From: Candidatus Aenigmatarchaeota archaeon
GTDB taxonomy: Archaea > Aenigmatarchaeota > Aenigmatarchaeia > JACPZZ01
Length of the DNA stretch: 64,000 nt
Direction of reading: 5' to 3'
NCBI GenBank assembly: GCA_016195275.1
Contig: JACPZZ010000001.1
Location: 3,046 to 67,045 of the forward strand
Shown here: positions 1 to 64,000 of the stretch, in pieces
Position numbering within the stretch: the first letter of the stretch is position 1
Layout of the letters: every line of letters begins with the position of its first letter
Position numbers and translations under genes: made by a program
The notes under the pieces: generated by a model
The model's database searches: none
What the model was told of the DNA's origin: nothing
Seen by the model: only the letters and a program-made list of their open reading frames with translations

Positions 1-575
1 TTTATGAGCCTTGTCATCTTTATACCCATGCCCTTGCTTCCGGGCTGGTTCGCTATATCTGTTCTGTTTACAGGATGCTCGTACAGCTGCAACAAAGTTC
101 TGTCTGTCAAAACGAGCCCGGAGATGTTTTTGCCTGTTGCTTCGCCTGATACTTGTTCGGTCTGAGGCTGGGTTAATTCTATCGCAGGCTGTGGTGTTTC
201 AATCTCTGCTTGCATATCTGCGTTTTCCTGTTGTGGCGTTTGGCGCGACGCTGCCGATTTACCAGTGCGTTGAGTAACATGGGTTACTGTTTCCCTGATT
301 GTTATCTGTGGTTTTGCCGGCTCCGGTTGTCCTGTTTCTTCCGGTTTTCCCGAATTTTGCAGTATGCCTTCAACCTGCTGCAGGAAATTGTTTATTGCCG
401 GATGCAGCCCTGCCCTTGTAATTTTCTCATGTTGACTGCTTGCTATTGGGCCTAAAAGCCCTTCGACTTCTCTGATGAAATCCTGTACCGGGGCGGGAAG
501 TTTTTCAAGTTCTATCAGTTCATCTGTTTCTGTGCCTAAAGAAAAAAGCTCCCTCAAGAGTTTACGTACAGCCAT
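1..575 (-). CDS. hypothetical protein, Gln/Pro/Glu-rich; the 3' end runs off the window
   Basis: Manual minus-strand translation from the ATG at 575..573 gives MAVRKLLRELFSLGTETDELIELEKLPAPVQDF... with no stop down to position 1. It is missing from the ORF track because no stop lies in the window. No family recognised. Confidence 0.4.
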   Translation of the reverse strand, partial: MAVRKLLRELFSLGTETDELIELEKLPAPVQDFIREVEGLLGPIASSQHEKITRAGLHPAINNFLQQVEGILQNSGKPEETGQPEPAKPQITIRETVTHVTQRTGKSAASRQTPQQENADMQAEIETPQPAIELTQPQTEQVSGEATGKNISGLVLTDRTLLQLYEHPVNRTDIANQPGSKGMGIKMTRLI

Positions 576-615
576 ATTTTTCCTTCTGATTTTATTTTGC
601 TTTCCAAATAATTAT

Positions 616-1644
616 CTATGCTGCTGCAGATTGGGAACCGTGTGTAGCTGTCCTGTAAAAATCTAGCTTATCGTAAAACTGGGTCGCTGTCAAATTGTTC
701 TGCTGTGTCACCCATTCTATGAATTCCAGCCCTTTTGCAGGGTCGACTGTGAATAATCCTAACATGTCCCTGTACGCCGTTGTTGGCTCATGGTCGCTGT
801 CCGGCACTCTTTTCAGGGCGCGGTATAAAACACCAGTCTTTTCTGGTGGGATACTGTTCCTAACAATTATCAACTCAGGATGGAACTCTGTATGCCCGCC
901 CAAAATATCCGCCAGTTCAGGGTCTTCCGCATATACAAGTTCAATCGAATTTACTGGCCCTGCGTATCTGGCCGTTTTCGTCACAGATATTTTTCCTTTT
1001 CTGCCACCTATTTCAAAGCCGTCCAATTGTGTAGCACCGTTTTTGTACGAGCTTAAATAACTCGCGACAGATGCTTTATTTTCGTCTGGAAACGCCTGAT
1101 AAACATCTTTGTAAGGTATCTCGCCTTTGCCTTCTATGGTTTTAATATACTCTCTAATTTTGTATCTCAAAGTGAGGTCAAAACTCGTGCCGAGTCCCTC
1201 TTTTTTTGCGTTTTTGGATAGGGTTATTAAGGATTGTGCGTGTTCTTTGCCTGCGTCTGTAAGCGCCAAAGACCCGGGCTTTACATAACCTTTATTTCTG
1301 GCGGATGTCAAGGCTGTGCTCAGTTGCCTGCTTGTATATTCCATGTGTGACATCAGATTTTCCCTGTCCGACGAGATTTGTGACAGGAGCACGAGCAAAC
1401 GTTCCAGTTTATTTTTCGGTCCAATCCCTGGTTGTAGGTCTGTCAATATTGCCTGTTCCGGCTGTGTCTCCATCGTGTCCGTTTTTGTTGAAGAGCTACT
1501 GGTTCTCACAAGCTCTTCGATACGTGATACAAACGTGTGGAATGCCCATGGAATCGATGCGGTTGGATCCGCATCCATTTCTCGATATAAGCTTTCGAGG
1601 GCTGCTTTTAGTCCTTCAAGCTCATTATGTGGTGTGTCGCCCAT
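616..1644 (-). CDS. hypothetical protein
   Basis: 342-aa ORF, co-oriented with the neighbouring ORF. No recognisable motif. Confidence 0.55.
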   Translation of the reverse strand: MGDTPHNELEGLKAALESLYREMDADPTASIPWAFHTFVSRIEELVRTSSSSTKTDTMETQPEQAILTDLQPGIGPKNKLERLLVLLSQISSDRENLMSHMEYTSRQLSTALTSARNKGYVKPGSLALTDAGKEHAQSLITLSKNAKKEGLGTSFDLTLRYKIREYIKTIEGKGEIPYKDVYQAFPDENKASVASYLSSYKNGATQLDGFEIGGRKGKISVTKTARYAGPVNSIELVYAEDPELADILGGHTEFHPELIIVRNSIPPEKTGVLYRALKRVPDSDHEPTTAYRDMLGLFTVDPAKGLEFIEWVTQQNNLTATQFYDKLDFYRTATHGSQSAAA

Positions 1645-1979
1645 GCTAAGGGATGGTTGGAAAGCTATAAATCTTACCTATGCGGGCTGTGTGAAGGAGC
1701 TGCTAACATGCGTTCGTCACCTGTCCTGCTCCGAGATTAAATACGACTGTGTTCTGGAACGGCTTGACAAAAGGAGGGGTGCGGCATTGACATCAAAATT
1801 GAAAAATTCTCGACGAGTTTTACGGGCCTGTTGCAAAAATGCGCGCCAGATGGTACCTGTGGTCGTGTGAAAAATGCGACGCCAAAGCCGGCTTCGGCCT
1901 GACCCATATGGAATGGGTTGACAGGAAAGACATTGACAAAATCAGGAAATTTTTTGGTTGAACTTTTAATAAAGGTCGC

Positions 1980-2768
1980 TCAGGCCCACATTTCCCTGAC
2001 TATTTCCGCTGAAATCCGGGCTATCATGCGTTCCGGTACAAAGACTTCCAAGGAAACTGTCTTATCATATTTTGTTTTTTTCAAATCATTTATTGTCTTA
2101 CGGAAATCGATCGACGCCACACCCACTGGCAAATGCTCGTCCATTTTGCCGTGGTTGTCGTGCATGTGCACGTGTTCGATTCGGTTGCCCAGTTTTCTGA
2201 TGTGCGCGGAGACGGATTTCATGCCGCCTTCTATGAAGGCGTGGCCGATGTCCAGATTGGCGCCCATGCCCCTGACTTTCGAAACGATGCGGCTGAAATC
2301 TTTCAACGACGGCATTTCAGTTGTGTTTTCCAGCATTACTGTCATGCTGCCACCGGCATAATCCACCAGGCTTTTCATGTTATCTATGTAATTTGCGATG
2401 ATCTCCCTGCGCATGGCTTTGTCTGATAAAACCGTGCTTTGCGAATGGGCGTGGAACGTTATTTTTTGCATGTTTATTTTTTTGCCTGCGTCGATGATTT
2501 TTTTGCATTCCTCTACCCAGGCTTTGCGAACTATTTCATGCGGGCTTCCCAGGTCTATCCACCACGGCGCGTGGCCCAGGACAAACATTTTGTGCCTGGC
2601 GATTATCCTGTTTATCCTTGGGGCCTTTTTTGCGATTGTCCTCGGGGCGCCGCCCGGCTCCTCGATGCCGACTTCAACAAAATCAAAATCAAGGGACGCT
2701 ATTTCCCTGATTTCCTGGACAACGTCGAAGGAAGGGTTTGTTGTGGTGCCGAACTTTGGCAGAGTCAT
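1980..2768 (-). CDS. xylose-isomerase-like TIM-barrel protein (sugar phosphate isomerase/epimerase or AP-endonuclease-2 family)
   Basis: 262 aa. The pattern of His/Asp/Glu metal ligands (HAHS, LENT, NLDIGH, HVHMHDN, SLE) is typical of this fold. Confidence 0.65.
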   Translation of the reverse strand: MTLPKFGTTTNPSFDVVQEIREIASLDFDFVEVGIEEPGGAPRTIAKKAPRINRIIARHKMFVLGHAPWWIDLGSPHEIVRKAWVEECKKIIDAGKKINMQKITFHAHSQSTVLSDKAMRREIIANYIDNMKSLVDYAGGSMTVMLENTTEMPSLKDFSRIVSKVRGMGANLDIGHAFIEGGMKSVSAHIRKLGNRIEHVHMHDNHGKMDEHLPVGVASIDFRKTINDLKKTKYDKTVSLEVFVPERMIARISAEIVREMWA

Positions 2769-3023
2769 AAAACTAGTTCTTTCAAGGCCAATTTAAAGGC
2801 CTTTTGGGTTCAACAAAAACGGCAACTTTATAGTTTCACAGTTTTAAAAACCTTACAACATTTTTAGATTAGAACTATCGACTTTTCTAAAATAAACAAG
2901 TGTGTGCGCCCACGAATTAGTGCAAATTCGCGTATCGTCTACATGCGTAAAAAGGTTCAACTTCGAATTTACTTTATTTAACTGTTCGATTATCACTTTG
3001 TTATTAGAATAACGATGGCGGAC

Positions 3024-3098
3024 GGGTCTATGGTCCAACCTGGTTAAGACGTCGCGTTCACATCGCGAAGGTTGAGAGTTCAAATCTCTCTGGACCCA
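3024..3098 (+). tRNA. tRNA-Val (anticodon CAC)
   Basis: Manual cloverleaf: GGGTCTA TG GTCC AACCTGGTTA AGAC G TCGCG TTCACAT CGCGA AGGTT GAGAG TTCAAAT CTCTC TGGACCC A. Confidence 0.9.
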
Positions 3099-3150
3099 AT
3101 CAAATCCCTTTCTTAAGAAGAAAGGTCTTTGAGAGCCCCAAAGAATCTTT

Positions 3151-3642
3151 TCACAAATTGGCCGACAGGTTGAATTTTGTTGATGCTATTTCTTCGCCGT
3201 TTTCCGCGTCGAAAATAACGGACACGACCTGGAAATTCTTGAGGAATATGCTGGCCTGCCACGTAGGACCGTTTTCCGTTTTGGAGTTTGTTGATGTGCG
3301 CAAAACCAGAACAATGCGCGATATGGAATTTTCATCTGTTTTGCCGCCGCACTTTTTCATAATGTCGTCCGCTTCCAGTCTGGTTCTCTCTATTTCCAAA
3401 GGCATTATCTCCGTCTCTTTCATCGGGGGCGACAAACCGGCAAATTCAAGGCTGTTTTCACGAAGGGAAAAAGACGCAAGTTCGTTGCGGGTTTTGTTGT
3501 AAAAATTGACTGTTGCCGTGTGGGCCGGCGATGACAGGGAACGCAAAATAAACATCACTGACGAAAGGAAGTAGTTTTCCGACTTTAATTCCGCGGCCTT
3601 ATCGCTGGCTCCTATCAGGCTTTTTATCTTTGGTATATCCAT
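3151..3642 (-). CDS. hypothetical protein
   Basis: 163-aa ORF between two tRNA genes. No motif recognised. Confidence 0.45.
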   Translation of the reverse strand: MDIPKIKSLIGASDKAAELKSENYFLSSVMFILRSLSSPAHTATVNFYNKTRNELASFSLRENSLEFAGLSPPMKETEIMPLEIERTRLEADDIMKKCGGKTDENSISRIVLVLRTSTNSKTENGPTWQASIFLKNFQVVSVIFDAENGEEIASTKFNLSANL

Positions 3643-3699
3643 TTAGACCAACGAACTAATACTTCAAATCAGCAGGATAAATAAATGCGTTGGTCGTTA

Positions 3700-3730
3700 G
3701 ACATAGATGCTCTGAGTATGCATCTATGTC
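3700..3730. repeat. 11-bp-stem hairpin 12 nt upstream of tRNA-Val(UAC)
   Basis: GACATAGATGC-tctgagtat-GCATCTATGTC. Confidence 0.7.
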
Positions 3731-3742
3731 AGCCTGCAACAC

Positions 3743-3815
3743 GGGCCTATGGTCTAGTGGTTAGGACGTCGCGTTTACACCGCGAAGATCGCTGGTTCGA
3801 ATCCGGCTGGGCCCA
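3743..3815 (+). tRNA. tRNA-Val (anticodon UAC)
   Basis: GGGCCTA TG GTCT AGTGGTTA GGAC G TCGCG TTTACAC CGCGA AGATC GCTGG TTCGAAT CCGGC TGGGCCC A. Confidence 0.9.
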
Positions 3816-3894
3816 CACCCCAAAACTAAGAGAGATTCCGCCGATGCGGAACTTGAATTAAATAAGTAAGGGAAAGGTAGACCGGTAGGAGACC

Positions 3895-3917
3895 GAAACA
3901 TACCTCTTGTATGTTTC
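3895..3917. repeat. GAAACAT/ATGTTTC hairpin about 10 nt upstream of tRNA-Ala
   Basis: GAAACATA-cctcttg-TATGTTTC. It belongs to the same arm family as the hairpins at 12833..13012 and 61780..61816. Confidence 0.65.
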
Positions 3918-3927
3918 AGTTTGAGCC

Positions 3928-4022
3928 GGGCCGGTAGATCAACGGTAGATCGCCACATTGGCATAAGGGAAAGAAAACTTCCAGAATTGTGGAGGCTTCG
4001 GGTTCGAATCCCGACCGGTCCA
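3928..4022 (+). tRNA. tRNA-Ala (anticodon GGC) with a canonical 23-nt intron (3964..3986, position 37/38)
   Basis: The acceptor GGGCCGG/CCGGTCC carries the G3:U70 Ala identity pair. The anticodon arm is CCACA TTGGCA^T...AA^T TGTGG. The bulge-helix-bulge reads TTGG|CA^T|AAG...CTT|CCAG|AA^T. The T arm is TCGGG TTCGAAT CCCGA. Confidence 0.85.
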
Positions 4023-4025
4023 AAT

Positions 4026-4151
4026 AAGCCTTCATAGGAAATCATAGATTTCCTATGCACGAAAATCTATGATTTTCGTTGTCTTTCGAAAGAAAGCCTT
4101 AACAGCGAAAATCAACGGATTTTCGCGTGTAGGAAACTAAAAGTTTCCTAC
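4026..4151. repeat. array of four short hairpins (GAAA/TTTC arm family) forming the 3' trailer of tRNA-Ala
   Basis: CATAGGAAATC-ata-GATTTCCTATG (4033..4057). CGAAAATC-tat-GATTTTCG (4060..4078). CGAAAATC-aacg-GATTTTCG (4106..4125). GTAGGAAAC-taaaa-GTTTCCTAC (4129..4151). Confidence 0.8.
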
Positions 4152-4170
4152 AGGGAAATGACGACACCCC

Positions 4171-5409
4171 ATGGGCGGACTGAGGGCGCTGCTTTTCCCG
4201 AATTACGCAAAAAGACTATTTATTAAGAGTTTTGGACAAAGACTAATCAGTGATCGAATGGAAAGTTTTGCTGTTCTGCTGATCGCGGCTGTGCTATTCC
4301 TTGGCTTCCTGTTTTTGGGGACGTATATGCTGGACGTACAATATTCCGGGCCTTCAGGAAAAAGGCCGTCTGCTGTGCGCATCGACTTAACGTCGTTCCC
4401 GCAATTCTTCCTCGGTTTTACAAAGGAGGACAAGGCAAGAACGATAAACTACGAAGATTTCTCCCTGGGTCTGGAATCTAACATGAAAATAAAGGAAGTC
4501 CTGGAGCAGGAAATATCCAGGGGTTTGTTCTCCAATGAAGAATTGTCCTTAGAAGTTGATTTAAACACTGCCACGGTGGCCGAAGCTGCGGGGGCCACCC
4601 TTGAATTTGAGGTCGTAAACACCAATAATTATGGAAATCTTGTTGTTTCATGGAACGGCAAAGAGTATTACAGCGACAAACCCGCTGTCGGCAAGATAAG
4701 CATCAAATTACCAAAAGAATCGCTGAAAAACGAGAACAGGCTTGCGGTAAAGTCCACAGGCCCGGGAGCACGCTTCTGGGCAGAGTCGGTTTATTCATTA
4801 AGGAACTTAAGACTTGATGTTGTCACGGTTTCAAAAAGAACGCTTTTCTTCGAGGTGTTTCCGGAAGAGGCCAGTGCATGGAGTTCTGGCGTGTTGAATT
4901 TCCGCAGGGCTGATTATTCCACCCAAACCGGCGTAATCAAGGCTTACGCAAACGGCAGGCTTGTTTACAACAGCTTTCCAAACGAAGCCGACAAAATTGA
5001 GATCGGGCCTGATGACATACGCCCTGGCACAAATATGATAAAATTCGAGTCGGAGGGCGGCACATTCTCCCTGAAAAATATTTTCCTGAATGTGTTTTTA
5101 TGGAAGAACCGCACTTCGGGCATAACGAAATCGTTTATGCTCAGCGAAGATGATTTGACGCTGTTGAACAGAAGCGGCTATTACGGCGTTGTGCAGATAA
5201 ACCTTGGAGAGGTGCTCAAGGCCGCGCCTATTGAAATAAAATTCCGCGGCAACAAGACGACGAAATCCGTTTTCATCACCGAATTGAAGGACCGCGTGAA
5301 TGCTACTTTTGGGACGGACCAGATCAGTATTGGAAACAACAGCATAACATTCTCAACAGACGGCTCGATGCGCGTTGATTCTGTTGATGTATTCATACAG
5401 GGTCGGTAG
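4171..5409 (+). CDS. membrane-anchored extracellular protein, function unknown
   Basis: 412-aa ORF. An N-terminal hydrophobic segment (FAVLLIAAVLFLGFLFLG) is followed by a beta-rich sequence. The stop abuts the next ORF. Confidence 0.55.
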   Translation: MGGLRALLFPNYAKRLFIKSFGQRLISDRMESFAVLLIAAVLFLGFLFLGTYMLDVQYSGPSGKRPSAVRIDLTSFPQFFLGFTKEDKARTINYEDFSLGLESNMKIKEVLEQEISRGLFSNEELSLEVDLNTATVAEAAGATLEFEVVNTNNYGNLVVSWNGKEYYSDKPAVGKISIKLPKESLKNENRLAVKSTGPGARFWAESVYSLRNLRLDVVTVSKRTLFFEVFPEEASAWSSGVLNFRRADYSTQTGVIKAYANGRLVYNSFPNEADKIEIGPDDIRPGTNMIKFESEGGTFSLKNIFLNVFLWKNRTSGITKSFMLSEDDLTLLNRSGYYGVVQINLGEVLKAAPIEIKFRGNKTTKSVFITELKDRVNATFGTDQISIGNNSITFSTDGSMRVDSVDVFIQGR

Positions 5410-5411
5410 GC

Positions 5412-6716
5412 TTGTCTGAGAAAGAAGACATCGAGAGGCGTGCACGGCTCATAGCGGACAGGAACAACGTGCCTGCGCCCGCGCCTGCAGCGCCGGTTGA
5501 CAGCCCGTGGAAAAAGATATTATACCGTGTCGTCTTGGTTTTAATCTATTTAATAACGATTTCCATTTTCAAATTCTGGGCAGCAGGATGGCTGTGGATA
5601 ACGGTCTTTGTTCTGATAGGGCTTTATTTATTCGCAAGCGGGCCGGCCGACACAACACAGTTTGTAACGTGGGCTGTTATTATCATTGTCTTGTTCGGCG
5701 GTTCTGGTTATTTGTTCACATTAAGCCCGTGGCGCAGCACGATAAACAATTACGTCGCAAGCGTCATGACTTCGTTCAATAAAATTGCTGAGGCTGCCGG
5801 CGATTTCACAGCGCAGGTAGACTGTTTGACGAAACCGACTCTGGAAAGATGCACTAAAATACCTGATGCCGGAACGACCCAGAAAACAAGGAAAGGCCTT
5901 GAGATAACAACGCTTTCCGCCGAGACTTCGGTGGCTGTTGGAAAAACGGCAAGGTTATTCGCTGCGATAAGGAATGAAGGAGAGGCCGATGCGGCTGTGA
6001 GAACCGCAAGGATGTACGGCGGCGAGGGCAAGGGATTCAAGTCTGCGGAAAATTTACAATGCTCCGGCTGCGCGATCGGGATAACGAACGAGGAAATAAT
6101 TCCTAATGCCAGGCGCGATTTAACTGCGGATATATCGATTCCCTGCGAGAAGATATCCACATTCCCTTATAGTTTGAATATTGAATATGAATACAGCGTG
6201 GGGGCGTCGTTGCCGATTGACGTGCTTAATTCAAAAGAATATGACGCAAAAATCGCTGATAAGGAACTGTTTTTAACACAGCCTGCGGCAGACTCGTCCA
6301 GCGGACCGGTGCGTGCGAGCATCGTTGTCGGCCTTGAAGGCTACCAGCCGATAAAAGGCGGGACCAAGAACATCCTTTTCGCTAAATTAAACAACCTGGG
6401 ATCCGGCCAGTTCAGGCTGAAAAGCGCTCAGCTGAAAACAGAATTTAACATATCCAACTGCAAGGTGAACGGCGCTGCTGTCAGCGACTCTAACAACCTT
6501 GTCGACCCGTCAGGCCGGTATTACGGGCCTGAAAAATTCATTTCAGTGAGCTGCGACATGAACGTTATGAATGTTGACGGGCAAAAAAGGTTTATCGCGA
6601 CAATAAACGCTATCTATGCTTACAACATAACAAGTTCTGCCAGCATGGCTGTGGATGAGACCGGTTTTGAATCGTGCAGGCCGACAACGACTGGCGGGGC
6701 GCCGCCCTCTCCGTGA
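5412..6716 (+). CDS. multi-pass N-terminal membrane domain plus an extracellular CARDB-like beta-rich domain protein
   Basis: 434 aa from a TTG start. There are three hydrophobic helices near the N-terminus. Segments such as ARLFAAIRNEGEADAA and ILFAKLNNLGSGQF resemble CARDB-type repeats. Confidence 0.55.
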   Translation: MSEKEDIERRARLIADRNNVPAPAPAAPVDSPWKKILYRVVLVLIYLITISIFKFWAAGWLWITVFVLIGLYLFASGPADTTQFVTWAVIIIVLFGGSGYLFTLSPWRSTINNYVASVMTSFNKIAEAAGDFTAQVDCLTKPTLERCTKIPDAGTTQKTRKGLEITTLSAETSVAVGKTARLFAAIRNEGEADAAVRTARMYGGEGKGFKSAENLQCSGCAIGITNEEIIPNARRDLTADISIPCEKISTFPYSLNIEYEYSVGASLPIDVLNSKEYDAKIADKELFLTQPAADSSSGPVRASIVVGLEGYQPIKGGTKNILFAKLNNLGSGQFRLKSAQLKTEFNISNCKVNGAAVSDSNNLVDPSGRYYGPEKFISVSCDMNVMNVDGQKRFIATINAIYAYNITSSASMAVDETGFESCRPTTTGGAPPSP

Positions 6717-6733
6717 CATCCTCCCACCACTAC

Positions 6734-6779
6734 ACAGGAAATCGTTGATTTCCTGTGCACGAAAACCATTGGGTTTTCG
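6734..6779. repeat. double-hairpin repeat, same family as 4033..4078 and 12608..12654
   Basis: ACAGGAAATC-gtt-GATTTCCTGT GCA CGAAAACC-att-GGGTTTTCG, directly after the stop codon of the 5412..6716 ORF. Confidence 0.8.
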
Positions 6780-7040
6780 TTGAAGCGTGTGGGCTTCCTG
6801 CGAGAGCGAAGTTGTATATCAGCCTACATCTTTCGGAGAGGTCTGACAGGACTGATTCCTGTTCTTCTGTTGGATTTATTTTTATCTGTTGCGTCAGTTG
6901 CATTACATCCCCTTTTGTTCTATGATGTATTTCTCTATTAGTTTATCCGAGATATGTCCGTGAGTTGAGACAAAATAGCTCCTTGTTTACGGTTCGCTCT
7001 CATCCCACCCGTAAACGGCGTGGATTTCCCGCTCACATTG

Positions 7041-7862
7041 TTAAGCCAGAACGGCAAGACGCAGCGTATCCCTTACGCCCGGCGCAAGACCGAGAATAAG
7101 AACCAAAATTTTGAAAAACGCCCTCAGTTCCCTGTTTTCTATTTCCCTGTCAAACGAATAAAGTACAAATCCTATCACCAACAGCTTCAGCGGAAATATG
7201 GCTGCCGGCCCGAAGGACTGCACCAACAATGCAGGCAGAAAATGTTGTTCCTTATAACCGAAGAAGCTCATTGACACAAATGTCGACGATGCGTCGAGCA
7301 TATGGGCGGATAAAATCAAGATATTTTCCTTTGTGACTATCTTAGGTAATTTTTTGCTAATCGCGAACATCGCCAGCGTGGATAATGAGAACGACAGTAT
7401 GATGTAAAATATGCCTGTGAAATTCCTCGCCTGCGAAAAAATGAATGCGATGATTAACGCTGACGGCAAAGCTGTTATAAATAAAAGGGTTTTCCAGTAT
7501 TCTATTTTGTAGAATTTTTGTATAACCAGAGCCGCGTACATGGAAACCAGGAACGCGGCGTACATCACAACCTGGATAAGCGGAGTTACCAGCAGAATGC
7601 TGCTTACTACTTTCATGTCGTCGAGTGTGTGAAGGCTGGAAGCAAGAATTGTGAAGGATGTGAGGACCGCAGCGAACTTTGCATCGACCTTTACGCGGTT
7701 TTTCAGGACTTTGGTGTAAAGCAGGTAATTTACGATGAAAAAAATCGCTGCATAGGTCACTGTGTTTACCGGGTTGTACTCGCCCGTCCTGTTGATTAAA
7801 GGGTAGATGAAGTAGGTGTTTATGAAATCTTCCAAAACCATGATTTTATATTTTGGTTCCAA
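7041..7862 (-). CDS. polytopic membrane protein, DUF63-like
   Basis: 273 aa with about 7 hydrophobic helices. The N-terminus (EDFINTYFIYPLINRTGEYNPVNTVTYA) resembles the archaeal DUF63 family as I recall it. Confidence 0.55.
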   Translation of the reverse strand: MEPKYKIMVLEDFINTYFIYPLINRTGEYNPVNTVTYAAIFFIVNYLLYTKVLKNRVKVDAKFAAVLTSFTILASSLHTLDDMKVVSSILLVTPLIQVVMYAAFLVSMYAALVIQKFYKIEYWKTLLFITALPSALIIAFIFSQARNFTGIFYIILSFSLSTLAMFAISKKLPKIVTKENILILSAHMLDASSTFVSMSFFGYKEQHFLPALLVQSFGPAAIFPLKLLVIGFVLYSFDREIENRELRAFFKILVLILGLAPGVRDTLRLAVLA

Positions 7863-7871
7863 ACTTATATT

Positions 7872-8744
7872 GTGAGAACCAGCTTTTTGCTTGCGTTGAT
7901 TGCGATGACCATAGTGGTTTCCGGATGCACCGACACTGTTGATGCAGGCAACGGAGGGCCGGATGCAATTAAAACCAACGAAGTTGTTGTCCTTGAAAGC
8001 GTCGAAGCTGTCCCAAATGAGATAAAGCCGGAAAGGAACTTCCTTCTCAGCGGATTTGCAACAAACAAGGCGAAAACAAAAATAAACAATATTGCGATAG
8101 ACCTGGCCGACTATTGCTCTTCGGTTTTTGATGTTGTAAAGACTTCATGCGCGCTGAATTCCTTTGACGGCTATCGCCACTGCTCGTTATCGCTGAATCT
8201 CGATGCGAGCAGCAAGTTCCAATGGAACTTCAAAGCCCCGCCTGCGAGCCGCACAGCAGGCCGGGATTTTGACTGCAACATGGTTGTAAAGACCAATTAT
8301 TCGTACAACGCTTACGGCTCTGTTGGTGTGATACTGGCCAATGACGCAGAGATAGCGGCCCGCGAAACAGGGCCTGCGCCTGTTACAGGCGACGGCCCGC
8401 TGAAAATTTACATAACCGTCGAGTCCGCGCAGCCTGTCGGGCGGGGCGAGACGTTTGACGTCAAGATTGTTTTGAAGAACGAGGGCGAAGGGGAAATTGA
8501 AAGGCCGGTACCGAGTTCCGGTATCAAGGTCAACAGGCCGGAAGGCCTGACAGGAAATTGCGACATGCCGGTTGCGATAACCATAACCAAGACGAAAAGG
8601 GAGTCTGAACCGATTTTCTGCTCATTTACGACACCGAACACGCTGCCGCCTCGTATCACAAAGTTTATCACAGCTGAGGCTGTTTACGATTACAAACTTA
8701 CAAGCTCCGTGCCTGTAAAACTGAAGGTAACCAAGGAATCTTAA
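7872..8744 (+). CDS. secreted lipobox protein (putative surface protein, CARDB-like)
   Basis: GTG start. Signal peptide plus lipobox: MRTSFLLALIAMTIVVSGC-TDT. Contains FDVKIVLKNEGEGEI, a CARDB-like strand pattern. Confidence 0.65.
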   Translation: MRTSFLLALIAMTIVVSGCTDTVDAGNGGPDAIKTNEVVVLESVEAVPNEIKPERNFLLSGFATNKAKTKINNIAIDLADYCSSVFDVVKTSCALNSFDGYRHCSLSLNLDASSKFQWNFKAPPASRTAGRDFDCNMVVKTNYSYNAYGSVGVILANDAEIAARETGPAPVTGDGPLKIYITVESAQPVGRGETFDVKIVLKNEGEGEIERPVPSSGIKVNRPEGLTGNCDMPVAITITKTKRESEPIFCSFTTPNTLPPRITKFITAEAVYDYKLTSSVPVKLKVTKES

Positions 8745-8840
8745 GGTTTAAATAAACGCGCAAGGAAACAATATATTACGGGTAGTTTAGAGTGTGCATG
8801 ACCTTTTCCAAAAAGGTCACTCAAAAGAGAATGTGAAAAA

Positions 8841-10259
8841 ATGCGATTTGCTATATTGGGAATAATTTTAGCCGTTATCGTTTCCGGATGCACCGACACT
8901 ACCAACGCATCAACAGGAACGGGCGGATCTGTTGTGATAAAATCATTTTCCGCTGACGAGACAAACATACTCGGCAATGACAAAGTAACACTGACTGCGG
9001 AAATAGAAAACACGGGCGATTCCAGAGCAACGGCTATTACGCTGCAGTTGCTTGAATTGGATGTAAAATGCACTGGGGCGGCCGTAACCGGCTGTGGTGA
9101 TTCTACACCAACGCAATGGGGCATAATTTCTGGGGATGTGTCAAAACAAATAAAATCCGGCCTTAGAATATCAACACCTGGCGAACAGACTGTCCCGATA
9201 CAAAACACGTGGAGGGTGCAGGCCCCCAAGATTCCCGCGAACATCGTGCAAACTTACGATGCGAAGACCAGAGTTTCTTACACCTATTCTACGTCCGCTT
9301 TGAAGCAGATAACAGTGATCACTTATGACGAATACCAGCGTGCCAAGGCTAAAGGAGAAACGTTCCCTGTCACTACAACAAAGTCTTCCAACGGTCCGTT
9401 GGGAATAGACGTCAAGGTTAATGAGCCTGTCAAGATAGAGGGTGGGACAACTAGTTTCATACTTACAATAATCGTTAACAATCTTGCAAATGGGTTCACA
9501 TTCACGGCCGGAACAGATGCAAATTTGCTAGCTAACAGGGACTGGATCAATGTCAACATTACGCTTCCGTCTGGACTTACAATGCTGGATACCGGGGATT
9601 GTACAACAATAACACGGCCCGGAGGCCTTGATGCACAACTTACCAGCAAGGGCAAGGCGTTTACGCTGTCCTGTGAGGTAAGCGCTACCGCACCAGCCGT
9701 TTCAACTGCCAGAACAGTTATCGTAGGAACCCAGTATGGCTATTTCACGGATTCTGCTAAGGTGAGCATAACCGTTACCGGAAAAACCAGTTACATTGTT
9801 GTACCGCCTGGACAGACACCACCTGCGGGCGGCGTTCCGGTTACACCAACACCTGGAGGTGTATTGGCTGATGTAACGCCGCCGTCGCCTGTGAAAGATA
9901 TTGCCACTACAAACCCTGTAAAGGAAACGAATGCGCAGGGCTTGGCTACAGGCAAATGGCTGACCACCTTAACCTTCACACAACCGGACGACAACGTAGC
10001 TGTTACAGCTTTTGAAATAGTGGTTGCCAAGAAAGACGCGCCCGGATTCCAGACACCAACCGCTGATAACTGGGCTGCGTTTGCCAAATATGCAACACCG
10101 CCGACTCCACAGAGCACAGGCAAACAGATAGCTGTAAGCAATGTGGTTTTGGATGGCAATACGCCTTACATTTTCTGTGTACGCGCAAAAGACGCTGCAG
10201 GCGGCCTTTCGTCTCTGGCCAATGCCTGCATAGAGAGGGTGACAACACAGGCCGGTTAA
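8841..10259 (+). CDS. secreted lipobox protein, paralogous N-terminus to 7872..8744
   Basis: MRFAILGIILAVIVSGC-TDT has the same lipobox context. It is followed by beta-rich domains and a Pro/Thr-rich linker (PPGQTPPAGGVPVTPTPGG). Confidence 0.65.
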   Translation: MRFAILGIILAVIVSGCTDTTNASTGTGGSVVIKSFSADETNILGNDKVTLTAEIENTGDSRATAITLQLLELDVKCTGAAVTGCGDSTPTQWGIISGDVSKQIKSGLRISTPGEQTVPIQNTWRVQAPKIPANIVQTYDAKTRVSYTYSTSALKQITVITYDEYQRAKAKGETFPVTTTKSSNGPLGIDVKVNEPVKIEGGTTSFILTIIVNNLANGFTFTAGTDANLLANRDWINVNITLPSGLTMLDTGDCTTITRPGGLDAQLTSKGKAFTLSCEVSATAPAVSTARTVIVGTQYGYFTDSAKVSITVTGKTSYIVVPPGQTPPAGGVPVTPTPGGVLADVTPPSPVKDIATTNPVKETNAQGLATGKWLTTLTFTQPDDNVAVTAFEIVVAKKDAPGFQTPTADNWAAFAKYATPPTPQSTGKQIAVSNVVLDGNTPYIFCVRAKDAAGGLSSLANACIERVTTQAG

Positions 10260-10272
10260 GGACAGCAGAATT

Positions 10273-11556
10273 TTATTTCACAAACTCGTCCAGGCCTTTT
10301 TGCCCGGATTTTTGCACTTCCCGATCTCCGTCAAACAGCGGCACGCCGTAAACGCCGTCATAGCCTGGTTTGAATTTTAACAAACCGCTTCTTGACCGGA
10401 TTATCGCGCTTGCGATTTTTTCGTGCGTGATTTTTTTTAAGTCGGCTTCATCCACGTTCATCAGTACGTTTAATTCAGTGCCGAAGCGCGAGATTATTTT
10501 ATCATGCTCTTCTGTGACTTTTTTCGAGTATAACGCATTCACACCGGTCACGTGAGAGATTATCTCGTACAACGATAATAATGTTTTGAAAGGGATAGCG
10601 TTTTCCGGAATGAAACCTGCTGGCCTATCTGCCAGTTGTTCTACACGGCTAAGCACGCCTATGGTTAACCTTCGTTTGCAGCGCGGGCAAATCCCACTGA
10701 TTTTTTTTGTCTCTTCAGGTTCGAACGCAACATTGCAGTCCCTGTGCCCGTCGAAATGGTATTTTCCGTATTCCGGCGAAGTTTCAATTGTATACAGAAA
10801 TTTTTCTTTGTTCTTGCTTTTGATAGCATTATGTATTTCTTCGTAAGTCGGTCTTTCTAAATCAAATACGTTCGCCTCTCTTCCAAGCCTCCACGGGTTG
10901 GCACTATGAGCATCAGAGGAACTCAGTAATGCAAACCTGTCCAATTTCGATAGTCTCCAATTCATGGAAGGATCGCTACTGAGACCGGTTTCGATTGCAA
11001 ATATGTTTTTTGTCTGATCCTTGTAACACTCTTTTATCGAATCAAATCCTGTTTTGCTTCCCCCGCAACCAAAAAATGGGGTCCAGTAATGGGCTGGGTA
11101 AACGAATATGTCTTTGGATATGCCCATCAATATCTCGACCAATTCTGGTGACGGTAAGCCGTTAAGAATGGGCCGACCGTCAGAAGAAAGGCCGCCATAT
11201 TTTTCCAATTTTTCATTTATCTGACCCATTGTTTCAAAGTCTGGCACATGAAACAAATGGTGAACCTTTCGTATTTTGCCATCTTGCTCGTATATAGTGG
11301 ACACTTCAGCGGTTATTATCCAAAAAATCCCATTGTATAAATAAACGCCCCTGTTTTCTGGCGGCCCCAATTTTTGTTTCAAAATTTTAAACCATTCTGG
11401 GTGGGTTGCGTCTCCAGTTCCCATCAGATTTAAACCTTTCAGCGCTGCGCCTTTGCTTATTGCTTCTAGATCCATCTGAGGGCTGGTTGCACGGGAGTAT
11501 TTACTATGTATCTGGAAATCGCATATAACCTGCATAATCATCTGTTTACTATCCAA
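10273..11556 (-). CDS. Endonuclease Q-like PHP-domain nuclease with a Zn ribbon
   Basis: The N-terminus DFQIHSKYSRATSPQMDLEAISKGAALKGLNLMGTGDATHPEW matches the EndoQ/COG1379 signature. An internal CPRCKRRLTIGVLSRV forms the zinc ribbon. Confidence 0.7.
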   Translation of the reverse strand: MDSKQMIMQVICDFQIHSKYSRATSPQMDLEAISKGAALKGLNLMGTGDATHPEWFKILKQKLGPPENRGVYLYNGIFWIITAEVSTIYEQDGKIRKVHHLFHVPDFETMGQINEKLEKYGGLSSDGRPILNGLPSPELVEILMGISKDIFVYPAHYWTPFFGCGGSKTGFDSIKECYKDQTKNIFAIETGLSSDPSMNWRLSKLDRFALLSSSDAHSANPWRLGREANVFDLERPTYEEIHNAIKSKNKEKFLYTIETSPEYGKYHFDGHRDCNVAFEPEETKKISGICPRCKRRLTIGVLSRVEQLADRPAGFIPENAIPFKTLLSLYEIISHVTGVNALYSKKVTEEHDKIISRFGTELNVLMNVDEADLKKITHEKIASAIIRSRSGLLKFKPGYDGVYGVPLFDGDREVQKSGQKGLDEFVK

Positions 11557-11559
11557 TGT

Positions 11560-12450
11560 TTAAATTGCCAGGTTGTATTTTGCTGGGTAAAACCAGTTCC
11601 CATCAGATTTTACATCCTCTGTTTTGATAACGAAACCTTTTGAATTGTATTTATGCAACATGTTTCGTATATGGCCTATTTTTCTTCCTAATAGCGGTAC
11701 CAGATCATTTGCTGTGAAATATCCCTTTGACTCTTGGATACTTCTCATGGAGGAGAAATAAATTTCGTTCACATGTTTTCTAGGAAACATTGACAGCTTT
11801 TTCAGGCCCACCAATTTATTAAGTTTATTACGCTTTTTTATGTGGCGCAAATTCAACATTTCGTTTAAACGTTCCAACCTCTCGAAAGAATTAATCTGTA
11901 TCTGCCAGCTTTTCCTCCAGACCCCGTTGGCGTGGCGGTATCGTCCATGCTGGTAAACCGAGCATTCGATGCCTATTTTTGACAGCAGCGTTCTAATATC
12001 ACAAATTAAATTGGACTGGCTTTCGCCTTCGACCACACATAACTTTATTCTTATGTAGTTGGCGTGCATGTTTACGGTTCCCTCATCGTCGATGATCTGT
12101 GATAAGAACTCCGCTATCTTGCTTTTGTTTAAACTGAATATGAATCCCGGCACGTGTGGGTTGTTTTCGACCTTCCTTCCAGGAATTAGTCCTATGTTTT
12201 CCAGACCTTTACCATATCTTGTTTGGTAAATAGATACGATCTTAACATCAGAATTTTTTGATTTCCTTCTTATGCTATATTTTAAATCTTTTCCAAAAAC
12301 ATTTTTAGCGTCCTTAATAAATCCGTAGATTAACCTACTATTAGAATTTGCATAATATGTTCTTCTCAGCCTATCCAAACAACCGTCGCCTAAAATGGCC
12401 CCGATTAATCTGACACCGCTTGTCGTGGTGAAATCAAATTCCTTTGGCAT
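11560..12450 (-). CDS. free-standing LAGLIDADG homing-endonuclease-like protein with a C-terminal winged-helix-like region
   Basis: Two LAGLIDADG blocks: VRLIGAILGDGCLD and IAEFLSQIIDDEGTVN. 296 aa, lying 3 nt from the EndoQ start and 71 nt from the tRNA-Ile 3' end. Confidence 0.75.
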   Translation of the reverse strand: MPKEFDFTTTSGVRLIGAILGDGCLDRLRRTYYANSNSRLIYGFIKDAKNVFGKDLKYSIRRKSKNSDVKIVSIYQTRYGKGLENIGLIPGRKVENNPHVPGFIFSLNKSKIAEFLSQIIDDEGTVNMHANYIRIKLCVVEGESQSNLICDIRTLLSKIGIECSVYQHGRYRHANGVWRKSWQIQINSFERLERLNEMLNLRHIKKRNKLNKLVGLKKLSMFPRKHVNEIYFSSMRSIQESKGYFTANDLVPLLGRKIGHIRNMLHKYNSKGFVIKTEDVKSDGNWFYPAKYNLAI

Positions 12451-12503
12451 TAATTCAGTTTTAACAAACTAGTTCTTCGCTTTTTCGATAGCGATGTTCC
12501 GAT

Positions 12504-12517
12504 AAAAAAATAAAAAA
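12504..12517 (-). terminator. oligo-T archaeal terminator after tRNA-Ile
   Basis: The minus strand reads ...CGGGCCCA CTCA TTTTTT A TTTTTTT immediately after the discriminator base. Confidence 0.6.
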
Positions 12518-12521
12518 TGAG

Positions 12522-12824
12522 TGGGCCCGACCGGAGTTTCCAAGCCTTTCCCTTTCCTGAAGGCCAAGGGTTTTCTTTTACCTTAAGGCTTTTCTTTTTC
12601 AAAGACAATGAAAACCATAGGTTTTCATGCATAGGAAATCATAGATTTCCTATGAAAGGCTTATTCGAACCGGCGACCTACGGCGTCTACGCAGCTTGAT
12701 CCGCAACGCCTTTGCGTTGCGCGCCTTATAAGACATGCGAGTTAGGAAATTGAAACCGGTGCATCCACAATAGCGCCGGTTTCCAGCTACAACACGTCGC
12801 TCTACCAAGCTGAGCTACAGGCCC
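12522..12824 (-). tRNA. tRNA-Ile (anticodon UAU) interrupted by three introns: 12794..12735 (60 nt, 29/30), 12725..12685 (41 nt, 37/38 or 38/39) and 12663..12536 (128 nt, T-loop 59/60)
   Basis: Exons join to a 74-nt cloverleaf: GGGCCTG TA GCTC AGCTTGGTA GAGC G ACGGT CTTATAA GCCGT AGGTC GCCGG TTCGAAT CCGGT CGGGCCC A. Intron 1 has a clean BHB (GCGA|CG^T ... TCGC|AT^G). Intron 3 is closed by AAGCCTTT/AAAGGCTT. Exon plus intron lengths sum exactly to 303 nt. Confidence 0.65.
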
Positions 12825-12832
12825 ACTGTTAA

Positions 12833-13012
12833 CTGAAACATATGCTGTTTGTATGCATATGTTTCTAGTTACTACGACTGAAGCATACCGAGGAAACTGA
12901 AACATACCGATACAGTATACGGTATGTTTCTAGCAGCCTATGCTTCCAGCTTTACGATATGCTTCTAGCTACTGACTGAAACATGCGCTATTGGTATTGC
13001 GCATGTTTCCAG
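12833..13012. repeat. array of CTGAARCAT...ATGYTTCYAG hairpins, partly nested, upstream of tRNA-Ile
   Basis: Hairpins at 12833..12868, 12897..12933 (nested inside the outer stem 12878..12949) and 12976..13012. An unpaired half-copy, CGATATGCTTCTAG, lies at 12955..12968. A conserved tail YAGYTRCTACG follows the copies. Confidence 0.8.
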
Positions 13013-13061
13013 TTGCTACGCTTTAATGAATTTCCGTCGCAAGCTTAAAAAGGGTTTGCTG

Positions 13062-13916
13062 TTACAGTTCGTACTTCTTGGTGTAGAATTTTTCGCCCTT
13101 GTCCAGATTCCGAAGCGGTTCCGGGAACAACGCCTCCAAACGTCCGTGAATTGCCGGAGAGGCTGCGAGTATTCCAAGGTCAACTATGTCCCATGATTTT
13201 TTACCGAAATTTGTGATTTTTAGCCCGCTTTCCACGGCTATTAAAGAAGCTGCGGCGTGGTCGAATATTTCTGTTAAGCCGTGGACAGCCGCGTCTATGC
13301 GACCCTGCGCTACCCTGCAAACGTCAAGCGCGGGTGAGAAATTAACCAGGCATACGTTAACATTCTCCTCCAGCTTCAACAGTTCCTTACGGTGATACTG
13401 AAACGTGCAGCCGACCAGGCATTCTTCCGTGGGCTTTTCCTTCGCGCTTTTTCCGATCAGTTTCCCGTTAAAAAATGCGCCGCCGCCTTTCTCGGATGTA
13501 AACGTCTCCCCGGTCATCGGGTTATATACTACCCCTACCATAGACTTTCCATTTTCGACGAGTGCGATTGAAACCGAGAAGTTGGGTATTCCAAACGAGA
13601 ATGCGCGTGTGCCGTCGATCGGGTCGACGACCCAAGTTTTGTTTCCTTTTTTAAACCCGGTTTCCTCCCCCAGAAAACCGTAGTCTGGATATTTTTCCAT
13701 AAGAAATTTTTTGATTGCGTTTTCGGATTCCAGATCCGCGTCCGTGACGACGTCCTTAATGTTTTTTGTTTTTACCTTAGGATTGTTGAATCTCTCCGAA
13801 AGTATTTTTCCTGCGGTTTCCGCCGCTTTGACCGCATCGTCCAGATGTGAATTCATAACTATTTTCAGATTATCGAACTTAAAAGGAAGACGCGTCATTT
13901 CAAATGTATGAAACAC
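13062..13916 (-). CDS. suhB: inositol monophosphatase / fructose-1,6-bisphosphatase family protein
   Basis: Motifs GFLGEETG, WVVDPIDGTRAF and FDHAAASLI (equivalent to WDxAA) are typical of the IMPase/FBPase family. Confidence 0.85.
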   Translation of the reverse strand: MFHTFEMTRLPFKFDNLKIVMNSHLDDAVKAAETAGKILSERFNNPKVKTKNIKDVVTDADLESENAIKKFLMEKYPDYGFLGEETGFKKGNKTWVVDPIDGTRAFSFGIPNFSVSIALVENGKSMVGVVYNPMTGETFTSEKGGGAFFNGKLIGKSAKEKPTEECLVGCTFQYHRKELLKLEENVNVCLVNFSPALDVCRVAQGRIDAAVHGLTEIFDHAAASLIAVESGLKITNFGKKSWDIVDLGILAASPAIHGRLEALFPEPLRNLDKGEKFYTKKYEL

Positions 13917-14807
13917 GGCATCGTAGAGTCTGTTGAAGAGGAGTTTGAAAACGCGGATTATCGTGTAGCTGCGGCAAAAGGGCTTTTCGATATGGTCGCG
14001 GCTGGACGCAATTCGCTCACTGTCAAAATCCTTGCGAACATAGATTCTGCGACAATGGGTGGGGCGTTGCGGTTATCTGCGGCCGCGTCGTCGCTGGATA
14101 CTAGGCCTATTTTCGTAGGCGTAAAAACCAGGAAAGGTGTTATTGAGGATTCTGTTTATCACAGGTTTGGGGTGCCGGCCGTTTCTTTGGCCGGATTGAA
14201 GGAAATTCTTTGCAACAGGGCATTAAATTATGTAGAGAAGGGCGGATCTGTTGTTTATGTCGACGGAGAAAAAATGAGGCGGCGGCGCGAGGCGCTGGGC
14301 CTCTCGTTAGGCAACGTTTCAATGAGCGTCGGCGTTTCGAGGAAATCGATTGCCGAGTACGAGAAAGGGGGCCGCACACGCCCGGAAATTGCGGAACGCA
14401 TAGAAAACGTTCTTGGAATACCTGTAACTATGAATAAATCACATTCAGAAAACTACAACAACAGGCATGAAAGGCTTTACGGCCTGGAGGCGTTTGTTGA
14501 CAGGAAACTAAAAAAGCTTGGCTTTGACACCACACCCATATCAGGGTCTGTTTTTAATATTGCGGCGCGGCACGACGATGTAATACTGGCAAACGTTTCG
14601 GAAAGCGGAAGAAATTTCCGCAGAAACGCTGTCATGCTTCATGGCATAGCCGAAGTAACCGGGAAACGCGCTGTTTTGGTTTCTGCTAAGTCTTCAAAAA
14701 ATTCCCTGGAAGGCGTGCCTGTGATAACTAGGGAGGAGTTAAACGATGTAGACGGCATTGAGAATTTCGAGGACATAGTCGACGAAAAGTTAAGCGCCGA
14801 CCTGTGA
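13908..14807 (+). CDS. archaeal HTH (XRE-type) transcriptional regulator, COG1395-like
   Basis: The central segment RRRREALGLSLGNVSMSVGVSRKSIAEYEKGGRTRPEIAERIENVLG is an XRE helix-turn-helix. The roughly 300-aa architecture is typical of the archaeal family. Confidence 0.7.
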   Translation: MKHGIVESVEEEFENADYRVAAAKGLFDMVAAGRNSLTVKILANIDSATMGGALRLSAAASSLDTRPIFVGVKTRKGVIEDSVYHRFGVPAVSLAGLKEILCNRALNYVEKGGSVVYVDGEKMRRRREALGLSLGNVSMSVGVSRKSIAEYEKGGRTRPEIAERIENVLGIPVTMNKSHSENYNNRHERLYGLEAFVDRKLKKLGFDTTPISGSVFNIAARHDDVILANVSESGRNFRRNAVMLHGIAEVTGKRAVLVSAKSSKNSLEGVPVITREELNDVDGIENFEDIVDEKLSADL

Positions 14808-14812
14808 TTATT

Positions 14813-14965
14813 ATGAAAGGACAGATGGAAATTTTTATTATAGTTGCTTTTGTAATTTCTGCGCTGTTTTTTGTTCGTGGGGTTATTACAGGCGATATTT
14901 CTTCCAACCTTTTAGGCGGCGTTTTTGCAGGCATTCTCATATTGGCTTTGATGACGGGCGCGTAG
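14813..14965 (+). CDS. small hydrophobic protein (50 aa), hypothetical
   Basis: Read manually: MKGQMEIFIIVAFVISALFFVRGVITGDISSNLLGGVFAGILILALMTGA, with two predicted TM helices. It is below the ORF-track size cutoff. Confidence 0.3.
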   Translation: MKGQMEIFIIVAFVISALFFVRGVITGDISSNLLGGVFAGILILALMTGA

Positions 14966-15094
14966 AACAATGGTCGCATGGTTCTGTCTGATGTGCGGTT
15001 GTTTTGGTTGAAATGCTGTTTTTGTCAGGATGGGTTGCTAAAGCATAAAATTTATATACCACCTAAGGGTATAACGGTATATGGGTTAAATACT

Positions 15095-15253
15095 ATGACT
15101 AAAGAAAAAATCACCATTAGATGCGAGTGTGGCAAAAAGATTAGTGGTTTCAGCCAAAAACACTTGGGGTGGAACAAAATTATACACGATAAATTCTCTA
15201 TCCGTCACCAAGAAACCATGAAATTGCTCAAAGAGAAGGGGCTATCAAAATAG
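15095..15253 (+). CDS. small hypothetical protein (52 aa)
   Basis: The internal Met (MTKEKITIRCECGKK...) is preferred. An AT-rich TATA-like box, AAATTTATATACC, lies about 40 nt upstream. Confidence 0.3.
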   Translation: MTKEKITIRCECGKKISGFSQKHLGWNKIIHDKFSIRHQETMKLLKEKGLSK

Positions 15254-15269
15254 TAGGAATTGATTAGTT

Positions 15270-15572
15270 ATGATCAACGCCAACTGGAAGAAATCGCTTA
15301 AAAAATATCTTATAGAAATCGTTCCTCATGCTATGAAACGGTCTATCGAAAGAAACTTCTCAATCGACAAGCTAAGAAAACTTTTATTTATGGGAAGATG
15401 GTTCGATGACCCGAAAAATGCTGATAAACGGTATATATGTATCTGCAAAGACGGTGAAGATTACTGGACAATATGCTTTGAGGTTTCCCATCCAGTAATA
15501 TTTATAATTACCTTTATACCATCAGATAATAGGGAGAAGCGGGCATTCGATAAAAAAAGTGATACTTTATGA
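15270..15572 (+). CDS. putative toxin, DUF4258-like
   Basis: 100 aa. The segment VPHAMKRSIERNFSIDKLRKLL resembles the H-A-x-x-R-x-x-x-R motif of DUF4258 toxins. A 4-nt ATGA overlap links it to the following gene. Confidence 0.45.
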   Translation: MINANWKKSLKKYLIEIVPHAMKRSIERNFSIDKLRKLLFMGRWFDDPKNADKRYICICKDGEDYWTICFEVSHPVIFIITFIPSDNREKRAFDKKSDTL

Positions 15573-15799
15573 TAAACTGTCCTCAATGCAAACATGCTAT
15601 GAAAATGGAATATCGGCCAATGACATTTACTATTAATCCAAATATTATTGTGCAAGATGTGAAAACTAATGTGTGCGGACGCTGTGGCATGGATAGCGTT
15701 TCGCAGGATGAGTACGAATTAGTTAGAAAAAAAGTTCATCGTGTTGCAAAAGTTGGCGGAAATTCATTAGTAGTTACCTATCTACACAAAGCTAACTGA
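15569..15799 (+). CDS. putative antitoxin, YgiT/MqsA-type zinc-finger protein
   Basis: CPQCKHAM...VCGRCGMDSVSQDEY is a CxxC...CxxC YgiT-type finger. The last 22 nt overlap the convergent transposase gene. Confidence 0.5.
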   Translation: MINCPQCKHAMKMEYRPMTFTINPNIIVQDVKTNVCGRCGMDSVSQDEYELVRKKVHRVAKVGGNSLVVTYLHKAN

Positions 15800-16782
15800 T
15801 AGCTGATTTTCCTCAGCAGCCCCACCCACCTATTCCTTCCAAGTTCAAGATCTATCCCGGCCATGCTCGCTGGCGTCATCCTTAACGCCATGTGCGGACG
15901 GACGAAGTTGTAGTAATTGCGGAAACCAGTCGAGAAGACCGCCTCACCGCCCTTAAACCCTCGCATGACCTTATCCCGCTCTCGGAACGTGCCGTGAAAC
16001 CGCTCTACGAGGTTGTTGTCAGGCTTCTTGCGGATAGTTTCCAGCCGTATATGCTGAACGCCTTTTAGCCAGTATTTGTGGGTGTGATATTCGTCCTTTA
16101 ACGCCTGTTCATAGCTGTTCAGACCGTCCGTAACCACGAACTTTGGGACGGTTCCGGCTGTCTCTTTGGCGAACCTTAGAATTTGGCTCGCCTCGCCTAT
16201 TGTTCGTCCATTGGTTACGTTGTTGGCTATCAAAAATCGGGTCTTTTCGTCAACCATGTTCCAGACCCACTTCTCCCTGCCTTCGGACTTGATAGCCTGC
16301 TCGTCCAGATGCCACGCCTCGCTTAGCCTCGGTTTTGGGTCTTTGGTATATTCATTGATCTTCTCTGTGAATTTGGTTATCCATTGCCTGACTGTTTCGT
16401 GGCTTACGACAACACCGTAGAACTGTTTTAGCGTATCTGCGATCTCACGCAACGACAAACCTTTGTAATACAAATCCATAGCCAGCGTTGCTATCTTGCT
16501 GTCAACGCTCAAACGTGCAAAAATGCTGTCTTTGATAAAGGTCTTTTTGCAGTCGAGACATTGAAACCTCTGCTTAACGCCGTTGGCTGTTTTCCTGTTG
16601 CCGTTTTTCTTGACGTTAACGGATTTGCAGTATTCACATTTCGTTTTATCCTCATCCGCAAACGGTATTGTGCTGTCGTCAACCTTAACCCTCATTTTCA
16701 GCAGAAATTCGACTGCGTGAATGTGCTTACATTTTTCTTTCCTATGAACGAAATCGGGATTTTGCTTGATTTTGTTATTCAT
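15778..16782 (-). mobile_element. DDE transposase gene (IS6/IS240-like, with an N-terminal zinc finger); IS boundaries not resolved
   Basis: 334 aa. Zn-finger CEYCKS...CLDCKK. Catalytic-core-like WHLDEQAIK...VVTDGLNSY...NNLVERFHGTFRERDK...YNFVRPHMAL. No convincing terminal inverted repeats found by eye. Confidence 0.75.
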
Positions 16783-16815
16783 TTTTTTACTCCACCATAT
16801 CTCTATATACTATAT

Positions 16816-16859
16816 AGTATATATACCCATTGGTATATATACTTACTGGTATATATACT
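16816..16859. promoter_or_regulatory. three copies of GGTATATATACT (one inverted, two direct) in the divergent transposase/ATPase intergenic region
   Basis: AGTATATATACC-catt-GGTATATATACT (a perfect 12-bp palindrome, 16816..16843), then tact-GGTATATATACT (16848..16859). Confidence 0.5.
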
Positions 16860-16888
16860 TGTAAGTTAATAATTTATGTTGATGCTAT

Positions 16889-18541
16889 ATGGGTGGACTA
16901 GGAGATCCGGTTATTGGTTCGGAGTTCATTAATAGGGAAGAAGAACTGGGAGTTCTGGATAGAAGGGTAGACTCTTTTATCAAAGAAGGGAAAAAGAGAA
17001 ACATTGCTGTGTTAGGGCTACGAAAGGTTGGGAAAACTTCTCTTATGCAACAATTTATAAAACACTACAAGAAAGAGTCTAACTTCTTAGCAATACCAAT
17101 TTATGTTCCAGAAGAAAACCCTAAAATTTTTGTAACCAAAGCCGTTGGTTTGACATTAATGTATTTGTTGAGAAAGAAGGGTCTCAGTATAGAATCTCCG
17201 ATAACGTTGAACTCTCTAGTAAATTTGGCGATAGCGGTTTTTCCAAAAACAGCTCAAACTGCTCTCGAAATATCTAGACAACCTGACATCAGTGAAGCTT
17301 TCAGTTCTGTTTTCGAACTATTCAAAATTGCACAAAAAGAATCGGGGTACTCAATTTTGGTTTGGTTAGACGAATTCCAAAGAATAGCCGATTACAAAAA
17401 ACATGTGAATGCTCCAATAGACACAATCAGAGAGATAGCTATGAACCAAGGAAAAGTCATGTATGTGATAGCTGGCTCTTCTATAGGCATGTTAACCAAG
17501 ATAATTGCGTCCACCGAGTCCCCGTTGTTTGGTCATTTTGAACAATTAAAATTGAAAGGATTTGATTTTGGTAATTCTAGAAAGCTGATATTACAAAGAC
17601 TTGATGGTTTGAGCATAGGAGAAAACGAAATAGGTTTCCTGTTCGAATTGACAGACGGCGTTCCTTTTTACATTGATCTACTTACATTCAGAATGAAAGA
17701 CCTAGCAACACAACACAGATACAAGTCGCTACCTACTAGCGTTTTGACCGATGCTCTTCTTTTAGAAGTATTCACTTCCAGTGGTGGTATATACTCTCAC
17801 TTAACCTCGCTCATAGACGAATCTTTGGGTAAGAAAGGACTCTCTAGATATCTGGAACTTATGAAGGCCATAGCCAGAGGTAATCATAGAAGTATAGACA
17901 TAGCTAGAAATTCTGAAATAGAATATACACAATTTCCAAAGTACATCAAACAGCTAATCGATTGGGATATAGTAATAAAGAAGGATGGAGAAGATACTTT
18001 TGGAACATATTATCTATCGGATACGTTGCTAGAATTTTGGCTAAAAGAGGTATTTTCGCTAAGAGAAGACGCTATAATTTCTGAAATATCTGAAAAAAGA
18101 AAACGTTTCAGGAGCAACGTAGAAAAAATAATTGAAGAATATAAAACACAGGTTGGGCTTGGGAACGAAGCCAGAATCAGAGAACTTTTCAAAGCGTTTG
18201 ATGGAAATATTTCGATTTTCGATAAAGTTCTACCAAAATTTGATTCTGTAACAATTATGAGATTACCGAACAATGAAGAGTTGGATGTTTTGGCAGTATC
18301 TAGTCAAGATAGATGGGCGGCTGAAGTAAAAGATATGCCAGTTGACGTTGGTGATATAAACGATTTCATTAGAAAAATTAATTTGTCGCCATTACCAATA
18401 AACCAAAAAATTCTAATCTGTCTTTTAGGAATAAACGAAGATGCACAAAAACTCGCTTTGAGTAATAAGATAGCCGTCTGGAAACTTGACGATGTGAATA
18501 TTCTAATGAAAGCTTACAGTAAATTTAGAATCACTATTTAG
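16889..18541 (+). CDS. archaeal ATPase family (PF01637-like) AAA+ protein with a C-terminal nuclease-like/DUF234-like domain
   Basis: FINREEELGVLDRR...IAVLGLRKVGKTSL (Walker A) ...VWLDEFQ (Walker B). 550 aa. Confidence 0.7.
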   Translation: MGGLGDPVIGSEFINREEELGVLDRRVDSFIKEGKKRNIAVLGLRKVGKTSLMQQFIKHYKKESNFLAIPIYVPEENPKIFVTKAVGLTLMYLLRKKGLSIESPITLNSLVNLAIAVFPKTAQTALEISRQPDISEAFSSVFELFKIAQKESGYSILVWLDEFQRIADYKKHVNAPIDTIREIAMNQGKVMYVIAGSSIGMLTKIIASTESPLFGHFEQLKLKGFDFGNSRKLILQRLDGLSIGENEIGFLFELTDGVPFYIDLLTFRMKDLATQHRYKSLPTSVLTDALLLEVFTSSGGIYSHLTSLIDESLGKKGLSRYLELMKAIARGNHRSIDIARNSEIEYTQFPKYIKQLIDWDIVIKKDGEDTFGTYYLSDTLLEFWLKEVFSLREDAIISEISEKRKRFRSNVEKIIEEYKTQVGLGNEARIRELFKAFDGNISIFDKVLPKFDSVTIMRLPNNEELDVLAVSSQDRWAAEVKDMPVDVGDINDFIRKINLSPLPINQKILICLLGINEDAQKLALSNKIAVWKLDDVNILMKAYSKFRITI

Positions 18542-18705
18542 TTGAACATAAAATAGCAACCGCCCCTGACAGCCGCCGTAGCAACCGTTGACCTGACAAA
18601 ACCGAAAACCGACAAGTATTTATATACGTGCATTTACATAAATTTAGTGATTAGATTATGAGGCGGGCAACGCCCGTTTCTTCGGTGGTTAGGGAGGTTT
18701 TTAGA

Positions 18706-20361
18706 ATGGTGAATGCAACAATGGCACAGATTGGCGGACAGCCTGTATTGATTTTGCCGGAAGGCGCTTTACGCACAACGGGCAAAGACGCGCAACGGAA
18801 CAATATTGCAGCGGCAAAGGCTGTGGGCGATGCGATACGCACAACACTGGGCCCGCGCGGCATGGATAAAATGCTCGTGGATTCTTTGGGCGATGTAGTG
18901 ATCAGCAACGACGGTGCCACGATTCTTAGCGAAATGGAAATAGAACACCCTGCAGCGAAGATGATGGTTGAAATATCGAAAACACAGGACGAGGAGGTTG
19001 GCGACGGAACGACAACTGTTGTTGTGCTGGCCGGAACAATGCTGAAAAAGGCTGAAGAATTATTGGACCAGGAGGTTCATCCTACGGTAATAACGAAAGG
19101 TTATCGGGTTGCGAAGGAAAAGGCACTTGAAGTTGTGAAGAGTGTTTCAAAATCAATTTCTGTCAACGACGAGGACAAACTTGTGCGCATCGCGATTACG
19201 GCAATGAGCAGCAAGGCCGTCGGGGAGAACCCGGAAAAACTTGCCCGCGTTGTTGTGCAGGCTGTCAAGGAAATTTCCGAAACAACCGACGGAAAAACTG
19301 TTATCGATGTTGAAAACGTCAAACTGGAAAAAAGACGGGGCGGCGGAATAATCGACACAGAGCTGATCAAAGGGATTGCGATTGACAAGGAGATTGTTCA
19401 CCCTTCAATGCCCAAGAAAGCCGAGAATGCGAAAATCGCTCTGTTGGACGCTGCGCTTGAAGTTAAAGAGCTGGAAACAGACGCGGAAATAAGGATAACG
19501 TCGCCGGAGCAGATGCAATCGTTCCTTGCAGAAGAGGAACGGATGTTAAAGGACATGGTTGAGAAGATCGCTGCCACGGGCGCCAATGTTGTGTTCTCGC
19601 AGAAAGGCATTGATGACGCTGCGCAGCATTACATGGCAAAGAAAGGAATACTGGCTGCGCGACGCGTGAAGAAATCCGATATGGACAAACTGGCAAGAGC
19701 GACAGGGGCAAAGGTCACTTCTAGCATCAATGACCTTAGCTCTGCGGATTTGGGTTTCGCAGGCTTGGTCGAAGAGAAAAAAGTTTCCGGCGAGCAGATG
19801 GTTTTCGTCCAGAAATGCAAAGATCCCAAAGCGGTTACGATATTGATACGCGGCGGTTCCGAGCATATTGTAGACGAAGTGGAACGCGCAGTAAACGACG
19901 CGATTAAAAGCGCTGCTGCTGCGATTGAAATGGGCAAGTATGTTGCGGGCGGCGGTGCGCCAGAGGCGGAAATAGCAAGAGTTTTGCGCAAATTCGCTGA
20001 AAGCTTCCCCGGACGCGAGCAACTCGCTATTAACGCGTTTGCCGATGCCATGGAAGTTATACCGAAAACATTGGCGGAAAACGCAGGGCTGGACACGATA
20101 GACATGCTGGTTAAGTTGCGTGCAGAACACGACGCGGGAAACGTTAATGCCGGTGTGGATGTTTTGAACGGAAGGATCAGCGACATGGAGAAGTTGAATG
20201 TCATCGACCCGCTGAAAACAAAGATACAGGCCATAAGCTCTGCGTCGGAGGCGGCGGAAATGATACTGCGAATAGACGACGTTATTTCAGCCAGCAAGTT
20301 AAACAAGGGCGGCGGCATGCCGCCCGGCGGAATGCCTGACATGTCCGGCGGCGAAATGTAA
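18706..20361 (+). CDS. ths: thermosome subunit (group II chaperonin)
   Basis: [42 protein letters not shown], and a C-terminal [17 protein letters not shown] tail. I placed the start at the ATG at 18706 because a GGGAGG lies about 10 nt upstream. The ATG at 18721 is also possible. Confidence 0.95.
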
Positions 20362-20847
20362 TAAAGTTTAACTTTATCTCCGAGAAGTCCCCTTTCGCAA
20401 GATGGGAGATGAAGGCGAACCGTATCGGAACACCACCAAGCCATGCGATTTATAAATTACTCGTGCCGAATAATACCATTGTCCACACGCAGGCGTAAAC
20501 GGTCGCAATAACGAATTTGCATGCATTCATGTGTTGCGTAAAGCCGAACTTGGCAAGAACATGCAGACAAACTACAAAGATTCTGCGTGTAATCCGTGAA
20601 TCAGGAAGCTTTGCGCGAAACGTGAAGTAGTTCACATAACTCCGCTTTCAAGCATTCAAATGCGATATGATTGTGTGCGAGAGGATGTTTTTGGCGACTC
20701 CCACAGTGATCTTCTGGCAGAATGGGTTATTCTCGGGTTGGAGAGACGAACAGGTGATTTAGGCCTTTCGCGCCGGGATCTGAGCATGAAACAGTAGCGC
20801 TTGACCGGTTTTAAAGTATTTATTGGTAGAAATCAAAATGTAAGTTA

Positions 20848-21342
20848 ATGAGCGAAACATCTGGTTCTGATGAATACGAAATTATAGCCATGACTCCGAT
20901 CAGGCGATTGGAAAGAAGGTTGGACCAGATAGAAGGCGGCACGAGTGCAAAGGAAATAAACAAGCTCGTTGATGAAATGATCGAACTAATCAAGGCCAAC
21001 CAACAGATAGTTGATGACCTGGTCAGGGCCAACCTTGATTTAAGAAATGAGATTTCCAGAATACCCGGCAAGATCGACGAGTTGATGGGAACGCTGAATG
21101 AATTTGTTTCGCTGCTTAAGGCGGCGTCGCAGGAAGAAGTTTCCGGCGGTTCCAGTGAAACGATGCGTCCGATTGCAGAGGGAATAAACCAGCTTGTTGA
21201 GTACACCAAGAAGACTGTTGAATCCAACCAGGCGATAATAAGCTCGCTGGACGAGATTGACAAAAGGCTGAAAAGGCTTTACGTTGTGCCGCCGAGGCCC
21301 ACGATAGGGACGACAACAAGCACATCTTTAATAAGGCGGTAA
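20848..21342 (+). CDS. coiled-coil protein, first gene of the pilus-like locus, function unknown
   Basis: 164 aa with heptad-like helical sequence. A TATA-like TTTAAAGTATTTATT lies about 30 nt upstream. Confidence 0.55.
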   Translation: MSETSGSDEYEIIAMTPIRRLERRLDQIEGGTSAKEINKLVDEMIELIKANQQIVDDLVRANLDLRNEISRIPGKIDELMGTLNEFVSLLKAASQEEVSGGSSETMRPIAEGINQLVEYTKKTVESNQAIISSLDEIDKRLKRLYVVPPRPTIGTTTSTSLIRR

Positions 21343-21366
21343 AATAAATTTAATGAAAGGGTTTTT

Positions 21367-21603
21367 ATGGCTAAGACTATAAAGGAAAATGTTTTTGTCG
21401 ATGTTTTTGTTCTGGTAATTGCGGCGATACTGGTTATCACCGGTTATCTTGTAATGATTCTTATGACAGGCATGCAGCAGGATAACGTTGCACGCGGCGT
21501 GCTGTTGCTTGCTTTGCTTACAATAGTATCGAGCATGATACAACTGGCTATGCTGGCCATGCTTGGAAAAATCAGGCAAAACTTGAAAGGTGGTAAGCAG
21601 TGA
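21367..21603 (+). CDS. small 2-TM membrane protein (module copy 1)
   Basis: 78 aa with two hydrophobic helices. Its stop overlaps the GTG start of the next gene (GTGA). Paralog of 22032..22268. Confidence 0.55.
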   Translation: MAKTIKENVFVDVFVLVIAAILVITGYLVMILMTGMQQDNVARGVLLLALLTIVSSMIQLAMLAMLGKIRQNLKGGKQ

Positions 21604-22031
21604 AAGGCATAACACCCGTAATTGCGCTTGTGATGCTGATGCTGATAACGGTTGGCATGGTAGGCATTGCCTACGCTTGGTTCTCTGGACTGCTGGTTAC
21701 TCAAACAGAGAAAGGTATTTCAGTACCGCCGGGCGGAGCTTACTGTGCAGGCGGAAAGATAAGCGTTCTGATACAGAACAACGGCGCGACGAGCAATGTG
21801 ATAGGCGCGGATGTCATTATTGCCCAGGTTGACGGCACTGATGTTCCTACAGATGGAGACTCAGGGCTCGACAACGAAAAAATGCCTGACACCGCCACCA
21901 TTGCACCTGGTTCTGCGGCATTAGTAATCCAGACATGGCAATGCGGCGGCGCAAGCTGCAGCTCGGGTTCGCACATTGTCCGTGTCGGTACGCGCACTGG
22001 CGTTGTCGAGTCGACAGCCTTCTGCAAGTAG
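21600..22031 (+). CDS. archaeal type IV pilin-like protein (class III signal peptide, Pilin_N/PF07790-like)
   Basis: N-terminus MKGITPVIALVMLMLITVGMVGIAYAWFSG. Confidence 0.75.
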   Translation: MKGITPVIALVMLMLITVGMVGIAYAWFSGLLVTQTEKGISVPPGGAYCAGGKISVLIQNNGATSNVIGADVIIAQVDGTDVPTDGDSGLDNEKMPDTATIAPGSAALVIQTWQCGGASCSSGSHIVRVGTRTGVVESTAFCK

Positions 22032-22268
22032 GTGAATTGTGTGGTAAAATCCAACGACCATAAAACCCTGACAAATACGTTTGTAACAGTTGTGGGTGTT
22101 TTGCTTGTAGTCGGCGGATATCTCCTGATAGGCGTGATGAGCGTACTCCCTGTCAGCGACAATGTGACCAAGGCGCTTGTGATGCTGGCTGTGCTCATAA
22201 TAATCTCAAGCATAACGCAGCTCGCGACGTTTTCGATCATCTCCAACGAAAAACGGGATAAAAAGTGA
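22032..22268 (+). CDS. small 2-TM membrane protein (module copy 2)
   Basis: 78 aa with the same topology and GYL motif as 21367..21603. Confidence 0.5.
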   Translation: MNCVVKSNDHKTLTNTFVTVVGVLLVVGGYLLIGVMSVLPVSDNVTKALVMLAVLIIISSITQLATFSIISNEKRDKK

Positions 22269-22273
22269 TTTTC

Positions 22274-22717
22274 ATGAGAAAAGGCATAACGCCCGTAATT
22301 GCCCTGGTAATGCTTATGCTGATCACAGTAGGCGTTGTGGGGCTTGCGTACGCATGGTTTTCCGGATTGGCTTCCACGCAGACGGAAAAGGGCATTTCGA
22401 TACCGCCGGGCGGGGCAAAATGCTATAAACTGGGCGGTATTAATTACGTTTCTGTAGCGATACAGAATAATGGGGCGGCTAGTAATCTTCTGAGAACAGA
22501 TTTCATTGTATCAACGATAAACGGCGTTGACTGCAGTTCGCACATAGCGACGTATTTCCCTGCTGCTGGAATAGCTCCGGGGGCCGGTGCGATTGTGTTT
22601 GCCGGCAGGGGCAGCGCCGCTCTTTGTGCTAACGGTTCAGCCTTTTCCGCAGGAACATACCCTGTGATGATCGGGACGCGCACGAACGTTGCGCAGACAC
22701 AGGTAATATGCACGTGA
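22274..22717 (+). CDS. archaeal type IV pilin-like protein, paralog of 21600..22031
   Basis: MRKGITPVIALVMLMLITVGVVGLAYAWFSGLASTQTEKGISIPPGG is nearly identical to its paralog over the first ~45 residues. Confidence 0.75.
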   Translation: MRKGITPVIALVMLMLITVGVVGLAYAWFSGLASTQTEKGISIPPGGAKCYKLGGINYVSVAIQNNGAASNLLRTDFIVSTINGVDCSSHIATYFPAAGIAPGAGAIVFAGRGSAALCANGSAFSAGTYPVMIGTRTNVAQTQVICT

Positions 22718-22805
22718 GCTTTGATAAAGAAAGCCTAACGGAAAGAAACTTTTTGGTGGGTCATATTTAATTTAACTGCCAACTAATAACTATCTAAGTG
22801 ATATT

Positions 22806-23450
22806 TTGAAAGGCCAGACCGAGGTAGTTACTTTCGTGCTTCTAGGCGGCGTAGTCGTCAGCCTTGTGGGCGCGGCTTACATGTGGGGCGCGCCTCTCAC
22901 TGAAAAAAGAAGCTCGTTAGCTGAGGCGGAAAGCATAAAGGCTTTTTTTTATGCCCTCAACAGCAAGATCAAGCAAATTGCGCAAACGTGCACCGGATCG
23001 TGCACGGAGACGATTGAACTTTCGCAGAAAGGGGTTTACAGCGCATTCAATGATGCGCAATTTTACCTTGACCAAGCCGAATGGTTTGAGTTCAACAACA
23101 GCGTAGTTCTGAACACGTCTGCGGCAAGAAATATTTACGCGCTTGACCGATGGATCGGCCTCAACACAGGCAACGTTGGGTACAGCGCGAACTTCGGCGA
23201 GCAGGAAGGCGTTTTGAAGGTAAGGATGTCAAAAAATCCGGCCGGAAACTATGAGGCTGTCTACCAGCTTTGGTACAGGGAAGTCGACACGCCGAACAGG
23301 GGGTTCAGGATAGATTTAGAGGTCGGCCCTGTGCAAAGCGCGACTTCTGGCAAAATTTCCATAACATTCGACGGCAGGTATGTCGTTGCCGGCGGCGCGG
23401 CCAACGGAAAGGATCTTGAGATAAGCATGGTAAAGATCAATTTCATATGA
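22806..23450 (+). CDS. pilin-like protein with a class III signal peptide
   Basis: TTG start. MKGQTEVVTFVLLGGVVVSLVGAAYMWG has the pattern K-G-Q followed by a hydrophobic helix. Confidence 0.5.
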   Translation: MKGQTEVVTFVLLGGVVVSLVGAAYMWGAPLTEKRSSLAEAESIKAFFYALNSKIKQIAQTCTGSCTETIELSQKGVYSAFNDAQFYLDQAEWFEFNNSVVLNTSAARNIYALDRWIGLNTGNVGYSANFGEQEGVLKVRMSKNPAGNYEAVYQLWYREVDTPNRGFRIDLEVGPVQSATSGKISITFDGRYVVAGGAANGKDLEISMVKINFI

Positions 23451-23528
23451 GCCTTCATCGTTGTGTTTGAAAAAGAAAGCCTCAATGGAAAGCTTTTGGT
23501 TTATCTTTCCGCGGACTGAAATGTTTTC

Positions 23529-23975
23529 ATGGCGAAATTTCTGCGCGGGCAGTACCAGATACTTGAGCAGGTCATACTGTTCGGCATAGGCCTGATAATA
23601 CTTACGAGCGTGTTTTCCATATTCAGCCTTCTTGGGGACAGGATAAACCTGGTTTCGGTGCACAACAATTTCCAGGAAGTGGGGCTGGCTGTGGCTTCGA
23701 ACCTAATTGAAGTTTACGGCCAGGGTAAATACTTCCACAATGCGAGCATTACGCTAGCGTTGCCGCGGGTTGTGGGAAACCGCCTATACCAGATAAGCAT
23801 AAACGACAACGGTGTGCACATCAACGCAACTGACAACGATGCTTACAGGGCATCTATAGGCGTGTACAACATTAACCGCACAGCAGGCTCTCTGTCAGGG
23901 GTGGAGTTAAGCGCGGCCTCTCCTATACGGCTTGTTTTTTACAACTCTACGAGGGAAGCGACACTGCGGAGATGA
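23529..23975 (+). CDS. pilin-like protein with a class III signal peptide
   Basis: MAKFLRGQYQILEQVILFGIGLIILTSVF has the pattern R-G-Q followed by a hydrophobic helix. Confidence 0.5.
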   Translation: MAKFLRGQYQILEQVILFGIGLIILTSVFSIFSLLGDRINLVSVHNNFQEVGLAVASNLIEVYGQGKYFHNASITLALPRVVGNRLYQISINDNGVHINATDNDAYRASIGVYNINRTAGSLSGVELSAASPIRLVFYNSTREATLRR

Positions 23976-24017
23976 CAGCAAACAGCTAATTTATACCAAA
24001 CAACGAAATAATTAATT

Positions 24018-27000
24018 ATGATGATAAAACTTAACACTCTGATGCGGAAGGCTGCGGCCAAAAAACCAATGGTGCAAAACGCACCGGTTGAAATAAAACA
24101 GGACGCGTCGAAGGCTGTTGTAAGGGCGATTTCCAAGGCTGTCCCGCCTGCAAGCGGCAAAAAATTAATTGTCCCCAGACAAAAAGTGAAACTTGTTGTA
24201 AAAAGACTTCTCGGCATCTCTTCCGGCAAAGAAAAGAAACCGGAAGACCCTTTTGAAGAACTTGTCAAAAATCCGCACGCATTGAAAAGGGCGGCAGAAA
24301 AGTACGGAGTTTCCGAAGCCTCTATAGAAGATATTTACAAACGCCTGCAAAGGCTGGAAGAGGGCAAGGGTGCGCATCTGGGAGCCGAAGACGCCATGAT
24401 GCTGCGAAACGAGCTGGCCTCGCTTAGAGCTGCGCCGGATTTCGGAAGGCTAAGCGACATAGACGAAATAAGGCAGGCTTTTTCAGAAATCGAAGGCAGG
24501 CTTGCCGGGGAGAGCGGCGCGGACAAGCTTCGCGAGGCGGAAATAGAGAGGGAAAGCATAATCAAATCAAAGGACGAGATTGAGAGAAAATATTACAAAA
24601 GGGAAATCGACGAGGCCACTTTCAAAAAAATGATGTCGGATTATGAACAGCAGCTGATAAAAACCGAATCCAAGATCAAAGCGTACAAGGCCGAAGGTAT
24701 TACATCGGAACCGCGGCCAAGCGTTAACATGAACAGGGTTTTTGAAAAATATGCCAAAGGGTTCAAGGCTGTTTATTTCCCTGCCTATCCGCAGATGGCT
24801 GTGCCGATGGCCATGCAGCCCGCCCAACAAACTGTGCAACAGACGCAAACATCCGAACTTATAAGGCCGCTCATAGCCGTGGAGAGCAGGACGATAATAT
24901 CGAAAAACGTCGTGGACGGCATGGAAATACCGGAACCCGAACGAAAAATTTCGCTAATGGAGACCGAAGAGCCGGAAAGCATGATGAACATAAACGTAGT
25001 TTACCCGCTGATACCGAGGGCTCCGGCCAAAGGGGAACTGGTTTACTCTTACACAAACATAAAATGGGATCCAAAAGAGAACGGGCTTGTTTACAGCTTG
25101 TTTGAGCCTGCTCTCACGCCGGAAGAAAAAAGGATATTAGCCAAGAGCAAAGAGTTGCTCGAAGAGAGGTTAAACATCGACCTGCGAAAACTTCGAAAGG
25201 TCGAAGCTGTAAACTATTTGATGAGACAAACGGATGAAGTTTTTTCCGTGATGGGCGTTAAGCTGGACCAGAAAAGGGTGGACGTGCTGAAATATTATAT
25301 CAGGCGTGATTTCGTCGGCCTGGAAAGAATAGACCCGATGATGAATGACCCAAACATAGAGGACATAAGCTGCGACGGAACGAACATACCTATCTACATA
25401 TTCCACAGGAATCCGTTGATAGGTTCCATAAGGACAAATGTAAAATTCCCTGACCAAAGATCCCTGGACACATTTACGGTGAAACTTGCGCAGAGAGCGG
25501 GCAAGGCCATATCTGTTGCAGAACCCCTGCTCGACGGGACATTGCCGGACGGTTCGCGCGTGCAAGCTACGCTAGGCACGGACATAGCAAGGCGCGGGTC
25601 CAATTTTTGCATCAAAGAAGGTTATGTGCAAATGTCTGACGGTTCAATCGAGGATATAAAAACGCTCTTTGAAAACTGGAAAAAATCCAATGGCGTTAGT
25701 ACCGATGAATTTGGAAATGAGCTTGCGGTTCCTATCAACTCCTACGCTGCCGGCGTCCATCATGACAGTTTAGAGCAAGAAAAAGGAAAGATTATCCAAA
25801 TATTAAAACTGCCGCCTCCCGAAAGGCTGGTCAGGGTTAGTTTCGCAGAGTGTGGTAAAACCAACTCGTGTTTAGAGGTAACCGAAAATCATATGTTTCA
25901 TGTCCTTACCGGGGCGGCGGGCATAGAAACACTAGAGTCCAATAAACTTAAGCCTGGCTTATGGGTTCCCGTTCCGGTACAGATTGAGGCCGAGGGCAAC
26001 CTTTCTGAAGAAGATTTTCTTGCCTCTGTTTTAAATTGTCTCAAAAACTCTGCCCCTGGCAGGGTTTATGTAAAAATTGACCAAAAAACCAAGCAGTATA
26101 TAACTTATTCTGATTCTCCCAATAAGCTGAAGGATATAAAAAGAGGCAAAACCACCAGCATGCCTATTGCAGAATTCCTGAAAAACTTGCAAATAAACAG
26201 GCAAAGCATTGATGATGTCAAGGCTGTTTATTGCATACTTAGAAACGGGAAAGAAGGCAGGGGGGCTGTTATAAGGGTGCCATTGAAATTAACGGAAAAA
26301 CTTGCTTATCTCGTGGGTTGGGTGGCGGGGGACGGGTCGCTTACTAAGGATAATATCAGCATACATACAGGCCTGAATGAAGATTATAAGAAATCAGTAA
26401 TGGGAACGATCAATGAATTATTTGGTATAAATGGTAAAACGTACAAAAATGATGAAAACAGAATTTATATCAATAGCAAAATCTTAGCAAAACTGATGCA
26501 TGAAGTTTTTGAGATTCCGTACGGTTACAAGTCTAGAAAAGTCGATGCGCCCAAGATTATCCAAAAATCAAAAAATATAATAGTTTCAAAGTTTTTACAA
26601 GGGCTGTTCGAGGCGGATGGAAGCCTTGGCAGCAACATCAATTTAACTACTTTTTCCAAGAATATGGCCACAAAAGTGATCTTCCTGCTTTCCCGTCTGG
26701 GTGTGTACTCTACCTTTAATACGGATGGAAATTGCCACAGGATTTATGTTCCTTCCGCCTATTACAGAAAGTTCTCGGAGAACGTGTTTTCCAACGATAA
26801 AATCGAAAACCTGGTGAAAAATCAAAAAAAGACGAAAATATCGAATGTCTTGCCGTCGCTCTTTTTGGATAATTTGCTGAAGCAATGTAAAGACAATGGA
26901 ATAAAATCGAATGCCATATCGCATATACTGCACCCTTCTGAGATAAGAAAAAGCGGAAAACTGACTTTTAGCAAAATCAAATCATTGAATACTTTGCTTA

Positions 27001-29582
27001 AGAGCCGCGTAGAAAATGATCTTACAAATGCCGTAGACAGGTTATTGAGGGGGGATCTGGAATTTAAAAGGGTGTCAAAAGTAGAGGTTTTAGACAACAA
27101 AAATGGATCGCCGGTCTATGATATCTCATGCAACCCTGTCACTTTTTACGTGGGCGGAAAAGATACGCCTCTGTTCGTGCACGATACAATAAGGAAATTC
27201 ACGGATGTGCCGCTGACACCCGTGGATATGATGAACTACGGGACAATAAACGCCACCGCGTTGGCTTACCTCTGGATGGCTGTGGAACAGGGCAAATCGG
27301 TTTTGATAGGCGGCTCAACGGCGTCCGGAAAGACAACTTTGCTTAACGTGCTTTCGCTTTTCATAAAGCCGACCAAAAAAATCGTTTCCATAGAAGACAG
27401 CGTGACCGGAGACTCCGAAATTCTGGTCAACAGGGGCGGGTCGTTTGAAAAATTGCCGATTGGAAAATTGGTGGACGAACAGATAGAGAAGTACGGCAAC
27501 GAAAAGGACGTCTTCGGCACGGAATACTGCCAAATGAATCCGGAGGGTGCGCAAGTTTTTGCCATGGATACCGAAGGGAAAATAAAACTTTGCCCGGTAA
27601 GATCCTTTGTCAGGCACCGTGTAAACAAAGACGTTCTTGAGGTCACAACAAGGGCCGGCAGGAGAATCAAAGTTACGGGTGACCATTCACTTTTTTCCCT
27701 GGACTTAAATGGAAAAATAGTTCCGGTAGAAGCGAGAAACCTGCTAAAGGAAAGTTTTATAGCGACGCCAAGAATATTGCCGCATAACACCGGAAGGCTG
27801 GAAAGCATCAACCTGTTTTCCAGAGTAAAAGATTTGGAAGGCGTATTCGTGGAAGGGGACGGATTGAAACATATCCCAATGCCGGAGTTGGTGAGGGCGG
27901 GCGCGACGGGATATCAAAAAAACAAATGCGTTACAGACGGCCTGCTTCCCGTGGAAATTTTCAGCAGGCTTGGCAACGCCGAAGAATTTGCCGGGGCGCC
28001 GGATGGACTTTCAATAAAGGCCGGGCGGGGAGGCAGGGGTGTGAAAGCTGTTCTCAAACTAACGGACGAGTTTTTGGTATTGGTCGGTCTTTGGCTTGCA
28101 GACGGGTGTTATGACAAAAATTCAGTTTTGATATCTGCTGCGAATGACGCCGAATGCAAATACTCCATAGAGCAGGCGGCATCCCAGTTGGGGCTGGGCT
28201 GCAAATACCATAGCGACGGGATAACGTACATTATAAACTCCGCCGTACTCAGACAGGCGATGGAAAAAACTCTCGGAATATGCGGCGGCGCGTATACGAA
28301 AAGGGTTCCCAACTGGGTGTACAATTTAGGGATTGAGCAGATTTCCTGCCTACTAAAAGGTTATTTCAGCGGGGACGGCTCGGTTTCAAAGGATGAGATA
28401 GAGGCAAGTTCTTCATCCATCGGACTGATTAAAGACATACACACCCTGATGCTAAGGCTGGGAATAATGTCGAGGTTTACTACCAAGATCAAAGAGCGCG
28501 ATAAAACCTATAGGATTCGGATAAGCGGCTCTGAAAACCTGAAGTTGTTCTGTGAAAAAATCGGTTTTTTGCAAAAATACAAGCAGGAAAAGCTGGCTAA
28601 CCGGTCCTTGGTCTTCGCAAACCATACCGTTACCGATGTTATTCCGGTTACGAAAGAATTTTTGAGCGCGCTGGCCGGGGAGGGCGCAATTTTTAACAGC
28701 AATTCATATTGGTACGGCAGTAAAATAGGCAGGAATGCCATGGGTAAAGCTGTTTTGCAGGGCGATGGCAAATTCTTGGACAAGGCAGCGCAGCTTGCAA
28801 ATTCGGATCTTCTCTGGGACGAGGTGCTGGAAATACGAAACCTAGGCAAAACAGACCTTTATGTTTATGACCTCAGCGTCCCGGGTTTTGAAAATTTCGT
28901 GTGCGAAAATGTGGTCGCACACAACACGCCGGAACTTAGGCTACCGCACCCTCACTGGGTGCCAGAGGTTGCGAGAACCGCGATATCCGCGACTGACGGA
29001 AAAAAGATGGGGGAGGTTGACATGTTCGACCTTTTGCGCGAAAGCCTGCGGCAAAGACCGGATTACATAATTGTCGGCGAGGTAAGAGGCAAAGAGGCGT
29101 ACGTCCTGTTCCAGCAGATGGCTTCGGGGCATCCCGGAATGTCAACTATACACGCTGACAGCATATCAAAGCTCGTGGACAGATTAACAACCCCCCCAAT
29201 AAGCCTGCCCGGCAACCTTATACAGAACCTTGACATACTGATATTCAGCGACACAACTTCGTTCAAGAACAAGAATGTGAGAAAGATAGACACCATAATG
29301 GAAATGTTGGGGTATGAAAACGGCGCGCCTGTCGGAAACGTCCTGTTCAAATGGGATCCTGTAAAAAATTATCTGCGCGTCGTGGGAAAAAGCGCCATAC
29401 TCAAAAAGATAGCATATTCGAGCAACATGTCGGAAAAGGCTGTGCGGGAGGAGATTTTAAACAGGGTAAAGGTTCTGGAATGGATGCAAGAAAGGGGCAT
29501 AAACGATTTCACTTCCGTGGCCAGGATATTCAGCATGTACAATTCCGACCCGGAAAAAGTCCTGAACGCGATTGGGCAGTAA
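24018..29582 (+). CDS. type II/IV secretion (FlaI/PilB/VirB11-KlbA-type) ATPase carrying two inteins; extein about 819 aa with a long coiled-coil N-terminal extension
   Basis: Extein motifs: ...ATLGTDIARRGSNF|TIRKF...GGSTASGKTTLLN (Walker A) ...KIVSIED|TPELRLPH (Walker B region) ...IIVGEVRGKEAYVLFQQMASGHPGMSTIHA. Confidence 0.9.
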   Translation: MMIKLNTLMRKAAAKKPMVQNAPVEIKQDASKAVVRAISKAVPPASGKKLIVPRQKVKLVVKRLLGISSGKEKKPEDPFEELVKNPHALKRAAEKYGVSEASIEDIYKRLQRLEEGKGAHLGAEDAMMLRNELASLRAAPDFGRLSDIDEIRQAFSEIEGRLAGESGADKLREAEIERESIIKSKDEIERKYYKREIDEATFKKMMSDYEQQLIKTESKIKAYKAEGITSEPRPSVNMNRVFEKYAKGFKAVYFPAYPQMAVPMAMQPAQQTVQQTQTSELIRPLIAVESRTIISKNVVDGMEIPEPERKISLMETEEPESMMNINVVYPLIPRAPAKGELVYSYTNIKWDPKENGLVYSLFEPALTPEEKRILAKSKELLEERLNIDLRKLRKVEAVNYLMRQTDEVFSVMGVKLDQKRVDVLKYYIRRDFVGLERIDPMMNDPNIEDISCDGTNIPIYIFHRNPLIGSIRTNVKFPDQRSLDTFTVKLAQRAGKAISVAEPLLDGTLPDGSRVQATLGTDIARRGSNFCIKEGYVQMSDGSIEDIKTLFENWKKSNGVSTDEFGNELAVPINSYAAGVHHDSLEQEKGKIIQILKLPPPERLVRVSFAECGKTNSCLEVTENHMFHVLTGAAGIETLESNKLKPGLWVPVPVQIEAEGNLSEEDFLASVLNCLKNSAPGRVYVKIDQKTKQYITYSDSPNKLKDIKRGKTTSMPIAEFLKNLQINRQSIDDVKAVYCILRNGKEGRGAVIRVPLKLTEKLAYLVGWVAGDGSLTKDNISIHTGLNEDYKKSVMGTINELFGINGKTYKNDENRIYINSKILAKLMHEVFEIPYGYKSRKVDAPKIIQKSKNIIVSKFLQGLFEADGSLGSNINLTTFSKNMATKVIFLLSRLGVYSTFNTDGNCHRIYVPSAYYRKFSENVFSNDKIENLVKNQKKTKISNVLPSLFLDNLLKQCKDNGIKSNAISHILHPSEIRKSGKLTFSKIKSLNTLLKSRVENDLTNAVDRLLRGDLEFKRVSKVEVLDNKNGSPVYDISCNPVTFYVGGKDTPLFVHDTIRKFTDVPLTPVDMMNYGTINATALAYLWMAVEQGKSVLIGGSTASGKTTLLNVLSLFIKPTKKIVSIEDSVTGDSEILVNRGGSFEKLPIGKLVDEQIEKYGNEKDVFGTEYCQMNPEGAQVFAMDTEGKIKLCPVRSFVRHRVNKDVLEVTTRAGRRIKVTGDHSLFSLDLNGKIVPVEARNLLKESFIATPRILPHNTGRLESINLFSRVKDLEGVFVEGDGLKHIPMPELVRAGATGYQKNKCVTDGLLPVEIFSRLGNAEEFAGAPDGLSIKAGRGGRGVKAVLKLTDEFLVLVGLWLADGCYDKNSVLISAANDAECKYSIEQAASQLGLGCKYHSDGITYIINSAVLRQAMEKTLGICGGAYTKRVPNWVYNLGIEQISCLLKGYFSGDGSVSKDEIEASSSSIGLIKDIHTLMLRLGIMSRFTTKIKERDKTYRIRISGSENLKLFCEKIGFLQKYKQEKLANRSLVFANHTVTDVIPVTKEFLSALAGEGAIFNSNSYWYGSKIGRNAMGKAVLQGDGKFLDKAAQLANSDLLWDEVLEIRNLGKTDLYVYDLSVPGFENFVCENVVAHNTPELRLPHPHWVPEVARTAISATDGKKMGEVDMFDLLRESLRQRPDYIIVGEVRGKEAYVLFQQMASGHPGMSTIHADSISKLVDRLTTPPISLPGNLIQNLDILIFSDTTSFKNKNVRKIDTIMEMLGYENGAPVGNVLFKWDPVKNYLRVVGKSAILKKIAYSSNMSEKAVREEILNRVKVLEWMQERGINDFTSVARIFSMYNSDPEKVLNAIGQ
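25608..27185 (+). mobile_element. intein 1 of the pilus ATPase (526 aa, LAGLIDADG homing endonuclease domain)
   Basis: Starts CIKEGYV after GSNF and ends PLFVHD before TIRKF. LAGLIDADG blocks: LAYLVGWVAGDGSL and SKFLQGLFEADGSL. The terminal residue is Asp (codon GAT at 27183..27185), not Asn. Confidence 0.85.
27399..28925 (+). mobile_element. intein 2 of the pilus ATPase (509 aa, LAGLIDADG homing endonuclease domain)
   Basis: Starts SVTGDSEILV after KIVSIED and ends NVVAHN before TPELRL. LAGLIDADG blocks: LVLVGLWLADGCY and LLKGYFSGDGSV. Confidence 0.85.
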
Positions 29583-29629
29583 TTTCACGCTTATTATTGA
29601 AAAATACCAACTTTTCGTTTAGTGACTCC

Positions 29630-30505
29630 ATGCTGAACAAAATAGCGTTCAAATACTTTGGCTGGCTCGTGAAGCCTTACCTCAAACATTTCGACCCGTT
29701 GAGGGAAGAATTGACAAAGGCCGACATGCGCATATCGCTGCACGAATACGTATCCAAAATGACGTTCGTCTCTTTTATGGTCCTGCTGCTCGGATGGCCC
29801 ACGCTTTCCTTTGTGTTGGGGCTTGCATTAGGGTATGCGCGCATCAGTTCGGTTGCTCTGGCAGTCACGCTTTCGTTCACCATATCCCTTATGCTAACCG
29901 TGGCGTCTTTTGTGGCCATGTACTATTATCCGTCGCTGTCTGCGAGCGGGAGGAAAAGAAAAATTGAAAATTCCCTGCCTTTCGGCACAATGTACATGGC
30001 CACCATAGCAAGTTCAGGCGCGCCGCCGGCCAAGATGTTTAAGATAATATCGGATTTTGCAGAGTTCGGAGAATTATCGCGGGAGGTTTCCAGGATATAT
30101 ACTGACATGGAAATATTCGGGATGGATATAAAGACCGCATTGCAAAAAGCGGCGGCTAGGACGCCGTCCGAGAAGTTCAAGGACCTCTTGTGGGGTTTGT
30201 CAACGATAATAACCACTGGGGGAAACATGAGCGATTACCTGCGCGAAAAATCCAAGGCTTACATGGCAGACTTCCGCAGAAGCATCAAGGATTATTCGGA
30301 ACAGATGTCCCTCTACATAGAAATGTACATAACGCTGATAATCGTAGGTTCTGTGTTTTTCCTTATCCTTAGCGCCGTGATGACCGCCATCTCTCCGACA
30401 TCGTCGATAATATCCATACAATTTTTCGTGATATTCATATTTCTCCCCATGATTTCGCTGGGGTTCATATTCCTTTCCAAGGGAATCTCGCCAACAGAGG
30501 ACTGA
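29630..30505 (+). CDS. FlaJ/TadC-like membrane platform protein (T2SSF domain), first half-gene
   Basis: I chose the start at the ATG at 29630, after the ATPase stop. Contains LPFGTMYMATIASSGAPPAKMF...DIKTALQKAAARTPSEKFKDLLWGLSTIITTGGNMSDYL. Confidence 0.75.
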   Translation: MLNKIAFKYFGWLVKPYLKHFDPLREELTKADMRISLHEYVSKMTFVSFMVLLLGWPTLSFVLGLALGYARISSVALAVTLSFTISLMLTVASFVAMYYYPSLSASGRKRKIENSLPFGTMYMATIASSGAPPAKMFKIISDFAEFGELSREVSRIYTDMEIFGMDIKTALQKAAARTPSEKFKDLLWGLSTIITTGGNMSDYLREKSKAYMADFRRSIKDYSEQMSLYIEMYITLIIVGSVFFLILSAVMTAISPTSSIISIQFFVIFIFLPMISLGFIFLSKGISPTED

Positions 30506-30506
30506 C

Positions 30507-31493
30507 ATGATAGACAAGATTAAAAAATACCTGCCGAAAACCGCGGATGAAAATGCCATTGCCATATATCCGATGATGCTGGCGCTGGCTTTGCTAATCA
30601 TAGGCATATTTTTCATAAAGACGGAGACTGGCACGCCGGACATAGGCGTAATAGGCAACCTGGTGTTTTTGTCTGTTCTTGTAATCGTAGGCCCGTACCT
30701 GATCAAAAGGTACCTGGACTATTCATGGATAAAAAGTTTAGAAGAGCAGTTTCCCAGCTTTTTAATGGACCTTGCCGAGTCTCAGCGGTCGGGGATGAAT
30801 TTGATACAAGCGCTGAGTTCTGCAGCGGATTCAAACTACGGAAAACTTACCCCGGAAATAAGGAGGATTGTCAACCATTACACATGGGGCGTGCCTTTTG
30901 AACGCGCGATCGAGATATTCATCAGCAGGACCGGAAATTCCGAGCTGATGACGCGCTCGATGAAGATAATCAAGGAAGCTTACGCGTCCGGCGGCAACAT
31001 AACATCCACACTGGATTCGGTTTCAAGGGATGTTTCTGTGATAAAGGACGCGGAAAAGGAAAAGAAGGCCGCATTGGGCCAGCATGTCATGGTAATGTAC
31101 GCGATATTTTTCATGTTCCTGATAATCGTGCTTGCGCTGACAAAGATTCTTATACCCATGTTCAAACAGCAGTCTTTCTCGCTGTCGGGTTCAAATTCGT
31201 TCGGTTTCAGCGACCCCTGCAGGCTTTGTCTGGGCTCGGGTGATCTTAACTGCACGCCATGCTCAATATACGGCGGTATTTGCAGCATGTTCGGAATAGG
31301 GGCCGGCGTCGGCTGCTACTACACTTCGTTGTTCTTCTCCATGCTCATGCTGCAGGGAATTTTCGGCGGGCTTGTTGCCGGACAAATAAGCGAAAACTCT
31401 GTTACGAGCGGCTTAAAACATTCAATGATAATGACAGGTATAGGGTTTGCCACGTTCAGCATACTAATAAGGATCGGCTTCCTCGGGTTTTGA
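30507..31493 (+). CDS. FlaJ/TadC-like membrane platform protein (T2SSF domain), second half-gene
   Basis: FPSFLMDLAESQRSGMNLIQALSSAA...PFERAIEIF...IIKEAYASGGNITSTLDSVSRDV. It also has a Cys-rich segment near the C-terminus. Confidence 0.8.
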   Translation: MIDKIKKYLPKTADENAIAIYPMMLALALLIIGIFFIKTETGTPDIGVIGNLVFLSVLVIVGPYLIKRYLDYSWIKSLEEQFPSFLMDLAESQRSGMNLIQALSSAADSNYGKLTPEIRRIVNHYTWGVPFERAIEIFISRTGNSELMTRSMKIIKEAYASGGNITSTLDSVSRDVSVIKDAEKEKKAALGQHVMVMYAIFFMFLIIVLALTKILIPMFKQQSFSLSGSNSFGFSDPCRLCLGSGDLNCTPCSIYGGICSMFGIGAGVGCYYTSLFFSMLMLQGIFGGLVAGQISENSVTSGLKHSMIMTGIGFATFSILIRIGFLGF

Positions 31494-31495
31494 AA

Positions 31496-32068
31496 ATGTC
31501 TTCAACAGTTAAAGGCCAATTTACAGTAGAGTTCATAATAGCCGTAGTGGCTTTCATAATCCTTGTTGTATATGTGATAAACTTTGTAAGCAGAGAAGTC
31601 CCTGCCTTCACCTCGCGCCACAATTCCGACTCGATAAAAGCAAGGGCGTTCCAGATATCGGAGTTCCTGATATTCGACGACGGCGCGTGGGACGCAGACC
31701 AGAACGATCCTCCGCGCACAGGCCTCTCGAGCGGGTATCACACCCTGAACAACACAAAGATAAAGTACCTGAATACTCTGTGTTCTACGGAAAACGGCTA
31801 CAAAAAAATACTTTCGAACCTTAACATAAACACGCATTTCACAATAACAGGGTACGCAGACTTCAAAAGTTACCTGCTGTCGGAAAACAGGTGCGCCGAT
31901 ATTTCAATCTTCGATTCCTCTTCCAAGCTTCTTTCGTGCCCGCCGGCCGGATCGCAGAACTGGGAATGCATGGTTACAAGAACAGATTCCACGGAAAGGC
32001 ACCAGATAGTTCGTTACGCCCCAAATACAACCGGCGGTGCCATAAACATTACGGTGGGTGTGTGGTAG
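31496..32068 (+). CDS. type IV pilin-like protein
   Basis: The internal ATG at 31496 gives MSSTVKGQFTVEFIIAVVAFIILVVYVINFV. This is G followed by QFTVE with Glu at +5, the classic prepilin pattern. Confidence 0.65.
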   Translation: MSSTVKGQFTVEFIIAVVAFIILVVYVINFVSREVPAFTSRHNSDSIKARAFQISEFLIFDDGAWDADQNDPPRTGLSSGYHTLNNTKIKYLNTLCSTENGYKKILSNLNINTHFTITGYADFKSYLLSENRCADISIFDSSSKLLSCPPAGSQNWECMVTRTDSTERHQIVRYAPNTTGGAINITVGVW

Positions 32069-32292
32069 TCAACTACCATCGAATAAATTCAACGGCTTGG
32101 TCTTATGGATACCAATTTAATCGCACTTCAAATTCCCCGAAAGGGGCAGAGCGCATTGGCTGTTTGTGAGAGAACTTGTGCAAGCCCAATCCGCTTGGAT
32201 AGCGATAATATGTTAGGCAATTTAAATATTTCGGTTACAGCGTTCCGATATGTCCAATTACTCAACGAGTTGAGGTCTCCGAGGCGATTATT

Positions 32293-34113
32293 ATGAAAGG
32301 CTTCGTACATATAATAGAAATAATCCTGTCGTTCTTGATGATACTTTTTGCGATGTCCCAGTTCTCCTCCCTATACACACAAGAAACGCCGTGGACAAGG
32401 AACTACCTTTCCCTGATATCCAAGGACATAATTTATACGGCAAATTTCCTGGGTGCTGACTGGCAGAATGCCTCTTTTGTTTCGTCGGCGCTGGAGAGTA
32501 TATTATTTTCCGATTTCATAGAATATGAGTTCGGCTTAAAAAACGCAATAAAGAGGAATATTATCGCAGGCTGTTTTTGCTCCTCTGGGGAGCTGGCAAA
32601 ACTGAAACAGCAATTGAGCGCATTCGATTTGAACGGGGCGAAGGTAAATTTCCAGGTTCTTGACATCGCGGGCGTGGCTGACTGGAACTCGCTGGACACA
32701 ATAATTTACGGAAATTATCAAAACATGGAAGCGAACAGGCAAAAAATACTCGACTTCCTGAAAAACGACAAAGGGCTGATGCTTTTATCGCCTTTGACAC
32801 AGGCGCAGATCGGTTCGGATTCTGTGCTGCGCGATGTATTCGGGTTAAAATGGATTACAAATCCTATTACAGGCTCGTCAACCGATGATATATTCGTGCC
32901 TAACTACGCGCAAAACGACAGCTATTACATCAAGAAATATTTCTACGGGTTTACGTCCAACGGCACTTCCAGCGTCCTGCTGTCGGATACGGGGCTGGGC
33001 CAGATTTCCTGTACCAATAACACGCACGAGGGTTCTCTGAAAACCAGGGATACGTCAAAAAAATTCTGGATAATTGACAGTTCCCAAAAGCCGGCCGGCG
33101 GGACGCATTGCGATTATGTCCTGTTTGTAGACGAGAACTCCGACAACAACATAGATTCAAACGAAGGGCCGTATATCGCCGGCGACGATTTTATTTTGAA
33201 CGGCTATTCGATGAAATTAAAAAGCATAAATACCGAAATTTACAACGAGAAGGTTGAAACAGAAACAGGGGCGGGCTGGGAGTTGGCCTCGGCTAATAGC
33301 CTGTGCACAGGCGAAGGAGATGATCTGTGCTCAGAAGACGAGGCTGTCTGGACGGATGACAGAGACAACACAATAACCATAACGCTCAATGTCAACAGGC
33401 CGGACAATTATGAAGTCTGGCTGCGGTCTTGGCGCGGCGCGAGCCCGGAGGAAAAGGAACAGGAGTATACAGTGTCTGTTGACGGCGGGGCCGAGGTTTT
33501 AGTAGACCCTTTTGTGCAGAGGGATCCTTCACCAACGGCTTTGTGGGGATGGAACCGTGTCGAAAATCCTGAAGGTTTCACAGTATTTCTGGACTTGGGA
33601 ACGCATACAATAAGCTTGAGAACACCAAAGGCCATAGAGGAACCGAAATGGAAAAGTTCTGCGGTTGACTGGTTATTTTTGCGCAACACAACTTTCGACG
33701 CGAAAAACAGCGTGGATTTTTCATTCAACCGCAATTATAAGTTTGTAGATTTTTCGCAGGCTGGACCTTACCCAAACGATGAAAAGGTTGACAGAATCGC
33801 GGTCGGCAGCGAAAACGAATACACGGACGGGGTGAATGACATCGGCCCTGTGGCCGCTGTCATTGTAAAAGACGGCGTGACAGAAAGAAGGGCCGGGCGC
33901 GCGGCATGGTTTGCGGCCAACCAGGGCGGCGAGGATTTCAAGAACCTTGTGCGCGCGGCTGTTGTGTGGGCGGCACAAAAAGAGCTTATAACCATAAAAA
34001 ACCCTTCTTTAGGCGGAAGCTCGACGCAATCGTACACGATACTGGAGACCGGCGATATGTTAAACCCGCACCGGATTTTTGTAACTCTGTGGTATTCGAG
34101 AAGGTTTGATTGA
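32293..34113 (+). CDS. large pilin-like or pilus-associated extracellular protein
   Basis: The N-terminus MKGFVHIIEIILSFLMILFAMSQF is class-III-signal-like. It is followed by about 580 aa of beta-rich sequence. Confidence 0.55.
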   Translation: MKGFVHIIEIILSFLMILFAMSQFSSLYTQETPWTRNYLSLISKDIIYTANFLGADWQNASFVSSALESILFSDFIEYEFGLKNAIKRNIIAGCFCSSGELAKLKQQLSAFDLNGAKVNFQVLDIAGVADWNSLDTIIYGNYQNMEANRQKILDFLKNDKGLMLLSPLTQAQIGSDSVLRDVFGLKWITNPITGSSTDDIFVPNYAQNDSYYIKKYFYGFTSNGTSSVLLSDTGLGQISCTNNTHEGSLKTRDTSKKFWIIDSSQKPAGGTHCDYVLFVDENSDNNIDSNEGPYIAGDDFILNGYSMKLKSINTEIYNEKVETETGAGWELASANSLCTGEGDDLCSEDEAVWTDDRDNTITITLNVNRPDNYEVWLRSWRGASPEEKEQEYTVSVDGGAEVLVDPFVQRDPSPTALWGWNRVENPEGFTVFLDLGTHTISLRTPKAIEEPKWKSSAVDWLFLRNTTFDAKNSVDFSFNRNYKFVDFSQAGPYPNDEKVDRIAVGSENEYTDGVNDIGPVAAVIVKDGVTERRAGRAAWFAANQGGEDFKNLVRAAVVWAAQKELITIKNPSLGGSSTQSYTILETGDMLNPHRIFVTLWYSRRFD

Positions 34114-34717
34114 CATGGATTTTTGTCCGAGGTGCGGCAAGGAAAACGAATTGATCGACGGTTTGTGCAGGGATTGTTTTGAAAAAACGAACGTGTTGGC
34201 CGAGTTCAAAGGGAATTTCGTGCAATGTTCCATATGCAAGCGATGGCTCTCCAAAGGGTCCTGGAAAAATTTTGACGAGTTTGTCAAGGACCATATCAAA
34301 CATAAGGGCACGCTAACCGGTTTTGAGGCCGACTACCACGGGAATTATTATACTATAAAATATTCCATAGATTACAAAAAAAATATTTTTGACGGAGAGC
34401 TGGAAGTGCATTCTTCGGTCAGGAGAATAACGTGCCAGAACTGTTCACGGGCCCGGGGAGGATATTACGAGGTCATGATACAGTTGAGAGGAAACTGGAA
34501 AAAACCTTTTGAGCACGCCAGCTGGGTCGGGACTTCTAAAACAGAACAGAAAAAAGAAGGCGTGGACCTTTACGTGATAAAATATGCGGAAGGTGCGAAA
34601 CTGGTAACGTTCTTCAAGAAGCGTTTTCGTCCCGAGGTTAAAGAATCGTCTTCCATGGCTGGCATGAAAGACGGCAGACACATCAGCAGGAAGACTATTA
34701 TGCTTAGGTTCAAATAA
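34106..34717 (+). CDS. NMD3-family protein (archaeal 60S/50S biogenesis-factor homolog)
   Basis: CPRCG...GLCRDCF...CSICKRW...CQNCSR is the four-CxxC N-terminal arrangement typical of NMD3. Confidence 0.65.
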   Translation: MIDMDFCPRCGKENELIDGLCRDCFEKTNVLAEFKGNFVQCSICKRWLSKGSWKNFDEFVKDHIKHKGTLTGFEADYHGNYYTIKYSIDYKKNIFDGELEVHSSVRRITCQNCSRARGGYYEVMIQLRGNWKKPFEHASWVGTSKTEQKKEGVDLYVIKYAEGAKLVTFFKKRFRPEVKESSSMAGMKDGRHISRKTIMLRFK

Positions 34718-34754
34718 TAGGAATGTAGATTAAGCTTGAATACATTGTGATATT

Positions 34755-35300
34755 ATGTCTCAGTTATACGTTGTTACTGGTGGGCCTAGTACTGGCAAAA
34801 CCCTGACGCTTGGTTATTTGGAACGAAGGGGTTTTTACGTTGTCTATGAGGCTGCAAGGATTATCATTGACGAGGATATGGCTAAAGGAAGGAGTTTGGC
34901 AGAAATAAGAGCGGATGAGATAGCGTTTCAGCGCAGAGCCCTGGAAATGAAAATTGAAGTTGAGAAAACTGTCCCGAGGGACAGGACTGTTTTTTTAGAT
35001 CGTGGCGTACCAGACAGTGTTCCATATTTACAAGTTTGCAGTGTTGACGTCATGGACGAAGTAAAACAAATTCTTGGGGATCAAAAACGATATCGCAGAG
35101 TATTTCTGATGGAGCATATCGGATTCAAAGGAGATTATGCGCGCACTGAAGATGGGTACAAATCACGGCTGTTAAGCAGATTATTGAAAGAAGTGTATCA
35201 AGAATTAGGTTACGATGTTGTTGACGTTCCTCCACTGCCTGCTGGCAGCGTTGAAGCATCGATAATTCAAAGAGGGGAATTTATTTTAAAAAGCCTTTAG
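34755..35300 (+). CDS. P-loop NTPase (AAA_28/NadR-like ATPase)
   Basis: YVVTGGPSTGKTLTLGYLERRGFYVVYEAAR (Walker A) and VFLDRG (Walker B-like). Confidence 0.6.
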   Translation: MSQLYVVTGGPSTGKTLTLGYLERRGFYVVYEAARIIIDEDMAKGRSLAEIRADEIAFQRRALEMKIEVEKTVPRDRTVFLDRGVPDSVPYLQVCSVDVMDEVKQILGDQKRYRRVFLMEHIGFKGDYARTEDGYKSRLLSRLLKEVYQELGYDVVDVPPLPAGSVEASIIQRGEFILKSL

Positions 35301-35401
35301 CCTGTACATTAACCTTCGCTTTTATGCTTGGGTTTGGATAGAGTCACAGACTCCAGTACGGAAGCGTCAGGTTATCTGTTCGCTGACAGATTTTAGGGCT
35401 A

Positions 35402-35450
35402 TTAGAAAACCTTTGGTTTTCTAATTGAGAAAATCTAACGATTTTCTCAA
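35402..35450. repeat. double-hairpin repeat, second copy at 63246..63292
   Basis: TTAGAAAACC-ttt-GGTTTTCTAA TTGAGAAAATC-taac-GATTTTCTCAA. Confidence 0.8.
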
Positions 35451-35828
35451 CGGTCACCGTTGCTTGTCGCGGGCTTGTAAACTCAAGCCCGAGCCCGAAA
35501 ACATTATGGAGTTCCTATACCGTTTACGGTCAATTCATCTACGGACTAAAGTCCATAGTTTTATTGACCAATGATAAACAAATTCGGCTCGCCTACGTTG
35601 AACATACTGAACCAAGAGCGGGATAAATTAAACGTAAAAAATGATGTTGGGTTGACTTTCAAAGGCCAGAATTTTAGAGTCCCCTACACTAAAACTTGGG
35701 GGTGTGGATAAAGACAGCCCCCTGACAATGAAAGACGATTTCAATAGGATCGAAATAGCGATAAACATGGGCTCTTTTTCCAAAGAGTATGATATAAAAG
35801 TCGGGGACCAAATAACTGTGATGGTGAA

Positions 35829-36113
35829 ATGATGGAAGAACAGCAGGAGCGTGTGCGATTACCGCGGCAGGGTGAAGTAATGGGTTCGGTTATAGAGCTG
35901 TTGGGCGGGGACAGGTTCAGGGTTGATTGCGCTGACGGGAAAGTTCGCATATGCAGGATACCAGGAAAGTTAAGGAAAAAAGTCTGGATACGCCCCAACG
36001 ATGTCGTGCTGGTCGAGCCGTGGAAGATCCAAGGCGATAAACGCGCCGATGTTGTGTGGAGATACACAGGCACGCAGGTTTCATGGCTCAAGAAACAGGG
36101 TTACGTGAAATAA
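35829..36113 (+). CDS. eif1a: translation initiation factor aIF-1A
   Basis: GEVMGSVIELLGGDRFRVDCADGKVRICRIPGKLRKKVWIRPNDVVLVEPW is the S1-like OB fold of eIF1A. Confidence 0.9.
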   Translation: MMEEQQERVRLPRQGEVMGSVIELLGGDRFRVDCADGKVRICRIPGKLRKKVWIRPNDVVLVEPWKIQGDKRADVVWRYTGTQVSWLKKQGYVK

Positions 36114-36147
36114 ACCGTACATCATTAAAATTTTACGAAGGATTTGC

Positions 36148-36642
36148 GTGATAGAGCTTGTAAAATTGCCGGAAGAAAGGAAAGCCGTTGTAATAGGCAA
36201 GAACGCCAGCGTAAAAAAAGGCATAGAAAAGATTACGGGTACGGAAATAACAATCGATGACGATGTCAAGATCGCGGGTGAAAATTCTATCGGGATAATG
36301 GATGCGAAAAACATAGTAATGGCGATCGGCCGCGGGTTCTCGCCGGAGAAGGCGTTAAAACTTTCGGGCGGCGAAAATGTGCTTGAGATTGTCAACTTGA
36401 AAGGGTACAACCCGAAGAAAAGGGTTACACAAAAGGCGCGTGTCATAGGTACGAAAGGCAAGACGAGGAAATTGCTCGAACAATTTACAGGCTGTGATGT
36501 TTCGGTATACGGCGATACAATATCAATCATAGGGGGCTGGGAATCCGCTGACATAGCAAAGCAGGCCGTCGAACAGCTTTTGTCAGGCCGCTCGCATGCT
36601 TCTGTATACAGATTCCTGGAAAAGAATGCTGTGGACAAATAA
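36148..36642 (+). CDS. KH-domain RNA-binding protein (Dim2/Pno1-like)
   Basis: GTG start. Two KH-like segments: VIGKNASVKKGIEKITG and VIGTKGKTRKLLEQFTG. Sitting next to aIF-1A is typical synteny. Confidence 0.8.
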   Translation: MIELVKLPEERKAVVIGKNASVKKGIEKITGTEITIDDDVKIAGENSIGIMDAKNIVMAIGRGFSPEKALKLSGGENVLEIVNLKGYNPKKRVTQKARVIGTKGKTRKLLEQFTGCDVSVYGDTISIIGGWESADIAKQAVEQLLSGRSHASVYRFLEKNAVDK

Positions 36643-36702
36643 ATTTCCCGTTGAACTTGGGAAAATTTATATATTATGACTGCTTATAATTAAGGGATTT
36701 CT

Positions 36703-39700
36703 TTGAGCGATAAAACAATAGAAAAGGCCGAGAAGGTCAAAAGCGCACAGGAGATGTCGCGGGACCAGAGGGAAATTTCCGTTTCGGAGTTTTTTGAGAA
36801 AAACAGACATCTTCTCGGCTATGACAACAAGGTGAAGGCGTTATTGACCGTTGTTAGAGAGGCTGTCGATAACAGCCTTGATGCTTGTGAAACGGCGCGC
36901 ATAGTCCCTGACATAAAAGTTTCTGTTAAGCCTGTTAATGACGTGAAGGACAGATACGTTATATTAGTCGAGGATAACGGGCCCGGGATTGTAAAACAAA
37001 ATATTGGCCGTGTGTTCGGAAAACTGTTGTTCGGGTCAAAATTTCATAAGCTTATCCAATCATTGACCGGGGACGAGCCTGTTTTTGTGATACGAAACGG
37101 CAAAACCGAAATAATACCGATAGGAAACCTAGTAAATTCTTACCTTCAACCCGAAGAAACTGAAAAGAACGTGTTAGATCATGATCTTCTTGTACCGGCT
37201 TTCGACCGTGAAACATACAAATACAGATTCGCGAGAGTGAGCCATGTAATACGGCACAAAAGGGAAAATGAGATTGTTAAGCTTACTTTAAACACAGGAA
37301 GGACTCTTAAAGTAACAGGTTGCCACAGCATATTCTCAATAAATCCTGCGACTGGCGGGCTTGAAGAAACCGAGGCAAGAAACCTAAAAATCGGGGACTA
37401 TATAGCGATTCCCAAAAAGCTGCCTTCTTTAGAGATTTCCGAAATTAACCTTCTGGACTACTTAAGTTACGAGCATATCAAAGACAACTGGGCTTACGTT
37501 TACGGCATAAACGGCGGTATTTTTGAAAAACTTATTGAAGGTGCTGAGGCTGTGCATAAAAAGACGGACAAGAGCAGAAAATATTACAGGCTGTTTACCG
37601 GAAACAAAGAACCCGTAGACATATTAGACGACAGCATGAAACAATACATGAACAAAAACTTCCTGCCAATTCAGCTTGTGCTAAAGCTGGGGCTGAAAGA
37701 CGCGGTAAAAGGCGGTTTCATCAAAACTTATTGTCGTGGCAAGGAGACGAGAATACCTGTTTCTCTGGAAATGACGGACAAACTGGCCAGGTTCTTGGGG
37801 TTGTTCGTGGCAGAAGGTCACAGCGATAAAAGGCAGATAGCACTGACCTTCGGCAGGCATGAAGACCATCTTATTGACGAAGTTCTTAATTTCGCAAGAA
37901 TATTCGGTTTGAATACCACCCTAGAACACAGAAAAAATTCCATTAGGATCAAGCTGTTTGGTAATATGTTCGTAAAATTTGTATCCGATGTTTGTGGTGT
38001 GGGCGCCCACAACAAAAAAGTGCCGGAGTTTGTTTTCAGAGCCGGCCACATCATGCGCCAGCACTTCTTGGACGCTATTTACCAAGGCGACGGCCACAAA
38101 GTGAAAGGAAGGAATAACATAATGCTCAATACAGTTAGCAAACGGCTTGCGAATGAAATAATGTACCTGTGGTCCATGCAAGGCATAGCCGCCTGCATAA
38201 CCAGCCGAACAAATAAGAACGGTTTAGGCAGATTCCCTTCTACCTGTTACGTAGTCAATGTTTACGGGAACGATATAAACAAATCCTTTGTTTATTCTTG
38301 CCCGAATACGGAAAGGACAGCAAGACAGATAGAATACGAGTCTGTAAAACAAATCTCCATAAACTCCAACCAATTGGTTAAGAGTAAGCTTATCGAGTCT
38401 GATATATTGATGGTTAAAATCAGGAACATTGAAACAATAAACGAAGGGCACGATCTCGTCTATGACCTTTCAGTTACAAAATCCGAAAATTTCGTTGGCG
38501 GTTTCGGGGGAATTGCATGCCACAACAGCCGCGGACAACAGGGCATAGGCATTTCGGGCGCAGTGCTTTATTCACAATTAACGAGCGGCAAGCCCTCTAA
38601 AATTGTTACGTCCACAGGCGACGGCAAGACGCATTACATGGACCTGATGATCGATACGTTCAAAAATGAGCCGGAAATTCTCAAGGAAGAGATAAAGGAA
38701 GGAAAAAGTTGGCACGGCGTCAAAGTCGAAATGGAGGTGGAGGGAAAGTACGTTGAACACCAGCAGTCAATTTCGGAGTATCTGAAACAAACGGCGATGT
38801 CAAATCCCTACGCAGAAATAATTTACGACTCGCCCAACGGCAAAATTAAATTTGAACGCTCGGTAAAAACGCTTCCCGAGGAGCCGAAATCGATTAAACC
38901 GCATCCGCACGGCGTAGAAATAGGAATTTTGAGGCGAATGCTCAAAACGACAGAAGCGCGCACGCTAACAGGGTTTTTCACAAGCGATTTTTCCAGGGTC
39001 GGCCAAAGCTCTGCAAAAGAAATAATAAGGCTTGCAAAGCTTGGCGACGATGTGGGCCCGAAAAACATAGACGGCCCGCAGGTAGAAAAGCTGTTTCAGG
39101 CAATACAACAGGTGCAATTGATAAAACCTCAGTTGGATTGTTTATCGCCTCTCGGGGAAAAATTAATAGAGGAGGGTTTGAAGAAACAACTGAAGCCCGA
39201 GTATGTTGTTGCAATAACGAGGCCGCCGGATGTTTACCGAGGAAACCCGTTCCAGATTGAATGTTGCACGGGGGATACAAAAATAATTTTGGAAAACGGG
39301 TCGGTTGTTGACATAAAAAATTACATCGAAAACGGTATGTTCAAAAAATACGACAAAGTGCTGTCAATGACAAAGGATCTAAAGATAAAACCCCAGAAGG
39401 TTCACGCTGTGCAAAAATTCAAAAATGTGCACAAGATCCTGAAGATAGAAACCAGGACAGGAAGGGTGCTTAAATTAACCCAGAACAACGAGCTTCCAAC
39501 GATAATCAACGGAGAAATAATATGGAAAGCAGCCGGCGAACTCGGGGCCGGGGATTTTGTAGCAACCCCGAGGAGACTGGCCGTTGACGGGAGAAAACCT
39601 CACATTTTGGAGTTAATGGACGAAGATTGTGTAAAGGTACATGATATAGAGGCTGTAAGATATTTGATGTCCAAATGCGCATCGAAATTTTACGGTATCA

Positions 39701-41361
39701 AGAATGTTGCAAAAAATCTTGGAATAGATTACAACACCCTAAAAAGTTACAACCGGAAGAACTCGTCAGTCGGCAGGCCGACACTTTCGACACTGAGAAA
39801 ATTGTGCGAGTTGTCAGGTTCCGATTACCCCGGCACGATGAAATCTGTCAAAGAAATATCCTACGCAGACAACGGTTTTCCGAATCCTGTGAAGATAACA
39901 GTGCCGGACGTATGCGAAGACCTGCTTTATGTACTGGGGCTGCTAAATTCCGATGGTTATATTAGCAAACGAGAAATCGTGTTTACAAATATCGATCCCA
40001 CGCTGCACGAGGCGTTTGCTCAAAAAACTGAAAAGTTATTCGGTATTAAAGTAAAAAGCTATAGACCGTTCACATCGTCGTTCTCAAATAAAACCGTGTA
40101 TAATGTGTTGCGGGTCCTTGAGGATCATCTTCCGGAGTTGGACGACAGTCTTATAGTTTCTTGGCTTAAAGGCGTTGCCGACGGGGATGGGTGGGTGGCC
40201 TGTAGAAAAGGAAAAATCAGATCTATAGGCATTGCCACCGCAAAAAGAAATGAGGCGGAATTTGTGCAAACAATGCTTTTGAGGTTGGGTATACAATCGA
40301 AAATTGAAAGGCAGCTTCCTAGCAACACCGTAGGAAAGACAGGGGACAGGATCATAAAAACATTGAAGCCGAAGGATAACATAGTCATATACGATTTCTG
40401 GAACGTTGCAAAGTTCGCCTCTTTAGTTGGTTTCAGACAGCAAAAAATGGCGAGAAGGCTCGCTGAATCCATTGTTAACACGATAGACTGCAAGCAACAG
40501 CATGATGTATTGGATGTTGGCGTATTACTCAAACGGCTGAGGCAAGAAAATGGCTTATTCCAACATTCCTTGTGCTTTTCGGATCAGACGATAAGGCAGG
40601 CGGAAAAATCTAACCGGATGCTAACGCGCAACAACTTACAGTCGTTGCTGACCTCGAAGCAGCTTAAGGGTGATGCCTACGGAGCCTTAAAGCTGCTGGC
40701 ATTCTCGGATATTCTGTGGGACAGGATAATCGGTATAACAGAGGTCCCACACGAAGAATATGTTTATGATCTTACTATGGAATCGGATAATTTTGTAGCC
40801 GACAATATCGTGATGCATAACTGCGGCATCGCTTATGGTGGCGAGCTGCCGGCGGAGTCTGTTGCGACATTGTACAGGTTCGCGAACCGTGTTCCGCTAA
40901 TGTACCAGGCCGGCGATTGCGCGCTGGCGAAGGCTGTTAGTGAAATTGAATGGCGCAGATACGGGCTGGAACAGGGTTCCGGTGCGTCATTGCCGACGGG
41001 CCCTGTTGTAATATTCATTCATATCGCGTCTGTTTGGGTGCCTTTTACATCCGAATCGAAAGAGGCGATTGCCTCATACCCGGAAATAATCAAGGAAGTA
41101 AAACTCGCACTCCAGGACGCCGGGCGAAAAATGAGCATTTACGTGAACAAGAAGAGAAGGGCCGGCGAGGCTGCGATGAGGATAAGCCTGTTTGAAAAAT
41201 ACATACCAGAAGTTTCCGACGCATTGGCAAGGTTAAGCGGCGCAGACAAACATAAAATCGCCTCTAAGCTTGAAAATATGCTAAAGAAGGGAAAAATCGT
41301 AATAGAGGATACGGGAGAACAGGAAGAGGACAAAAAAACCGCCAAGGAAGAGGATGAATAA
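36703..41361 (+). CDS. top6B: DNA topoisomerase VI subunit B carrying two inteins (extein about 543 aa)
   Basis: TTG start. GHKL motifs: VREAVDNSLDA, VEDNGPGI, GKLLFGSKFHKLIQ|SRGQQGIGISGAVLYSQ. Transducer: GNPFQIE|CGIAYGG. Confidence 0.92.
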   Translation: MSDKTIEKAEKVKSAQEMSRDQREISVSEFFEKNRHLLGYDNKVKALLTVVREAVDNSLDACETARIVPDIKVSVKPVNDVKDRYVILVEDNGPGIVKQNIGRVFGKLLFGSKFHKLIQSLTGDEPVFVIRNGKTEIIPIGNLVNSYLQPEETEKNVLDHDLLVPAFDRETYKYRFARVSHVIRHKRENEIVKLTLNTGRTLKVTGCHSIFSINPATGGLEETEARNLKIGDYIAIPKKLPSLEISEINLLDYLSYEHIKDNWAYVYGINGGIFEKLIEGAEAVHKKTDKSRKYYRLFTGNKEPVDILDDSMKQYMNKNFLPIQLVLKLGLKDAVKGGFIKTYCRGKETRIPVSLEMTDKLARFLGLFVAEGHSDKRQIALTFGRHEDHLIDEVLNFARIFGLNTTLEHRKNSIRIKLFGNMFVKFVSDVCGVGAHNKKVPEFVFRAGHIMRQHFLDAIYQGDGHKVKGRNNIMLNTVSKRLANEIMYLWSMQGIAACITSRTNKNGLGRFPSTCYVVNVYGNDINKSFVYSCPNTERTARQIEYESVKQISINSNQLVKSKLIESDILMVKIRNIETINEGHDLVYDLSVTKSENFVGGFGGIACHNSRGQQGIGISGAVLYSQLTSGKPSKIVTSTGDGKTHYMDLMIDTFKNEPEILKEEIKEGKSWHGVKVEMEVEGKYVEHQQSISEYLKQTAMSNPYAEIIYDSPNGKIKFERSVKTLPEEPKSIKPHPHGVEIGILRRMLKTTEARTLTGFFTSDFSRVGQSSAKEIIRLAKLGDDVGPKNIDGPQVEKLFQAIQQVQLIKPQLDCLSPLGEKLIEEGLKKQLKPEYVVAITRPPDVYRGNPFQIECCTGDTKIILENGSVVDIKNYIENGMFKKYDKVLSMTKDLKIKPQKVHAVQKFKNVHKILKIETRTGRVLKLTQNNELPTIINGEIIWKAAGELGAGDFVATPRRLAVDGRKPHILELMDEDCVKVHDIEAVRYLMSKCASKFYGIKNVAKNLGIDYNTLKSYNRKNSSVGRPTLSTLRKLCELSGSDYPGTMKSVKEISYADNGFPNPVKITVPDVCEDLLYVLGLLNSDGYISKREIVFTNIDPTLHEAFAQKTEKLFGIKVKSYRPFTSSFSNKTVYNVLRVLEDHLPELDDSLIVSWLKGVADGDGWVACRKGKIRSIGIATAKRNEAEFVQTMLLRLGIQSKIERQLPSNTVGKTGDRIIKTLKPKDNIVIYDFWNVAKFASLVGFRQQKMARRLAESIVNTIDCKQQHDVLDVGVLLKRLRQENGLFQHSLCFSDQTIRQAEKSNRMLTRNNLQSLLTSKQLKGDAYGALKLLAFSDILWDRIIGITEVPHEEYVYDLTMESDNFVADNIVMHNCGIAYGGELPAESVATLYRFANRVPLMYQAGDCALAKAVSEIEWRRYGLEQGSGASLPTGPVVIFIHIASVWVPFTSESKEAIASYPEIIKEVKLALQDAGRKMSIYVNKKRRAGEAAMRISLFEKYIPEVSDALARLSGADKHKIASKLENMLKKGKIVIEDTGEQEEDKKTAKEEDE
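37060..38526 (+). mobile_element. Top6B intein 1 (489 aa, LAGLIDADG domain), inserted in the ATP-lid motif
   Basis: Starts SLTGDEPVFV and ends GIACHN followed by SRGQQGIG. Blocks: LARFLGLFVAEGHS and RQHFLDAIYQGDGHK. Confidence 0.85.
39262..40821 (+). mobile_element. Top6B intein 2 (520 aa, LAGLIDADG domain)
   Basis: Starts CCTGDTKIIL and ends NIVMHN followed by CGIAYGG. Blocks: LLYVLGLLNSDGYI and IVSWLKGVADGDGWV. Confidence 0.85.
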
Positions 41362-41363
41362 AA

Positions 41364-42443
41364 ATGGCAGGCGAAGCGGTTAAAAAACTCGATAACCTGG
41401 GGAAGAAATTAGTCAAGGACATAGAAGAGGAGAAAAACCCCTCAATGACAATACCTTTACGGGCGCTGTCCAATGTTGTTTTCGACCGCCAAGACAGAAC
41501 CCTGAGAATAGGCGACAAGACTTTTGTAAGGTCCTTTTTCAATGTTGCGCACGCGAGGAAATTCTTACAGACCGTGGAAGTAGGGGCGATAAGCAAAGAC
41601 CTGTTAAACAACAACAAGCACGCCTCGCTGAGAGACGTGTTCTACATGGCTAAACGGACAATCCCGAACACAAAGATAAACGTTGTCGATGAACAACAGG
41701 AATCTGATAATGCGGTTGAAGATTTGGAAATGATAACCGGCTCGTGGCGCGAGCAGCTGCACATCAATGCGAACAAGTTGGGCGCTGTCGCAGGAAACGT
41801 GGTCGTCGAAGATGCCGGGGACACGATTGACTGGTCTAAATTAGGGTCCGGCGGCTGGTCGATACCTTCGAACATAGAAGAGCTGAAATTCAAGAAAGTT
41901 GATGCGAAATATGTCATATACATGGAAAAAGCGGCTGTGTGGGAACGATTAAACGAGGACAAGGTTTGGAAAAAATTAAACTGCATAATAATATCGTCGC
42001 AGGGGCAGGCGACCCGGGGGATAAGAAGAATGCTGCAAATACTCTCAACGCAATACAAATTGCCGATATATGTGCTTACAGACTTTGATCCCTGGGGAAT
42101 CTACATATATTCCGTGTTAAAATTCGGTTCCATTAACCTTGCCCATATTTCAGACCGGCTGTCGATTCCTAATGCAAAATTCCTTGGAATAACTGCTGAC
42201 GACATAGAAAAATACGACCTGAAAAAGCATTTCATCAATTTCAAGGACGTTGATTTTTCCAGGTTAGATCAGATAGGCTCGTATGACTGGTTTAAGAACA
42301 ACAAGGACTGGCAAAGGCAATTCAAGATGATGAAAGACTGGAAAGCGAAAGCTGAAATACAGGCATTGTCGGCGCGCGGCATTTCTTTCATTTCGGACAA
42401 ATACCTGCCTGACAAGATAAAAAACGAGGACTGGCTGGACTAA
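41364..42443 (+). CDS. top6A: DNA topoisomerase VI subunit A (Spo11 family)
   Basis: It sits directly after top6B. LRDVFYMAK holds the catalytic Tyr region. The Toprim segment is YVLTDFDPWGIYIYSVLKFGS. Confidence 0.92.
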   Translation: MAGEAVKKLDNLGKKLVKDIEEEKNPSMTIPLRALSNVVFDRQDRTLRIGDKTFVRSFFNVAHARKFLQTVEVGAISKDLLNNNKHASLRDVFYMAKRTIPNTKINVVDEQQESDNAVEDLEMITGSWREQLHINANKLGAVAGNVVVEDAGDTIDWSKLGSGGWSIPSNIEELKFKKVDAKYVIYMEKAAVWERLNEDKVWKKLNCIIISSQGQATRGIRRMLQILSTQYKLPIYVLTDFDPWGIYIYSVLKFGSINLAHISDRLSIPNAKFLGITADDIEKYDLKKHFINFKDVDFSRLDQIGSYDWFKNNKDWQRQFKMMKDWKAKAEIQALSARGISFISDKYLPDKIKNEDWLD

Positions 42444-42934
42444 AGGCGTCTTGTTAATTCAATGAACAGCTGTGTCAGCACAAGAATGACAGCTACAACG
42501 GCTACGATTGCTATCATCGGGCTTGGCGTTGTTTCATGCACGCTTCTTTCAACGAAAAACTCAAATGTCGCATTACCCTTTTTATCCGATTGCGATGCAG
42601 CAAATTCTATGGCATAATTTCCGCCTTCCGGGAACGTGTATCTGAAAATAGCAACGCTGTCTTGTTTTGCTTGGAACGATTCCGGCGGGAAAAGCGCCGT
42701 GTCTGTTTTCGATATCCTGATAATAAGCCTGTCCGGCACGGCCAAATCTCCTGTTGTAGCGTTGTACATGGCCAATGTCATGGTTACATAGTCCAAAGAT
42801 TTCGGCGCTGCCAGATCCATACCAAACTCGAACAGGAAACCGTTAGATTCTTTTGTGTATTTTACACCCGAATCCGCGTAAGAGTAGCTTGCCATCAAGA
42901 TAACCAAAATTATCGCAGGCAGAAAAGTTTTCAC
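42440..42934 (-). CDS. secreted protein with a C-terminal membrane anchor, function unknown
   Basis: Signal-like MKTFLPAIILVILMASYSYA and a C-terminal helix IAIVAVVAVILVLTQLFI. Confidence 0.5.
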   Translation of the reverse strand: MKTFLPAIILVILMASYSYADSGVKYTKESNGFLFEFGMDLAAPKSLDYVTMTLAMYNATTGDLAVPDRLIIRISKTDTALFPPESFQAKQDSVAIFRYTFPEGGNYAIEFAASQSDKKGNATFEFFVERSVHETTPSPMIAIVAVVAVILVLTQLFIELTRRL

Positions 42935-43162
42935 AATATCTGTATTAAGTATGGGCTGCGCGGGTAATATATTTCCGTTTAATGGCGTTCCTCATCTATT
43001 ACAGCATGCTCGACCTGCAAAAATTGTCCGGCAGGCTTGACCATTCTATCCTGCTGGTCTTGATAATTTTTGTCTGGCTCGCATTCAGGTTGTACGACGC
43101 GGCAGGGTGAAAAACGTCATAAAATCGGACGCGCTCTGACCGGCCGCAGACTGCCAAACTAA

Positions 43163-43172
43163 GCTATTTAAC
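43163..43172 (+). promoter_or_regulatory. candidate TATA box for tRNA-Asn
   Basis: GCTATTTAAC lies about 35 nt upstream of the tRNA 5' end. Confidence 0.4.
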
Positions 43173-43202
43173 CTTACACCGGATAAACTAGATTCTAGTG
43201 CT

Positions 43203-43382
43203 GCCCCGGTAGCTCAGACTTCTTTGCCGCTTTAAAGGCAACGAGAAGGAGCAATAGGTAGAGCGCATGGCTGTTAACTGCGAAAGCTACGCTGTGTCTT
43301 TCGGTTGGCTGCGACCATGAGGTACTGTTATCGGGCTGCCCGAAAAACAGGCACAACGGTTGTTCGAGTCAACCCTGGGGCG
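43203..43382 (+). tRNA. tRNA-Asn (anticodon GUU) interrupted by three introns: 43218..43254 (37 nt, D-loop 15/16), 43277..43313 (37 nt, 37/38) and about 43324..43356 (33 nt, variable loop 47/48)
   Basis: The spliced 73-nt product is GCCCCGG TA GCTC AGTAGGTA GAGC G CATGG CTGTTAA CCATG AGGTC GGTTG TTCGAGT CAACC CTGGGGC G. The D-loop intron has a perfect BHB (GCTC|AG^A|CTTCT...AGAAG|GAGC|AA^T). Lengths sum exactly (73 + 107 = 180). Confidence 0.75.
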
Positions 43383-43385
43383 CAC

Positions 43386-43399
43386 TTATTTTTTTATTC
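43386..43399 (+). terminator. oligo-T terminator after tRNA-Asn
   Basis: TTATTTTTTTATTC begins 4 nt after the discriminator base. Confidence 0.6.
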
Positions 43400-43463
43400 T
43401 ATTAATAGACGGCCCAGACCCGTTGACCAACTAGTTAATTAAACCAGCTTTTTAACTTCTTTT

Positions 43464-43685
43464 ATGATATTAGCGAATTACAAAGACAGATCCGGCGAGA
43501 AAATAAAGATAAGAACGCCTAAAATCGGCGATGCGAAAGAGATGGCCGGAAGCTACTACAGGAAAAGTTTGGAAACTCACAAACAACTCCTGAAAAGTGG
43601 GGAAATATACCCTATCGTGGACAGCGATGGAGTTAGAAGATGCTGTGATTGCGGGTTTGAGTTGGATAGCCTGATTGAGGATTGA
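43464..43685 (+). CDS. small hypothetical protein
   Basis: 73-aa ORF with no motif apart from a CCDC cluster. Confidence 0.3.
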   Translation: MILANYKDRSGEKIKIRTPKIGDAKEMAGSYYRKSLETHKQLLKSGEIYPIVDSDGVRRCCDCGFELDSLIED

Positions 43686-43687
43686 TA

Positions 43688-44509
43688 TTATGGACTGGAT
43701 AACCGAGCAGCCATGTTATAACTATTTATTGGGTGTAAGAAACGGCGACTATAAATCTGCTGGCCTTTGATTCCAAGTTTTTCAATAACATCTTTTACAG
43801 TGTGTTCACCAAATCTTTGACTTTTATTTTTTGATACTGGTTTTTCGGCCTTCGTTTTCCCCGATTTGCCAGAATATATCTCCCATAATTCTTTATTCTT
43901 TTTGATCAAACTTTGTGCTTTCTCCGTTAAAGCTACGCCAAAATTTTCCACAGGTCGTACCAATTCTAGGCTTCTGCAGAGATAGTGATCTAATATCTGC
44001 GTTGGATCTCCAATCACAGTCTTCATAACTTTATCTGATTCGCCGAGCAAGATATCACACGTTCTTAAAAACTTGCTCATAAAAGCTGGCTGGTCTGGCG
44101 TGGAGGAGACGATTACAGCCGACAGAACTATTCCTAGCGAGTTTTCCAAGCCTTCCAGGCCAAAACTTCGGGAAAGCTCATCCCAATAGTTGTCAAGGAG
44201 AATTGATGCCATGTCCTGATTTGTTATTGTTGTCAGGTTATTTCTTAAAAGCTTGTCCTCTAACTTCTCTGTGAATATGGCCAACCTTTCATCCTTTATT
44301 TCGATTATCCCTGCGTTCTTCAAATGTTCCATGTCTCTGTTAAAGCTGGGGAACATTGCAGAAACTATGTCAACCGGAGCAGAACCTCCTGCCTTGAACA
44401 TGAACCACAGTACATCTGATAACTCATTGATTTTTGGCGATAATTTTAGAAATTCTTTTGAGAAGGTTTGCCTTGTCAGTTCGACTATATCTTCTTTTAC
44501 CACTCTCAT
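43688..44509 (-). CDS. unknown-function protein, paralog family member 3 (winged-helix-like N-terminus, basic tail)
   Basis: 273 aa. Shares ELTRQTFSKEFLKLSPKI...TPDQPAFMSKFLRT with 44534..45253. Confidence 0.6.
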   Translation of the reverse strand: MRVVKEDIVELTRQTFSKEFLKLSPKINELSDVLWFMFKAGGSAPVDIVSAMFPSFNRDMEHLKNAGIIEIKDERLAIFTEKLEDKLLRNNLTTITNQDMASILLDNYWDELSRSFGLEGLENSLGIVLSAVIVSSTPDQPAFMSKFLRTCDILLGESDKVMKTVIGDPTQILDHYLCRSLELVRPVENFGVALTEKAQSLIKKNKELWEIYSGKSGKTKAEKPVSKNKSQRFGEHTVKDVIEKLGIKGQQIYSRRFLHPINSYNMAARLSSP

Positions 44510-44533
44510 TACTTTTAATTCATCCTAAAGAAT

Positions 44534-45253
44534 TTATACGAATTCCATCTCTTCTTTTACTCTTATAGGCTCCTCGGTCTCAACGGGTTTTTCTTCCTTT
44601 TTCGCCACCGGCTTTATTTTGATATCTTTCTTTTTGCTGCTGTAGAGCTCTGATAGTTCATTGTCCATCTGTATTAACTGCTTAGCTTTTTCAGAAAGAG
44701 CCACTCCGACATTTCCAAAAGGCTCTACAAGGTCGAGAGGGAAAATATAGTTGTCCAAAACCAACCTCGGGTTGCCGAGCACGCCTTCCAGTTTCAACTC
44801 TCCAATAATGTTGGCAGAGGTTCGCAGTACTTTGCTCATAAAAGCTGGCTGGTCTGGCGTGGAGTTCGCGATTATTCCCGACAGTGTTGCCGATAGCGAA
44901 TTTACAAATTCCTCCATCCCAAAACTGTCCAGCAATTTGTCTAAATAGTTGTCTAATAGTATCGATGTAACATCAGATTCTGTTATATCCCTCAAATCTT
45001 TACTCAACAGTTTTTCCTCAAACTTTTCCTTGAGAACTACCAGGTCGCTATTCATTTCGATCAAGCCTGCTTTGATCATCCCCTGTGAATCTTCATTGAA
45101 ATTTGGAAATCTTACAGATATGGCATTCGTATGGGTGAAACCGCCTGTCTTAAAAACAAACCATAGGATTTCTGAAATTTCTCGTATTTTTGGCATCAAT
45201 CGAAGGAACTCTTTTGAGAAGGTTTGCCTTGTCAGTTCGACTATCCTTTCCAT
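44534..45253 (-). CDS. unknown-function protein, paralog family member 2 (Lys/Glu-rich tail)
   Basis: 239 aa. MERIVELTRQTFSKEFLRLMPKI...TPDQPAFMSKVLRT...KKKDIKIKPVAKKEEKPVETEEP. Confidence 0.6.
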   Translation of the reverse strand: MERIVELTRQTFSKEFLRLMPKIREISEILWFVFKTGGFTHTNAISVRFPNFNEDSQGMIKAGLIEMNSDLVVLKEKFEEKLLSKDLRDITESDVTSILLDNYLDKLLDSFGMEEFVNSLSATLSGIIANSTPDQPAFMSKVLRTSANIIGELKLEGVLGNPRLVLDNYIFPLDLVEPFGNVGVALSEKAKQLIQMDNELSELYSSKKKDIKIKPVAKKEEKPVETEEPIRVKEEMEFV

Positions 45254-45606
45254 GGTATTATTTTACCCATAAAAGTTAAATACCCATGTTTTGTAAGAAC
45301 CCTATAGGGTAGTATCACCAAATTACATAATTTGAGGGGTGGTGATACCAAGTGATAGTTAGTAACTCTGGGTTATTAAGGTTTGCTTCAAAGTGCTTTA
45401 GGCTGGTGCCAAAGGTGATGCCAGAATATTCTTCCAAAAAGGAATATAACCAAAGATAGAAGAGCGAGGCTGCCACTTCATCTGTAAAGAGGAAATATGG
45501 TGATAATGTAAGTTCAGGGGGATGAGGCTCACGGCTTTTGTTTACATGTGGACAGAGATTCAAGGGGTTTTATTGTAGGATTTATACAGAGCAAATACCT
45601 ATCGAT

Positions 45607-46374
45607 TCAAACCCACGGAAAGTACTGCCTTAACTTTCTCAACCTCCCTTCCTCTTCTTTACTGTAATATTTTATCACAGGTTTTTCTGTCGGTTTTTCA
45701 ACAGGCTTTTCTTCTTTCTCAACCGCTTCTGGCTTATATTCTTCTTGATAAGCCTTAAAAACTTCTTCGTCGTTGCTAATCCTTTTCACAGCTTTTTCGG
45801 AGAGGTTTATCATAATTCCATCTTCTATTTTTATAAGGCCCAGAAATCTATTCAGATAATAATTAAGAATTTCCTTGCATTCAATAGGCGGGGCATTCCA
45901 TGTCCTGGTGGACTCCCTGTATATACGCCCAACAAACGCAGGCTTTTCGGGAGTTGCGTATCTGATGATTAAGGATAGCACGGTTGTTATGAAATCCGTT
46001 AATTTGTTTCTGCAAAATCCTATTAGCTTTTGTCCGGCATACCCGAATGTCAGCTCAGCAAACATATCTTTTGTCAACGGCTCTTTGTCTATGATAAAAT
46101 TTGCAAACTGTTTATCCAAAGATAAAAAAACGTTTGTGTCTTTATTTTTGCCAAGTGTCCCGAGCGCATGCCACACAATCAGCTTCATTTCAGAAAGAAA
46201 CATGATTTTATTTTCAATGGCCTCATCGACTTCAAGCTGGAATGTTACAAATTTCATAGGCACGACAGCTCCAATCTTGTGCAACGCCCACAGTATATCT
46301 ATATAACCCAATGCTCTGGGCGAAAGCTTGAGAAGATCTTCGGCAAATACAGCTTCAACCCTTCTAAGTTCCAT
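45607..46374 (-). CDS. unknown-function protein, divergent paralog family member 1 (Glu/Lys/Pro-rich tail)
   Basis: 255 aa. LLKLSPRALGYIDILWAL...ATPEKPAFVGRIYRES...EEYKPEAVEKEEKPVEKPTEKP. It starts 34 nt downstream of the MinD/ParA gene. Confidence 0.6.
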   Translation of the reverse strand: MELRRVEAVFAEDLLKLSPRALGYIDILWALHKIGAVVPMKFVTFQLEVDEAIENKIMFLSEMKLIVWHALGTLGKNKDTNVFLSLDKQFANFIIDKEPLTKDMFAELTFGYAGQKLIGFCRNKLTDFITTVLSLIIRYATPEKPAFVGRIYRESTRTWNAPPIECKEILNYYLNRFLGLIKIEDGIMINLSEKAVKRISNDEEVFKAYQEEYKPEAVEKEEKPVEKPTEKPVIKYYSKEEEGRLRKLRQYFPWV

Positions 46375-46408
46375 ATATGGATATTAATTTCGAAGATTAA
46401 AATGATTA

Positions 46409-47266
46409 TTACGCGCCTCTCCCCAATTTTTTAAAGTATCCTAAAAACCTTTTTATCAAGCCCGGCTTTTCTTTGGGTTCTATGGCAGGCTCTCTGAACG
46501 ACTCACCAAATCTCCCAACGCCTTTATCTTTTTCCGGTTTTTCTCCAACCAGACTTGCGGCGAGTTGTATATATGCTTGGCTTGCCCTGGAACCAGGATT
46601 TGATAATATTACCGGGGTTTTTGAGTTCACGCTCTGTAGAATACTTTCATCCTCCGGAATAGACCCAATTATAGGTAAGGCTGTTAATCTTTCTACTTCA
46701 CTTTCTGATAGCTCATAATCCTTTCCTTTTACTCTGTTCATTAAAACACCAATGGGTTCGATATCGGCAACACCGTCCTGGGTCAGCTTAATGGAGAGGT
46801 TCACGATTTTTGCAACGTCAACCGCCGAAGGTATGAAAGGATTCGCAATAAAAAGCACTTTATCACATGCCTTCAAAGCCATCAAAGCCTCTCTATCAAT
46901 ACCAGGCGCAGAGTCAAGCAATACGATGTCAAACATTTCCGACAAATTCTTTATAGTTTTTGTAAAAAGTTCATGGTCTATTCCTTGTAGATCCTGTATA
47001 TTCAAAGAAGCTGGTATTATCCGAAGACCGGAAGGATGGATGTACAATGCTCCAGCCAACGATGCCCTGTTCTGCAAAACTGAATTTAGTGTTATTGGTG
47101 TAATGTAAATTCCAAGATATAAACCAATATGGGCCGTGGTAAGATTACAGTCCACCAGGGCAACTTTTTTATTAAAGTGCTCTGTTAGGGCTAATCCAAG
47201 GTTTATAGCAGTCGTCGTTTTCCCAGCCCCGCCTTTTCCGCTAACTATACCGATAATCCTACCCAA
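46409..47266 (-). CDS. MinD/ParA-family deviant Walker A ATPase with a C-terminal amphipathic helix
   Basis: GIVSGKGGAGKTTTAINLG (deviant Walker A) and IVLLDSAPG (Walker B). The C-terminus PGLIKRFLGYFKKLGRG resembles a MinD membrane-targeting sequence. Confidence 0.85.
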   Translation of the reverse strand: MGRIIGIVSGKGGAGKTTTAINLGLALTEHFNKKVALVDCNLTTAHIGLYLGIYITPITLNSVLQNRASLAGALYIHPSGLRIIPASLNIQDLQGIDHELFTKTIKNLSEMFDIVLLDSAPGIDREALMALKACDKVLFIANPFIPSAVDVAKIVNLSIKLTQDGVADIEPIGVLMNRVKGKDYELSESEVERLTALPIIGSIPEDESILQSVNSKTPVILSNPGSRASQAYIQLAASLVGEKPEKDKGVGRFGESFREPAIEPKEKPGLIKRFLGYFKKLGRGA

Positions 47267-47320
47267 AGCATCACACCACTGATTTTAGATTGATCCTGAG
47301 CTTTAAATGGTTTTTGTATT

Positions 47321-47644
47321 TTAATTTTCCTTGTTGGATGGTTTTTGAGGCGGCGCGATAGAAACTAGTGGCTGAGAATCTGCTTTTAGCGCATCGTTGT
47401 TTTGATTTTTCCCCTTTCTTTCAATTTCTTCTGAATAATGCTTTCGCACGTTTTCATCCCAAGCTTCCATTAAGCCATAACCAAGCATTGTTGCCATGCC
47501 TGCAATTGCGGCCCTTAAATTAATGCCGATCAATGGGATGCCTGAAAGGGTGATCACAACATCTGCGTTAATAACAACCCCTGTATCCAGAATAGCATTC
47601 AGAAGGTCCACCAGTTTGTAATTCAAGTCTCTTTTCGGTTCCAT
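47321..47644 (-). CDS. gvpM: gas vesicle protein, GvpA-family minor component (GvpJ/GvpM-like)
   Basis: LVDLLNAILDTGVVINADVVITLSGIPLIGINLRAAIAGMATM is the GvpA/J/M core. I cannot separate J from M by eye. Confidence 0.75.
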   Translation of the reverse strand: MEPKRDLNYKLVDLLNAILDTGVVINADVVITLSGIPLIGINLRAAIAGMATMLGYGLMEAWDENVRKHYSEEIERKGKNQNNDALKADSQPLVSIAPPQKPSNKEN

Positions 47645-47648
47645 TCAA

Positions 47649-48461
47649 TCAACCCACAAAATGGAAGGGGGGCCAGGGCCCAGAAAATCGAACAGATAGT
47701 CCATGTATTTTATTGGTCTCTTCCAAGAACTTGCCTAAGGCTTCGATTTTGCTATTATGCACGAGACAGGATAGATTTAGAATCATCTCTTTGTCTTTCC
47801 ATTTTCCATCTTCTATATTAATTGTTTTTTCGGCTTTCATTTCTTCCGCAGAGTCTTTAACCTGATCACAAATTTTTTTAGAATATTCTTTATAATATTC
47901 CTCCACCTTCCTCCTTGTTTCATTGATAACTATCAGCTCAAGTTTTTTCTGAAGAACGTAAGCAATGCCCTTGGGCTTCGTTTCAATGTCCATTTTTAAC
48001 CTTTGAATTTCCTCGTTGGTGCTTTCAATTTCTTGGCTAGTGGAACCAGTATCCATGAAAATTTGAATATCGTATTCTGCTTTTCCGTCTAATCTTTCTA
48101 AACTGTTTTTAAGCTTGTGATACTCCGCGCTTAACCATTTCCTTACGTCATCCTCGGTTCCTTTGATTATAGTGTCAAAGGCAAACGGAACGACAGCGCC
48201 GAATTTTTTTGCTGCTGCGTCAATCGTATACAGATGCGAAAAAAGCCACGATTTCACCTCTTCCTCTTTGTTTGATTTGTATGGTTTAGCCAAGCATTTG
48301 TGGACTATGACGCCTATGTCCTTATATAGTATGGCATACACCCTATTATTCCCTATTCCTATGTTCCCAAAACCGGTTTCTGCGCCGCAATTGGTTACAC
48401 AATAGAGATATACGCCTTCGCCAACACTCTCTTCACATTTAACATCATTCACTTTTTTCAC
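47649..48461 (-). CDS. gvpL: gas vesicle protein GvpL/GvpF family
   Basis: GVYLYCVTN...FGNIGIGNNRVYAILYKDIGVIVH...FSGPWPPFHFV. Confidence 0.8.
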   Translation of the reverse strand: MKKVNDVKCEESVGEGVYLYCVTNCGAETGFGNIGIGNNRVYAILYKDIGVIVHKCLAKPYKSNKEEEVKSWLFSHLYTIDAAAKKFGAVVPFAFDTIIKGTEDDVRKWLSAEYHKLKNSLERLDGKAEYDIQIFMDTGSTSQEIESTNEEIQRLKMDIETKPKGIAYVLQKKLELIVINETRRKVEEYYKEYSKKICDQVKDSAEEMKAEKTINIEDGKWKDKEMILNLSCLVHNSKIEALGKFLEETNKIHGLSVRFSGPWPPFHFVG

Positions 48462-48762
48462 CCTGTGGTTCCAAATACACCAACTTCAGAAACATGTTGC
48501 TCAAGGTTTCTCTTAATTTTTCCCTGTTTTTAAAATGATTTTCCCCTTCAACCTTCATCTCTATGCCATTGTCAGAATTTGTAACTACAATCACCGGGAA
48601 TCTTTTGATGGAATGCTTCTTTATGTACCTTACAAAATCCATTTCCCTGGCCCCTATCTTGTCCACATGAATTTTGCTTTCTTCGTGGAGTTCATCGAGA
48701 ATGCCCTCTGCCAATTGCGTATCTTTATCTTTTATGCTGTATATCAACCTTGTAATTATCAT
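48445..48762 (-). CDS. hypothetical protein within the gvp operon
   Basis: 105-aa ORF whose stop overlaps the gvpL start. No known Gvp family recognised. Confidence 0.5.
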   Translation of the reverse strand: MIITRLIYSIKDKDTQLAEGILDELHEESKIHVDKIGAREMDFVRYIKKHSIKRFPVIVVTNSDNGIEMKVEGENHFKNREKLRETLSNMFLKLVYLEPQGEKSE

Positions 48763-48766
48763 GCCG

Positions 48767-49297
48767 TTACCTTTTCTTCATTTTTACAGACAAAAAACCT
48801 TTCTCTTCACCTTTCCTGTATTCTATTTCTACATCTTTGACATAGCATTTTAATGGAACTTCTTTACGATATTTTCCATCTTTTGTTTCTATGATAAGCT
48901 TTTTACCTATAGGGTAGACTTTTAAATCGCTTTCTTCTACAGGCGGGGTTTCCTCCCACACAACTATAGTCTTAATGTCCTCTTCTTTCTTAGGAATTTC
49001 TCCTGTTACCAGCGTTCTTACAGAATAAGAATATTCTATACGCGGTTTGCCTGACCATCCTTTCTCCAGCCTAGACTTTATCTCTTTATCGGTTTCTTCA
49101 ACCCTTTTCTGGAGTTCTGGGGACGCTTTGATTAACTTGCTTACAAATTTTCCTAACCCGGGGATAAAGTTGCCCACGAGTTCCTCTACCGAAGAGATTT
49201 CAGGCTTCTTTTCCTTCTCTTTTTCAAGTTTTTCTGTTTTCTTTTCAAGTTCCTCTATCCTTTCCTTGTCTTTTTTCTTTTTTTTCATTCGCTTCAC
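48767..49297 (-). CDS. GvpH-like / Hsp20-like protein with a Lys/Glu-rich N-terminus
   Basis: 176 aa. The C-terminal ...LIIETKDGKYRKEVPLKCYVKDVEIEYRKGEEKGFLSVKMKK resembles the alpha-crystallin beta7-beta9 pattern. Size and position fit GvpH. Confidence 0.45.
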   Translation of the reverse strand: MKRMKKKKKDKERIEELEKKTEKLEKEKEKKPEISSVEELVGNFIPGLGKFVSKLIKASPELQKRVEETDKEIKSRLEKGWSGKPRIEYSYSVRTLVTGEIPKKEEDIKTIVVWEETPPVEESDLKVYPIGKKLIIETKDGKYRKEVPLKCYVKDVEIEYRKGEEKGFLSVKMKKR

Positions 49298-49300
49298 TCT

Positions 49301-49615
49301 TCATTCGTATGCGGCTACTTTCCCCTCGTTTTGAATGTCCATCTCTCCTATAGCGCTGTTCACTATTTTGTCAAGATCGCCGTTAATGGAATTAACTGTG
49401 TCCTCGAGGTCATTTTCTTTTTTGATATGCCTGATGGTATCATCTAAATCTATCAGGGCATTGCCTAATTTTTCAACTTCTTCTCCGGTCAACCTGCCCA
49501 ACTCCATCCTTCTTATTGCCTGATGCTCTAATGCGTCTTTGATTATCTCAACAAGTGTAATTACTAAACCAAGCAATCCCTTTTTGAGGTTATCCTCATC
49601 GATTTTGACAGTCAT
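49301..49615 (-). CDS. gvpK: gas vesicle protein GvpK
   Basis: LKKGLLGLVITLVEIIKDALEHQAIRRMELGRLTGEEVEKLGNAL. I placed the start at the ATG that forms an ATGA overlap with the upstream stop. The track start at 49651 is the alternative. Confidence 0.8.
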   Translation of the reverse strand: MTVKIDEDNLKKGLLGLVITLVEIIKDALEHQAIRRMELGRLTGEEVEKLGNALIDLDDTIRHIKKENDLEDTVNSINGDLDKIVNSAIGEMDIQNEGKVAAYE

Positions 49616-49947
49616 GCCATCACAGCAACCCTTTTCTTGCATTTTGGGCAACCATGTCCTTCAAAAAACCTTTTTCCTATCAATTCTCCACACGTGGGGC
49701 AATACGTCAAGTCTCCTTGTTCTCTCAGCGCTTTCCATCCTGGAGCATCATAATTAACTCCTGAAGGAAATTCCAGGCCGTACTTTGCTGCTGTTGCGAG
49801 CGAAGCCAGGGTTGCCCTTATTTTTATTCCCAGCAGTTCGGTGCCAGCAACTGATACAACAATGTCCGCGTTTATGACTATGCCTTTGTCTAAAAGTTTA
49901 ATTAACGCTTCAGGAAGCGTCATGACTTCTCTATTATGTGTTATCAT
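49612..49947 (-). CDS. gvpJ: GvpJ-like (GvpA-family) protein fused to a C-terminal CxxC...CxxC zinc ribbon
   Basis: LPEALIKLLDKGIVINADIVVSVAGTELLGIKIRATLASLATAAKYG is the GvpA/J core. The C-terminus is ...YCPTCGELIGKRFFEGHGCPKCKKR. Confidence 0.75.
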   Translation of the reverse strand: MITHNREVMTLPEALIKLLDKGIVINADIVVSVAGTELLGIKIRATLASLATAAKYGLEFPSGVNYDAPGWKALREQGDLTYCPTCGELIGKRFFEGHGCPKCKKRVAVMA

Positions 49948-50324
49948 AGCGCTTTTCCCTCATTTCTATTTGAGGTGGCGGATTTTAACCTCATTCCGTA
50001 CAATCTTTTTTTTGGTTGTATATCAGAATATCTGGGCCTTGCAGGGATTGTTGAAAATTTGCATCCCAACCTGTCTCCTCTTTTTTCAGGTTGTGATGAA
50101 AACGCTGAAGGGTTTAAGTTTTTTGGCCTGCCCGCTTTCTTCATAACCATTAATCGTTTATTGAGATTCACTTTTCTAGCGTATCGAATACTGTTCTGGA
50201 TTAGACTTGACCTCGCCCTGTCCCTCCACATCTGCATTTTCTTTTTCGTTTTTGCTATTATATTTTTTCTGCGCACGCCTGTCCTCATAATTTTGCCAAC
50301 GGAGAAATTTCCTATAGGTCCCAT
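49944..50324 (-). CDS. highly basic hypothetical protein in the gvp operon (possible GvpI analog)
   Basis: 126 aa, very Lys/Arg-rich. It fills the gap between gvpG and gvpJ exactly, with overlapping start and stop codons on both sides. Confidence 0.4.
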   Translation of the reverse strand: MGPIGNFSVGKIMRTGVRRKNIIAKTKKKMQMWRDRARSSLIQNSIRYARKVNLNKRLMVMKKAGRPKNLNPSAFSSQPEKRGDRLGCKFSTIPARPRYSDIQPKKRLYGMRLKSATSNRNEGKAL

Positions 50325-50614
50325 TATGCAACGCCTCCTAATATGTCCATCCTCTGGTCTAATTTCATCTCCCTTGCTTTTACACCCAGTTCCAGCTTCT
50401 CTCTCAAATCAGCATCAATTATTTTGTAATCTTCTTCAGTCCTTTCTCCAATTTCAAAAAGCAATCTGTTTTCTTTTATCATATCTTTGATTTTCGGAGG
50501 ATCATACGCTTCCTTATAGGCAAAATCCCGTATGAGTTTGAATAAAGCAATAGTGTCGAAGGGCAGTATGGAAATGCCAAGAAGCCTTAAAACAATATCA
50601 TCTATGATGAACAC
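50324..50614 (-). CDS. gvpG: gas vesicle protein GvpG
   Basis: MFIIDDIVLRLLGISILPFDTIALFKLIRDFAYKEAYDP...FEIGERTEEDYKIIDADLREKL matches the GvpG pattern. Confidence 0.7.
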   Translation of the reverse strand: MFIIDDIVLRLLGISILPFDTIALFKLIRDFAYKEAYDPPKIKDMIKENRLLFEIGERTEEDYKIIDADLREKLELGVKAREMKLDQRMDILGGVA

Positions 50615-51277
50615 CTACTCGCCTCCTCCTATTTTTATTTTTACAAAATTGTATGGTGGCCAAGGTCCGGTATACTGAATCTTTGGAGCGAGCATTTTTT
50701 CCACCTCATCCACTTCTTTGGAAAATTCCTTAATTTTATTTTTTTCAACCAAGAATGACGCATTCAGGAGCAGCCTCTCGCTAAATAGTTTGGCGTTAAC
50801 AGACTCTACGGCTTTTTTCTTAAGCGACTCAAAAATATACGAAGCGAACTGGATTTTCTTTTCTCCAAGCAATTCCATAAGTTCTTTGCCCAAGACGATC
50901 TTAATTCCGAGCTCAACTTTGTTGTCTAATAATGCCAAAGATTTTTTAATCGCATCATAGCTTTTCTCTAGCACCGAAAGCAGGACTTCTTTATCTTTAA
51001 ATGCCATGCCAAACGCCATCGGTATCACCGTATGTTCTTTCATAACCAGAGTGGCAACTTCATTGTGCGCTTTTATGTTTTCTTCGGTTGATTGATAATC
51101 TGTCAGGGGCGTGTCGCTTACAACAGCGGATATTCCTTTATAAGGAATGGTATAGACTTCGCTGAAATTTCCAATTCCCTTGTTGCCAAAACTTGCTGGT
51201 TTCTCGGTGTTGGCAATTATGCAGTAAACATATTTTCTTTCTTCTATTACGGGATCTTTTCCTGTTTTCTTACTCAT
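50615..51277 (-). CDS. gvpF: gas vesicle protein GvpF
   Basis: KYVYCIIAN...FGNKGIGNFSEVYTIPYKGISAVVSD...YTGPWPPYNFV. Confidence 0.85.
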   Translation of the reverse strand: MSKKTGKDPVIEERKYVYCIIANTEKPASFGNKGIGNFSEVYTIPYKGISAVVSDTPLTDYQSTEENIKAHNEVATLVMKEHTVIPMAFGMAFKDKEVLLSVLEKSYDAIKKSLALLDNKVELGIKIVLGKELMELLGEKKIQFASYIFESLKKKAVESVNAKLFSERLLLNASFLVEKNKIKEFSKEVDEVEKMLAPKIQYTGPWPPYNFVKIKIGGGE

Positions 51278-52121
51278 AGTTAATCATCTGTTTTTTATTT
51301 CTATAATCTGACAACAAGAATTTGGTCAGAATGCCGCTGATCTTGATATGTTCCTCAAGGCTATCTTTTACTTCATGCAAAGAAATATCAACAAGTTTGT
51401 AGATCTTCTTTTTTACAACATACTCATATTGTATCATGCCCTTCTTTTCCAAAGTATGAAGGAGTGGGTATATCGTGCCTGGGCTGAGAAATACGTTGAA
51501 GTTTTTATGCACCGCCTTTATCATATCCGTACCACACATGGGCTTATTCATTAGCAAAGCAAAGATTATCATTTTCAAATCGTTTTTCACATACCGCTCT
51601 ATGGAATCATCTTTGATAACCTTGTCAATAGACTCGGACGATAAAATTGAAATATCGCCTGACGTGAGTATTAGCTTGTCATGATGTGCCACTAAATCCT
51701 TGATAATGGCTGGGTCTATCTTTGTAACATCATATACGCATGATATTGAAGAATTCTTTTGGAATCCCTCTGTCAGGCACTTTTCGTATTTGGCGTGGTC
51801 TTCTTTAGCGATTGAGGCAGCGTCAAAAATTATCTTCAGCTTTCTTTTGCCAGGTTTTAGCGTGCTTAATTTTTCCGGTCTTAATATGGATATATTTGCT
51901 CCCAGTCCATTAAATTTTTTCATTCCGCTGTCAGGGTCGTCATTGGTTACATAGATCACTTTTTCATTTTTTTCTGTTGTAGCCAAAAGTGATGCTTGAA
52001 GCGCACCTTTGTCAATATCCGGGGTATAAAAAACTAAGCCGTGCTTAAAATTGCCCATATCAGATAAAATTGATTTTACATCCAATTTTCCCGAGTTCAT
52101 ACTATTTACCCCTCTCATCAA
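51270..52121 (-). CDS. putative gvp regulator: N-terminal KaiC/RecA-like domain without an obvious P-loop, plus a C-terminal PadR-type winged helix
   Basis: The C-terminus IIFALLMNKPMCGTDMIKAVHKNFNVFLSPGTIYPLLHTLEKKGMIQYEY is a PadR signature. Paralog of 54895..55896. Confidence 0.6.
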   Translation of the reverse strand: MMRGVNSMNSGKLDVKSILSDMGNFKHGLVFYTPDIDKGALQASLLATTEKNEKVIYVTNDDPDSGMKKFNGLGANISILRPEKLSTLKPGKRKLKIIFDAASIAKEDHAKYEKCLTEGFQKNSSISCVYDVTKIDPAIIKDLVAHHDKLILTSGDISILSSESIDKVIKDDSIERYVKNDLKMIIFALLMNKPMCGTDMIKAVHKNFNVFLSPGTIYPLLHTLEKKGMIQYEYVVKKKIYKLVDISLHEVKDSLEEHIKISGILTKFLLSDYRNKKQMINYE

Positions 52122-52404
52122 TCAAGTCTGACCTGCGTCTTACCATTATTTGCCTGTAGTTCAAAAGTTTACCGCCAGGGCTGAACTCCAATTCATACCT
52201 ACCGAGAAGATCCTGAGTGTCCGGAACAGCCTTTCTTTCCAATGTTTCTATCACAGCTTTCCATCCCTGGTCATCTTTGACAACACTCACAATTTGTTCT
52301 ACCGGCTTGTTTACCAAATCTTTCAATGCAGAAAGCCCCAATTTACCTATCTCCACCGGACTCTTTTTCTCCTGTATTATCTCACGGGATGTAGATTTTT
52401 TCAT
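52102..52404 (-). CDS. gvpO: gas vesicle protein GvpO
   Basis: VEQIVSVVKDDQGWKAVIETLERKAVPDTQDLLGRYELEFSPGGKLLNYRQIMVRRRSD matches the GvpO pattern. Confidence 0.75.
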   Translation of the reverse strand: MKKSTSREIIQEKKSPVEIGKLGLSALKDLVNKPVEQIVSVVKDDQGWKAVIETLERKAVPDTQDLLGRYELEFSPGGKLLNYRQIMVRRRSDLIDERGK

Positions 52405-52747
52405 TTACGATCTCCACCGGCTTGCCGATCCAAGTTTTTATCCCCGCTACTATATCATAACCTTCTAATTTTTCTGCTAATTTGTAGTATTTAACAAATC
52501 TGTAAAGCCTTTGGAGGGTCGACTTGCCACGACCTAGAGGTATGACATCAACCGTGTGATCAGGTTTAATACAAGTATAAAAAGTTTCCTTTACCGATTC
52601 CCCGTCCTTTTTTGCTGTCACAACAATAATTTCTGTGTCGTGAAAACCAACCGGTGCCGGCTTCCTAGGAAGGCTGCTTATCCTTACAATTTTTACGTTG
52701 CTTATTACTCCCCGGTCTTTTTTCAAGTTTTTCTCTTTTTGAACCAT
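52382..52747 (-). CDS. unknown protein in the gvp operon, short paralog
   Basis: 121 aa. Shares a domain of about 110 aa with the C-terminus of 52749..53459 (VKIV.I....RKP.....D..II......G...K.TFY..I.P...........K.......F..YYKLA..LE.YD...). Confidence 0.6.
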   Translation of the reverse strand: MVQKEKNLKKDRGVISNVKIVRISSLPRKPAPVGFHDTEIIVVTAKKDGESVKETFYTCIKPDHTVDVIPLGRGKSTLQRLYRFVKYYKLAEKLEGYDIVAGIKTWIGKPVEIVNEKIYIP

Positions 52748-52748
52748 A

Positions 52749-53459
52749 TCAAATTACCTCCGGGATTACAATTTTACCAGAGCTGTCTATTTTAACCGTT
52801 TTTCCCTTCCACCCCTTGGATTCCTCAATAACATCGTATTCTTCCAAGTTATCCGCCAGCTTGTAATACCGAAGGAAATTGATGAATTTTTGCTGGGTAG
52901 GAGTCTTCGCACGGCCATATTTTATACCGAGCATCCCGCCCGGCTCAATATAAGCGTAAAATGTTTTTTTCTCTTTTTTCCCTTCGGGAGTTTTTATTGT
53001 TATGATTATCGCGTCAGATTCTGAACTAAAAGCCGCGGGTTTTTTCCTCCACATATCCCTGATCTTTACAATTTTCACATCCTCTATCACGGGTTTTCTT
53101 AATCCGGCTTTGAATTTTTCCTTCTTCGGCTCTTGTAATTTCGGTTTTTCTTTCGGCTTGGACGGCTTTCTCACAACCTCCTCCTTTTCAACTCTGGTTT
53201 CTGGTTTTTCCGGCTCTTTAATCAGTCCTTCCGGAATTTCTATTATGGGTTGCGTGGGAATTTCTCTATGTTTTTCTAGTTCTAAAACCACAGTTTCTTT
53301 AATCTCTGCAGCAGCTTTAGGTTCCTCTATCCAAACCTCTTCTTTTCCCTCTACGTCAACTTTGCTAATCTCCTCTTTTTCTTTGATTTGATCCCTGAGG
53401 AGCTCAATCTCTTCCTCTTTTAATCTTTGCTTAGATGTTTCAGATGCCTGCCAAGTCAC
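52749..53459 (-). CDS. unknown protein in the gvp operon, long paralog with a Glu/Lys-rich N-terminal region
   Basis: 236 aa. About 120 aa of low-complexity E/K/P-rich sequence precede the shared C-terminal domain. Confidence 0.6.
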   Translation of the reverse strand: MTWQASETSKQRLKEEEIELLRDQIKEKEEISKVDVEGKEEVWIEEPKAAAEIKETVVLELEKHREIPTQPIIEIPEGLIKEPEKPETRVEKEEVVRKPSKPKEKPKLQEPKKEKFKAGLRKPVIEDVKIVKIRDMWRKKPAAFSSESDAIIITIKTPEGKKEKKTFYAYIEPGGMLGIKYGRAKTPTQQKFINFLRYYKLADNLEEYDVIEESKGWKGKTVKIDSSGKIVIPEVI

Positions 53460-54526
53460 TAAATCACACTTTTTATAATTTCTAATTTTTTTGAAAGATC
53501 AGCCGTCCCCTTTGTCTTGGTAACAATTATATCGGTAAGGATTTGCTCTAAATTCTCTGAACCGGATTCTTTAACCGCTTGTCCAACCATGATGGCGGCC
53601 CTTGTGCCCGGCCTTTCCGCTTCTGGTAATTTTGCCCTTAATGTCCTGACTGCTTTCACAATTTCCTTGGCTAATTTTGTTGATACTTCAGAGCGGACCT
53701 CAACGATTTTAACCTCGGTATCAAAGTCGTAGAAATCCATATACACCCCTATCATTCTATCCAATAAAGCGTCTTGAGGTCTGTGCACGCCGGCATATTC
53801 AACAGGATTGCTTGTGAATATTGCCCTAAAATCAGGGTGGACTTTTACGTATCTTTCTTTCCCGAAATGGGTGGGAAGTTCCAATATGCCTTCTTGAAAA
53901 ACAGAAAGCAAAACATTGTTTGCTACCGGCAAACTCCTGGAAAATTCATTGTAAACTAAAGTGAAGCCAAACTTGCAAGCTATCGTAAGAGGGTTGTCAA
54001 CCCAATCAGCGCTCAGTGTGTCGTGGGATTTGAAAACATTATGGATATATTTGTCCCTCAAACTTTCAACTTCTACTTGAGAATAACCTCCGATCAGGTC
54101 TGTAGTTGTCATCTGTCCGTCCCCATTTATCCATACTGTGGACCTGCCCAGCTCTTTTGCCACTTGCATTGCTATCGTTGTTTTTCCACACCCCGTGGGA
54201 CCAATTATGTGGACAGGATGCCCGATCTTGAGCCATATTTTTATCCTTTTTTTTAATTGCTTAATTTCGGGTGTTTCCACAAAGTTTTTAATTTGAGGAA
54301 CAAGGTAAGCAGGATTTTCTTTAATAGGTAGACCTTCGACCCCTATTTCATCCGTGGGGGCCAGCGGTCTGATGTAAGATGAAGTTTCCTTAGCCCTTAA
54401 TTGATTAAGACGATGAGGCCTCAGGCCCATGATCTTTTTAAATTGCCTTTCTTTCCTTTTCGTTTGTATATCTTTGTGAACTTGCTCACCAATAACTTTT
54501 CGAGGATGATCAGACGGTTTTTCCAT
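53459..54526 (-). CDS. gvpN: gas vesicle protein GvpN (AAA+ ATPase, MoxR/CbbQ-like)
   Basis: HPVHIIGPTGCGKTTIAMQVAKELG (Walker A), LVYNEFSRS (Walker B), 355 aa. Confidence 0.9.
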   Translation of the reverse strand: MEKPSDHPRKVIGEQVHKDIQTKRKERQFKKIMGLRPHRLNQLRAKETSSYIRPLAPTDEIGVEGLPIKENPAYLVPQIKNFVETPEIKQLKKRIKIWLKIGHPVHIIGPTGCGKTTIAMQVAKELGRSTVWINGDGQMTTTDLIGGYSQVEVESLRDKYIHNVFKSHDTLSADWVDNPLTIACKFGFTLVYNEFSRSLPVANNVLLSVFQEGILELPTHFGKERYVKVHPDFRAIFTSNPVEYAGVHRPQDALLDRMIGVYMDFYDFDTEVKIVEVRSEVSTKLAKEIVKAVRTLRAKLPEAERPGTRAAIMVGQAVKESGSENLEQILTDIIVTKTKGTADLSKKLEIIKSVI

Positions 54527-54649
54527 TACATTACCTTTTTTATGATCGTTATTAGGATAGATAAGGTTTTTGTTTTGATTATTGTATCGAATTTCGATTT
54601 TAAAAATGAAAAATAAGCTTAAATATAGCCAAATTTAATTAATTAAATA

Positions 54650-54700
54650 GATTAATTAGATTAAGCTGGTTAACTAAGTTGAATTAACTGGATTAATTAG
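54650..54700. promoter_or_regulatory. four copies of a G(A/G)TTAA(T/C)TAAG-like motif in the divergent gvp intergenic region
   Basis: GATTAATTAG (54650..54659), GGTTAACTAAG (54668..54678), GAATTAACTG (54681..54690), GATTAATTAG (54691..54700). Confidence 0.4.
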
Positions 54701-54709
54701 CGTGATGAG

Positions 54710-54892
54710 ATGTTTAAATTAGAACGGAAGACGTCTATAGAAAAGCAAATGGCATGCGACATTTGTGAAAAAGCCACAGGCAAAGGCAGCCCGATGAATG
54801 TTTTCAGGTCGCCTCTTGCCTATACACATATTATCAACGTCTGTGACAACTGTATCCCCAATTTTCCCAAATCATTTATTAAGAAGGGTTAA
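54710..54892 (+). CDS. small zinc-ribbon protein, hypothetical
   Basis: 60 aa with CDICEK...CDNC, directly upstream of the PadR-like regulator. Confidence 0.35.
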   Translation: MFKLERKTSIEKQMACDICEKATGKGSPMNVFRSPLAYTHIINVCDNCIPNFPKSFIKKG

Positions 54893-54894
54893 AC

Positions 54895-55896
54895 ATGATG
54901 AGAGAAAAAATGTCAATTCCGGCGGACGGGAGTATAATAATTTCAAATAAATTGGGCTGGGGCGACCGCTTGCTTTTATTATACGGGGATAATGTAGATC
55001 CCTGTCCTGTCTTCCAATCTTTTGTAAATAACGGGTTAGCTGATGGGAATCTCTGCCTGTACGCTTTTGACGCTACTAGTAATAAATTATTCTTGGGGGA
55101 GGGGGGAGAAGGTCCCAATCTTCGTGCAGTCCCTTTGAGAAAACATGGCCCGGATTTATTAGAAAAATTTTATAACAATCTTAGAACGATAACTACTCGT
55201 ATCAATGCTGGAGAGCATAATGGGCTAAGGATATTGATAGATTTTGGTAAAATAATCAATAGTTCCAATTCAACAGATATCATAGATTGTGAAAGAGAAA
55301 TTTTAAGAAAAACCAAACAATCTTCGCGTATGATGAAAAAATCTTGGTCCAAACTAGGTTTCAAGCGTTATAAAAACGCATTTAAAGAGAAATTTCCAAT
55401 CATCGCACTCACAGCGTATAACATCACATCTATTGATAATGAAAGCATTGAAACTTTAATAGGCCTGCATGATAAAATTGTGGTTTCTGAACAAAATAAA
55501 TTTATCGCACTTTTGCCAAATTTTACTGGCAATCGAGAGATAAGCGTGAAAAATTCTTTAGACATTATTTCAAAAGAAGCTGTAGAAGAGTTTGTTAAAA
55601 AGAATCTTGAGAGCATAATATTGGCGATGTTGTATGGAAAAGCAATGTGTGGTTATGATATGATTAAAATAATCTCCATGCGTTACCATACCTTTGTAAC
55701 CCAGGGAACTGTTTACTCTATCCTATATTCCCTTGAGAAAGGGGGAATTTTAAAAAAAGAGACCATGCCTGATAATAAAACAAAGGTATTTATTTTGACT
55801 GAAAATGGAAGAAATGTTGCCAAAAATAAGCTAACGGAGTTCACCAAGATTTTAGAGTACACGTTTTCCATTTTAAAATTGAACAATCAATTTTAA
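54895..55896 (+). CDS. putative gvp regulator, paralog of 51270..52121 (degenerate KaiC/RecA-like N-domain plus a PadR-type winged helix)
   Basis: C-terminus ILAMLYGKAMCGYDMIKIISMRYHTFVTQGTVYSILYSLEKGGILKKE. N-terminus GDRLLLLYGDNVDPCPVFQSFVNNGLADGNLCLYAF. Confidence 0.6.
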   Translation: MMREKMSIPADGSIIISNKLGWGDRLLLLYGDNVDPCPVFQSFVNNGLADGNLCLYAFDATSNKLFLGEGGEGPNLRAVPLRKHGPDLLEKFYNNLRTITTRINAGEHNGLRILIDFGKIINSSNSTDIIDCEREILRKTKQSSRMMKKSWSKLGFKRYKNAFKEKFPIIALTAYNITSIDNESIETLIGLHDKIVVSEQNKFIALLPNFTGNREISVKNSLDIISKEAVEEFVKKNLESIILAMLYGKAMCGYDMIKIISMRYHTFVTQGTVYSILYSLEKGGILKKETMPDNKTKVFILTENGRNVAKNKLTEFTKILEYTFSILKLNNQF

Positions 55897-56076
55897 AAAA
55901 GTTTTTTTCTCGTGTCGAAACTGGATACAGATCACGATATTCTTTTTAGATGATCTTTTGATATGTAATTTAAAAGATAATGCTTAAAACAGCCCATTTC
56001 TATATTCTGATTAAAGTGTTAGAGACGAGAAAAGGCGAGTCTCTGATAATATATAAAATTGATAGGAGGGCTATAA

Positions 56077-56304
56077 GTGGCAACACCAACTGGGCCAAAC
56101 GTTTCAAGTTTGGCTGAAGTATTGGACAGAATTTTGGATAAGGGAGTAGTAGTAGATGCATGGGTAAGAGTGAATCTAGTCGGCATAGAGATACTATCCA
56201 TAGAGGCTAGAATTGTGGTAGCGTCGGTGGACACATTCTTGCATTATGCAGAAGAAATGACCAAGATAGAACAGGCGGCATTGGCAGTTCCTGTTCCTGC
56301 CTAA
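56077..56304 (+). CDS. gvpA: major gas vesicle structural protein GvpA
   Basis: GTG start 8 nt after [59 protein letters not shown] is the canonical GvpA sequence. Confidence 0.95.
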
Positions 56305-56370
56305 ATTTGAAATTTGGGATGAGCTGAAAAGCGATGAGTCCATTTAATAATTATTAGGGAGGAGTATGAA

Positions 56371-56658
56371 ATGACAGATAAAGAAACAGCAACTGGGACG
56401 ACTGTAAAAACGTTACAGGGGGATATAAAGAAAGAACTCCGAGACTTTGAGGCGAACAGCAAAGAATTCAACAATAGTGTTAAGGACCTTCACGAAGCTA
56501 TGGAAATGAAAGCACACGAGTGGCAAGAATACATGTCCAAAGAATTCAAGCCTTCACTTCAAAGGATGCACGGAGCTGTAAGAAAACTGGTAACAAGGAT
56601 GGAGAAAAAATCGAGCGAATTTCAAGAATATGCAAAGGTGGATTTTTGGGGAGAATAA
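56371..56658 (+). CDS. small helical protein after gvpA (positional GvpC candidate)
   Basis: 95 aa with a GGGAGG Shine-Dalgarno. Predicted all-helical and charged, with repeated E(W/F)QEY(M/A)(S/K) elements. Confidence 0.5.
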   Translation: MTDKETATGTTVKTLQGDIKKELRDFEANSKEFNNSVKDLHEAMEMKAHEWQEYMSKEFKPSLQRMHGAVRKLVTRMEKKSSEFQEYAKVDFWGE

Positions 56659-56704
56659 CCCCATTTAATTTTTTAATTGTGGTTTAAACTAACGGAGGAA
56701 GAAA

Positions 56705-56974
56705 ATGATATTCGGAACTGGTATAGATTTGGGATTAGCCCTATTGCTGGCCGTCGTGTTCGTAAAATATGCGGGCATAAAGCTGGGCAACAGGCCATTG
56801 AATCTTCTAACTGCAGGTGCGATGTTTTTCATACTAGCGGGGGTTCTCAATGGAGCGAACCTAGGTTTTACATTGCCAGCAATAGTTGACACAGCCCTGA
56901 ACACCATAGGCGCAATAGCGGTTGTACTAGGAGTTCTTTGGTCGGCTTGTTTGTTGACAACAGCCAAGAAATAA
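56705..56974 (+). CDS. small 3-TM membrane protein
   Basis: 89 aa with a GGAGG Shine-Dalgarno and hydrophobic helices throughout. Confidence 0.5.
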   Translation: MIFGTGIDLGLALLLAVVFVKYAGIKLGNRPLNLLTAGAMFFILAGVLNGANLGFTLPAIVDTALNTIGAIAVVLGVLWSACLLTTAKK

Positions 56975-57284
56975 GATTCCGGAGTACAGGTGTGGGATGG
57001 CAGGACTTGGGGTAAAGGAGCGTTTGATAGCTTGCCAAGAATTTAAACCAGAGCTCTTCTAAAATTGTCACAATCGCTTCAAAATACACGTGGAACGTGG
57101 GTGGGAAAATGGGCTTTGTTAAATACGCTGAAAAATTAACCGCAATTTGGTGGGTAAAATGGTGAAAAATGGCAGATAAATCAAAAAGTCACTATTTGAG
57201 AAGGGCTAGGGCGTTTCGGCGTAGAAGCATTTCCCGCGCTATGAATAATGGGTATAATAGTTATAGTTGATCAGGGCAAAATAA

Positions 57285-57617
57285 ATGACTAAAAGTACGC
57301 AGGGAGTTTACCTGAGAAGGCTCGGTGCACAAAGACATAGAACTAGCATGCTAAATAAGATCGGAGATTTTAAAAGAGAGAACGTTTATCCGAAGTTCAC
57401 ACTCATGCACGCTGCATGGAAAGAAGAAAACATCGCAGAACTGAAAAAACGAGTATATCCTAAACTCACCCAAGCTCACGCTGGTTATAAACCCAAACTT
57501 CTACCTTCCTTCACCAAGCAAGGGCGCATGAATTGGAAAAAATGGCATAAGAAAAGTTATCTGGATAAAATCGCATATGCCGAGGGCAGACTGAAAAAGG
57601 AAGAGTTAACTATCTAA
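57285..57617 (+). CDS. basic hypothetical protein with an internal VYPK-x-T-x-x-HA repeat
   Basis: 110 aa. ENVYPKFTLMHAAWK and KRVYPKLTQAHAGYK. Confidence 0.4.
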   Translation: MTKSTQGVYLRRLGAQRHRTSMLNKIGDFKRENVYPKFTLMHAAWKEENIAELKKRVYPKLTQAHAGYKPKLLPSFTKQGRMNWKKWHKKSYLDKIAYAEGRLKKEELTI

Positions 57618-57654
57618 TGACGCTTATTTTACATCGAAAACCAAAATATTTATT

Positions 57655-58140
57655 ATGTCAAATACTGAAGATCCAATAAAACCCCTGAGGGAAATAAATG
57701 TTCTTGGAAAGGGAGAGACTAAACAGCCTTTCCCGATTTCAGGAATGAAATGGAAGGGGTTATATTATTTTATTTTTGTGGATGATTTACAGCAACTATT
57801 AAAAATCAATGAAACATATAAATCTATTCGAAAACCAAAATTACTAGAACCTTTACGAGAAGTAAGATTAGTGGGTGGGGGAAATGTCGTAGGATATAAG
57901 CCTTTTCTGTACAAAGGTAGGCAATGTGTATGTATTCTTGTAGAACATCTTAAGCGATTAATAAAAATAAACAGAGAATATAGAAAACTATTGCGAAAGG
58001 GGATACGTAAAAGACCTAGGCCAAGGAAGATAATAGAAGTAAAACCCAAGCACACTGAGTTAATAGAAAAAGGGCTAGAAGCTAAAAAATTAAACCGAAG
58101 AAAAAGAAAATACCGAAGAAAGTTAAGCCTAAACCTGTAA
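57655..58140 (+). CDS. hypothetical protein with an internally duplicated domain of about 50 aa and a basic tail
   Basis: PLREINVLGKGE...YYFIFVDDLQQLLKINETYK is repeated as PLREVRLVGGGN...CVCILVEHLKRLIKINREYR. Confidence 0.5.
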   Translation: MSNTEDPIKPLREINVLGKGETKQPFPISGMKWKGLYYFIFVDDLQQLLKINETYKSIRKPKLLEPLREVRLVGGGNVVGYKPFLYKGRQCVCILVEHLKRLIKINREYRKLLRKGIRKRPRPRKIIEVKPKHTELIEKGLEAKKLNRRKRKYRRKLSLNL

Positions 58141-58472
58141 AAAGGATCAGGAAAAGCCCAAAGAAAAAAATTAGAAAAATAAAACCTAAGCCAAGAAAAA
58201 TTGTTAGGCCGAAGAAACGAGTCAAGAGAAGCGCTAGAAAACCAAAGTCTATTCCTAAGAAGAAAAGAAAGATTACAAAACCAAAGAAAGTTAAGAACGT
58301 CAAGCGTGCAAAGAAGCCCAAAAAAGTTTCTAGAAAAATTAAAAGAGGGCTAGAAAAAATAAAGAAAAAGGTTGTGCAAAGGAAAAAAATTATGAAGCCT
58401 AAGATCATTAAGTCACAAGCATCGAAATTGCTTAAGACTTTAAAAAGAATCTTTACAATAGAAAGAGTGTGA
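58086..58472 (+). other. Lys-rich (KPK/KKP repeat) ORF of 128 codons in the -1 frame with no usable start codon; possible frameshifted continuation of 57655..58140
   Basis: The frame opens at 58086, inside the A6 run 58084..58089. It reads KIKPKKKKIPKKVKPKPVKRIRKSPKKKIRKIKPKPRK... to TGA at 58470..58472. Confidence 0.45.
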
Positions 58473-58474
58473 AT

Positions 58475-58762
58475 ATGCCTGTAAGAGTGGATAGAAACCG
58501 CCTTAAAGAGTCTTTGGACACAGTTATATTGTCGTTTCTGAATAAGAACGCAATGAACGATAAAGATATACCAGAGCTTATTTATAAAAAATTCGGGGTA
58601 TATTTCAGTAATAAAACAATCAACGAATTTCTTGCTTCTTTGGAAAAGAATAAGCTGATAAAGGGCGCAATTGCAAAAAAGGAAAAGATATATTCCATAA
58701 CTGAAAATGGGAAAAAGGCAATCAAAGTGACAGGTAAATTATTGAAAGAACTTGGCTTGTGA
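58475..58762 (+). CDS. small winged-helix (PadR/MarR-like) DNA-binding protein
   Basis: LDTVILSFLNKNAMNDKDIPELIYKKF...INEFLASLEKNKLIKG. Confidence 0.5.
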   Translation: MPVRVDRNRLKESLDTVILSFLNKNAMNDKDIPELIYKKFGVYFSNKTINEFLASLEKNKLIKGAIAKKEKIYSITENGKKAIKVTGKLLKELGL

Positions 58763-59038
58763 TTGCTTTCTCTTTTTCTTATATTTCTTGGCCTCTACTA
58801 ATTCCTTCTCTATCCATCGCACTCCTTTCAGAATTAAAGCCAAAATAAATACTGGTGCTCCCAGTATTACAAATAAAAACAGCCCAAAACCAAGTAGAAT
58901 TAAACCAACGATCAACAACGGTACCCCTATCATTGCGGATAAAGCTAAAAATCCTAGAAACGTGCCAGCCAACGCCAACAACCCCAAACCAATGATTATT
59001 AGGACTACTGCTGATAGAATCTTTCTCAATATTTTCAT
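58739..59038 (-). CDS. small polytopic membrane protein
   Basis: 99 aa with 3 hydrophobic helices and a basic C-terminus. Confidence 0.45.
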   Translation of the reverse strand: MKILRKILSAVVLIIIGLGLLALAGTFLGFLALSAMIGVPLLIVGLILLGFGLFLFVILGAPVFILALILKGVRWIEKELVEAKKYKKKRKQSQAKFFQ

Positions 59039-59044
59039 ATATCA

Positions 59045-59342
59045 GTATTGTTCTTCGTGATAAATGCCATCGTTCTGTCTTGTCGATAGTGGTGGGTCTT
59101 GTCTTGCTTGCAACTATATGCTCAATCCCCTTGTCAATACAAAACTGCTTGAACGCGGATGTACGATTAGTATCATGGAATTGAGTTCCTTGGTAGGTCA
59201 ATGTCTGTACAGGAAATCCAAACCTTTCGCCAGCCTTTTCCAACAGCAATTGCGTTTTTGAATGGAGAGATGCCTCCTTCCGACTCAGACTGGATAAAGT
59301 ACCATGTAATAGATGCTGTATTGACAAGTTTGGGTCTTGCAC
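59045..59342 (-). pseudogene. fragment of an rve-type (DDE) integrase/transposase core
   Basis: ...LTYQGTQFHDTNRTSAFKQFCIDKGIEHIVASKTRPTTIDKTERWH resembles the TDNG.EF...GI.H...P.TNGK.ER region. The N-terminal catalytic Asp residues are absent. Confidence 0.5.
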
Positions 59343-59487
59343 AGCGTGAAGTCACCACAAATCGCAAAGGTAAAAATTTCAGGTATGCCTACAGATTGAC
59401 TGAAACAGCTCACGACTCGCTAAGGATTTAGAGGCTGAGCTAAATGAAGACACCGTCTGAAAAAGTGACCGAAAAAGCGAATTTAAC

Positions 59488-59703
59488 TCATTGTTTCTTT
59501 AAAAGACCGGTTTTGGATGCGTAATAGCCCGCGGCTACAAGTAATAAAATAACACCCGCGATTGTATGCACGGAATGGTCAAGGTCAAGACCAATACCTG
59601 AACTTACATGCACATTATGTGGGGCCAACAAATAGAAAGCGCCTAGGATTGCTAGTATAACTAGAACCACCCAGTCTGCTTGCTTGGGTTTTTGCTCTGG
59701 CAT
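59488..59703 (-). CDS. small 2-TM membrane protein
   Basis: 71-aa ORF with two hydrophobic helices. Confidence 0.4.
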   Translation of the reverse strand: MPEQKPKQADWVVLVILAILGAFYLLAPHNVHVSSGIGLDLDHSVHTIAGVILLLVAAGYYASKTGLLKKQ

Positions 59704-59836
59704 GATTACTTTTTGTTTTTATTGCTTATAAACTTCGGCAGGGTAACATAGGTAATTATATTCTTAACGCCCTCGTTAAGTAAGGAAGAATGCCAATCGC
59801 TGTAGATGACAGAAGCGTCATATTCACCCGACTTGA

Positions 59837-60394
59837 TTAAAATAACGGCTGTCTAATCTGCCTAGAACGCTCCAAAATTTCAAGCTTTAATTTGTTTATC
59901 ATTTCCTCTTCTACGCTTGTATGAACAGTTTTTAACCCGCAGTTCGGGCATACCATTTCCCAATGCTCATTGTTCGGAACACGCTCTATAAAACCTCTGA
60001 CTTTGATCTCCGTTAAGTGGGTAATTCCACAGTTCCGGCATTTCATCAAAACCTGAGCCATGCCTTCCAGCGTTTTCACAAGGCCCAGCTTGGTTTCTAT
60101 CTCAGCGTCCAAGGCTTTGTTATGTTCTTTCAGCTTTATTGCATCCTGAATATGGCCGACCATGTTTTCTTTAACGAATTGATTGAGAAGTTTCATCCAC
60201 TCCCTGTACCATCCAATGTATGCATTGTAATAGTTTGCAACCGTTTCCCTGTCCAATCCCAGTATTTCCCGAATCTGTTCTGTTGTAACTATTTTAGGCA
60301 TGTAAACCCCTACCATGTAGCCATACGTATACGCTTTATACCGGAAAAACATCGCGTTTTTCCGCAGTATTTCCGCATTTATACTAATTTTCAC
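59837..60394 (-). CDS. hypothetical zinc-ribbon protein
   Basis: CRNCG...CPNCG. The true start may be the internal MPKIVTTEQ. Confidence 0.45.
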   Translation of the reverse strand: MKISINAEILRKNAMFFRYKAYTYGYMVGVYMPKIVTTEQIREILGLDRETVANYYNAYIGWYREWMKLLNQFVKENMVGHIQDAIKLKEHNKALDAEIETKLGLVKTLEGMAQVLMKCRNCGITHLTEIKVRGFIERVPNNEHWEMVCPNCGLKTVHTSVEEEMINKLKLEILERSRQIRQPLF

Positions 60395-60488
60395 TAATTA
60401 GATAATACCGGAATATCAAAAACATATCACGGCGGATTAAAATACGCGCCCGAAATCTCCCAGTTGACTTTCAAAATCGATCCTCTTT

Positions 60489-61754
60489 ATGGCAAAACCT
60501 CACATCAACGTTGTTTTTGTCGGCCACGTAGATCACGGCAAATCCACTTTGGTAGGCCGAATTCTATACGACTCCGGAAAAATCCGCGAGGATGAGATTA
60601 ACAAATTAAAAGCCATTGCCAAAGAAGTCGGCAAAGAGACTTTCGAGTTTGCATTTGTGATGGACGTAACCAAAGAGGAAAGGGAACGAGGCGTCACGAT
60701 TGACATAAACTGGAAGGAAATTGACACGCCAAAAAACTACATAACTATTATCGATGCGCCCGGACACCGCGACTTCATAAAAAACATGATAACGGGCGCA
60801 AGCGATGCCGACGCTGCCGTATTGGTTGTTGATGCGGACGCGGGCTTGCAGCAGCAGACAAAAGAGCATCTTTTTTTAACGCGCACGCTTGGAATAGACC
60901 AGCTGGTTGTCGCGGTAAATAAAATGGACAAAGTAGGATATGCGAAAGACAAGTTTGATAGGATAAAAAACGAGATTGAAAAACTTTCGAAACTTGTCGG
61001 GTACCAAAACATCGATTTTATTCCCGTTTCCGCGTATGTCGGCGACAATGTTGTCAAGAAATCCGATAAATTGGGCTGGTACAACGGACTGACGCTGTTT
61101 GAGACGCTCGACAAATTAAAGGAACCGGAGAAGCCGGTTAACAAGCCTTTACGCATGCCTGTTGACAAAGTTTACAGCATCAAAGGCATTGGAACAGTTC
61201 CGATTGGCCGCATAGAGACCGGAAAAATGAAAATCGGTGACGCGGTAGCGTTTGAACCGTCCGGCGCAAGGGGCGAAGTCAAATCCATCGAGATGCATCA
61301 CAAACAGTTAACGGAAGCGCAGCCCGGAGACAACATCGGGTTTAACGTGAAAGGCGTTGACAACAAGCAGATCAAACGGGGCGATGTGATGGGAACACCT
61401 GCAAACGTTCCAACGGTTGTCGGCACAAAAGGCTGGATAGAAGCGAAGATTGTAGTTTTAGACCACCCAAACGGCATATCCGCAGGGCATGTGCCATCAA
61501 TGTTCGTACACACAGCCGACGTGCCTGTCCGCATCATCGAAATAATAAGCAGGATAGACCCCGCTTCCGGCCAGGAGGTTGAAAAAAACCCGAAGGTCGT
61601 AAAAACAGGCGAGGCCGCTATATTGAAAATGCAGCCGCTTGTGCCTGTGGTAATAGAAAAGTCCTCGTTCATACCGCAATTGTCCAGATTTGCGTTACGC
61701 GAGGGCGGGATGACAATAGCTGCGGGTGTATGCACAGAGATTAATAAAGGTTGA
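60489..61754 (+). CDS. tuf: translation elongation factor aEF-1 alpha
   Basis: VVFVGHVDHGKSTLVGRILY, IIDAPGHRDF, NKMD and SAY motifs. 421 aa. Confidence 0.97.
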   Translation: MAKPHINVVFVGHVDHGKSTLVGRILYDSGKIREDEINKLKAIAKEVGKETFEFAFVMDVTKEERERGVTIDINWKEIDTPKNYITIIDAPGHRDFIKNMITGASDADAAVLVVDADAGLQQQTKEHLFLTRTLGIDQLVVAVNKMDKVGYAKDKFDRIKNEIEKLSKLVGYQNIDFIPVSAYVGDNVVKKSDKLGWYNGLTLFETLDKLKEPEKPVNKPLRMPVDKVYSIKGIGTVPIGRIETGKMKIGDAVAFEPSGARGEVKSIEMHHKQLTEAQPGDNIGFNVKGVDNKQIKRGDVMGTPANVPTVVGTKGWIEAKIVVLDHPNGISAGHVPSMFVHTADVPVRIIEIISRIDPASGQEVEKNPKVVKTGEAAILKMQPLVPVVIEKSSFIPQLSRFALREGGMTIAAGVCTEINKG

Positions 61755-61779
61755 CAGCTAGAAACAGATGGGTATGGGG

Positions 61780-61816
61780 CTGAAACATATGCCATACGAA
61801 AAGCATATGTTTCTAG
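61780..61816. repeat. CTGAAACAT...ATGTTTCTAG hairpin 7 nt upstream of tRNA-Phe
   Basis: CTGAAACATATGC-catacgaaaa-GCATATGTTTC(T)AG followed by TTACGAC, then the tRNA. Confidence 0.8.
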
Positions 61817-61823
61817 TTACGAC

Positions 61824-61897
61824 GGGTTCGTAGCTCAATCCGGGAGAGTACACGGCTGAAGCCCGTGCTGTTGGGGGTTCAAATCCCTCCGAACCCA
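61824..61897 (+). tRNA. tRNA-Phe (anticodon GAA)
   Basis: GGGTTCG TA GCTC AATCCGGGA GAGT A CACGG CTGAAGC CCGTG CTGTT GGGGG TTCAAAT CCCTC CGAACCC A. Confidence 0.9.
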
Positions 61898-62117
61898 CTG
61901 TTTCATTTTCTCCTTCAATGAATTTTTTTACGTGGTCTGCTTCATTACTGCAACGCCCTAACAGGCTTGAGAACAAAACATTTGGCAGGCGTACCTTCCA
62001 ACACCAACTCAAGCGCCCGGTGTGCGCTGGAACCCACAACGATTCTTTGCTTGTTGATCTTACGGCAGATGCAAACGACGCGTTCTCCCTGAATGCCATC
62101 GTTGACACCTGTAAGAA

Positions 62118-62426
62118 TCATGCAATTACCTTCTTTTCCTTTACGAGCTCATCGATAATCTTGATCGCAGTCTCAATGTCTATCCCAACTTCAGACGCAA
62201 CTTCGTCAGCGTAGATATTAGGTTTTTGTTTAATAATTCTGAGAACCTCGGATTTTATTTTCGCGGTAGGAAGTTTCTTGGGAACAACGAACTCGAATTC
62301 GCGAAGCTTTGAACGCACTGCATCTCTCAAAAAATCCGCTACATTGAGATAATAGCCAAGCTTAACCAACTGCTCTAACCGCTCCCTTTCCGTCTCTGCT
62401 AAACGAACGCCGGACACTGCTTCCAT
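62118..62426 (-). CDS. ribbon-helix-helix (CopG-like) plus winged-helix transcriptional regulator
   Basis: VRLAETERERLEQLVKLGYYLNVADFLRDAVRSKL is an RHH. The C-terminus is IYADEVASEVGIDIETAIKIIDELVKEKKV. Confidence 0.55.
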   Translation of the reverse strand: MEAVSGVRLAETERERLEQLVKLGYYLNVADFLRDAVRSKLREFEFVVPKKLPTAKIKSEVLRIIKQKPNIYADEVASEVGIDIETAIKIIDELVKEKKVIA

Positions 62427-62601
62427 ACAAGCTTAATGGAACCGCTGCCTTAAATTGTTTACGGTTGTAAACGTCCGATACGAAGAGAATTGTGCCCGTG
62501 GCTATGACACTTCGGGACCAAGAGTTATGATCCTAGGGTAGAAAACGCCCCGAACTGCTCTTTTTATATTGAATTTTGGATATTCATTGATGGTTGTTAT
62601 T

Positions 62602-63213
62602 ATGCAGAAAAAAGAAGAATCGGAGCTGGAAGAGAACGCTTACGTAGAGGACAAAAGTTTTACAGAACTCGGTAAAGGTGAACCCCTAAAAGGCGAGCTG
62701 ATTGAAAACCGCGTCATAGTTTTTTCGCACCCTCTGCTGAATGAATTTTTTGAGCATGGATACGGAAAATTCGCGGAAAACCGCTTGGAACTTTCTTTTG
62801 TTGAAGCTCTTTACCTAGCTGACAAAGGAAAACTTGTTGTAACCGCCAAAGGCAGGAAATTGAATTTCGAAGAGCTTTTAAAAATTGCGAACGAAACGGA
62901 CAGGGAGATACACACAACTTACACTGTTTACAAGGATCTCCGTGAAAGAGGGTTAACGATCAAAACCGGTTACAAATTCGGCTGCCACTTCCGCGTTTAT
63001 GAGCGCGGGGTCAAAATAAAGCGCGGTCCGAAAGAAGCGCACGAACACACTAAATGGATTGTACACGCTGTTGCCGAAGATTACACATGCTCGTTCCCTG
63101 AATTGTCGCGCGCTGTGCGATTGGCGCATAACATACGCGCCAAAATGCTTTGGGCCGTGGTCGATCAGGAAAACGACGTGACGTACTACCAGATATTGCG
63201 GATCAAGCCGTGA
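62602..63213 (+). CDS. endA: tRNA-splicing endonuclease EndA (single catalytic-unit length, about 200 aa)
   Basis: YTVYKDLRERGLTIKTGYKFGCHFRVYERG...HEHTKWIVHAV...ELSRAVRLAHNIRAKMLWAVVD holds the catalytic Tyr/His/Lys regions. The ATG at 62590 and the TTG at 62569 are alternative starts. Confidence 0.85.
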   Translation: MQKKEESELEENAYVEDKSFTELGKGEPLKGELIENRVIVFSHPLLNEFFEHGYGKFAENRLELSFVEALYLADKGKLVVTAKGRKLNFEELLKIANETDREIHTTYTVYKDLRERGLTIKTGYKFGCHFRVYERGVKIKRGPKEAHEHTKWIVHAVAEDYTCSFPELSRAVRLAHNIRAKMLWAVVDQENDVTYYQILRIKP

Positions 63214-63229
63214 AACAGACAGTCATAAA

Positions 63230-63314
63230 CTGAAGCATATCGTAATTAGAAAACCTATGGTTTTCTAATTGAGAAAACAGCTGTTTTCTCAATACTGTAT
63301 CGATATGCTTCTAG
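63230..63314. repeat. nested hairpin element: the outer stem CTGAAGCATATCG/CGATATGCTTCTAG encloses the double hairpin 63246..63292
   Basis: The inner hairpins TTAGAAAACC-tat-GGTTTTCTAA and TTGAGAAAAC-agc-tGTTTTCTCAA match 35402..35450. The conserved tail TTGTTACG follows. Confidence 0.8.
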
Positions 63315-63317
63315 TTG

Positions 63318-64000
63318 TTACGCCTTCTCTGTTCTGCCGCCGATTTCCTTTTTCCCGGACAATAACGCCAGCATGGCATACAGGTTTAAAAAAATCTGCA
63401 ACCCTGAAAGGGCGACGAAGGAGGGCAAGGAAAATACCACGTCTTTTGGCTTTAGGAATTTTATGGCCGAACATAGGTATGTTATGAAGCCGGCAAGCGC
63501 GGCAAGCGCGAAATACTGGTTAGACGTTAAAATAAAAAGCGACATGAAGGCTGCTGAAATGGGGGGCACGTAACCGAACACTATTCCAAGCGGCGCCAGT
63601 GTAAACCAGTCTTTTAGCCTGAATTCACGCAACAGTTTGCTGATTTCTGCCTGCTCTCCAAGGGTCCACCTGAGCTGCTGCTTTAGGTACCATTTGAATT
63701 TTGGCGGGGCCTGTTCGCGGCATTTGGCATCTACAACGGAAACTTTTTTCCCGGCAAGGTAAAGCCGGAATGTCATGTTCGCGTCTTCCAAAACAGCCTT
63801 CCTGAAGCCGCCTATTGCATGCAAGGTTTTTTTGCTTATCACATAATTCTTTCCTTGTATTATTCCAGTGCCCAAAAAGCGCGAAAATACGTATTGTGCA
63901 TAGTTCGTGAACGCTGTTTGCAGCCTGAAAACCATGGCGGTTGGGGTTGAACCTTCTTCGACCGTAATGCCTGTGGCAACCCCGTGTTCGCCTATGGAAC
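63318..64000 (-). CDS. family 2 glycosyltransferase; the 5' end runs off the window
   Basis: EDANMTFRL...QQLRW is the GT2 ED and Q-x-x-RW pair, followed by C-terminal TM helices. The frame stays open upstream of the annotated Met to position 64000. Confidence 0.75.
   Translation of the reverse strand, partial: SIGEHGVATGITVEEGSTPTAMVFRLQTAFTNYAQYVFSRFLGTGIIQGKNYVISKKTLHAIGGFRKAVLEDANMTFRLYLAGKKVSVVDAKCREQAPPKFKWYLKQQLRWTLGEQAEISKLLREFRLKDWFTLAPLGIVFGYVPPISAAFMSLFILTSNQYFALAALAGFITYLCSAIKFLKPKDVVFSLPSFVALSGLQIFLNLYAMLALLSGKKEIGGRTEKA

Follow-up and report, generated by a model that had tools for sequence, protein, structure and literature searches.

Does a stretch of 180 nt that standard tRNA finders pass over nonetheless encode a tRNA, and if so, how might the extra sequence be removed from its transcript? 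This question is raised by positions 43203-43382 on the plus strand of a 64-kb stretch of DNA (hereinafter the window, by which we mean the whole stretch analyzed) from an uncultivated Aenigmatarchaeota archaeon belonging to the DPANN. The unspliced gene elicits no ARAGORN call, and searches with the whole window and with a 381-nt slice return no Rfam match for it at either the gathering score or E<=10. An initial annotation, made from the sequence without database searches, had proposed that the region reduces to a textbook 73-nt tRNA-Asn once three segments are removed. Our analysis confirms that it is a real tRNA-Asn(GUU) gene with three small introns (Table 1), situated in an intergenic gap flanked by two ORFs on the minus strand.

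Excising the three segments (37, 37 and 33 nt) leaves the 73-nt sequence GCCCCGGTAGCTCAGTAGGTAGAGCGCATGGCTGTTAACCATGAGGTCGGTTGTTCGAGTCAACCCTGGGGCG, which ARAGORN accepts as tRNA-Asn(gtt) with a full cloverleaf. The acceptor stem GCCCCGG/CTGGGGC contains a single G·U pair in the ARAGORN model, the D-arm reads GCTC-AGTAGGTA-GAGC with AGTAGGTA as the D-loop, and the anticodon arm CATGG-CTGTTAA-CCATG is followed by the variable loop AGGTC, the T-arm GGTTG-TTCGAGT-CAACC and the discriminator G73; CCA is not encoded after the last exon. Spliced alignment to an intronless ortholog independently gave the same three boundaries, and the third intron, which had earlier been placed only approximately, was found to have exactly the limits then proposed. 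The silence of ARAGORN and Rfam on the raw gene is a limit of these detectors and not evidence against the gene.

Table 1. Positions in the window of the parts of the tRNA-Asn(GUU) gene, its flanking signals and the EndA gene.
Feature	Position	Strand	Description
TATTTAA box	43165-43171	+	Archaeal TATA-like promoter element, 38 nt upstream of tRNA position 1
Exon 1	43203-43217	+	tRNA positions 1-15: acceptor 5' strand, U8 A9, D-stem 5' strand, A14 G15
Intron a	43218-43254	+	37 nt, site 15/16, D-loop, relaxed HBh' motif
Exon 2	43255-43276	+	tRNA positions 16-37: rest of D-arm, G26, anticodon stem 5' strand, C32-A37 with GUU
Intron c	43277-43313	+	37 nt, canonical 37/38 site (sequence-equivalent 38/39 or 39/40)
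Exon 3	43314-43323	+	tRNA positions 38-47, 10 nt: A38, anticodon stem 3' strand, A44-U47
Intron d	43324-43356	+	33 nt, site 47/48, variable loop; hairpin, relaxed junction motif
Exon 4	43357-43382	+	tRNA positions 48-73: C48, T-arm, acceptor 3' strand, discriminator G73
T7 run	43389-43395	+	Likely archaeal transcription terminator, at +7
EndA	62569-63213	+	Catalytic-type subunit; homology from 62590, 207 aa; tblastn with EndA of relatives

Orthologs of the gene were drawn from three sources: the syntenic loci of close Top6A homologs, where the same tRNA lies a few hundred bases downstream of top6A; a pattern scan of genomes with the 3' exon of the tRNA, which matched six records (five named 'Candidatus Aenigmatarchaeota archaeon', comprising groundwater and other MAGs, and one 'uncultured archaeon'); and a scan of metagenomes. 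All of them were aligned, allowing for splicing, against the shortest gene. The 14 orthologous genes thus assembled from related Aenigmatarchaeota all reduce to one 73-nt mature tRNA. One of these (L012, 4563-4635) is an intronless 73-nt gene that matches the spliced product of the window except for G28:C42 instead of A28:U42. According to the initial annotation, its reading would be refuted if a covariance model turned down the spliced tRNA; in answer to this, the intronless version scores 69.4 bits on the Rfam tRNA family RF00005 (gathering score 29) and is called tRNA-Asn by ARAGORN.

Across the family, insertions are found at four sites, denoted a (15/16), b (20/21), c (37/38) and d (47/48), with individual orthologs carrying 0, 1, 2, 3 or 4 introns: none in L012; a alone in L004; b alone in L009; c alone in L003; a + c in L002; a + c + d in the window (= L001), L011 and L016; b + c + d in L008, L010, L013, L014 and L015; and a + b + c + d in L005 (= L006). 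For each of the three introns of the window, there is at least one ortholog that lacks it precisely where the junction had been predicted: intron a is absent from L003, L008-L010 and L012-L015 and present in L002, L004, L005, L011 and L016; intron c is absent from L004, L009 and L012; and intron d, present in 10 orthologs, is absent from 5. The D-loop, anticodon loop and variable loop to which the introns had originally been assigned correspond to 15/16, 37/38 and 47/48, respectively, and the orthologs without them are continuous at the same junctions. On this comparative evidence, orthologs that lack one, two or all of the introns at the same junctions prove the three-intron structure.

We then scored the junctions for bulge-helix-bulge (BHB) geometry, wherein the 5' bulge comprises the last two exon nucleotides and the first intron nucleotide, the 3' bulge comprises the last two intron nucleotides and the first exon nucleotide, and a 4-bp central helix lies between the two bulges. 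The MFE fold of the precursor is right for intron a only, with the rest misfolded; hence, geometric BHB scoring and constrained folds were used. Intron a displays the motif GCTC[AG^A]CTTCT…AGAAG·GAGC[AA^T], with two 3-nt bulges, a central helix GCTC/GAGC with all pairs formed (4/4) and a 6-bp inner helix that covaries among the orthologs, and its GAGC mimics the 3' strand of the D-stem. The motif had been described as a perfect BHB: this holds for the bulges, the central helix and the inner helix but not for the outer helix, which has 0 pairs. Since nothing pairs beyond the 3' bulge, the junction is of the relaxed HBh' type rather than the strict hBHBh' type. The same scoring was informative for the four-intron gene L005/L006, recovered from two independent assemblies, with exons of 15, 5, 17, 10 and 26 nt: the two-intron solution for its D-loop (TAGGT) gives central helices of 3/4 and 4/4. 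For this gene, the alternative of one 67-nt intron in the D-loop was rejected, as it would destroy G18 and has a central helix of only 2/4.

At the 37/38 site, the outer helix of intron c is the 5-bp anticodon stem itself, the 3' bulge is CG^A, and the central helix CUGU/GCUG forms 3/4 pairs with a U33·U mismatch; in two orthologs the intron has GCGG and the central helix is complete (4/4). The boundary can slide to 38/39 or 39/40 with the product unchanged; the motifs at these alternative positions are worse, with central helices of 0/4 and 2/4, respectively, and were set aside. A conserved segment of the intron, GGUUGG, can pair with UUAACU; under an enforced cloverleaf, the resulting continuous helix, in which the 5' splice site of intron c is buried, is predicted to be favored over the bulged BHB by ~5-6 kcal/mol. 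A BHB shared by the c and d junctions, or cross-paired between them, was sought by folding the alignment of c + d precursors, which showed only competition between GGTTGG (the 3' segment of intron c) and the 5' strand of the T-stem.

Intron d is an outlier when compared with the introns of the window's tRNA-Ile, whose central helices have 4/4, 4/4 and 3/4 pairs. In strict register its central helix has 0/4 pairs in all ten carriers, in agreement with the earlier remark that the central helix of the third intron is poor. The clear CTGTT/AACAG helix reported along with it is a 5-bp inner helix with exact BHB spacing (1 nt at the 5' junction, 6 nt at the 3' junction). Covariation from C-G to U-A is seen at one pair of this inner helix and twice in the apical stem of the intron. 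Moreover, 47/48 is the unique boundary pair that gives AGGTC, as found in the five orthologs without intron d. In every ortholog examined, intron d is always accompanied by a 37/38 intron of the GGTTGGCKGCR or GCGGCA type.

An unbiased scan allowing 4-nt bulges recovered a relaxed motif at the comparatively defined splice sites in L005 and L008, which was then scored in all eight distinct d-bearing sequences. The relaxed motif of intron d thus belongs to an alternative fold. It has a 5-bp outer helix UAACC/GGUUG (U36·G53, A37-U52, A38-U51, C39-G50 and C40-G49), a central helix of A41-U, U42-A and G43-C, a 4-nt 5' bulge (G45 G46 U47^A), a 3' bulge (AA^C48) and the inner helix CUGUU/AACAG. The central helix has 3/4 pairs in seven of the eight distinct sequences and 2/4 in the window, where A41·C is a mismatch; similarly, the motif outranks all others among about 10,300 candidates in 7/8 sequences, while the window has two higher-scoring candidates. 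The fold lies ~6 kcal/mol above the MFE, with both the anticodon stem and the T stem sacrificed. As the substrate conformation for intron d, it is plausible but unproven; if it is real, different conformers must serve for the cutting of introns c and d. As modeled, none of the three junctions of the window is a strict hBHBh' motif.

With no strict hBHBh' junction, the cognate EndA splicing endonuclease would need to have a broad specificity, and the gene product at hand fits this with a Nanoarchaeum-type loop beside its catalytic histidine. The window encodes one EndA homolog (Pfam PF02778 + PF01974), whose best PDB matches are Methanopyrus kandleri 5x89, the alpha4 enzyme of Methanocaldococcus jannaschii (1a79, E=6e-33) and the Nanoarchaeum equitans alpha subunit 3iey_A. 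Relative to 1a79, it has a 6-residue basic insert (…KIKRGPKEAHEH…) immediately before the catalytic His, and its segment GVKIKRGPKEAHEH aligns without gaps to GVIPKKGKRSEREH of N. equitans (KIKRGPK versus PKKGKR). In the N. equitans alpha subunit, the loop 90-98 (K93, K94, K96 and R97) is a candidate determinant of broad specificity (PMC3488258). This loop has been named L3, and DPANN alpha4-type EndAs possessing it accompany a greater disruption of tRNA genes (PMC5829648). Going by these sequence features, the EndA of the window with its N. equitans-type basic loop is the presumed remover of the three introns; as all three junctions are relaxed, the match between substrate and enzyme is coherent. 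In relatives, EndA likewise remains in the neighborhood of the tRNA, the gene order being tRNA-Asn, aldolase, EF-1alpha, tRNA-Phe and EndA.

We consider it very likely that the locus is a functional, single-locus tRNA-Asn(GUU) gene with three protein-spliced introns at 15/16, 37/38 and 47/48. For its transcription, cleavage chemistry, ligation and order of splicing, as well as for the role of the EndA loop, we infer the following course. Transcription of the 180-nt precursor would be driven by the TATTTAA promoter and end at the T-run. EndA, whose gene lies 19 kb downstream, would then cut the six exon-intron junctions, each a relaxed BHB, with the basic loop perhaps accounting for its breadth of specificity, and an RtcB-type ligase would join the four exons (15, 22, 10 and 26 nt). 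Finally, the ends would be trimmed by RNase P and RNase Z, and CCA would be added. Removal of intron d probably needs the alternative precursor fold, in which positions 36-40 (UAACC) are paired to GGUUG, the 5' strand of the T-stem, such that introns c and d may be cut from different conformers, i.e., sequentially. Self-splicing group I and group II introns are above about 200 nt in length; the inserts here are of 33-37 nt, and the region has no such match in Rfam even at E<=10.

There is a small chance that the gene is real but that its variable-loop insert, and possibly its anticodon-loop insert, is processed otherwise, namely with other cut sites, in an obligatory order or by a factor beyond EndA. 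This would be in keeping with the strict central helix of intron d being unpaired (0/4) in all ten carriers, with the dependence of its relaxed motif on an alternative fold and a 4-nt bulge, and with its invariable co-occurrence with a 37/38 intron of one of the two types noted above. However, only the 47/48 boundary reproduces the AGGTC of the five orthologs without intron d, the same pair is the best generalized BHB of about 10,300 in 7/8 sequences, and the inner helix lies at precisely the distance expected of a BHB.

The conservation of the locus points to a functional gene. Exon identity to the window is 70-73/73 across 13 independent orthologs, while intron identity is 57-92%, except for one 13-nt mini-intron at 24%; this difference in conservation between exons and introns is far beyond chance. 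The orthologs differ in G28:C42 versus A28:U42, C4:G69 versus U4:A69, G6·U67 versus G6:C67, and U16C in the D-loop; the differences in stems are all compensatory, thereby preserving the tRNA structure. For instance, exon 1 is unchanged in 11 of the 13 other orthologs, with the U4 of the remaining two (L005 and L016) being compensated by A69. The TATA-like box and the T7 tract seen by the initial annotation are both there and are kept in orthologs: TATTTAA lies upstream in 14/14 (at -34 to -39 in ten and at -69 to -76 in four), and the T-run is kept in most, with T5-T8 at +6/+7 in 10/14 and at +11 in L016. These conserved elements favor expression of the gene. Conserved exons, diverging introns and a promoter with a T-run together mark a functional gene whose exons are under selective constraint.

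It is accordingly most improbable that the locus is a decaying tRNA pseudogene with three insertions, unused while a functional copy serves the cell from elsewhere in the genome. In its favor, the raw sequence is rejected by standard tRNA finders, another tRNA-Asn copy could lie beyond the 64 kb examined, and two of the three junction motifs are thermodynamically unfavorable. Yet, a pseudogene would have to retain all four exons intact over 14 species-level orthologs, with compensatory changes in stems, as its inserts diverge; the inserts occur at the same four sites in many species with helices that covary, the promoter and terminator are conserved, and the syntenic intronless and single-intron versions are the only tRNA-Asn seen in those loci. 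That the inserts are mis-joined reads in an artefactual or chimeric assembly is hardly credible, even for an uncultivated population in which strain mixtures occur (L003 versus L004), given the identical 180-nt gene in the independent assembly L001 (Logan SRR12113409) and homologous introns at the same sites in >10 independent assemblies from NCBI, Logan and JGI/ENA.

Turning to the history of the protein-spliced introns, the presence of zero to four of them in relatives suggests that tRNA-Asn introns are still being gained and lost. The 20.5-kb alignment of L003 (an NCBI MAG) with L004 (an independent Logan assembly) shows ~99.8% identity and about 30 point differences scattered along it, and their only two multi-base indels are the 37-nt intron a, found only in L004, and the 46-nt intron c, found only in L003. 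An a + c ancestor like L002 could have given rise to the two alleles by one precise loss each; alternatively, recombination between alleles could have done so. Whichever the route, the intron content appears from these two sequences to change at the strain level without an accompanying element. In the sister lineages L005 and L016, introns c and d are the same; what sets the two apart is intron b and the divergence of their a introns. When the window and 15 loci were searched by BLAST with every tRNA-Asn intron, no copies turned up in other tRNA genes, the matches being to orthologous sites only. Upstream of tRNA-Ile, the L003 intron has a match of 20 nt (12903-12922), which was put down to chance. 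No duplicated tRNA 3' end was found that would mark the integration of the 17-kb island adjoining the gene. Gain and loss could proceed by recombination with cDNA that is spliced in full or in part, or by reverse splicing mediated by an endonuclease and a ligase.

In the light of these observations, we tentatively raise the wider possibility, which we hold with rather less than full conviction and would not yet favor over its negation, that the Aenigmatarchaeota have actively turning-over tRNA introns that are precisely gained and lost between strains, and an EndA that cuts non-standard junctions via an alternative fold. If true, junctions lacking the standard central helix would be within reach of a single-subunit EndA carrying a Nanoarchaeum-type loop, by way of an alternative fold of the precursor.

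Multi-intron archaeal tRNAs with relaxed BHBs are already known from the Thermoproteales (PMC4090602, PMC4033280), with multiple-intron tRNAs attributed to Pyrobaculum, Thermofilum and Caldivirga (Sugahara et al., 2008, as relayed in PMC4033280, PMC4090602 and PMC8450103). The parallels with the present gene are several: up to three short protein-spliced introns per tRNA gene, with one at 37/38 and others at non-canonical sites (20/21 and 45/46 are those listed for the Thermoproteales); relaxed BHB junctions; and genes missed by standard finders. In contrast, the host here is a DPANN archaeon of the Aenigmatarchaeota and not a crenarchaeon, and whereas the Thermoproteales have an (alpha-beta)2 enzyme with a crenarchaeal loop, a single alpha-type protein with a Nanoarchaeum-type loop is seen here. 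Further, the transposition of introns in the Thermoproteales has as its signature near-identical introns in different tRNA genes (Fujishima, 2010, as relayed in PMC4033280); unlike these, no intron is common to different tRNA genes in the window and the 15 loci. The maximum number of introns in an archaeal tRNA is given as three (PMC4033280; PMC8450103, on tRNAscan-SE 2.0). The sister lineage L005/L006, with four, exceeds this published maximum, and we found no report of a four-intron archaeal tRNA in the literature searched.

Closer to the host, disrupted tRNA genes are described in DPANN with L3-loop EndAs (Kaneta et al., 2018; PMC5829648), and ARMAN-2 has an epsilon2 EndA (PMC3488258, PMC3239211). 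The window's system resembles these and that of N. equitans in belonging to a DPANN lineage with non-canonical and multiple introns, and resembles the N. equitans alpha subunit in the basic insertion around the catalytic His. It differs from N. equitans with its split tRNAs in that no split or permuted tRNA gene was seen here. While disrupted DPANN tRNAs were anticipated in PMC5829648, there are no Aenigmatarchaeota among the four newly added DPANN genomes named therein, and we found no prior description of such a gene in this phylum in the literature searched, where DPANN, tRNA and BHB come together only in PMC5829648 and two unrelated studies.

Two further cases offer instructive comparisons. 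In a eukaryotic nuclear tRNA, too, three introns flanked by BHBs interrupt the D-arm, the anticodon loop and a third arm, and their ordered removal has been shown by RT-PCR; however, it is processed by a Sen-type endonuclease, and the third of its introns occupies the T-loop, not the variable loop. In a population of Caldiarchaeum subterraneum, the number of introns in tRNA-Thr(GGU) varies at one locus (PMC3293823). As in L003 and L004, such variation within a population implies gain or loss over a short time. The change in C. subterraneum is, however, accompanied by a 1.8-kb recombinase-bearing element and a tRNA fragment, while L003 and L004 have no such element.

To our knowledge, the gain and loss of archaeal tRNA introns is an old and unsolved question. 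Most of the evidence on it comes from the comparison of distant Thermoproteales species. What goes beyond the ordinary here is a variable-loop intron without a standard central helix, a 0-to-4 intron series and a strain-level polymorphism. In other words, one locus presents a graded natural series of 0 to 4 introns at four sites, including two near-identical strains differing in intron content, and together with the nearby cognate endonuclease this opens intron gain and loss, splicing order and the range of substrates accepted by a DPANN EndA to direct testing. As the gene is invisible to ARAGORN and Rfam, it also follows that tRNA counts, completeness estimates and statements of 'missing tRNAs' are too low for DPANN genomes annotated in this way. 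Such undercounting of DPANN tRNAs was already suspected in PMC5829648.

The window as a whole has six tRNA genes: two with three introns (Asn and Ile-UAU), one with a single canonical intron and three without introns. For tRNA-Ile, three other exon models were dropped in favor of the three-intron solution. The initial annotation had extrapolated from the two triple-intron tRNAs to a genome-wide proliferation of introns; both of these genes stand, with the support for proliferation extending as far as the window. Just upstream of tRNA-Asn, the subunits A and B of topoisomerase VI are encoded, and the closest Top6A proteins are from uncultivated DPANN archaea. The Aenigmatarchaeota are a phylum of the DPANN, which are listed as the kingdom Nanobdellati. 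The G+C content of the window is 43.8%.

Two strains that are about 99.8% identical over 20.5 kb, one represented by an NCBI MAG (L003) and the other by an independent Logan assembly (L004), differ in the introns of their tRNA-Asn genes (11717-11835 and 11717-11826, respectively). One intron of 37 nt in the D-loop and one of 46 nt in the anticodon loop differ between them by precise presence or absence, and the only other differences over the 20.5 kb are point changes and a gap of one base. According to published reviews, the archaeal maximum is three introns per tRNA gene (PMC4033280, PMC8450103); a tRNA-Asn ortholog with four, which includes a 5-nt exon (TAGGT), was found in two independent assemblies (L005 and L006).

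Within the window itself, we counted seven introns across six tRNA genes. The initial annotation had held that two triple-intron tRNAs lie within these 64 kb, and this is borne out by tRNA-Ile(UAU) as the second: its raw gene is undetected by both ARAGORN and Rfam, while the spliced product of 74 nt is called by ARAGORN as tRNA-Ile(tat). The tRNA with a single canonical intron, which we read from its sequence as a probable tRNA-Ala, was found by Rfam and went undetected by ARAGORN.

Features of the window and of related loci (central helix, pairs formed of four in the bulge-helix-bulge splice motif)
Feature	Position	Strand	Remarks
tRNA with G3:U70, anticodon GGC	3928-4022	+	95 nt; one canonical intron, ~22 nt
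tRNA-Ile(UAU), three introns	12522-12824	minus	303 nt
tRNA-Ile intron at 29/30	12794-12735	minus	60 nt; central helix 4/4
tRNA-Ile intron at 38/39	12725-12685	minus	41 nt; central helix 4/4
tRNA-Ile intron at 58/59 or 59/60	12663-12536	minus	128 nt; central helix 3/4
Topoisomerase VI subunit B	36703-41361	+	1552 aa
GvpL/GvpF, first copy	47649-48461
GvpL/GvpF, second copy	50615-51277
GvpN-like AAA_5 ATPase	53459-54526
tRNA-Asn, four introns (15/16, 20/21, 37/38, 47/48)	L005 11154-11356 = L006 7829-8031		203 nt

Over 65 nt, the intron in the T-loop of tRNA-Ile is 88% identical to a segment (4023-4086, plus strand) directly 3' of the putative tRNA-Ala, and both regions are made up of short hairpins. 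The common sequence may represent a small repeat element linked to tRNA genes.

Four tRNA-Asn orthologs (L002, L012, L015 and L016) have their TATTTAA box farther upstream, at -69 to -76, as against the usual position of about -38; the region concerned is 35-75 nt upstream of the tRNA. Since the extra leader in at least L002 and L015 contains a perfect hairpin, GACTCACACC-TTTGG-TGTGAGTC, it may include a further processed element.

About 17 kb between tRNA-Asn and EF-1alpha (~43600-60400) are missing in syntenic relatives. This island carries gas-vesicle-type genes, together with one ParA/MinD gene and two PadR+MEDS regulators, and its placement beside a tRNA gene in a DPANN archaeon is unexpected. 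A duplicated tRNA end was sought at the island and not found; of its three paralogous ORFs of 239-273 aa, two gave no match in a Pfam scan and the third is their paralog.

Finally, the window gene for topoisomerase VI subunit B appears, by its length, to carry two intein/homing-endonuclease insertions: the protein has ~540 aa in L002, L003 and L016; the L005 version contains a single intein and is 1024 aa long, and that of L017 has 1646 aa.

Follow-up and report, generated by a model that had tools for sequence, protein, structure and literature searches.

The three open reading frames described in the earlier note lie on the minus strand of the window (the whole 64-kb stretch of archaeal DNA that was analyzed), and we confirmed that they are located downstream of a MinD-type ATPase gene and a gas vesicle (gvp) operon and point in the same direction. 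Read in the direction of transcription, the operon (47321..54526, identified by Pfam and NCBIfam matches) is followed by minD (46409..47266, 285 aa, Pfam CbiA at 6e-18) and then by paralogs A (45607..46374, 255 aa), B (44534..45253, 239 aa) and C (43688..44509, 273 aa). Each encodes a predicted tandem winged-helix protein. A also has a disordered linker and ends in a conserved peptide, ...LRKLRQYFPWV, while B combines an acidic fold with a K/E/P-rich disordered tail and C an acidic fold with a basic tail. The operon consists of gvpN, two genes of unknown function, gvpO, a MEDS-PadR gene (51270-52121), gvpF, gvpG, one unknown, a gvpA/J-like gene with a zinc ribbon, gvpK, an Hsp20-like gene, one further unknown, gvpL and a gvpJ/M-like gene. 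On the opposite, plus strand lie the other copy of the MEDS and PadR-type winged-helix regulator (54895..55896) and gvpA (56077..56304), which encodes a canonical 75-aa major gas vesicle protein, as judged from its sequence and its similarity to other Gas_vesicle-domain ORFs.

A low-GC island from 44 to 60 kb takes in C, B, A, minD and all of the gvp genes, as well as a small PadR-like protein besides the two MEDS-PadR copies, and the window flanks consist of chromosomal housekeeping genes. The DNA directly after C contains a plus-strand ORF of 73 aa (43464..43685). It weakly matches the C-terminus of a tyrosine recombinase (31% across 54 aa, E = 0.002 in a pairwise comparison) and may be what is left of a recombinase gene that borders the trio in two related contigs. 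The spacer between A and B (45254..45606, minus strand) measures 353 bp, versus ~55 bp in orthologous loci, and contains ~315 bp of extra DNA between imperfect 10-bp direct repeats. We found no RNA family in the 42-48 kb region with Rfam, and a scan for bacterial-type promoters and terminators was uninformative because the host is an archaeon.

The proposal that the three proteins are paralogous held up in tblastn comparisons (E = 3e-58 for B versus C, 1.5e-11 for A versus C, and 2e-6 for A versus B), and B and C were 51% identical. The N-terminal motif on which it was partly based (...LTRQTFSKEFL...) is strong in B and C, but A retains only its skeleton (F, LL.LSP, ILW and K.G). A second motif, TP(D/E)(Q/K)PAF, occurs in A, B and C and is nearly invariant family-wide (P142 and P145 of A); it had been assigned to a central helical domain, but in predicted models it marks the beginning of a second winged-helix domain. 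The tails are divergent and Lys/Glu/Pro-rich, as the earlier note had stated, and are predicted to be disordered (pLDDT <50). The C-terminal (L/I)(R/K)xxF(P/S)W peptide was kept in 8 of 10 A-type sequences, with one of the other two ending in FPL and the last having no tail; in A, the C-terminal helix at residues 239-251 was modeled by AF2 with a pLDDT of ~89.

We identified ~30 relatives in total among roughly 15 billion proteins, and a profile search of 1.84 billion protein representatives returned 18 family members and nothing else. The first reading of the sequence had recognized no family, and our searches of Pfam, NCBIfam, PADLOC, PHROGs and the PDB, the last by both sequence and fold, were likewise empty. 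Scanning 27 relatives one by one against Pfam gave no recurrent match, and PDB sequence searches with profiles of 3, 15 and 27 sequences returned only noise. Scans for further loci yielded two singleton loci and one spurious bacterial match in GTDB genomes and an already known short contig in JGI metagenomes; no A/B/C relatives were present in viral contigs. The proteins did not match described Gvp families, while their neighbors matched the Gas_vesicle, GvpL_GvpF, GvpK, GvpG and GvpO models. Nor did they match wHTH regulator families in Pfam or NCBIfam, or show homology to the known ParA/MinD partners ParB, MinE and McdB in Pfam, NCBIfam or PDB sequence searches, including those run with the 27 relatives individually. 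A, B and C go back to ancient duplications within an undescribed tandem winged-helix family that is tiny and lineage-restricted.

The AF2 models of A (pLDDT 88.2, pTM 0.76) and B (pLDDT 84.9, pTM 0.77) displayed a first winged helix (WH1), a helical linker, a second winged helix (WH2) and two helices, followed by the disordered Lys/Glu/Pro tail. These models bore out the winged-helix character that had been suggested for the N-terminal segment, and the order of elements that defines a winged helix-turn-helix fold (alpha1-beta1-alpha2-alpha3-beta2-beta3) was found twice per protein. The N-termini form structured helices that pack against WH1 (pLDDT 87-93), and the helix with the sequence ELT(K/R)QTFSKEFL, which bears Lys/Arg residues, is highly conserved in B and C; no free basic peptide was visible. 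The fold is near-neutral in A (pI 7.7) and acidic in B (pI 4.7, net charge -10) and C (pI 5.0, with a basic tail of pI 10.4), the net charges of the B and C bodies being -7 to -10, and the fold bodies of distant A-type singletons are basic (pI ~9). No conserved basic recognition helix or wing was seen in B and C, whereas A, given its near-neutral fold and the basic bodies of those distant relatives, may have one. In both winged helices the helix-3 ("recognition") segment is short and variable and is not basic (e.g. EDSQGMIKAG). Because the B and C bodies are acidic and these helices are short and non-basic, we favor the use of the winged helices of B and C for protein-protein contact.

Foldseek comparisons of the A and B models with the PDB, and of B with BFVD, gave no match with E<0.01 and indicated no specific family. 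The closest full-length neighbors were RPC82/C82 and TFIIE-type winged-helix arrays (best E = 0.019, query-normalized TM ~0.22-0.27, not significant), and MAGE-A4 and Nse3 were matched at E = 0.1-1.5 with a TM of ~0.2. The best single-domain neighbors were MarR, PadR, TFE-alpha and AspA, the centromere-binding protein of pNOB8; the match of WH1 of A to AspA (target-normalized TM 0.60 over 78 residues, E = 0.17) is a generic winged-helix match. RPC82/C82, TFIIE-alpha/TFE-alpha and the MAGE/Nse3 "kite" proteins resemble A, B and C in being arrays of at least two winged helices, and such arrays serve mainly protein-protein contacts, often as heteromers of paralogs; however, the match is not significant, there is no sequence similarity, and context and organism biology are unrelated. 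ScpB/kite proteins and ESCRT-II (Vps22/25/36) were also weighed, on account of the tandem winged helix and the three paralogs, and were not supported by fold or profile scores: ScpB and Vps25 were missing from the top 50 Foldseek matches, and no Pfam match to kite or ESCRT-II families was obtained.

The island's MinD has a deviant Walker A motif (KGGAGKT) and a K/E/P-rich C-terminal extension that terminates in an amphipathic helix, GLIKRFLGYFKKLGRGA, with a hydrophobic moment of 0.67. It scored 197.8 bits against the NCBIfam model minD_arch, slightly below the cut-off of 201.75, and 55.6 bits against ParA_partition. Only five close orthologs were found (52-70% identity), all of them long-tailed, and beyond these there is a gap, followed by ordinary MinDs of 250-270 aa at no more than 47% identity. 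Judged by its sequence, the island's MinD is a member of a distinct small subgroup.

We found the trio as an ordered A-B-C set of orthologs in five other contigs (L001-L005, 43-79% identity), and this recurrence argues for three non-redundant subunits. The trio adjoins the long-tailed MinD in the window, L002, L003 and L004, and because the two are convergent in L003 and L004, the linkage has outlived an inversion. It adjoins gvpJ/gvpL in the window and L004 and gvpJ in L001, where the order is gvpJ-A-B-C without minD in between. L005 has an integrase at the place expected for minD, and the tyrosine recombinase that flanks the trio is intact there and fragmented in L001. For the long-tailed MinD, too, a link to gvp genes was seen in the window, L004 and L012; the last of these has gvpN-minD without A/B/C alongside. 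Between the window and L004, identity was 44% for A, 45% for B and 55% for C, versus 70% for MinD, 65% for GvpJ and 62% for GvpL, so that the trio evolves faster than MinD and the Gvp proteins.

The distant members (L006-L011 and L015) are singletons or pairs with no MinD or gvp neighbor; they lie next to FtsZ (L006), eIF2-gamma (L007, L008 and L015), PIN (L009), MetK (L010) and RimK-like (L011) genes. Since these members lack MinD, gvp and the palindrome described below, the ancestral function of the family cannot be gas-vesicle specific. The expected linkage to MinD and gvp was upheld within a narrow clade, even after inversion, but not across the family, in which MinD and the trio are separable and the distant members are unlinked. 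Most of the neighborhoods are contigs of 3-6 kb from this narrow clade, so that the synteny evidence is inflated by shared ancestry.

The related loci share a palindrome, GTATCGA-N3-TCGATAC, that marks their A/B spacers. Allowing up to 2 mismatches, we counted 8 matches in 76.7 kb of related loci, where 0.14 were expected, and seven of the eight were in spacers beside A/B/C genes or in the gvpN/minD promoter region. The 64-kb window contains 2 matches (0.14 expected), each with 2 mismatches and both upstream of gvp transcription units only. One, GTATCGAATTTCGATTT (54584..54600), is 58 bp upstream of the gvpN start, within the divergent gvpN/MEDS-PadR intergenic region, and the other, GTGTCGAAACTGGATAC (55912..55928), is ~150 bp upstream of gvpA. 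The A-B spacer of the window keeps only a degenerate half-site, ATCGATA, beside the A stop codon, and the palindrome was not found in the singleton loci of distant family members. An RNA hairpin or terminator for A is a less likely explanation, because the palindrome recurs in the non-coding regions upstream of gvpA and gvpN and occupies promoter-like positions before TATA-like boxes. In the orthologous loci the trio promoters carry the same TATCGA palindrome as gvpA and gvpN, and therefore the three genes are probably induced along with the gas-vesicle genes. Both MEDS-PadR copies are candidate binders of the element.

Our preferred reading, which is tentative and held with a little less than even confidence, is that A, B and C together serve the island's MinD as a heteromeric winged-helix adaptor, co-regulated with gas vesicles. 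It is plausible that they are partners of this MinD. Disordered charged tails and rapid evolution are typical of ParA/MinD partner proteins, and A, B and C have both; however, they are neither ParB homologs nor small and largely disordered like McdB, but folded tandem winged-helix proteins of ~210 residues. A free basic N-terminal peptide is the usual stimulator of ParA/MinD-class ATPases. The adaptor idea is thus partly supported: with homology to ParB and McdB lacking, it is a role that we infer, and it stays so because the trio is folded and has no visible free basic N-terminal peptide, MinD is separable, and the distant members are unlinked.

In the mechanism that we propose, contacts between the acidic winged-helix bodies would join A, B and C in a hetero-oligomeric scaffold. 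This scaffold would bind the specialized MinD with its C-terminal amphipathic helix, acting as its partner or adaptor, and would couple the MinD ATP cycle to a cargo, for which gas vesicles, nascent or mature, are the likeliest candidate. Docking would fall to the flexible charged tails and to the conserved ...LRxxFPW peptide at the C-terminus of A. In this archaeon and its relatives the trio is part of the gas-vesicle island and closes its run of gvp and minD genes. A dedicated MinD-based system that places or organizes gas vesicles, in which a heterotrimeric tandem winged-helix A-B-C complex links the ATPase to the vesicle surface, is a more specific proposal that we regard as somewhat doubtful.

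The palindrome and the fold also allow a reading in which A, B and C are DNA-binding regulators, functional analogs of the haloarchaeal GvpD/GvpE, that bind the TATCGA element, autoregulate, and control the gvpA and gvpN promoters. Like GvpD/GvpE and PadR/MarR regulators, they combine a gvp-cluster location and a winged-helix fold, with MarR, PadR, TFE-alpha and AspA as single-domain neighbors, with a dyad element at their own locus and at gvp promoters, the classic layout of an autoregulated transcription factor, and the distant A-type singletons have basic bodies. Unlike these regulators, they showed no homology to known proteins in the profile, Pfam, NCBIfam and PDB searches, B and C are strongly acidic with short, non-basic and poorly conserved helix-3 segments in both winged helices, and every Foldseek E-value exceeded 0.01. 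A set of three paralogs that are conserved, non-redundant and equipped with disordered K/E/P tails is unusual among prokaryotic regulators, the singleton loci have no palindrome, and the island already encodes dedicated MEDS-PadR proteins which, together with the small PadR-like protein, are more conventional candidates for binding a dyad site. We consider it rather unlikely that A, B and C act in this way.

It is less probable still that the family is a housekeeping winged-helix scaffold (e.g. in cell division, chromatin or transcription) whose proximity to minD and gvp reflects inherited synteny or insertion of the island beside the trio. That the trio loci share a palindrome with the gvpA and gvpN promoters is not easily accounted for by synteny alone, the linkage outlived an inversion, the trio lies inside rather than outside the low-GC island, and the three-copy expansion occurs only at loci that also have gvp or minD neighbors. 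Even so, the genes next to the distant members, the presence of FtsZ 9.5 kb from the trio in L004, and the RPC82 and TFIIE-type arrays as best multi-domain fold neighbors count in favor of such a scaffold. The remaining alternative, a DNA-partition or island-maintenance module like ParA-ParB-AspA of pNOB8 with centromere-like palindromes on a mobile gas-vesicle island, draws on the recombinase beside the trio in L005 and L001, its possible remnant in the window, the compositional island, the dispersal of palindromes across the locus, and the domain-level resemblance of WH1 of A to AspA. We judge it quite improbable: the ATPase is MinD-type, both in its model scores and in its membrane-type amphipathic C-terminus, the flanks are chromosomal, the palindromes are promoter-like in position, the AspA match is generic, and viral contigs yielded no relatives. 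The archaeal Dip divisome-positioning system, whose three proteins are encoded beside cell-division genes, was considered and set aside; it comprises DipA, a GTPase, DipB, a SepF-like protein (DUF2073), and DipC, a Zn-ribbon/IDR protein.

Set beside known systems, the MinD adaptor that we favor has several parallels. Like McdB, MinE, ParB and PomXY, the three proteins of the window have a ParA/MinD-class ATPase gene as neighbor, evolve fast and have charged disordered regions, and the cargo here would be a protein organelle, as it is for McdB with carboxysomes. The conserved C-terminal aromatic peptide of A parallels the invariant C-terminal tryptophan via which McdB interacts with carboxysomes (PMC11321042). 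They differ in having large folded tandem winged-helix bodies, where McdB has a coiled-coil/IDR organization, ParB a CTPase/HTH organization and MinE its own fold. There are also three paralogs where the known systems have a single partner, an N-terminal peptide for ATPase stimulation is not evident, and linkage to an ATPase does not extend to the whole family. There is precedent both for a MinD/ArsA-class ATPase in gvp clusters and for MinD paralogs that place non-divisome cargo: bacterial two-domain ArsA homologs of the SIMIBI class are encoded within gvp clusters, with no partner proteins identified (PMC2963123), and the archaeal MinD4 of Haloferax has a C-terminal membrane-targeting helix and positions the motility machinery (bioRxiv 10.1101/2020.04.03.021790). 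We found no MinD-plus-winged-helix module in the literature searched, in which the phase-separating GvpU of Bacillus was the sole gas-vesicle spatial-organization factor.

The distribution of gas vesicles in cells is poorly understood, and little is known about the proteins that partner archaeal MinD paralogs. With its own MinD, three conserved winged-helix proteins and a shared promoter palindrome, this gvp island is a compact, testable candidate system, of relevance to archaeal cell biology and to the engineering of gas vesicles as acoustic reporters. Whatever the mechanism of A, B and C, the palindrome is a concrete candidate for an operator that regulates gas-vesicle genes in this lineage, and the family is a new orphan architecture built of tandem winged helices. 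If the island does encode a dedicated MinD-based system for gas vesicles, it would be the first of the ParA/MinD type reported to position them, A, B and C would be the first known partners of an archaeal MinD, and the host would be a DPANN-type archaeon.

The window lies on a 69-kb contig (locus tags HY051_00235-00245) of a MAG that carries the label Candidatus Aenigmarchaeota. Its low-GC stretch at ~44-60 kb (GC 0.33-0.42 vs 0.43-0.49 either side) has Topo VI in its left flank and EF-1alpha in its right. The stretch contains the three ORFs A, B and C, minD, the entire gas-vesicle (gvp) cluster, two genes whose products combine MEDS and PadR-type winged-helix domains (MEDS-PadR), gvpA and, at 58469-58762, a small PadR-like gene. 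As the whole stretch is low in GC, we place A, B and C in one compositional island with minD and gvp. The data suggest that this gas-vesicle island was acquired horizontally by a DPANN-type archaeon. Upstream of the trio, the minus-strand operon runs gvpN, two unknowns, gvpO, a MEDS-PadR regulator (51270-52121, minus strand), gvpF, gvpG, an unknown, a GvpA/J-like gene with a zinc ribbon, gvpK, an Hsp20-like gene, a further unknown, gvpL, a GvpJ/M-like gene and minD. The second MEDS-PadR copy, a paralog of the first, lies beside the operon (54895-55896, plus strand), and canonical gvpA (56077-56304, plus strand) is followed by a 95-aa gene. The two MEDS-PadR proteins probably serve to regulate gas vesicles in this lineage, as functional counterparts of GvpD/GvpE. 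The flanking Topo VI subunit B gene (36703-41361, plus strand) encodes 1552 aa and, by eye, carries two apparent intein-like interruptions with LAGLIDADG/HNH-type blocks.

The earlier note gave the exact positions of the ORFs: A spans 45607-46374 (255 aa), B spans 44534-45253 (239 aa) and C spans 43688-44509 (273 aa). All three are minus-strand genes, like the MinD-type ATPase gene (46409-47266) and the long gvp operon, which they follow. B and C are 51% identical (E=3e-58, tblastn), and similarity of A to C (E=1.5e-11) and to B (E=2e-6) puts the paralogy of the three far above chance. Two of the features that the note had assigned to all three were borne out: the TP(D/E)(Q/K)PAF motif is common to A, B and C and near-invariant across the family, and the Lys/Glu/Pro-rich tails are divergent and predicted to be disordered. 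The long N-terminal motif that the note quoted belongs to B and C; A retains only its skeleton. In A-type proteins a conserved peptide, (L/I)(R/K)xxF(P/S)W, follows a disordered linker at the C-terminus and forms a confident helix in the AlphaFold model of A.

The note recognised no family for these proteins, and none was matched in Pfam, NCBIfam, PADLOC, PHROGs or PDB sequence profiles. The family is extremely small, with 15 clusters (90% identity) among 5.8 billion and, in an exhaustive profile search, 18 representatives (50% identity) among 1.84 billion. AlphaFold models of A (pLDDT 88.2, pTM 0.76) and B (pLDDT 84.9, pTM 0.77) agree on the order of parts: one helix at the N-terminus, a winged helix of canonical form (alpha1-beta1-alpha2-alpha3-beta-hairpin), three to four linker helices, a second winged helix, two more helices and a disordered tail. 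The N-terminal winged helix proposed from sequence is thus present, but the "central helical domain" is not: TP..PAF forms the alpha1'-beta1' loop of the second winged helix. Foldseek, one of the checks proposed in the note, returned no significant match for either model. The top full-length neighbours, none significant, were the multi-winged-helix scaffolds RPC82 (E=0.019), TFIIE-alpha and MAGE/Nse3; the top single-domain neighbours, again none significant, were MarR, PadR, TFE-alpha and pNOB8 AspA.

Among loci fetched from other contigs (L001-L013 and L015), an orthologous trio with A-B-C order kept was found in five. In L001 it sits between gvpJ and integrase fragments, with no minD between gvpJ and A; in L002 it follows minD; in L003 it is followed by a small gene and convergent minD; L004 (GCA_053536295.1, a 150-kb contig) repeats this arrangement, with minD then followed by gvpJ and gvpL; and in L005 an intact integrase diverges from it. 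Compared with the window, L004 keeps the gvpL-gvpJ-minD order with the trio inverted. These arrangements indicate that linkage of the trio to minD and/or gvp, which the note had proposed to test, holds in the narrow clade despite rearrangement. It fails in L012, where gvpN, divergent minD and a further gvp-cluster gene lack an adjacent trio, in part in L001, and in distant members. The latter comprise an A-type and one B/C-type gene directly behind ftsZ in L006 (2-844), A-type singletons following eIF2-gamma (L007, L008, L015) and singletons adjoining PIN, MetK and RimK-like genes (L009, L010 and L011, respectively); no MinD or gvp gene was found near them in L006-L011 or L015. The family therefore predates its gas-vesicle association, and triplication and minD/gvp linkage are traits of the gvp-bearing clade. 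The GvpJ/M-like proteins of L004 (13623-14300, minus strand) and L001 (2-412), similar at E=1e-34, have a C-terminal extension of ~120 aa with the motif WY.S.ASD.I..TWLPG....TD..V.W, absent from the window's 107-aa version. A conserved basic protein of 63-64 aa (MGKKEK...KPLKKKK) lies right after C where minD is convergent (L003 1904-2098, L004 12257-12448) and has no window counterpart. In L006 a palindrome copy is followed by a 70-aa gene (2546-2758) resembling a small winged-helix protein.

The window MinD combines a deviant Walker A motif with an amphipathic helix at its C-terminus, as in membrane-binding MinDs (MTS concept, bioRxiv 10.1101/2020.04.03.021790). It has only five close orthologues (52-70% identity), each extended well beyond the usual C-terminus; after a gap come ordinary MinDs of 250-270 aa at 47% or less, one of which (L013) lacks gvp and trio neighbours alike. 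By sequence, the gvp-linked MinD is a small distinct subgroup. Its members in the window, L004 (12455-13561) and L012 (1108-2019) carry long K/E/P-rich C-terminal extensions. Those of the window and L004 type end in an amphipathic helix, those of the L012 type in a very basic Lys/Arg tail.

The A-B spacers of L001-L005 are short (~55 bp) and contain a dyad-symmetric element. It directly follows the A stop codon and closely precedes a TATA-like box, ~30 nt ahead of the B start. A search for GTATCGA-N3-TCGATAC that allowed up to 2 mismatches gave 8 matches in the 76.7 kb of fetched loci vs 0.14 expected. Seven of the 8 fell in spacers beside A/B/C-family genes (L001 429-445, L002 1969-1985, L003 425-441, L004 10768-10784, L005 2432-2448, L006 2329-2345) or in the divergent gvpN/minD intergenic region of L012 (966-982); none was found in singleton loci L007-L011 or in L013. 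The 64-kb window holds exactly two vs 0.14 expected, a count reached in 1 of 100 shuffles, at 54584-54600 (58 bp upstream of gvpN) and 55912-55928 (~150 bp upstream of gvpA). This independent, sequence-level link suggests that trio and gas-vesicle promoters are co-regulated, and it makes the palindrome a candidate for the operator that defines a gas-vesicle regulon. The window's own A-B spacer (45254-45606) measures 353 bp, with ~315 bp of extra DNA between imperfect 10-bp direct repeats (AAATACC[C/T]AT) separating a degenerate palindrome half-site from the B promoter. The extra DNA may be a small insertion; it has no second copy in the window or fetched loci and no Rfam match.

That A, B and C are themselves regulators binding the palindrome is unlikely. 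A is a possible binder, its fold body being roughly neutral and its distant A-type relatives basic; the conventional, obvious candidates are the two MEDS-PadR proteins of the island. The fold bodies of B (pI 4.7, net charge -10) and C (pI 5.0, net charge -7) are acidic, and in both winged helices the helix-3 segment is short, varies between members and is not basic, which points to protein contacts rather than DNA reading, at least for B and C. Somewhat less probable again is a housekeeping scaffold whose position is mere synteny. The contexts come mostly from 3-6 kb contigs of a few related metagenomes, whose shared ancestry inflates the synteny evidence.

We regard it as improbable that MinD and A/B/C form a partition or island-maintenance module, a reading suggested by the homologous tyrosine recombinase (Phage_integrase/MrpR-like, C-terminal zinc ribbon) that flanks the trio in L005 (64-1251, minus strand, intact) and L001 (3089-3822, minus strand, fragmented). 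A 73-aa ORF directly after C in the window (43464-43685, plus strand) resembles the recombinase C-terminus weakly (pairwise E=0.002) and is a weak, possible remnant. The recombinase may be linked to island mobility or to the trio inversion of L003/L004.

ArsA-class ATPases occur in bacterial gvp clusters (PMC2963123). Clustering driven by GvpU and the archaeal MinD paralogs MinD4 and MinD2 have also been described; the Dip system, likewise described, is unrelated. In the literature searched we found no MinD within gas-vesicle clusters and no MinD or winged-helix module described for them. The common compositional island, the conserved neighbourhood and the shared palindrome support reading A, B and C as a module that goes with the gas-vesicle island, built from three non-redundant tandem winged-helix subunits whose tails are flexible. 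The likeliest mechanism, put forward tentatively and at somewhat less than even confidence, is that A, B and C would form a heteromeric scaffold that partners the island's MinD and links it to gas vesicles, matching the logic of McdAB-type organelle positioning with proteins not homologous to the known partners.

Follow-up and report, generated by a model that had tools for sequence, protein, structure and literature searches.

A MinD-type ATPase gene in the gas-vesicle clusters of Aenigmarchaeota: a candidate gas-vesicle organiser

The window, by which we mean the whole 64,000-nucleotide stretch of DNA analysed here, from an uncultured DPANN archaeon of the Candidatus Aenigmarchaeota, carries a minD-like gene in its gas-vesicle (gvp) cluster. 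Because its closest relatives lie in gvp clusters too, the product of this gene is a credible candidate, as far as sequence and gene order can tell, for the first ParA/MinD-type gas-vesicle organiser, and a non-essential one. It is best explained as a paralog of archaeal MinD that is associated with the gas-vesicle cluster, and the best-supported reading of its function, advanced tentatively and as somewhat short of probable, is that it positions or tethers gas vesicles. The known cargos of ParA/MinD ATPases are plasmids, carboxysomes, chemoreceptor arrays and flagella. The initial annotation of this DNA regarded an association of gvp genes with a MinD as undescribed, and indeed the literature that we searched contains no report of one; few subscription-journal papers were covered, and absence there is no proof.

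The genes and elements of the cluster, with their positions in the window, are as follows:

43688-60400, no strand: low-GC island containing the triplet of paralogs, minD and all gvp genes (GC composition)
43688-44509, minus strand: paralog 3 of the triplet, 273 aa (AF2 model, pLDDT 73.6)
44534-45253, minus strand: paralog 2, 239 aa, 49% identical to paralog 3 (alignment)
45607-46374, minus strand: paralog 1, 255 aa, an ORF starting 34 nt past the minD stop, lineage-specific and putatively winged-helix-like
46409-47266, minus strand: minD-like gene, member of the gvp-linked MinD clade (ORF, Pfam, TIGR01969, match to 1HYQ, AF2, Foldseek)
47267-47320, minus strand: gvpM-minD spacer, 54 nt, with a TATA-like TTTAAA (47302-47307) and an SD-like GGTGTGA (47271-47277) (sequence)
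47321-47644, minus strand: gvpM/J-type gene (107 aa), with which the classical gvp genes of the operon end (PF00741, E=7e-14)
47649-54526, minus strand: rest of the long gvp operon, gvpN to gvpL (Pfam; weak Hsp20 match)
54586-54598, no strand: 13-mer palindrome ATCGAATTTCGAT, candidate operator, ~60 nt upstream of gvpN
54895-56658, plus strand: divergent arm with the second MEDS-PadR gene (54895-55896), gvpA (56077-56304) and the coiled-coil orf95 (56371-56658) (Pfam)

The gvp cluster of the source MAG (protein accessions MBI34124xx) is complete (gvpA, N, O, F, G, J, K, L and M), and also encodes an Hsp20-like protein, orf176, assigned from a weak match, and two MEDS-PadR regulators. Its long operon runs gvpN, orf236, orf121, gvpO, MEDS-PadR, gvpF, gvpG, gvpJ with a Zn-ribbon, gvpK, orf176, orf105 and gvpL, an order kept at 59-74% identity in the related locus L035 (from GCA_053536675.1; we label the loci compared with L numbers); the gene order of the divergent arm is identical in L035 and L036. 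Orthologs of gvpM in L001, L018 and L035 carry C-terminal extensions of 120-200 aa. The island has a GC content of 0.389, against 0.454 and 0.462 in its flanks, and minD shares this composition, with a GC3 of 0.374 against 0.48-0.57 in the flanking genes; the GC3 of the triplet likewise fits the island and not the flanks. A weak transposase remnant lies within the island at 58779-59342.

As the initial annotation had noted, minD follows the gvpM/J gene on the same strand after exactly 54 nt. The gene (285 aa by ORF calling) opens on a TTG codon, with the SD-like GGTGTGA 7 nt 5' of it, and the resulting N-terminus, MGRIIGIVSGKGGAGKTT, aligns residue by residue with the starts of the Pyrococcus and Archaeoglobus MinDs. 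Whether the gene is set apart from the operon by a promoter and a terminator of its own has an answer in two parts. No terminator-like site was called in the spacer by a bacterial-type scan, which is of limited value in archaea: the sigma-70 and intrinsic-terminator models, unsuited to these organisms, gave counts close to those in shuffled sequence. On the promoter side, an ATTTAAA box with GTGAG, similar to that of the window, lies upstream of minD in L001 and L018, and such a TATA-like box, which thus stands 5' of minD in three loci, could serve the gene as a promoter of its own.

The protein belongs to ParA/MinD-type families only (CbiA/ParA/AAA_31 in Pfam) and has no homology to known Gvp families in Pfam or NCBIfam, which bears out its placing outside the classical gvp set. 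Its score against the NCBIfam model of archaeal MinD, TIGR01969, is 197.8 bits, just below the cut-off of 201.75, a near miss consistent with a divergent paralog. The closest solved sequences are MinD-1 of A. fulgidus (1HYQ, E=1e-39) and MinD of P. furiosus, and the AF2 model (mean pLDDT 91, with ~97 for the core, residues 1-241) predicts an archaeal MinD fold with high confidence. Its best Foldseek matches are the archaeal MinDs 1ION, 1G3Q and 1HYQ, at target TM scores of 0.90-0.92, with 3Q9L also at the top; FlhG/FleN proteins follow directly below at ranks 10-13, Soj, ParA and McdA stand lower, and SegA is at rank 50. Family searches and structure prediction thus agree with the first identification of a MinD/ParA ATPase. 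No match to the MinC or MinE families was found among the cluster ORFs in Pfam or NCBIfam and, to our knowledge, archaeal MinDs generally lack both partners. The features of the protein, all encoded on the minus strand, are these:

47213-47242, minus strand: deviant Walker A SGKGGAGKTT, residues 9-18, with signature Lys11 and Lys16 (sequence)
47144-47152, minus strand: switch I, D39-C40-N41 (alignment to 1HYQ and 1G3Q)
46901-46921, minus strand: Walker B / switch II LLDSAPG, residues 116-122 (homolog comparison)
46460-46543, minus strand: flexible, charged, Pro-rich linker, residues 242-269 (AF2 pLDDT 48-70, composition)
46421-46459, minus strand: predicted C-terminal amphipathic helix, residues 270-282, LIKRFLGYFKKLG, resembling a membrane-targeting sequence (AF2, hydrophobic moment)

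Apart from its fold, the protein shares with the archaeal MinDs (1HYQ; 1G3Q and 1ION; TIGR01969) a sequence identity of ~32%, the Walker motifs and the core length, and differs from them in its sub-threshold TIGR01969 score, its switch I, the added linker and helix, and its location in a gvp cluster. The deviant Walker A, KGGAGKTT, had been recognised from the outset; K11, G12, G13, G15 and K16 are invariant across 56 homologs, as is D118 of Walker B among the homologs (in the context IVLLD118SAPG). The signature lysine of this motif mediates the ATP-dependent sandwich dimerisation of the MinD family. Switch I reads D-C-N, where 1HYQ has D-A-D and 1G3Q has D-G-D, and so departs from the D-x-D pattern at N41, the equivalent of the catalytic Asp40 of E. 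coli MinD that supports hydrolysis. Asparagine at this position suggests slow ATP hydrolysis, a rate that would be more in keeping with a long-lived tether than with a fast oscillator. The same residue is found in 71 of 97 homologs, making the change family-wide, and we therefore rejected it as a clade-specific mark of a static tether.

Beyond the core, residues 242-269 are modelled at low confidence and lack secondary structure, and a helix follows at 270-282. The helical hydrophobic moment of the protein peaks at 0.79, in the segment RFLGYFKKLGR, and when the 18-residue tail is shuffled only ~5% of the permuted sequences attain this value. A flexible linker and a MinD-like amphipathic helix are thus both predicted, as first proposed; the helix, however, tells us nothing specific to gas vesicles, since most of the more distant, non-gvp MinD homologs also carry one, which makes it a family trait. 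As a gvp-specific mark it was accordingly rejected. What is clade-specific among the relatives compared is the extension between the core and the terminal helix, which is far longer (~105 aa, acidic) in the relatives from L001 and L011.

The closest relatives of this MinD (52-70% identity) form a single clade of about six lineages in an NJ tree, and minD adjoins gvp genes in five of these, in several arrangements. Every close relative on a long enough contig is linked (L001, L008, L010, L017 and L018), which disposes of the concern that orthologs might never be. The order in the window, gvpL-gvpM-minD-triplet, recurs in L001 (from GCA_053536295.1; 70% identity) with the triplet inverted, and L018 (66%) has gvpL-gvpM-minD. 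In L017 (70%), orf176-gvpK-gvpL-gvpM are followed by a Zn-ribbon gene, a two-domain ArsA and then minD, while gvpN and minD are divergent in L010 (59%) and in L008 (58%), where an orf236-like gene comes next, leaving minD with gvp-cluster-type genes on both sides. L016 (67%) shows minD with a convergent triplet. The 3.3 kb of L009 (52%) contain no gvp gene, on a contig that, like that of L011, is too short to judge gene context. In ~20 loci with MinDs from outside the clade (L002, L012-L014, L019-L034), no gvp genes were found nearby. A MinD search of a genome-contig collection that evidently lacks the source genome brought up nothing closer than distant ParA-like loci of bacteria and Nanoarchaeota, which have no bearing on co-occurrence.

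Co-occurrence, proposed at the start as one way to probe the association, holds within this one clade, and breaks down in two places. L035 has an orthologous, complete gvp cluster, otherwise collinear with that of the window (59-86% identity), with neither the clade MinD nor the triplet after gvpM; in L015, gvpM is followed directly by the triplet, with minD missing between them. Considering these two absences, minD is an accessory, variable part of the gas-vesicle system and not a core one. All linked loci, moreover, come from related Aenigmarchaeota-like lineages, and their arrangements could have arisen through a small number of inversions or insertions, so that independent events of linkage were probably few.

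The three downstream paralogs named in the initial annotation are indeed present as ORFs. Their family is rare, with 7 members in the 5.8 billion proteins searched. Paralog 1 has no match in Pfam, NCBIfam or PHROG, and neither a fold search nor a PDB profile search of the triplet gave anything significant: the best matches, all weak, are winged-helix proteins of the MarR, PadR, ScpB, MukE and STK19 types, with E-values of at least 0.09. The AF2 model of paralog 3 begins with a winged-helix-like unit, continues with a helical domain and another wing, and ends in a tail that is disordered; the assignment of the triplet as winged-helix is a weak one. The triplet stands beside minD in the window, L001 and L016, was not seen by minD on the short contigs of L008, L010 and L018, and occurs without minD in L015, where integrase-like fragments adjoin it. 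In L001 and L016 it is convergent with minD, and no operon is shared there. Pfam, NCBIfam and the fold and PDB profile searches of the triplet gave no recognisable partner of McdB or ParB type at the locus.

How might such a protein position gas vesicles? We posit that minD would be expressed along with the gvp genes, and that its ATP-bound dimer would display two amphipathic helices and bind the cytoplasmic membrane, as do E. coli MinD and Haloferax MinD4. A surface at the dimer interface would then bind a gas-vesicle-associated partner, for which the winged-helix-like triplet, or else GvpM, GvpL or GvpF, are candidates. The few gas vesicles or nucleation sites of a very small cell could in this way be tethered or distributed, and their inheritance by both daughters aided. 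Taken further, the clade could represent the first ParA/MinD ATPase dedicated to gas vesicles, in which a membrane-bound ATP-dimer, perhaps acting via the lineage-specific triplet or via PH-like GvpM extensions, anchors and partitions a very low-copy organelle in nano-sized DPANN cells; this fuller version we put forward as possible and on balance doubtful. Alternatively, the amphipathic helix might have the shell of the gas vesicle, and not the membrane, as its binding target.

The architecture has a precedent in MinD4 of H. volcanii, which is not a cell-division MinD: it positions archaella and chemosensory arrays, and its long acidic C-terminal extension ends in a membrane-targeting sequence required for function (bioRxiv 10.1101/2020.04.03.021790). 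Both proteins have an ATPase core, then an extension, then a terminal helix of membrane-targeting type, predicted in our case. The extension of MinD4 is ~300 aa long, against 28 aa here, and MinD4 has another cargo with whose genes it is not encoded; the likeness is one of architecture. With McdA/McdB and ParA/ParB, the window protein shares the superfamily, the fold and a gene that adjoins those encoding a large proteinaceous organelle, and one could guess that the lineage-specific, partly disordered triplet serves as an adaptor comparable to McdB or ParB. The matrix of McdA and ParA, however, is the nucleoid, whereas a MinD-type membrane helix is predicted here. The nearest precedent for a gvp-linked SIMIBI-class P-loop ATPase is provided by the two-domain ArsA/Get3-like proteins, which do not count among the classical gvp products yet recur in gvp clusters (Castillo and Saier 2010, PMC2963123). 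Ours is no such protein: it scores 20.2 bits against PF02374 (cut-off 24.3), where the ArsA of L017 scores 489, and it has a single domain and 285 aa in place of two domains and ~600-650 aa. In L017, where ArsA is encoded between gvpM and minD, the two coexist, and MinD is no replacement. The only gas-vesicle organiser described is GvpU of Bacillus megaterium, a phase-separating protein that governs gas-vesicle clustering, in a paper that does not mention a ParA or MinD component (bioRxiv 10.1101/2023.06.01.543273). GvpU shows no sequence relationship to the MinD of the window and does not belong to the ATPases.

Rather than positioning the organelle, MinD could act as a switch in its expression or assembly, either by binding a transcription factor in the manner of FleN/FlhG, with the MEDS-PadR regulators of the cluster or the winged-helix-like triplet as the factors, or by handling hydrophobic Gvp proteins during nucleation in the manner of ArsA/Get3. 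As a whole we regard this as rather unlikely. FleN and FlhG control the number or expression of organelles by binding a transcription factor, and in haloarchaeal gvp clusters the P-loop protein GvpD is paired with the activator GvpE, which counts for such a switch. So do the high Foldseek ranks of FlhG/FleN, the presence of two regulators in the cluster and of three winged-helix-like neighbours beside minD, and the ArsA homologs known from gvp clusters, one of which adjoins MinD in L017. A regulatory link is also suggested by the palindrome ATCGAATTTCGAT, a candidate operator common to the upstream regions of gvpN, minD and the triplet: it has a single exact copy in the window, and recurs exactly between gvpM and minD in L018 and between gvpM and paralog 1 in L015. 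Near-copies are found between the divergent gvpN and minD genes of L010 and in the spacers of the paralogs in L001 and L016; upstream of gvpN in L035 there are only half-site repeats (TTCGATAT). (A 14-mer version with three central A/T bases was rejected, its matches being at chance level; the recurrent element is the 13-mer.) Against a switch, the nearest matches of the protein are true MinDs and not FleN/FlhG, the triplet has no fold match at E<0.09, and no triplet adjoins minD on the short contigs available for L008, L010 and L018. The joint presence of ArsA and MinD in L017, for its part, argues for distinct roles.

Could the linkage be inherited synteny, dating from a single event in a common ancestor that brought a general MinD next to the gvp island, with no functional link? 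We judge this unlikely, while recognising that the linked loci all fall within one clade of related organisms, and that the arrangement seen in L008 and L010 can be derived from the one in the window by a single inversion of the gvpN-to-gvpM block. A CDC48-type AAA gene adjoins minD in those two loci and likewise the non-gvp MinD of L002; the cluster of L035 manages without the clade minD, while another MinD paralog, of 249 aa, borders it on the opposite side, beside the housekeeping PheRS genes; and DPANN genomes have several MinD paralogs (three in that of L014). The L035 paralog is not an ortholog of the clade MinD, and its presence at a gvp cluster hints that MinDs may have been recruited more than once. 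On the other hand, the GC3 of minD is that of the island, and the chromosomal flank beside minD and the triplet changes with lineage (topo VI in the window, ribosomal proteins in L001, CDC48 in L008 and L010) while the attachment to gvp stays. Gvp-cluster-type genes on both sides of minD in L008, an extension specific to the clade, and the gvpN-type palindrome immediately upstream of minD in L018 also speak against mere neighbourhood.

That the ATPase and the winged-helix-like triplet form a ParA/SegA-type DNA segregation cassette of an integrated, mobile gvp island is improbable: the transposase remnant in the island, the integrase-like fragments beside the L015 triplet, the differing chromosomal sites of the island, a match of the MinD protein to a ParA-like partition family in PHROG and the classical layout of a ParA-type ATPase beside small DNA-binding proteins all favour it, but fold and sequence are nearest to MinD and not to the lower-ranked Soj, ParA, McdA and SegA, a membrane-targeting-type tail is atypical of DNA-partition ParAs, the triplet and minD are convergent in L001 and L016 and so not one operon, each occurs without the other (the triplet in L015, minD in L008, L010 and L018), and the viral and plasmid collections, in which DPANN elements are poorly represented, yielded nothing related to the MinD clade or to the triplet among IMG/VR contigs, no plasmid match to the triplet and, as sole plasmid match to MinD, a 30%-identical Thermococcus MinD.

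Positioning or tethering of gas vesicles, then, is favoured by the linkage within one clade, the GC3 shared with the island, the changing flanks, the clade-specific extension and the recurring palindrome, as well as by the architectural precedent of MinD4. It is weakened by the absences in L035 and L015, by a helix and an asparagine that are family-wide, by the TATA-like box, by L009, by the close kinship of all linked lineages and by a triplet that has no significant structural or sequence neighbour to mark it as a partner.

To conclude, the window documents a complete gas-vesicle cluster for Aenigmarchaeota, that is, for ultrasmall and presumably host-dependent archaea. A MinD paralog that travels with such clusters is a concrete, testable candidate for the placement and inheritance of gas vesicles, and there are further accessory parts that might improve heterologous gas-vesicle expression for acoustic reporters or bring it under spatial control: the triplet, the family of orf236/orf121, GvpM in its extended form and the candidate operator. 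If the positioning role is true, gas vesicles would join the list of cargos of the ParA/MinD ATPases.

The minD gene at 46409-47266 encodes a paralog of MinD that has been taken into a gas-vesicle island as an accessory component: by composition and position the gene belongs to the gvp island, and its linkage to gvp genes recurs in related lineages. Read on the minus strand between 54526 and 47321, the operon runs gvpN, orf236, orf121, gvpO, MEDS-PadR regulator, gvpF, gvpG, gvpJ, gvpK, orf176 (weakly Hsp20-like), orf105, gvpL and gvpM, beyond which come minD and then three mutually related genes, the triplet; on the plus strand lies an arm with another MEDS-PadR regulator, followed by gvpA and small ORFs that are also conserved. 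The main features are:

54895-55896, plus strand, and 51270-52121, minus strand: MEDS-PadR regulators (MEDS-like sensory domain and PadR winged helix), kept in the related cluster L035
52749-53459 and 52382-52747, minus strand: orf236 and orf121, paralogs between gvpN and gvpO, kept in related clusters
49612-49947, minus strand: GvpJ-type protein with a C-terminal CxxC...CxxC zinc-ribbon-like tail, unusual for GvpJ
47321-47644, minus strand: GvpJ/M-type gene (gvpM), upstream of minD
46409-47266, minus strand: minD
45607-46374, 44534-45253 and 43688-44509: triplet paralogs 1, 2 and 3

The MEDS-PadR regulators differ from the haloarchaeal GvpD/GvpE pair. Neither orf236 nor orf121 finds a match in Pfam, NCBIfam or PHROG; counterparts of their region lie at 11068-12303 in L035 and 2020-2934 in L008, where, judging the sequence by eye, an orf236-type domain is apparently fused to an Hsp20-like C-terminus. 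GC content over 43688-60400 drops to 0.389, from 0.454 and 0.462 on the two sides, which marks a compositional island, and the GC3 of minD (0.374) and the triplet (0.41-0.46) falls inside the island range, with flanking genes at 0.48-0.57. Elsewhere in the window, the topoisomerase VI B gene (36703-41361, plus strand; 1552 aa) holds two inteins, recognised from a pair each of Intein_splicing stretches and LAGLIDADG homing-endonuclease domains, and is followed by the A-subunit gene (41364-42443).

The initial annotation described a MinD/ParA ATPase with an amphipathic C-terminal helix, co-directional with the gvp genes and 54 nt after the last of them, and this description holds throughout: the gap is exact, and the 285-residue product matches the Pfam families CbiA, ParA and AAA_31. 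Its TTG start has an SD-like GGTGTGA 7 nt to the 5' side, and its N-terminus, MGRIIGIVSGKGGAGKTT, aligns residue by residue with the starts of solved archaeal MinDs. The AlphaFold2 model, built on an alignment of 56 homologs (mean pLDDT 91; core 1-241 ~97), is closest in fold to the Pyrococcus and Archaeoglobus MinDs (target TM 0.90-0.92); residues 242-269 are of low confidence and without structure, and a helix is predicted at 270-282, the helical hydrophobic moment of this C-terminal segment (0.79) being the protein's maximum, equalled by ~5% of tail shuffles. Within the archaeal MinD family the protein is divergent, and it falls narrowly short of the NCBIfam archaeal MinD model (197.8 bits, cut-off 201.75), which is probably why an identical database entry, from a Candidatus Aenigmarchaeota MAG, is named merely 'AAA family ATPase'.

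Every nucleotide-binding motif is present except the second switch-I aspartate. Within switch-I residues 39-41 (47144-47152), an Asn stands where E. coli MinD has Asp40, as in 71 of the 97 homologs that a search of 5.8 billion proteins returned at E 1e-20 or better - a large group of DPANN-type MinDs. Mutation of Asp40 in E. coli MinD traps the ATP dimer, and D-to-A trap structures appear among the structural matches of the window protein; the substitution suggests that these DPANN-type homologs could be a slow or non-hydrolysing MinD family. The amphipathic helix is also present in most relatives that are not gvp-linked, and so is not gvp-specific; the hallmark of the closest relatives (the clade) is a linker, or a long acidic/basic extension, inserted between core and helix.

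What could such an ATPase do beside gas-vesicle genes? From established MinD and MinD4 biology, ATP binding would drive dimerisation, the paired C-terminal helices of the dimer would bind the membrane, and the dimer surface would recruit a partner - most economically, given the placement in the gvp cluster, a gas-vesicle component or adaptor. By analogy, we tentatively favour, at rather less than even confidence, a role in tethering gas vesicles to the membrane, in spacing them or in their inheritance; this is inferred from genomic context alone, in a single set of related, uncultured archaea. A similar architecture is found in Haloferax MinD4, which positions cargo (bioRxiv 10.1101/2020.04.03.021790), and McdA/McdB and other ParA-type organelle positioners are similar in concept, although no defining adaptor was recognised for window MinD. 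GvpU, the sole described spatial organiser of gas vesicles (bioRxiv 10.1101/2023.06.01.543273), is unrelated to it. That the protein acts in regulation, as FleN/FlhG do, or in assembly, like ArsA, seems doubtful. In the structural ranking bacterial MinD, FlhG and FleN follow the archaeal MinDs, ahead of Soj, ParA and McdA, with SegA 50th. Two-domain ArsA homologs were reported in bacterial gvp clusters in 2010 (PMC2963123); window MinD is not one of these, and coexistence with one is seen in L017, where a two-domain ArsA ATPase (1990-3945; PF02374, E=8e-147) sits between gvpM and minD and extends the bacterial association to this archaeal group. No ArsA homolog was found in the window.

The linkage was followed across relatives. 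The six nearest homologs (52-70% identity) form a single clade in a neighbour-joining tree, and the clade loci are arranged as follows:

L001, 70% identity: gvpL-gvpM-minD, opposite-strand triplet, then ribosomal protein genes
L018, 66% identity: gvpL-gvpM-minD
L017, 70% identity: orf176-gvpK-gvpL-gvpM, small Zn-ribbon ORF, two-domain ArsA ATPase, minD
L008, 58% identity: gvpN and minD divergent; after minD an orf236-like gene and a CDC48-type AAA gene
L010, 59% identity: gvpN and minD divergent, then an AAA gene
L016, 67% identity: minD and triplet convergent
L009, 52% identity, and L011, 70% identity: contigs too short for judging context

By pairwise identity these amount to ~6 lineages, five of them with gvp adjacency; the raw tally of gvp-linked contigs is 6/9 for the clade and 0/~21 for the others, but since the clade contigs are phylogenetically related, the independent events are far fewer than this tally would imply. 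An ordinary MinD paralog whose synteny is inherited is an unlikely explanation. At 16 further metagenomic MinD loci no Gvp match was found; several of these have a conserved small ORF upstream of MinD in its place. The MinDs of the sister clade (L012-L014) have other MinD paralogs and very large proteins of surface type as neighbours, and that of P0007 adjoins CDC48. In L014 (5394-15433) and L012, three MinD paralogs are interleaved with surface-type proteins of 800-1100 aa bearing CarboxypepD_reg, Big and CARDB hints, a conserved DPANN locus set between ribosomal protein genes. In another DPANN subgroup (L027, L029, L030, L031, L033) the MinD gene always comes after a small, conserved ORF of ~80-100 aa, starting MGLFG.YVYKDK...KWWLHSK, whose product may be the partner of that MinD.

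The suggestion of an undescribed MinD-gas-vesicle system is supported in part: the linkage recurs in related lineages, but two clusters do without the clade MinD. L035, reached through a GvpN homolog (74% identity) chosen irrespective of MinD, is a complete collinear cluster from another MAG (contig of 135 kb): all gvpN-to-gvpM genes and the gvpA arm have orthologs there (59-86% identity), and the zinc-ribbon GvpJ is kept at full length (68%). After gvpM comes a tRNA synthetase gene, with neither clade MinD nor triplet; a different MinD paralog (4183-4932, minus strand; 249 aa, 39% identical to window MinD, outside the clade) ends the gvpA arm beside PheRS genes, where it may be a non-orthologous replacement or may lie by chance. 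In L015 the triplet (75-79% identical to the window's) directly follows the extended C-terminal part of GvpM, with no minD between. Because these arrangements differ from the window's, the zone 3' of gvpM is variable and accessory, its states being minD with triplet, minD alone, ArsA with minD, triplet alone, or nothing. GvpM itself carries a C-terminal extension of 120-200 aa in relatives (L001 276-953; L018 155-850; L035 17098-18033, where it is duplicated; L015 2-412), with a weak match (23.3 bits, cut-off 24.1) to the GLUE domain of Vps36, which is PH-like; window GvpM (107 aa) is without it. The gvp region occupies different chromosomal positions among related MAGs, which suggests horizontal mobility, and a weak transposase remnant lies within the low-GC island (58779-59342); that minD is the partition module of a mobile island is improbable.

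Whether a promoter and terminator isolate minD has a divided answer. Neither a T-run nor a terminator-like hairpin occurs in the 54-nt spacer, which fits with transcription continuing from the long gvp operon, but a TATA-like TTTAAA lies 36-41 nt before the start codon; since a similar box recurs at a similar distance in L001 and L018, an internal promoter is possible, though AT-rich spacers often hold such strings and the evidence is weak either way. The 13-bp palindrome ATCGAATTTCGAT has its sole exact copy in the window at 54586-54598, ~60 nt upstream of gvpN. Exact copies occur in the gvpM-to-minD spacer of L018 (860-872) and the gvpM-to-triplet spacer of L015 (431-443), and near-copies between the divergent gvpN and minD of L010 (762 and 810) and among the triplet genes of L001 (3794) and L016 (427); 207 kb of control loci gave merely 2-mismatch matches and one 1-mismatch match. 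Upstream of gvpN, L035 has TTCGATAT half-site direct repeats and no full palindrome. The placement of the palindrome ahead of gvpN, minD and triplet in several loci suggests one shared regulator, and the element is a candidate operator, possibly of the cluster's MEDS-PadR regulators.

The triplet genes, 24-49% identical to one another, belong to a tiny family (seven proteins in the 5.8 billion searched), and matched nothing in the family libraries searched, Pfam, NCBIfam and PHROG included, nor anything meaningful in a PDB profile search. In the AlphaFold2 model of paralog 3 (pLDDT 73.6), a winged-helix-like unit at the N-terminus is followed by a helical region, another beta-wing and a tail that is disordered and rich in Lys, Glu and Pro; Foldseek gave no match below E=0.09, its weak matches being MarR, PadR, ArsR, ScpB, MukE and STK19-type winged-helix proteins.

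Full-text literature searches of incomplete coverage returned nothing on gvp clusters with a MinD- or ParA-type gene, nor on Aenigmarchaeota with gas vesicles. Homologs of GvpN (54-70% identity) come, by name, from uncultured members of Nanoarchaeota, Altiarchaeales, Hadesarchaea, Bathyarchaeia, Thermoplasmatota, Methanoperedens and Hydrothermarchaeota. From such sequences, gvp clusters appear far commoner in uncultured archaea than the searched literature reflects. The MinD association is of interest and directly testable. DPANN archaea are expected to have very small cells, and if these contain few vesicles, tethering or inheritance would be especially useful.
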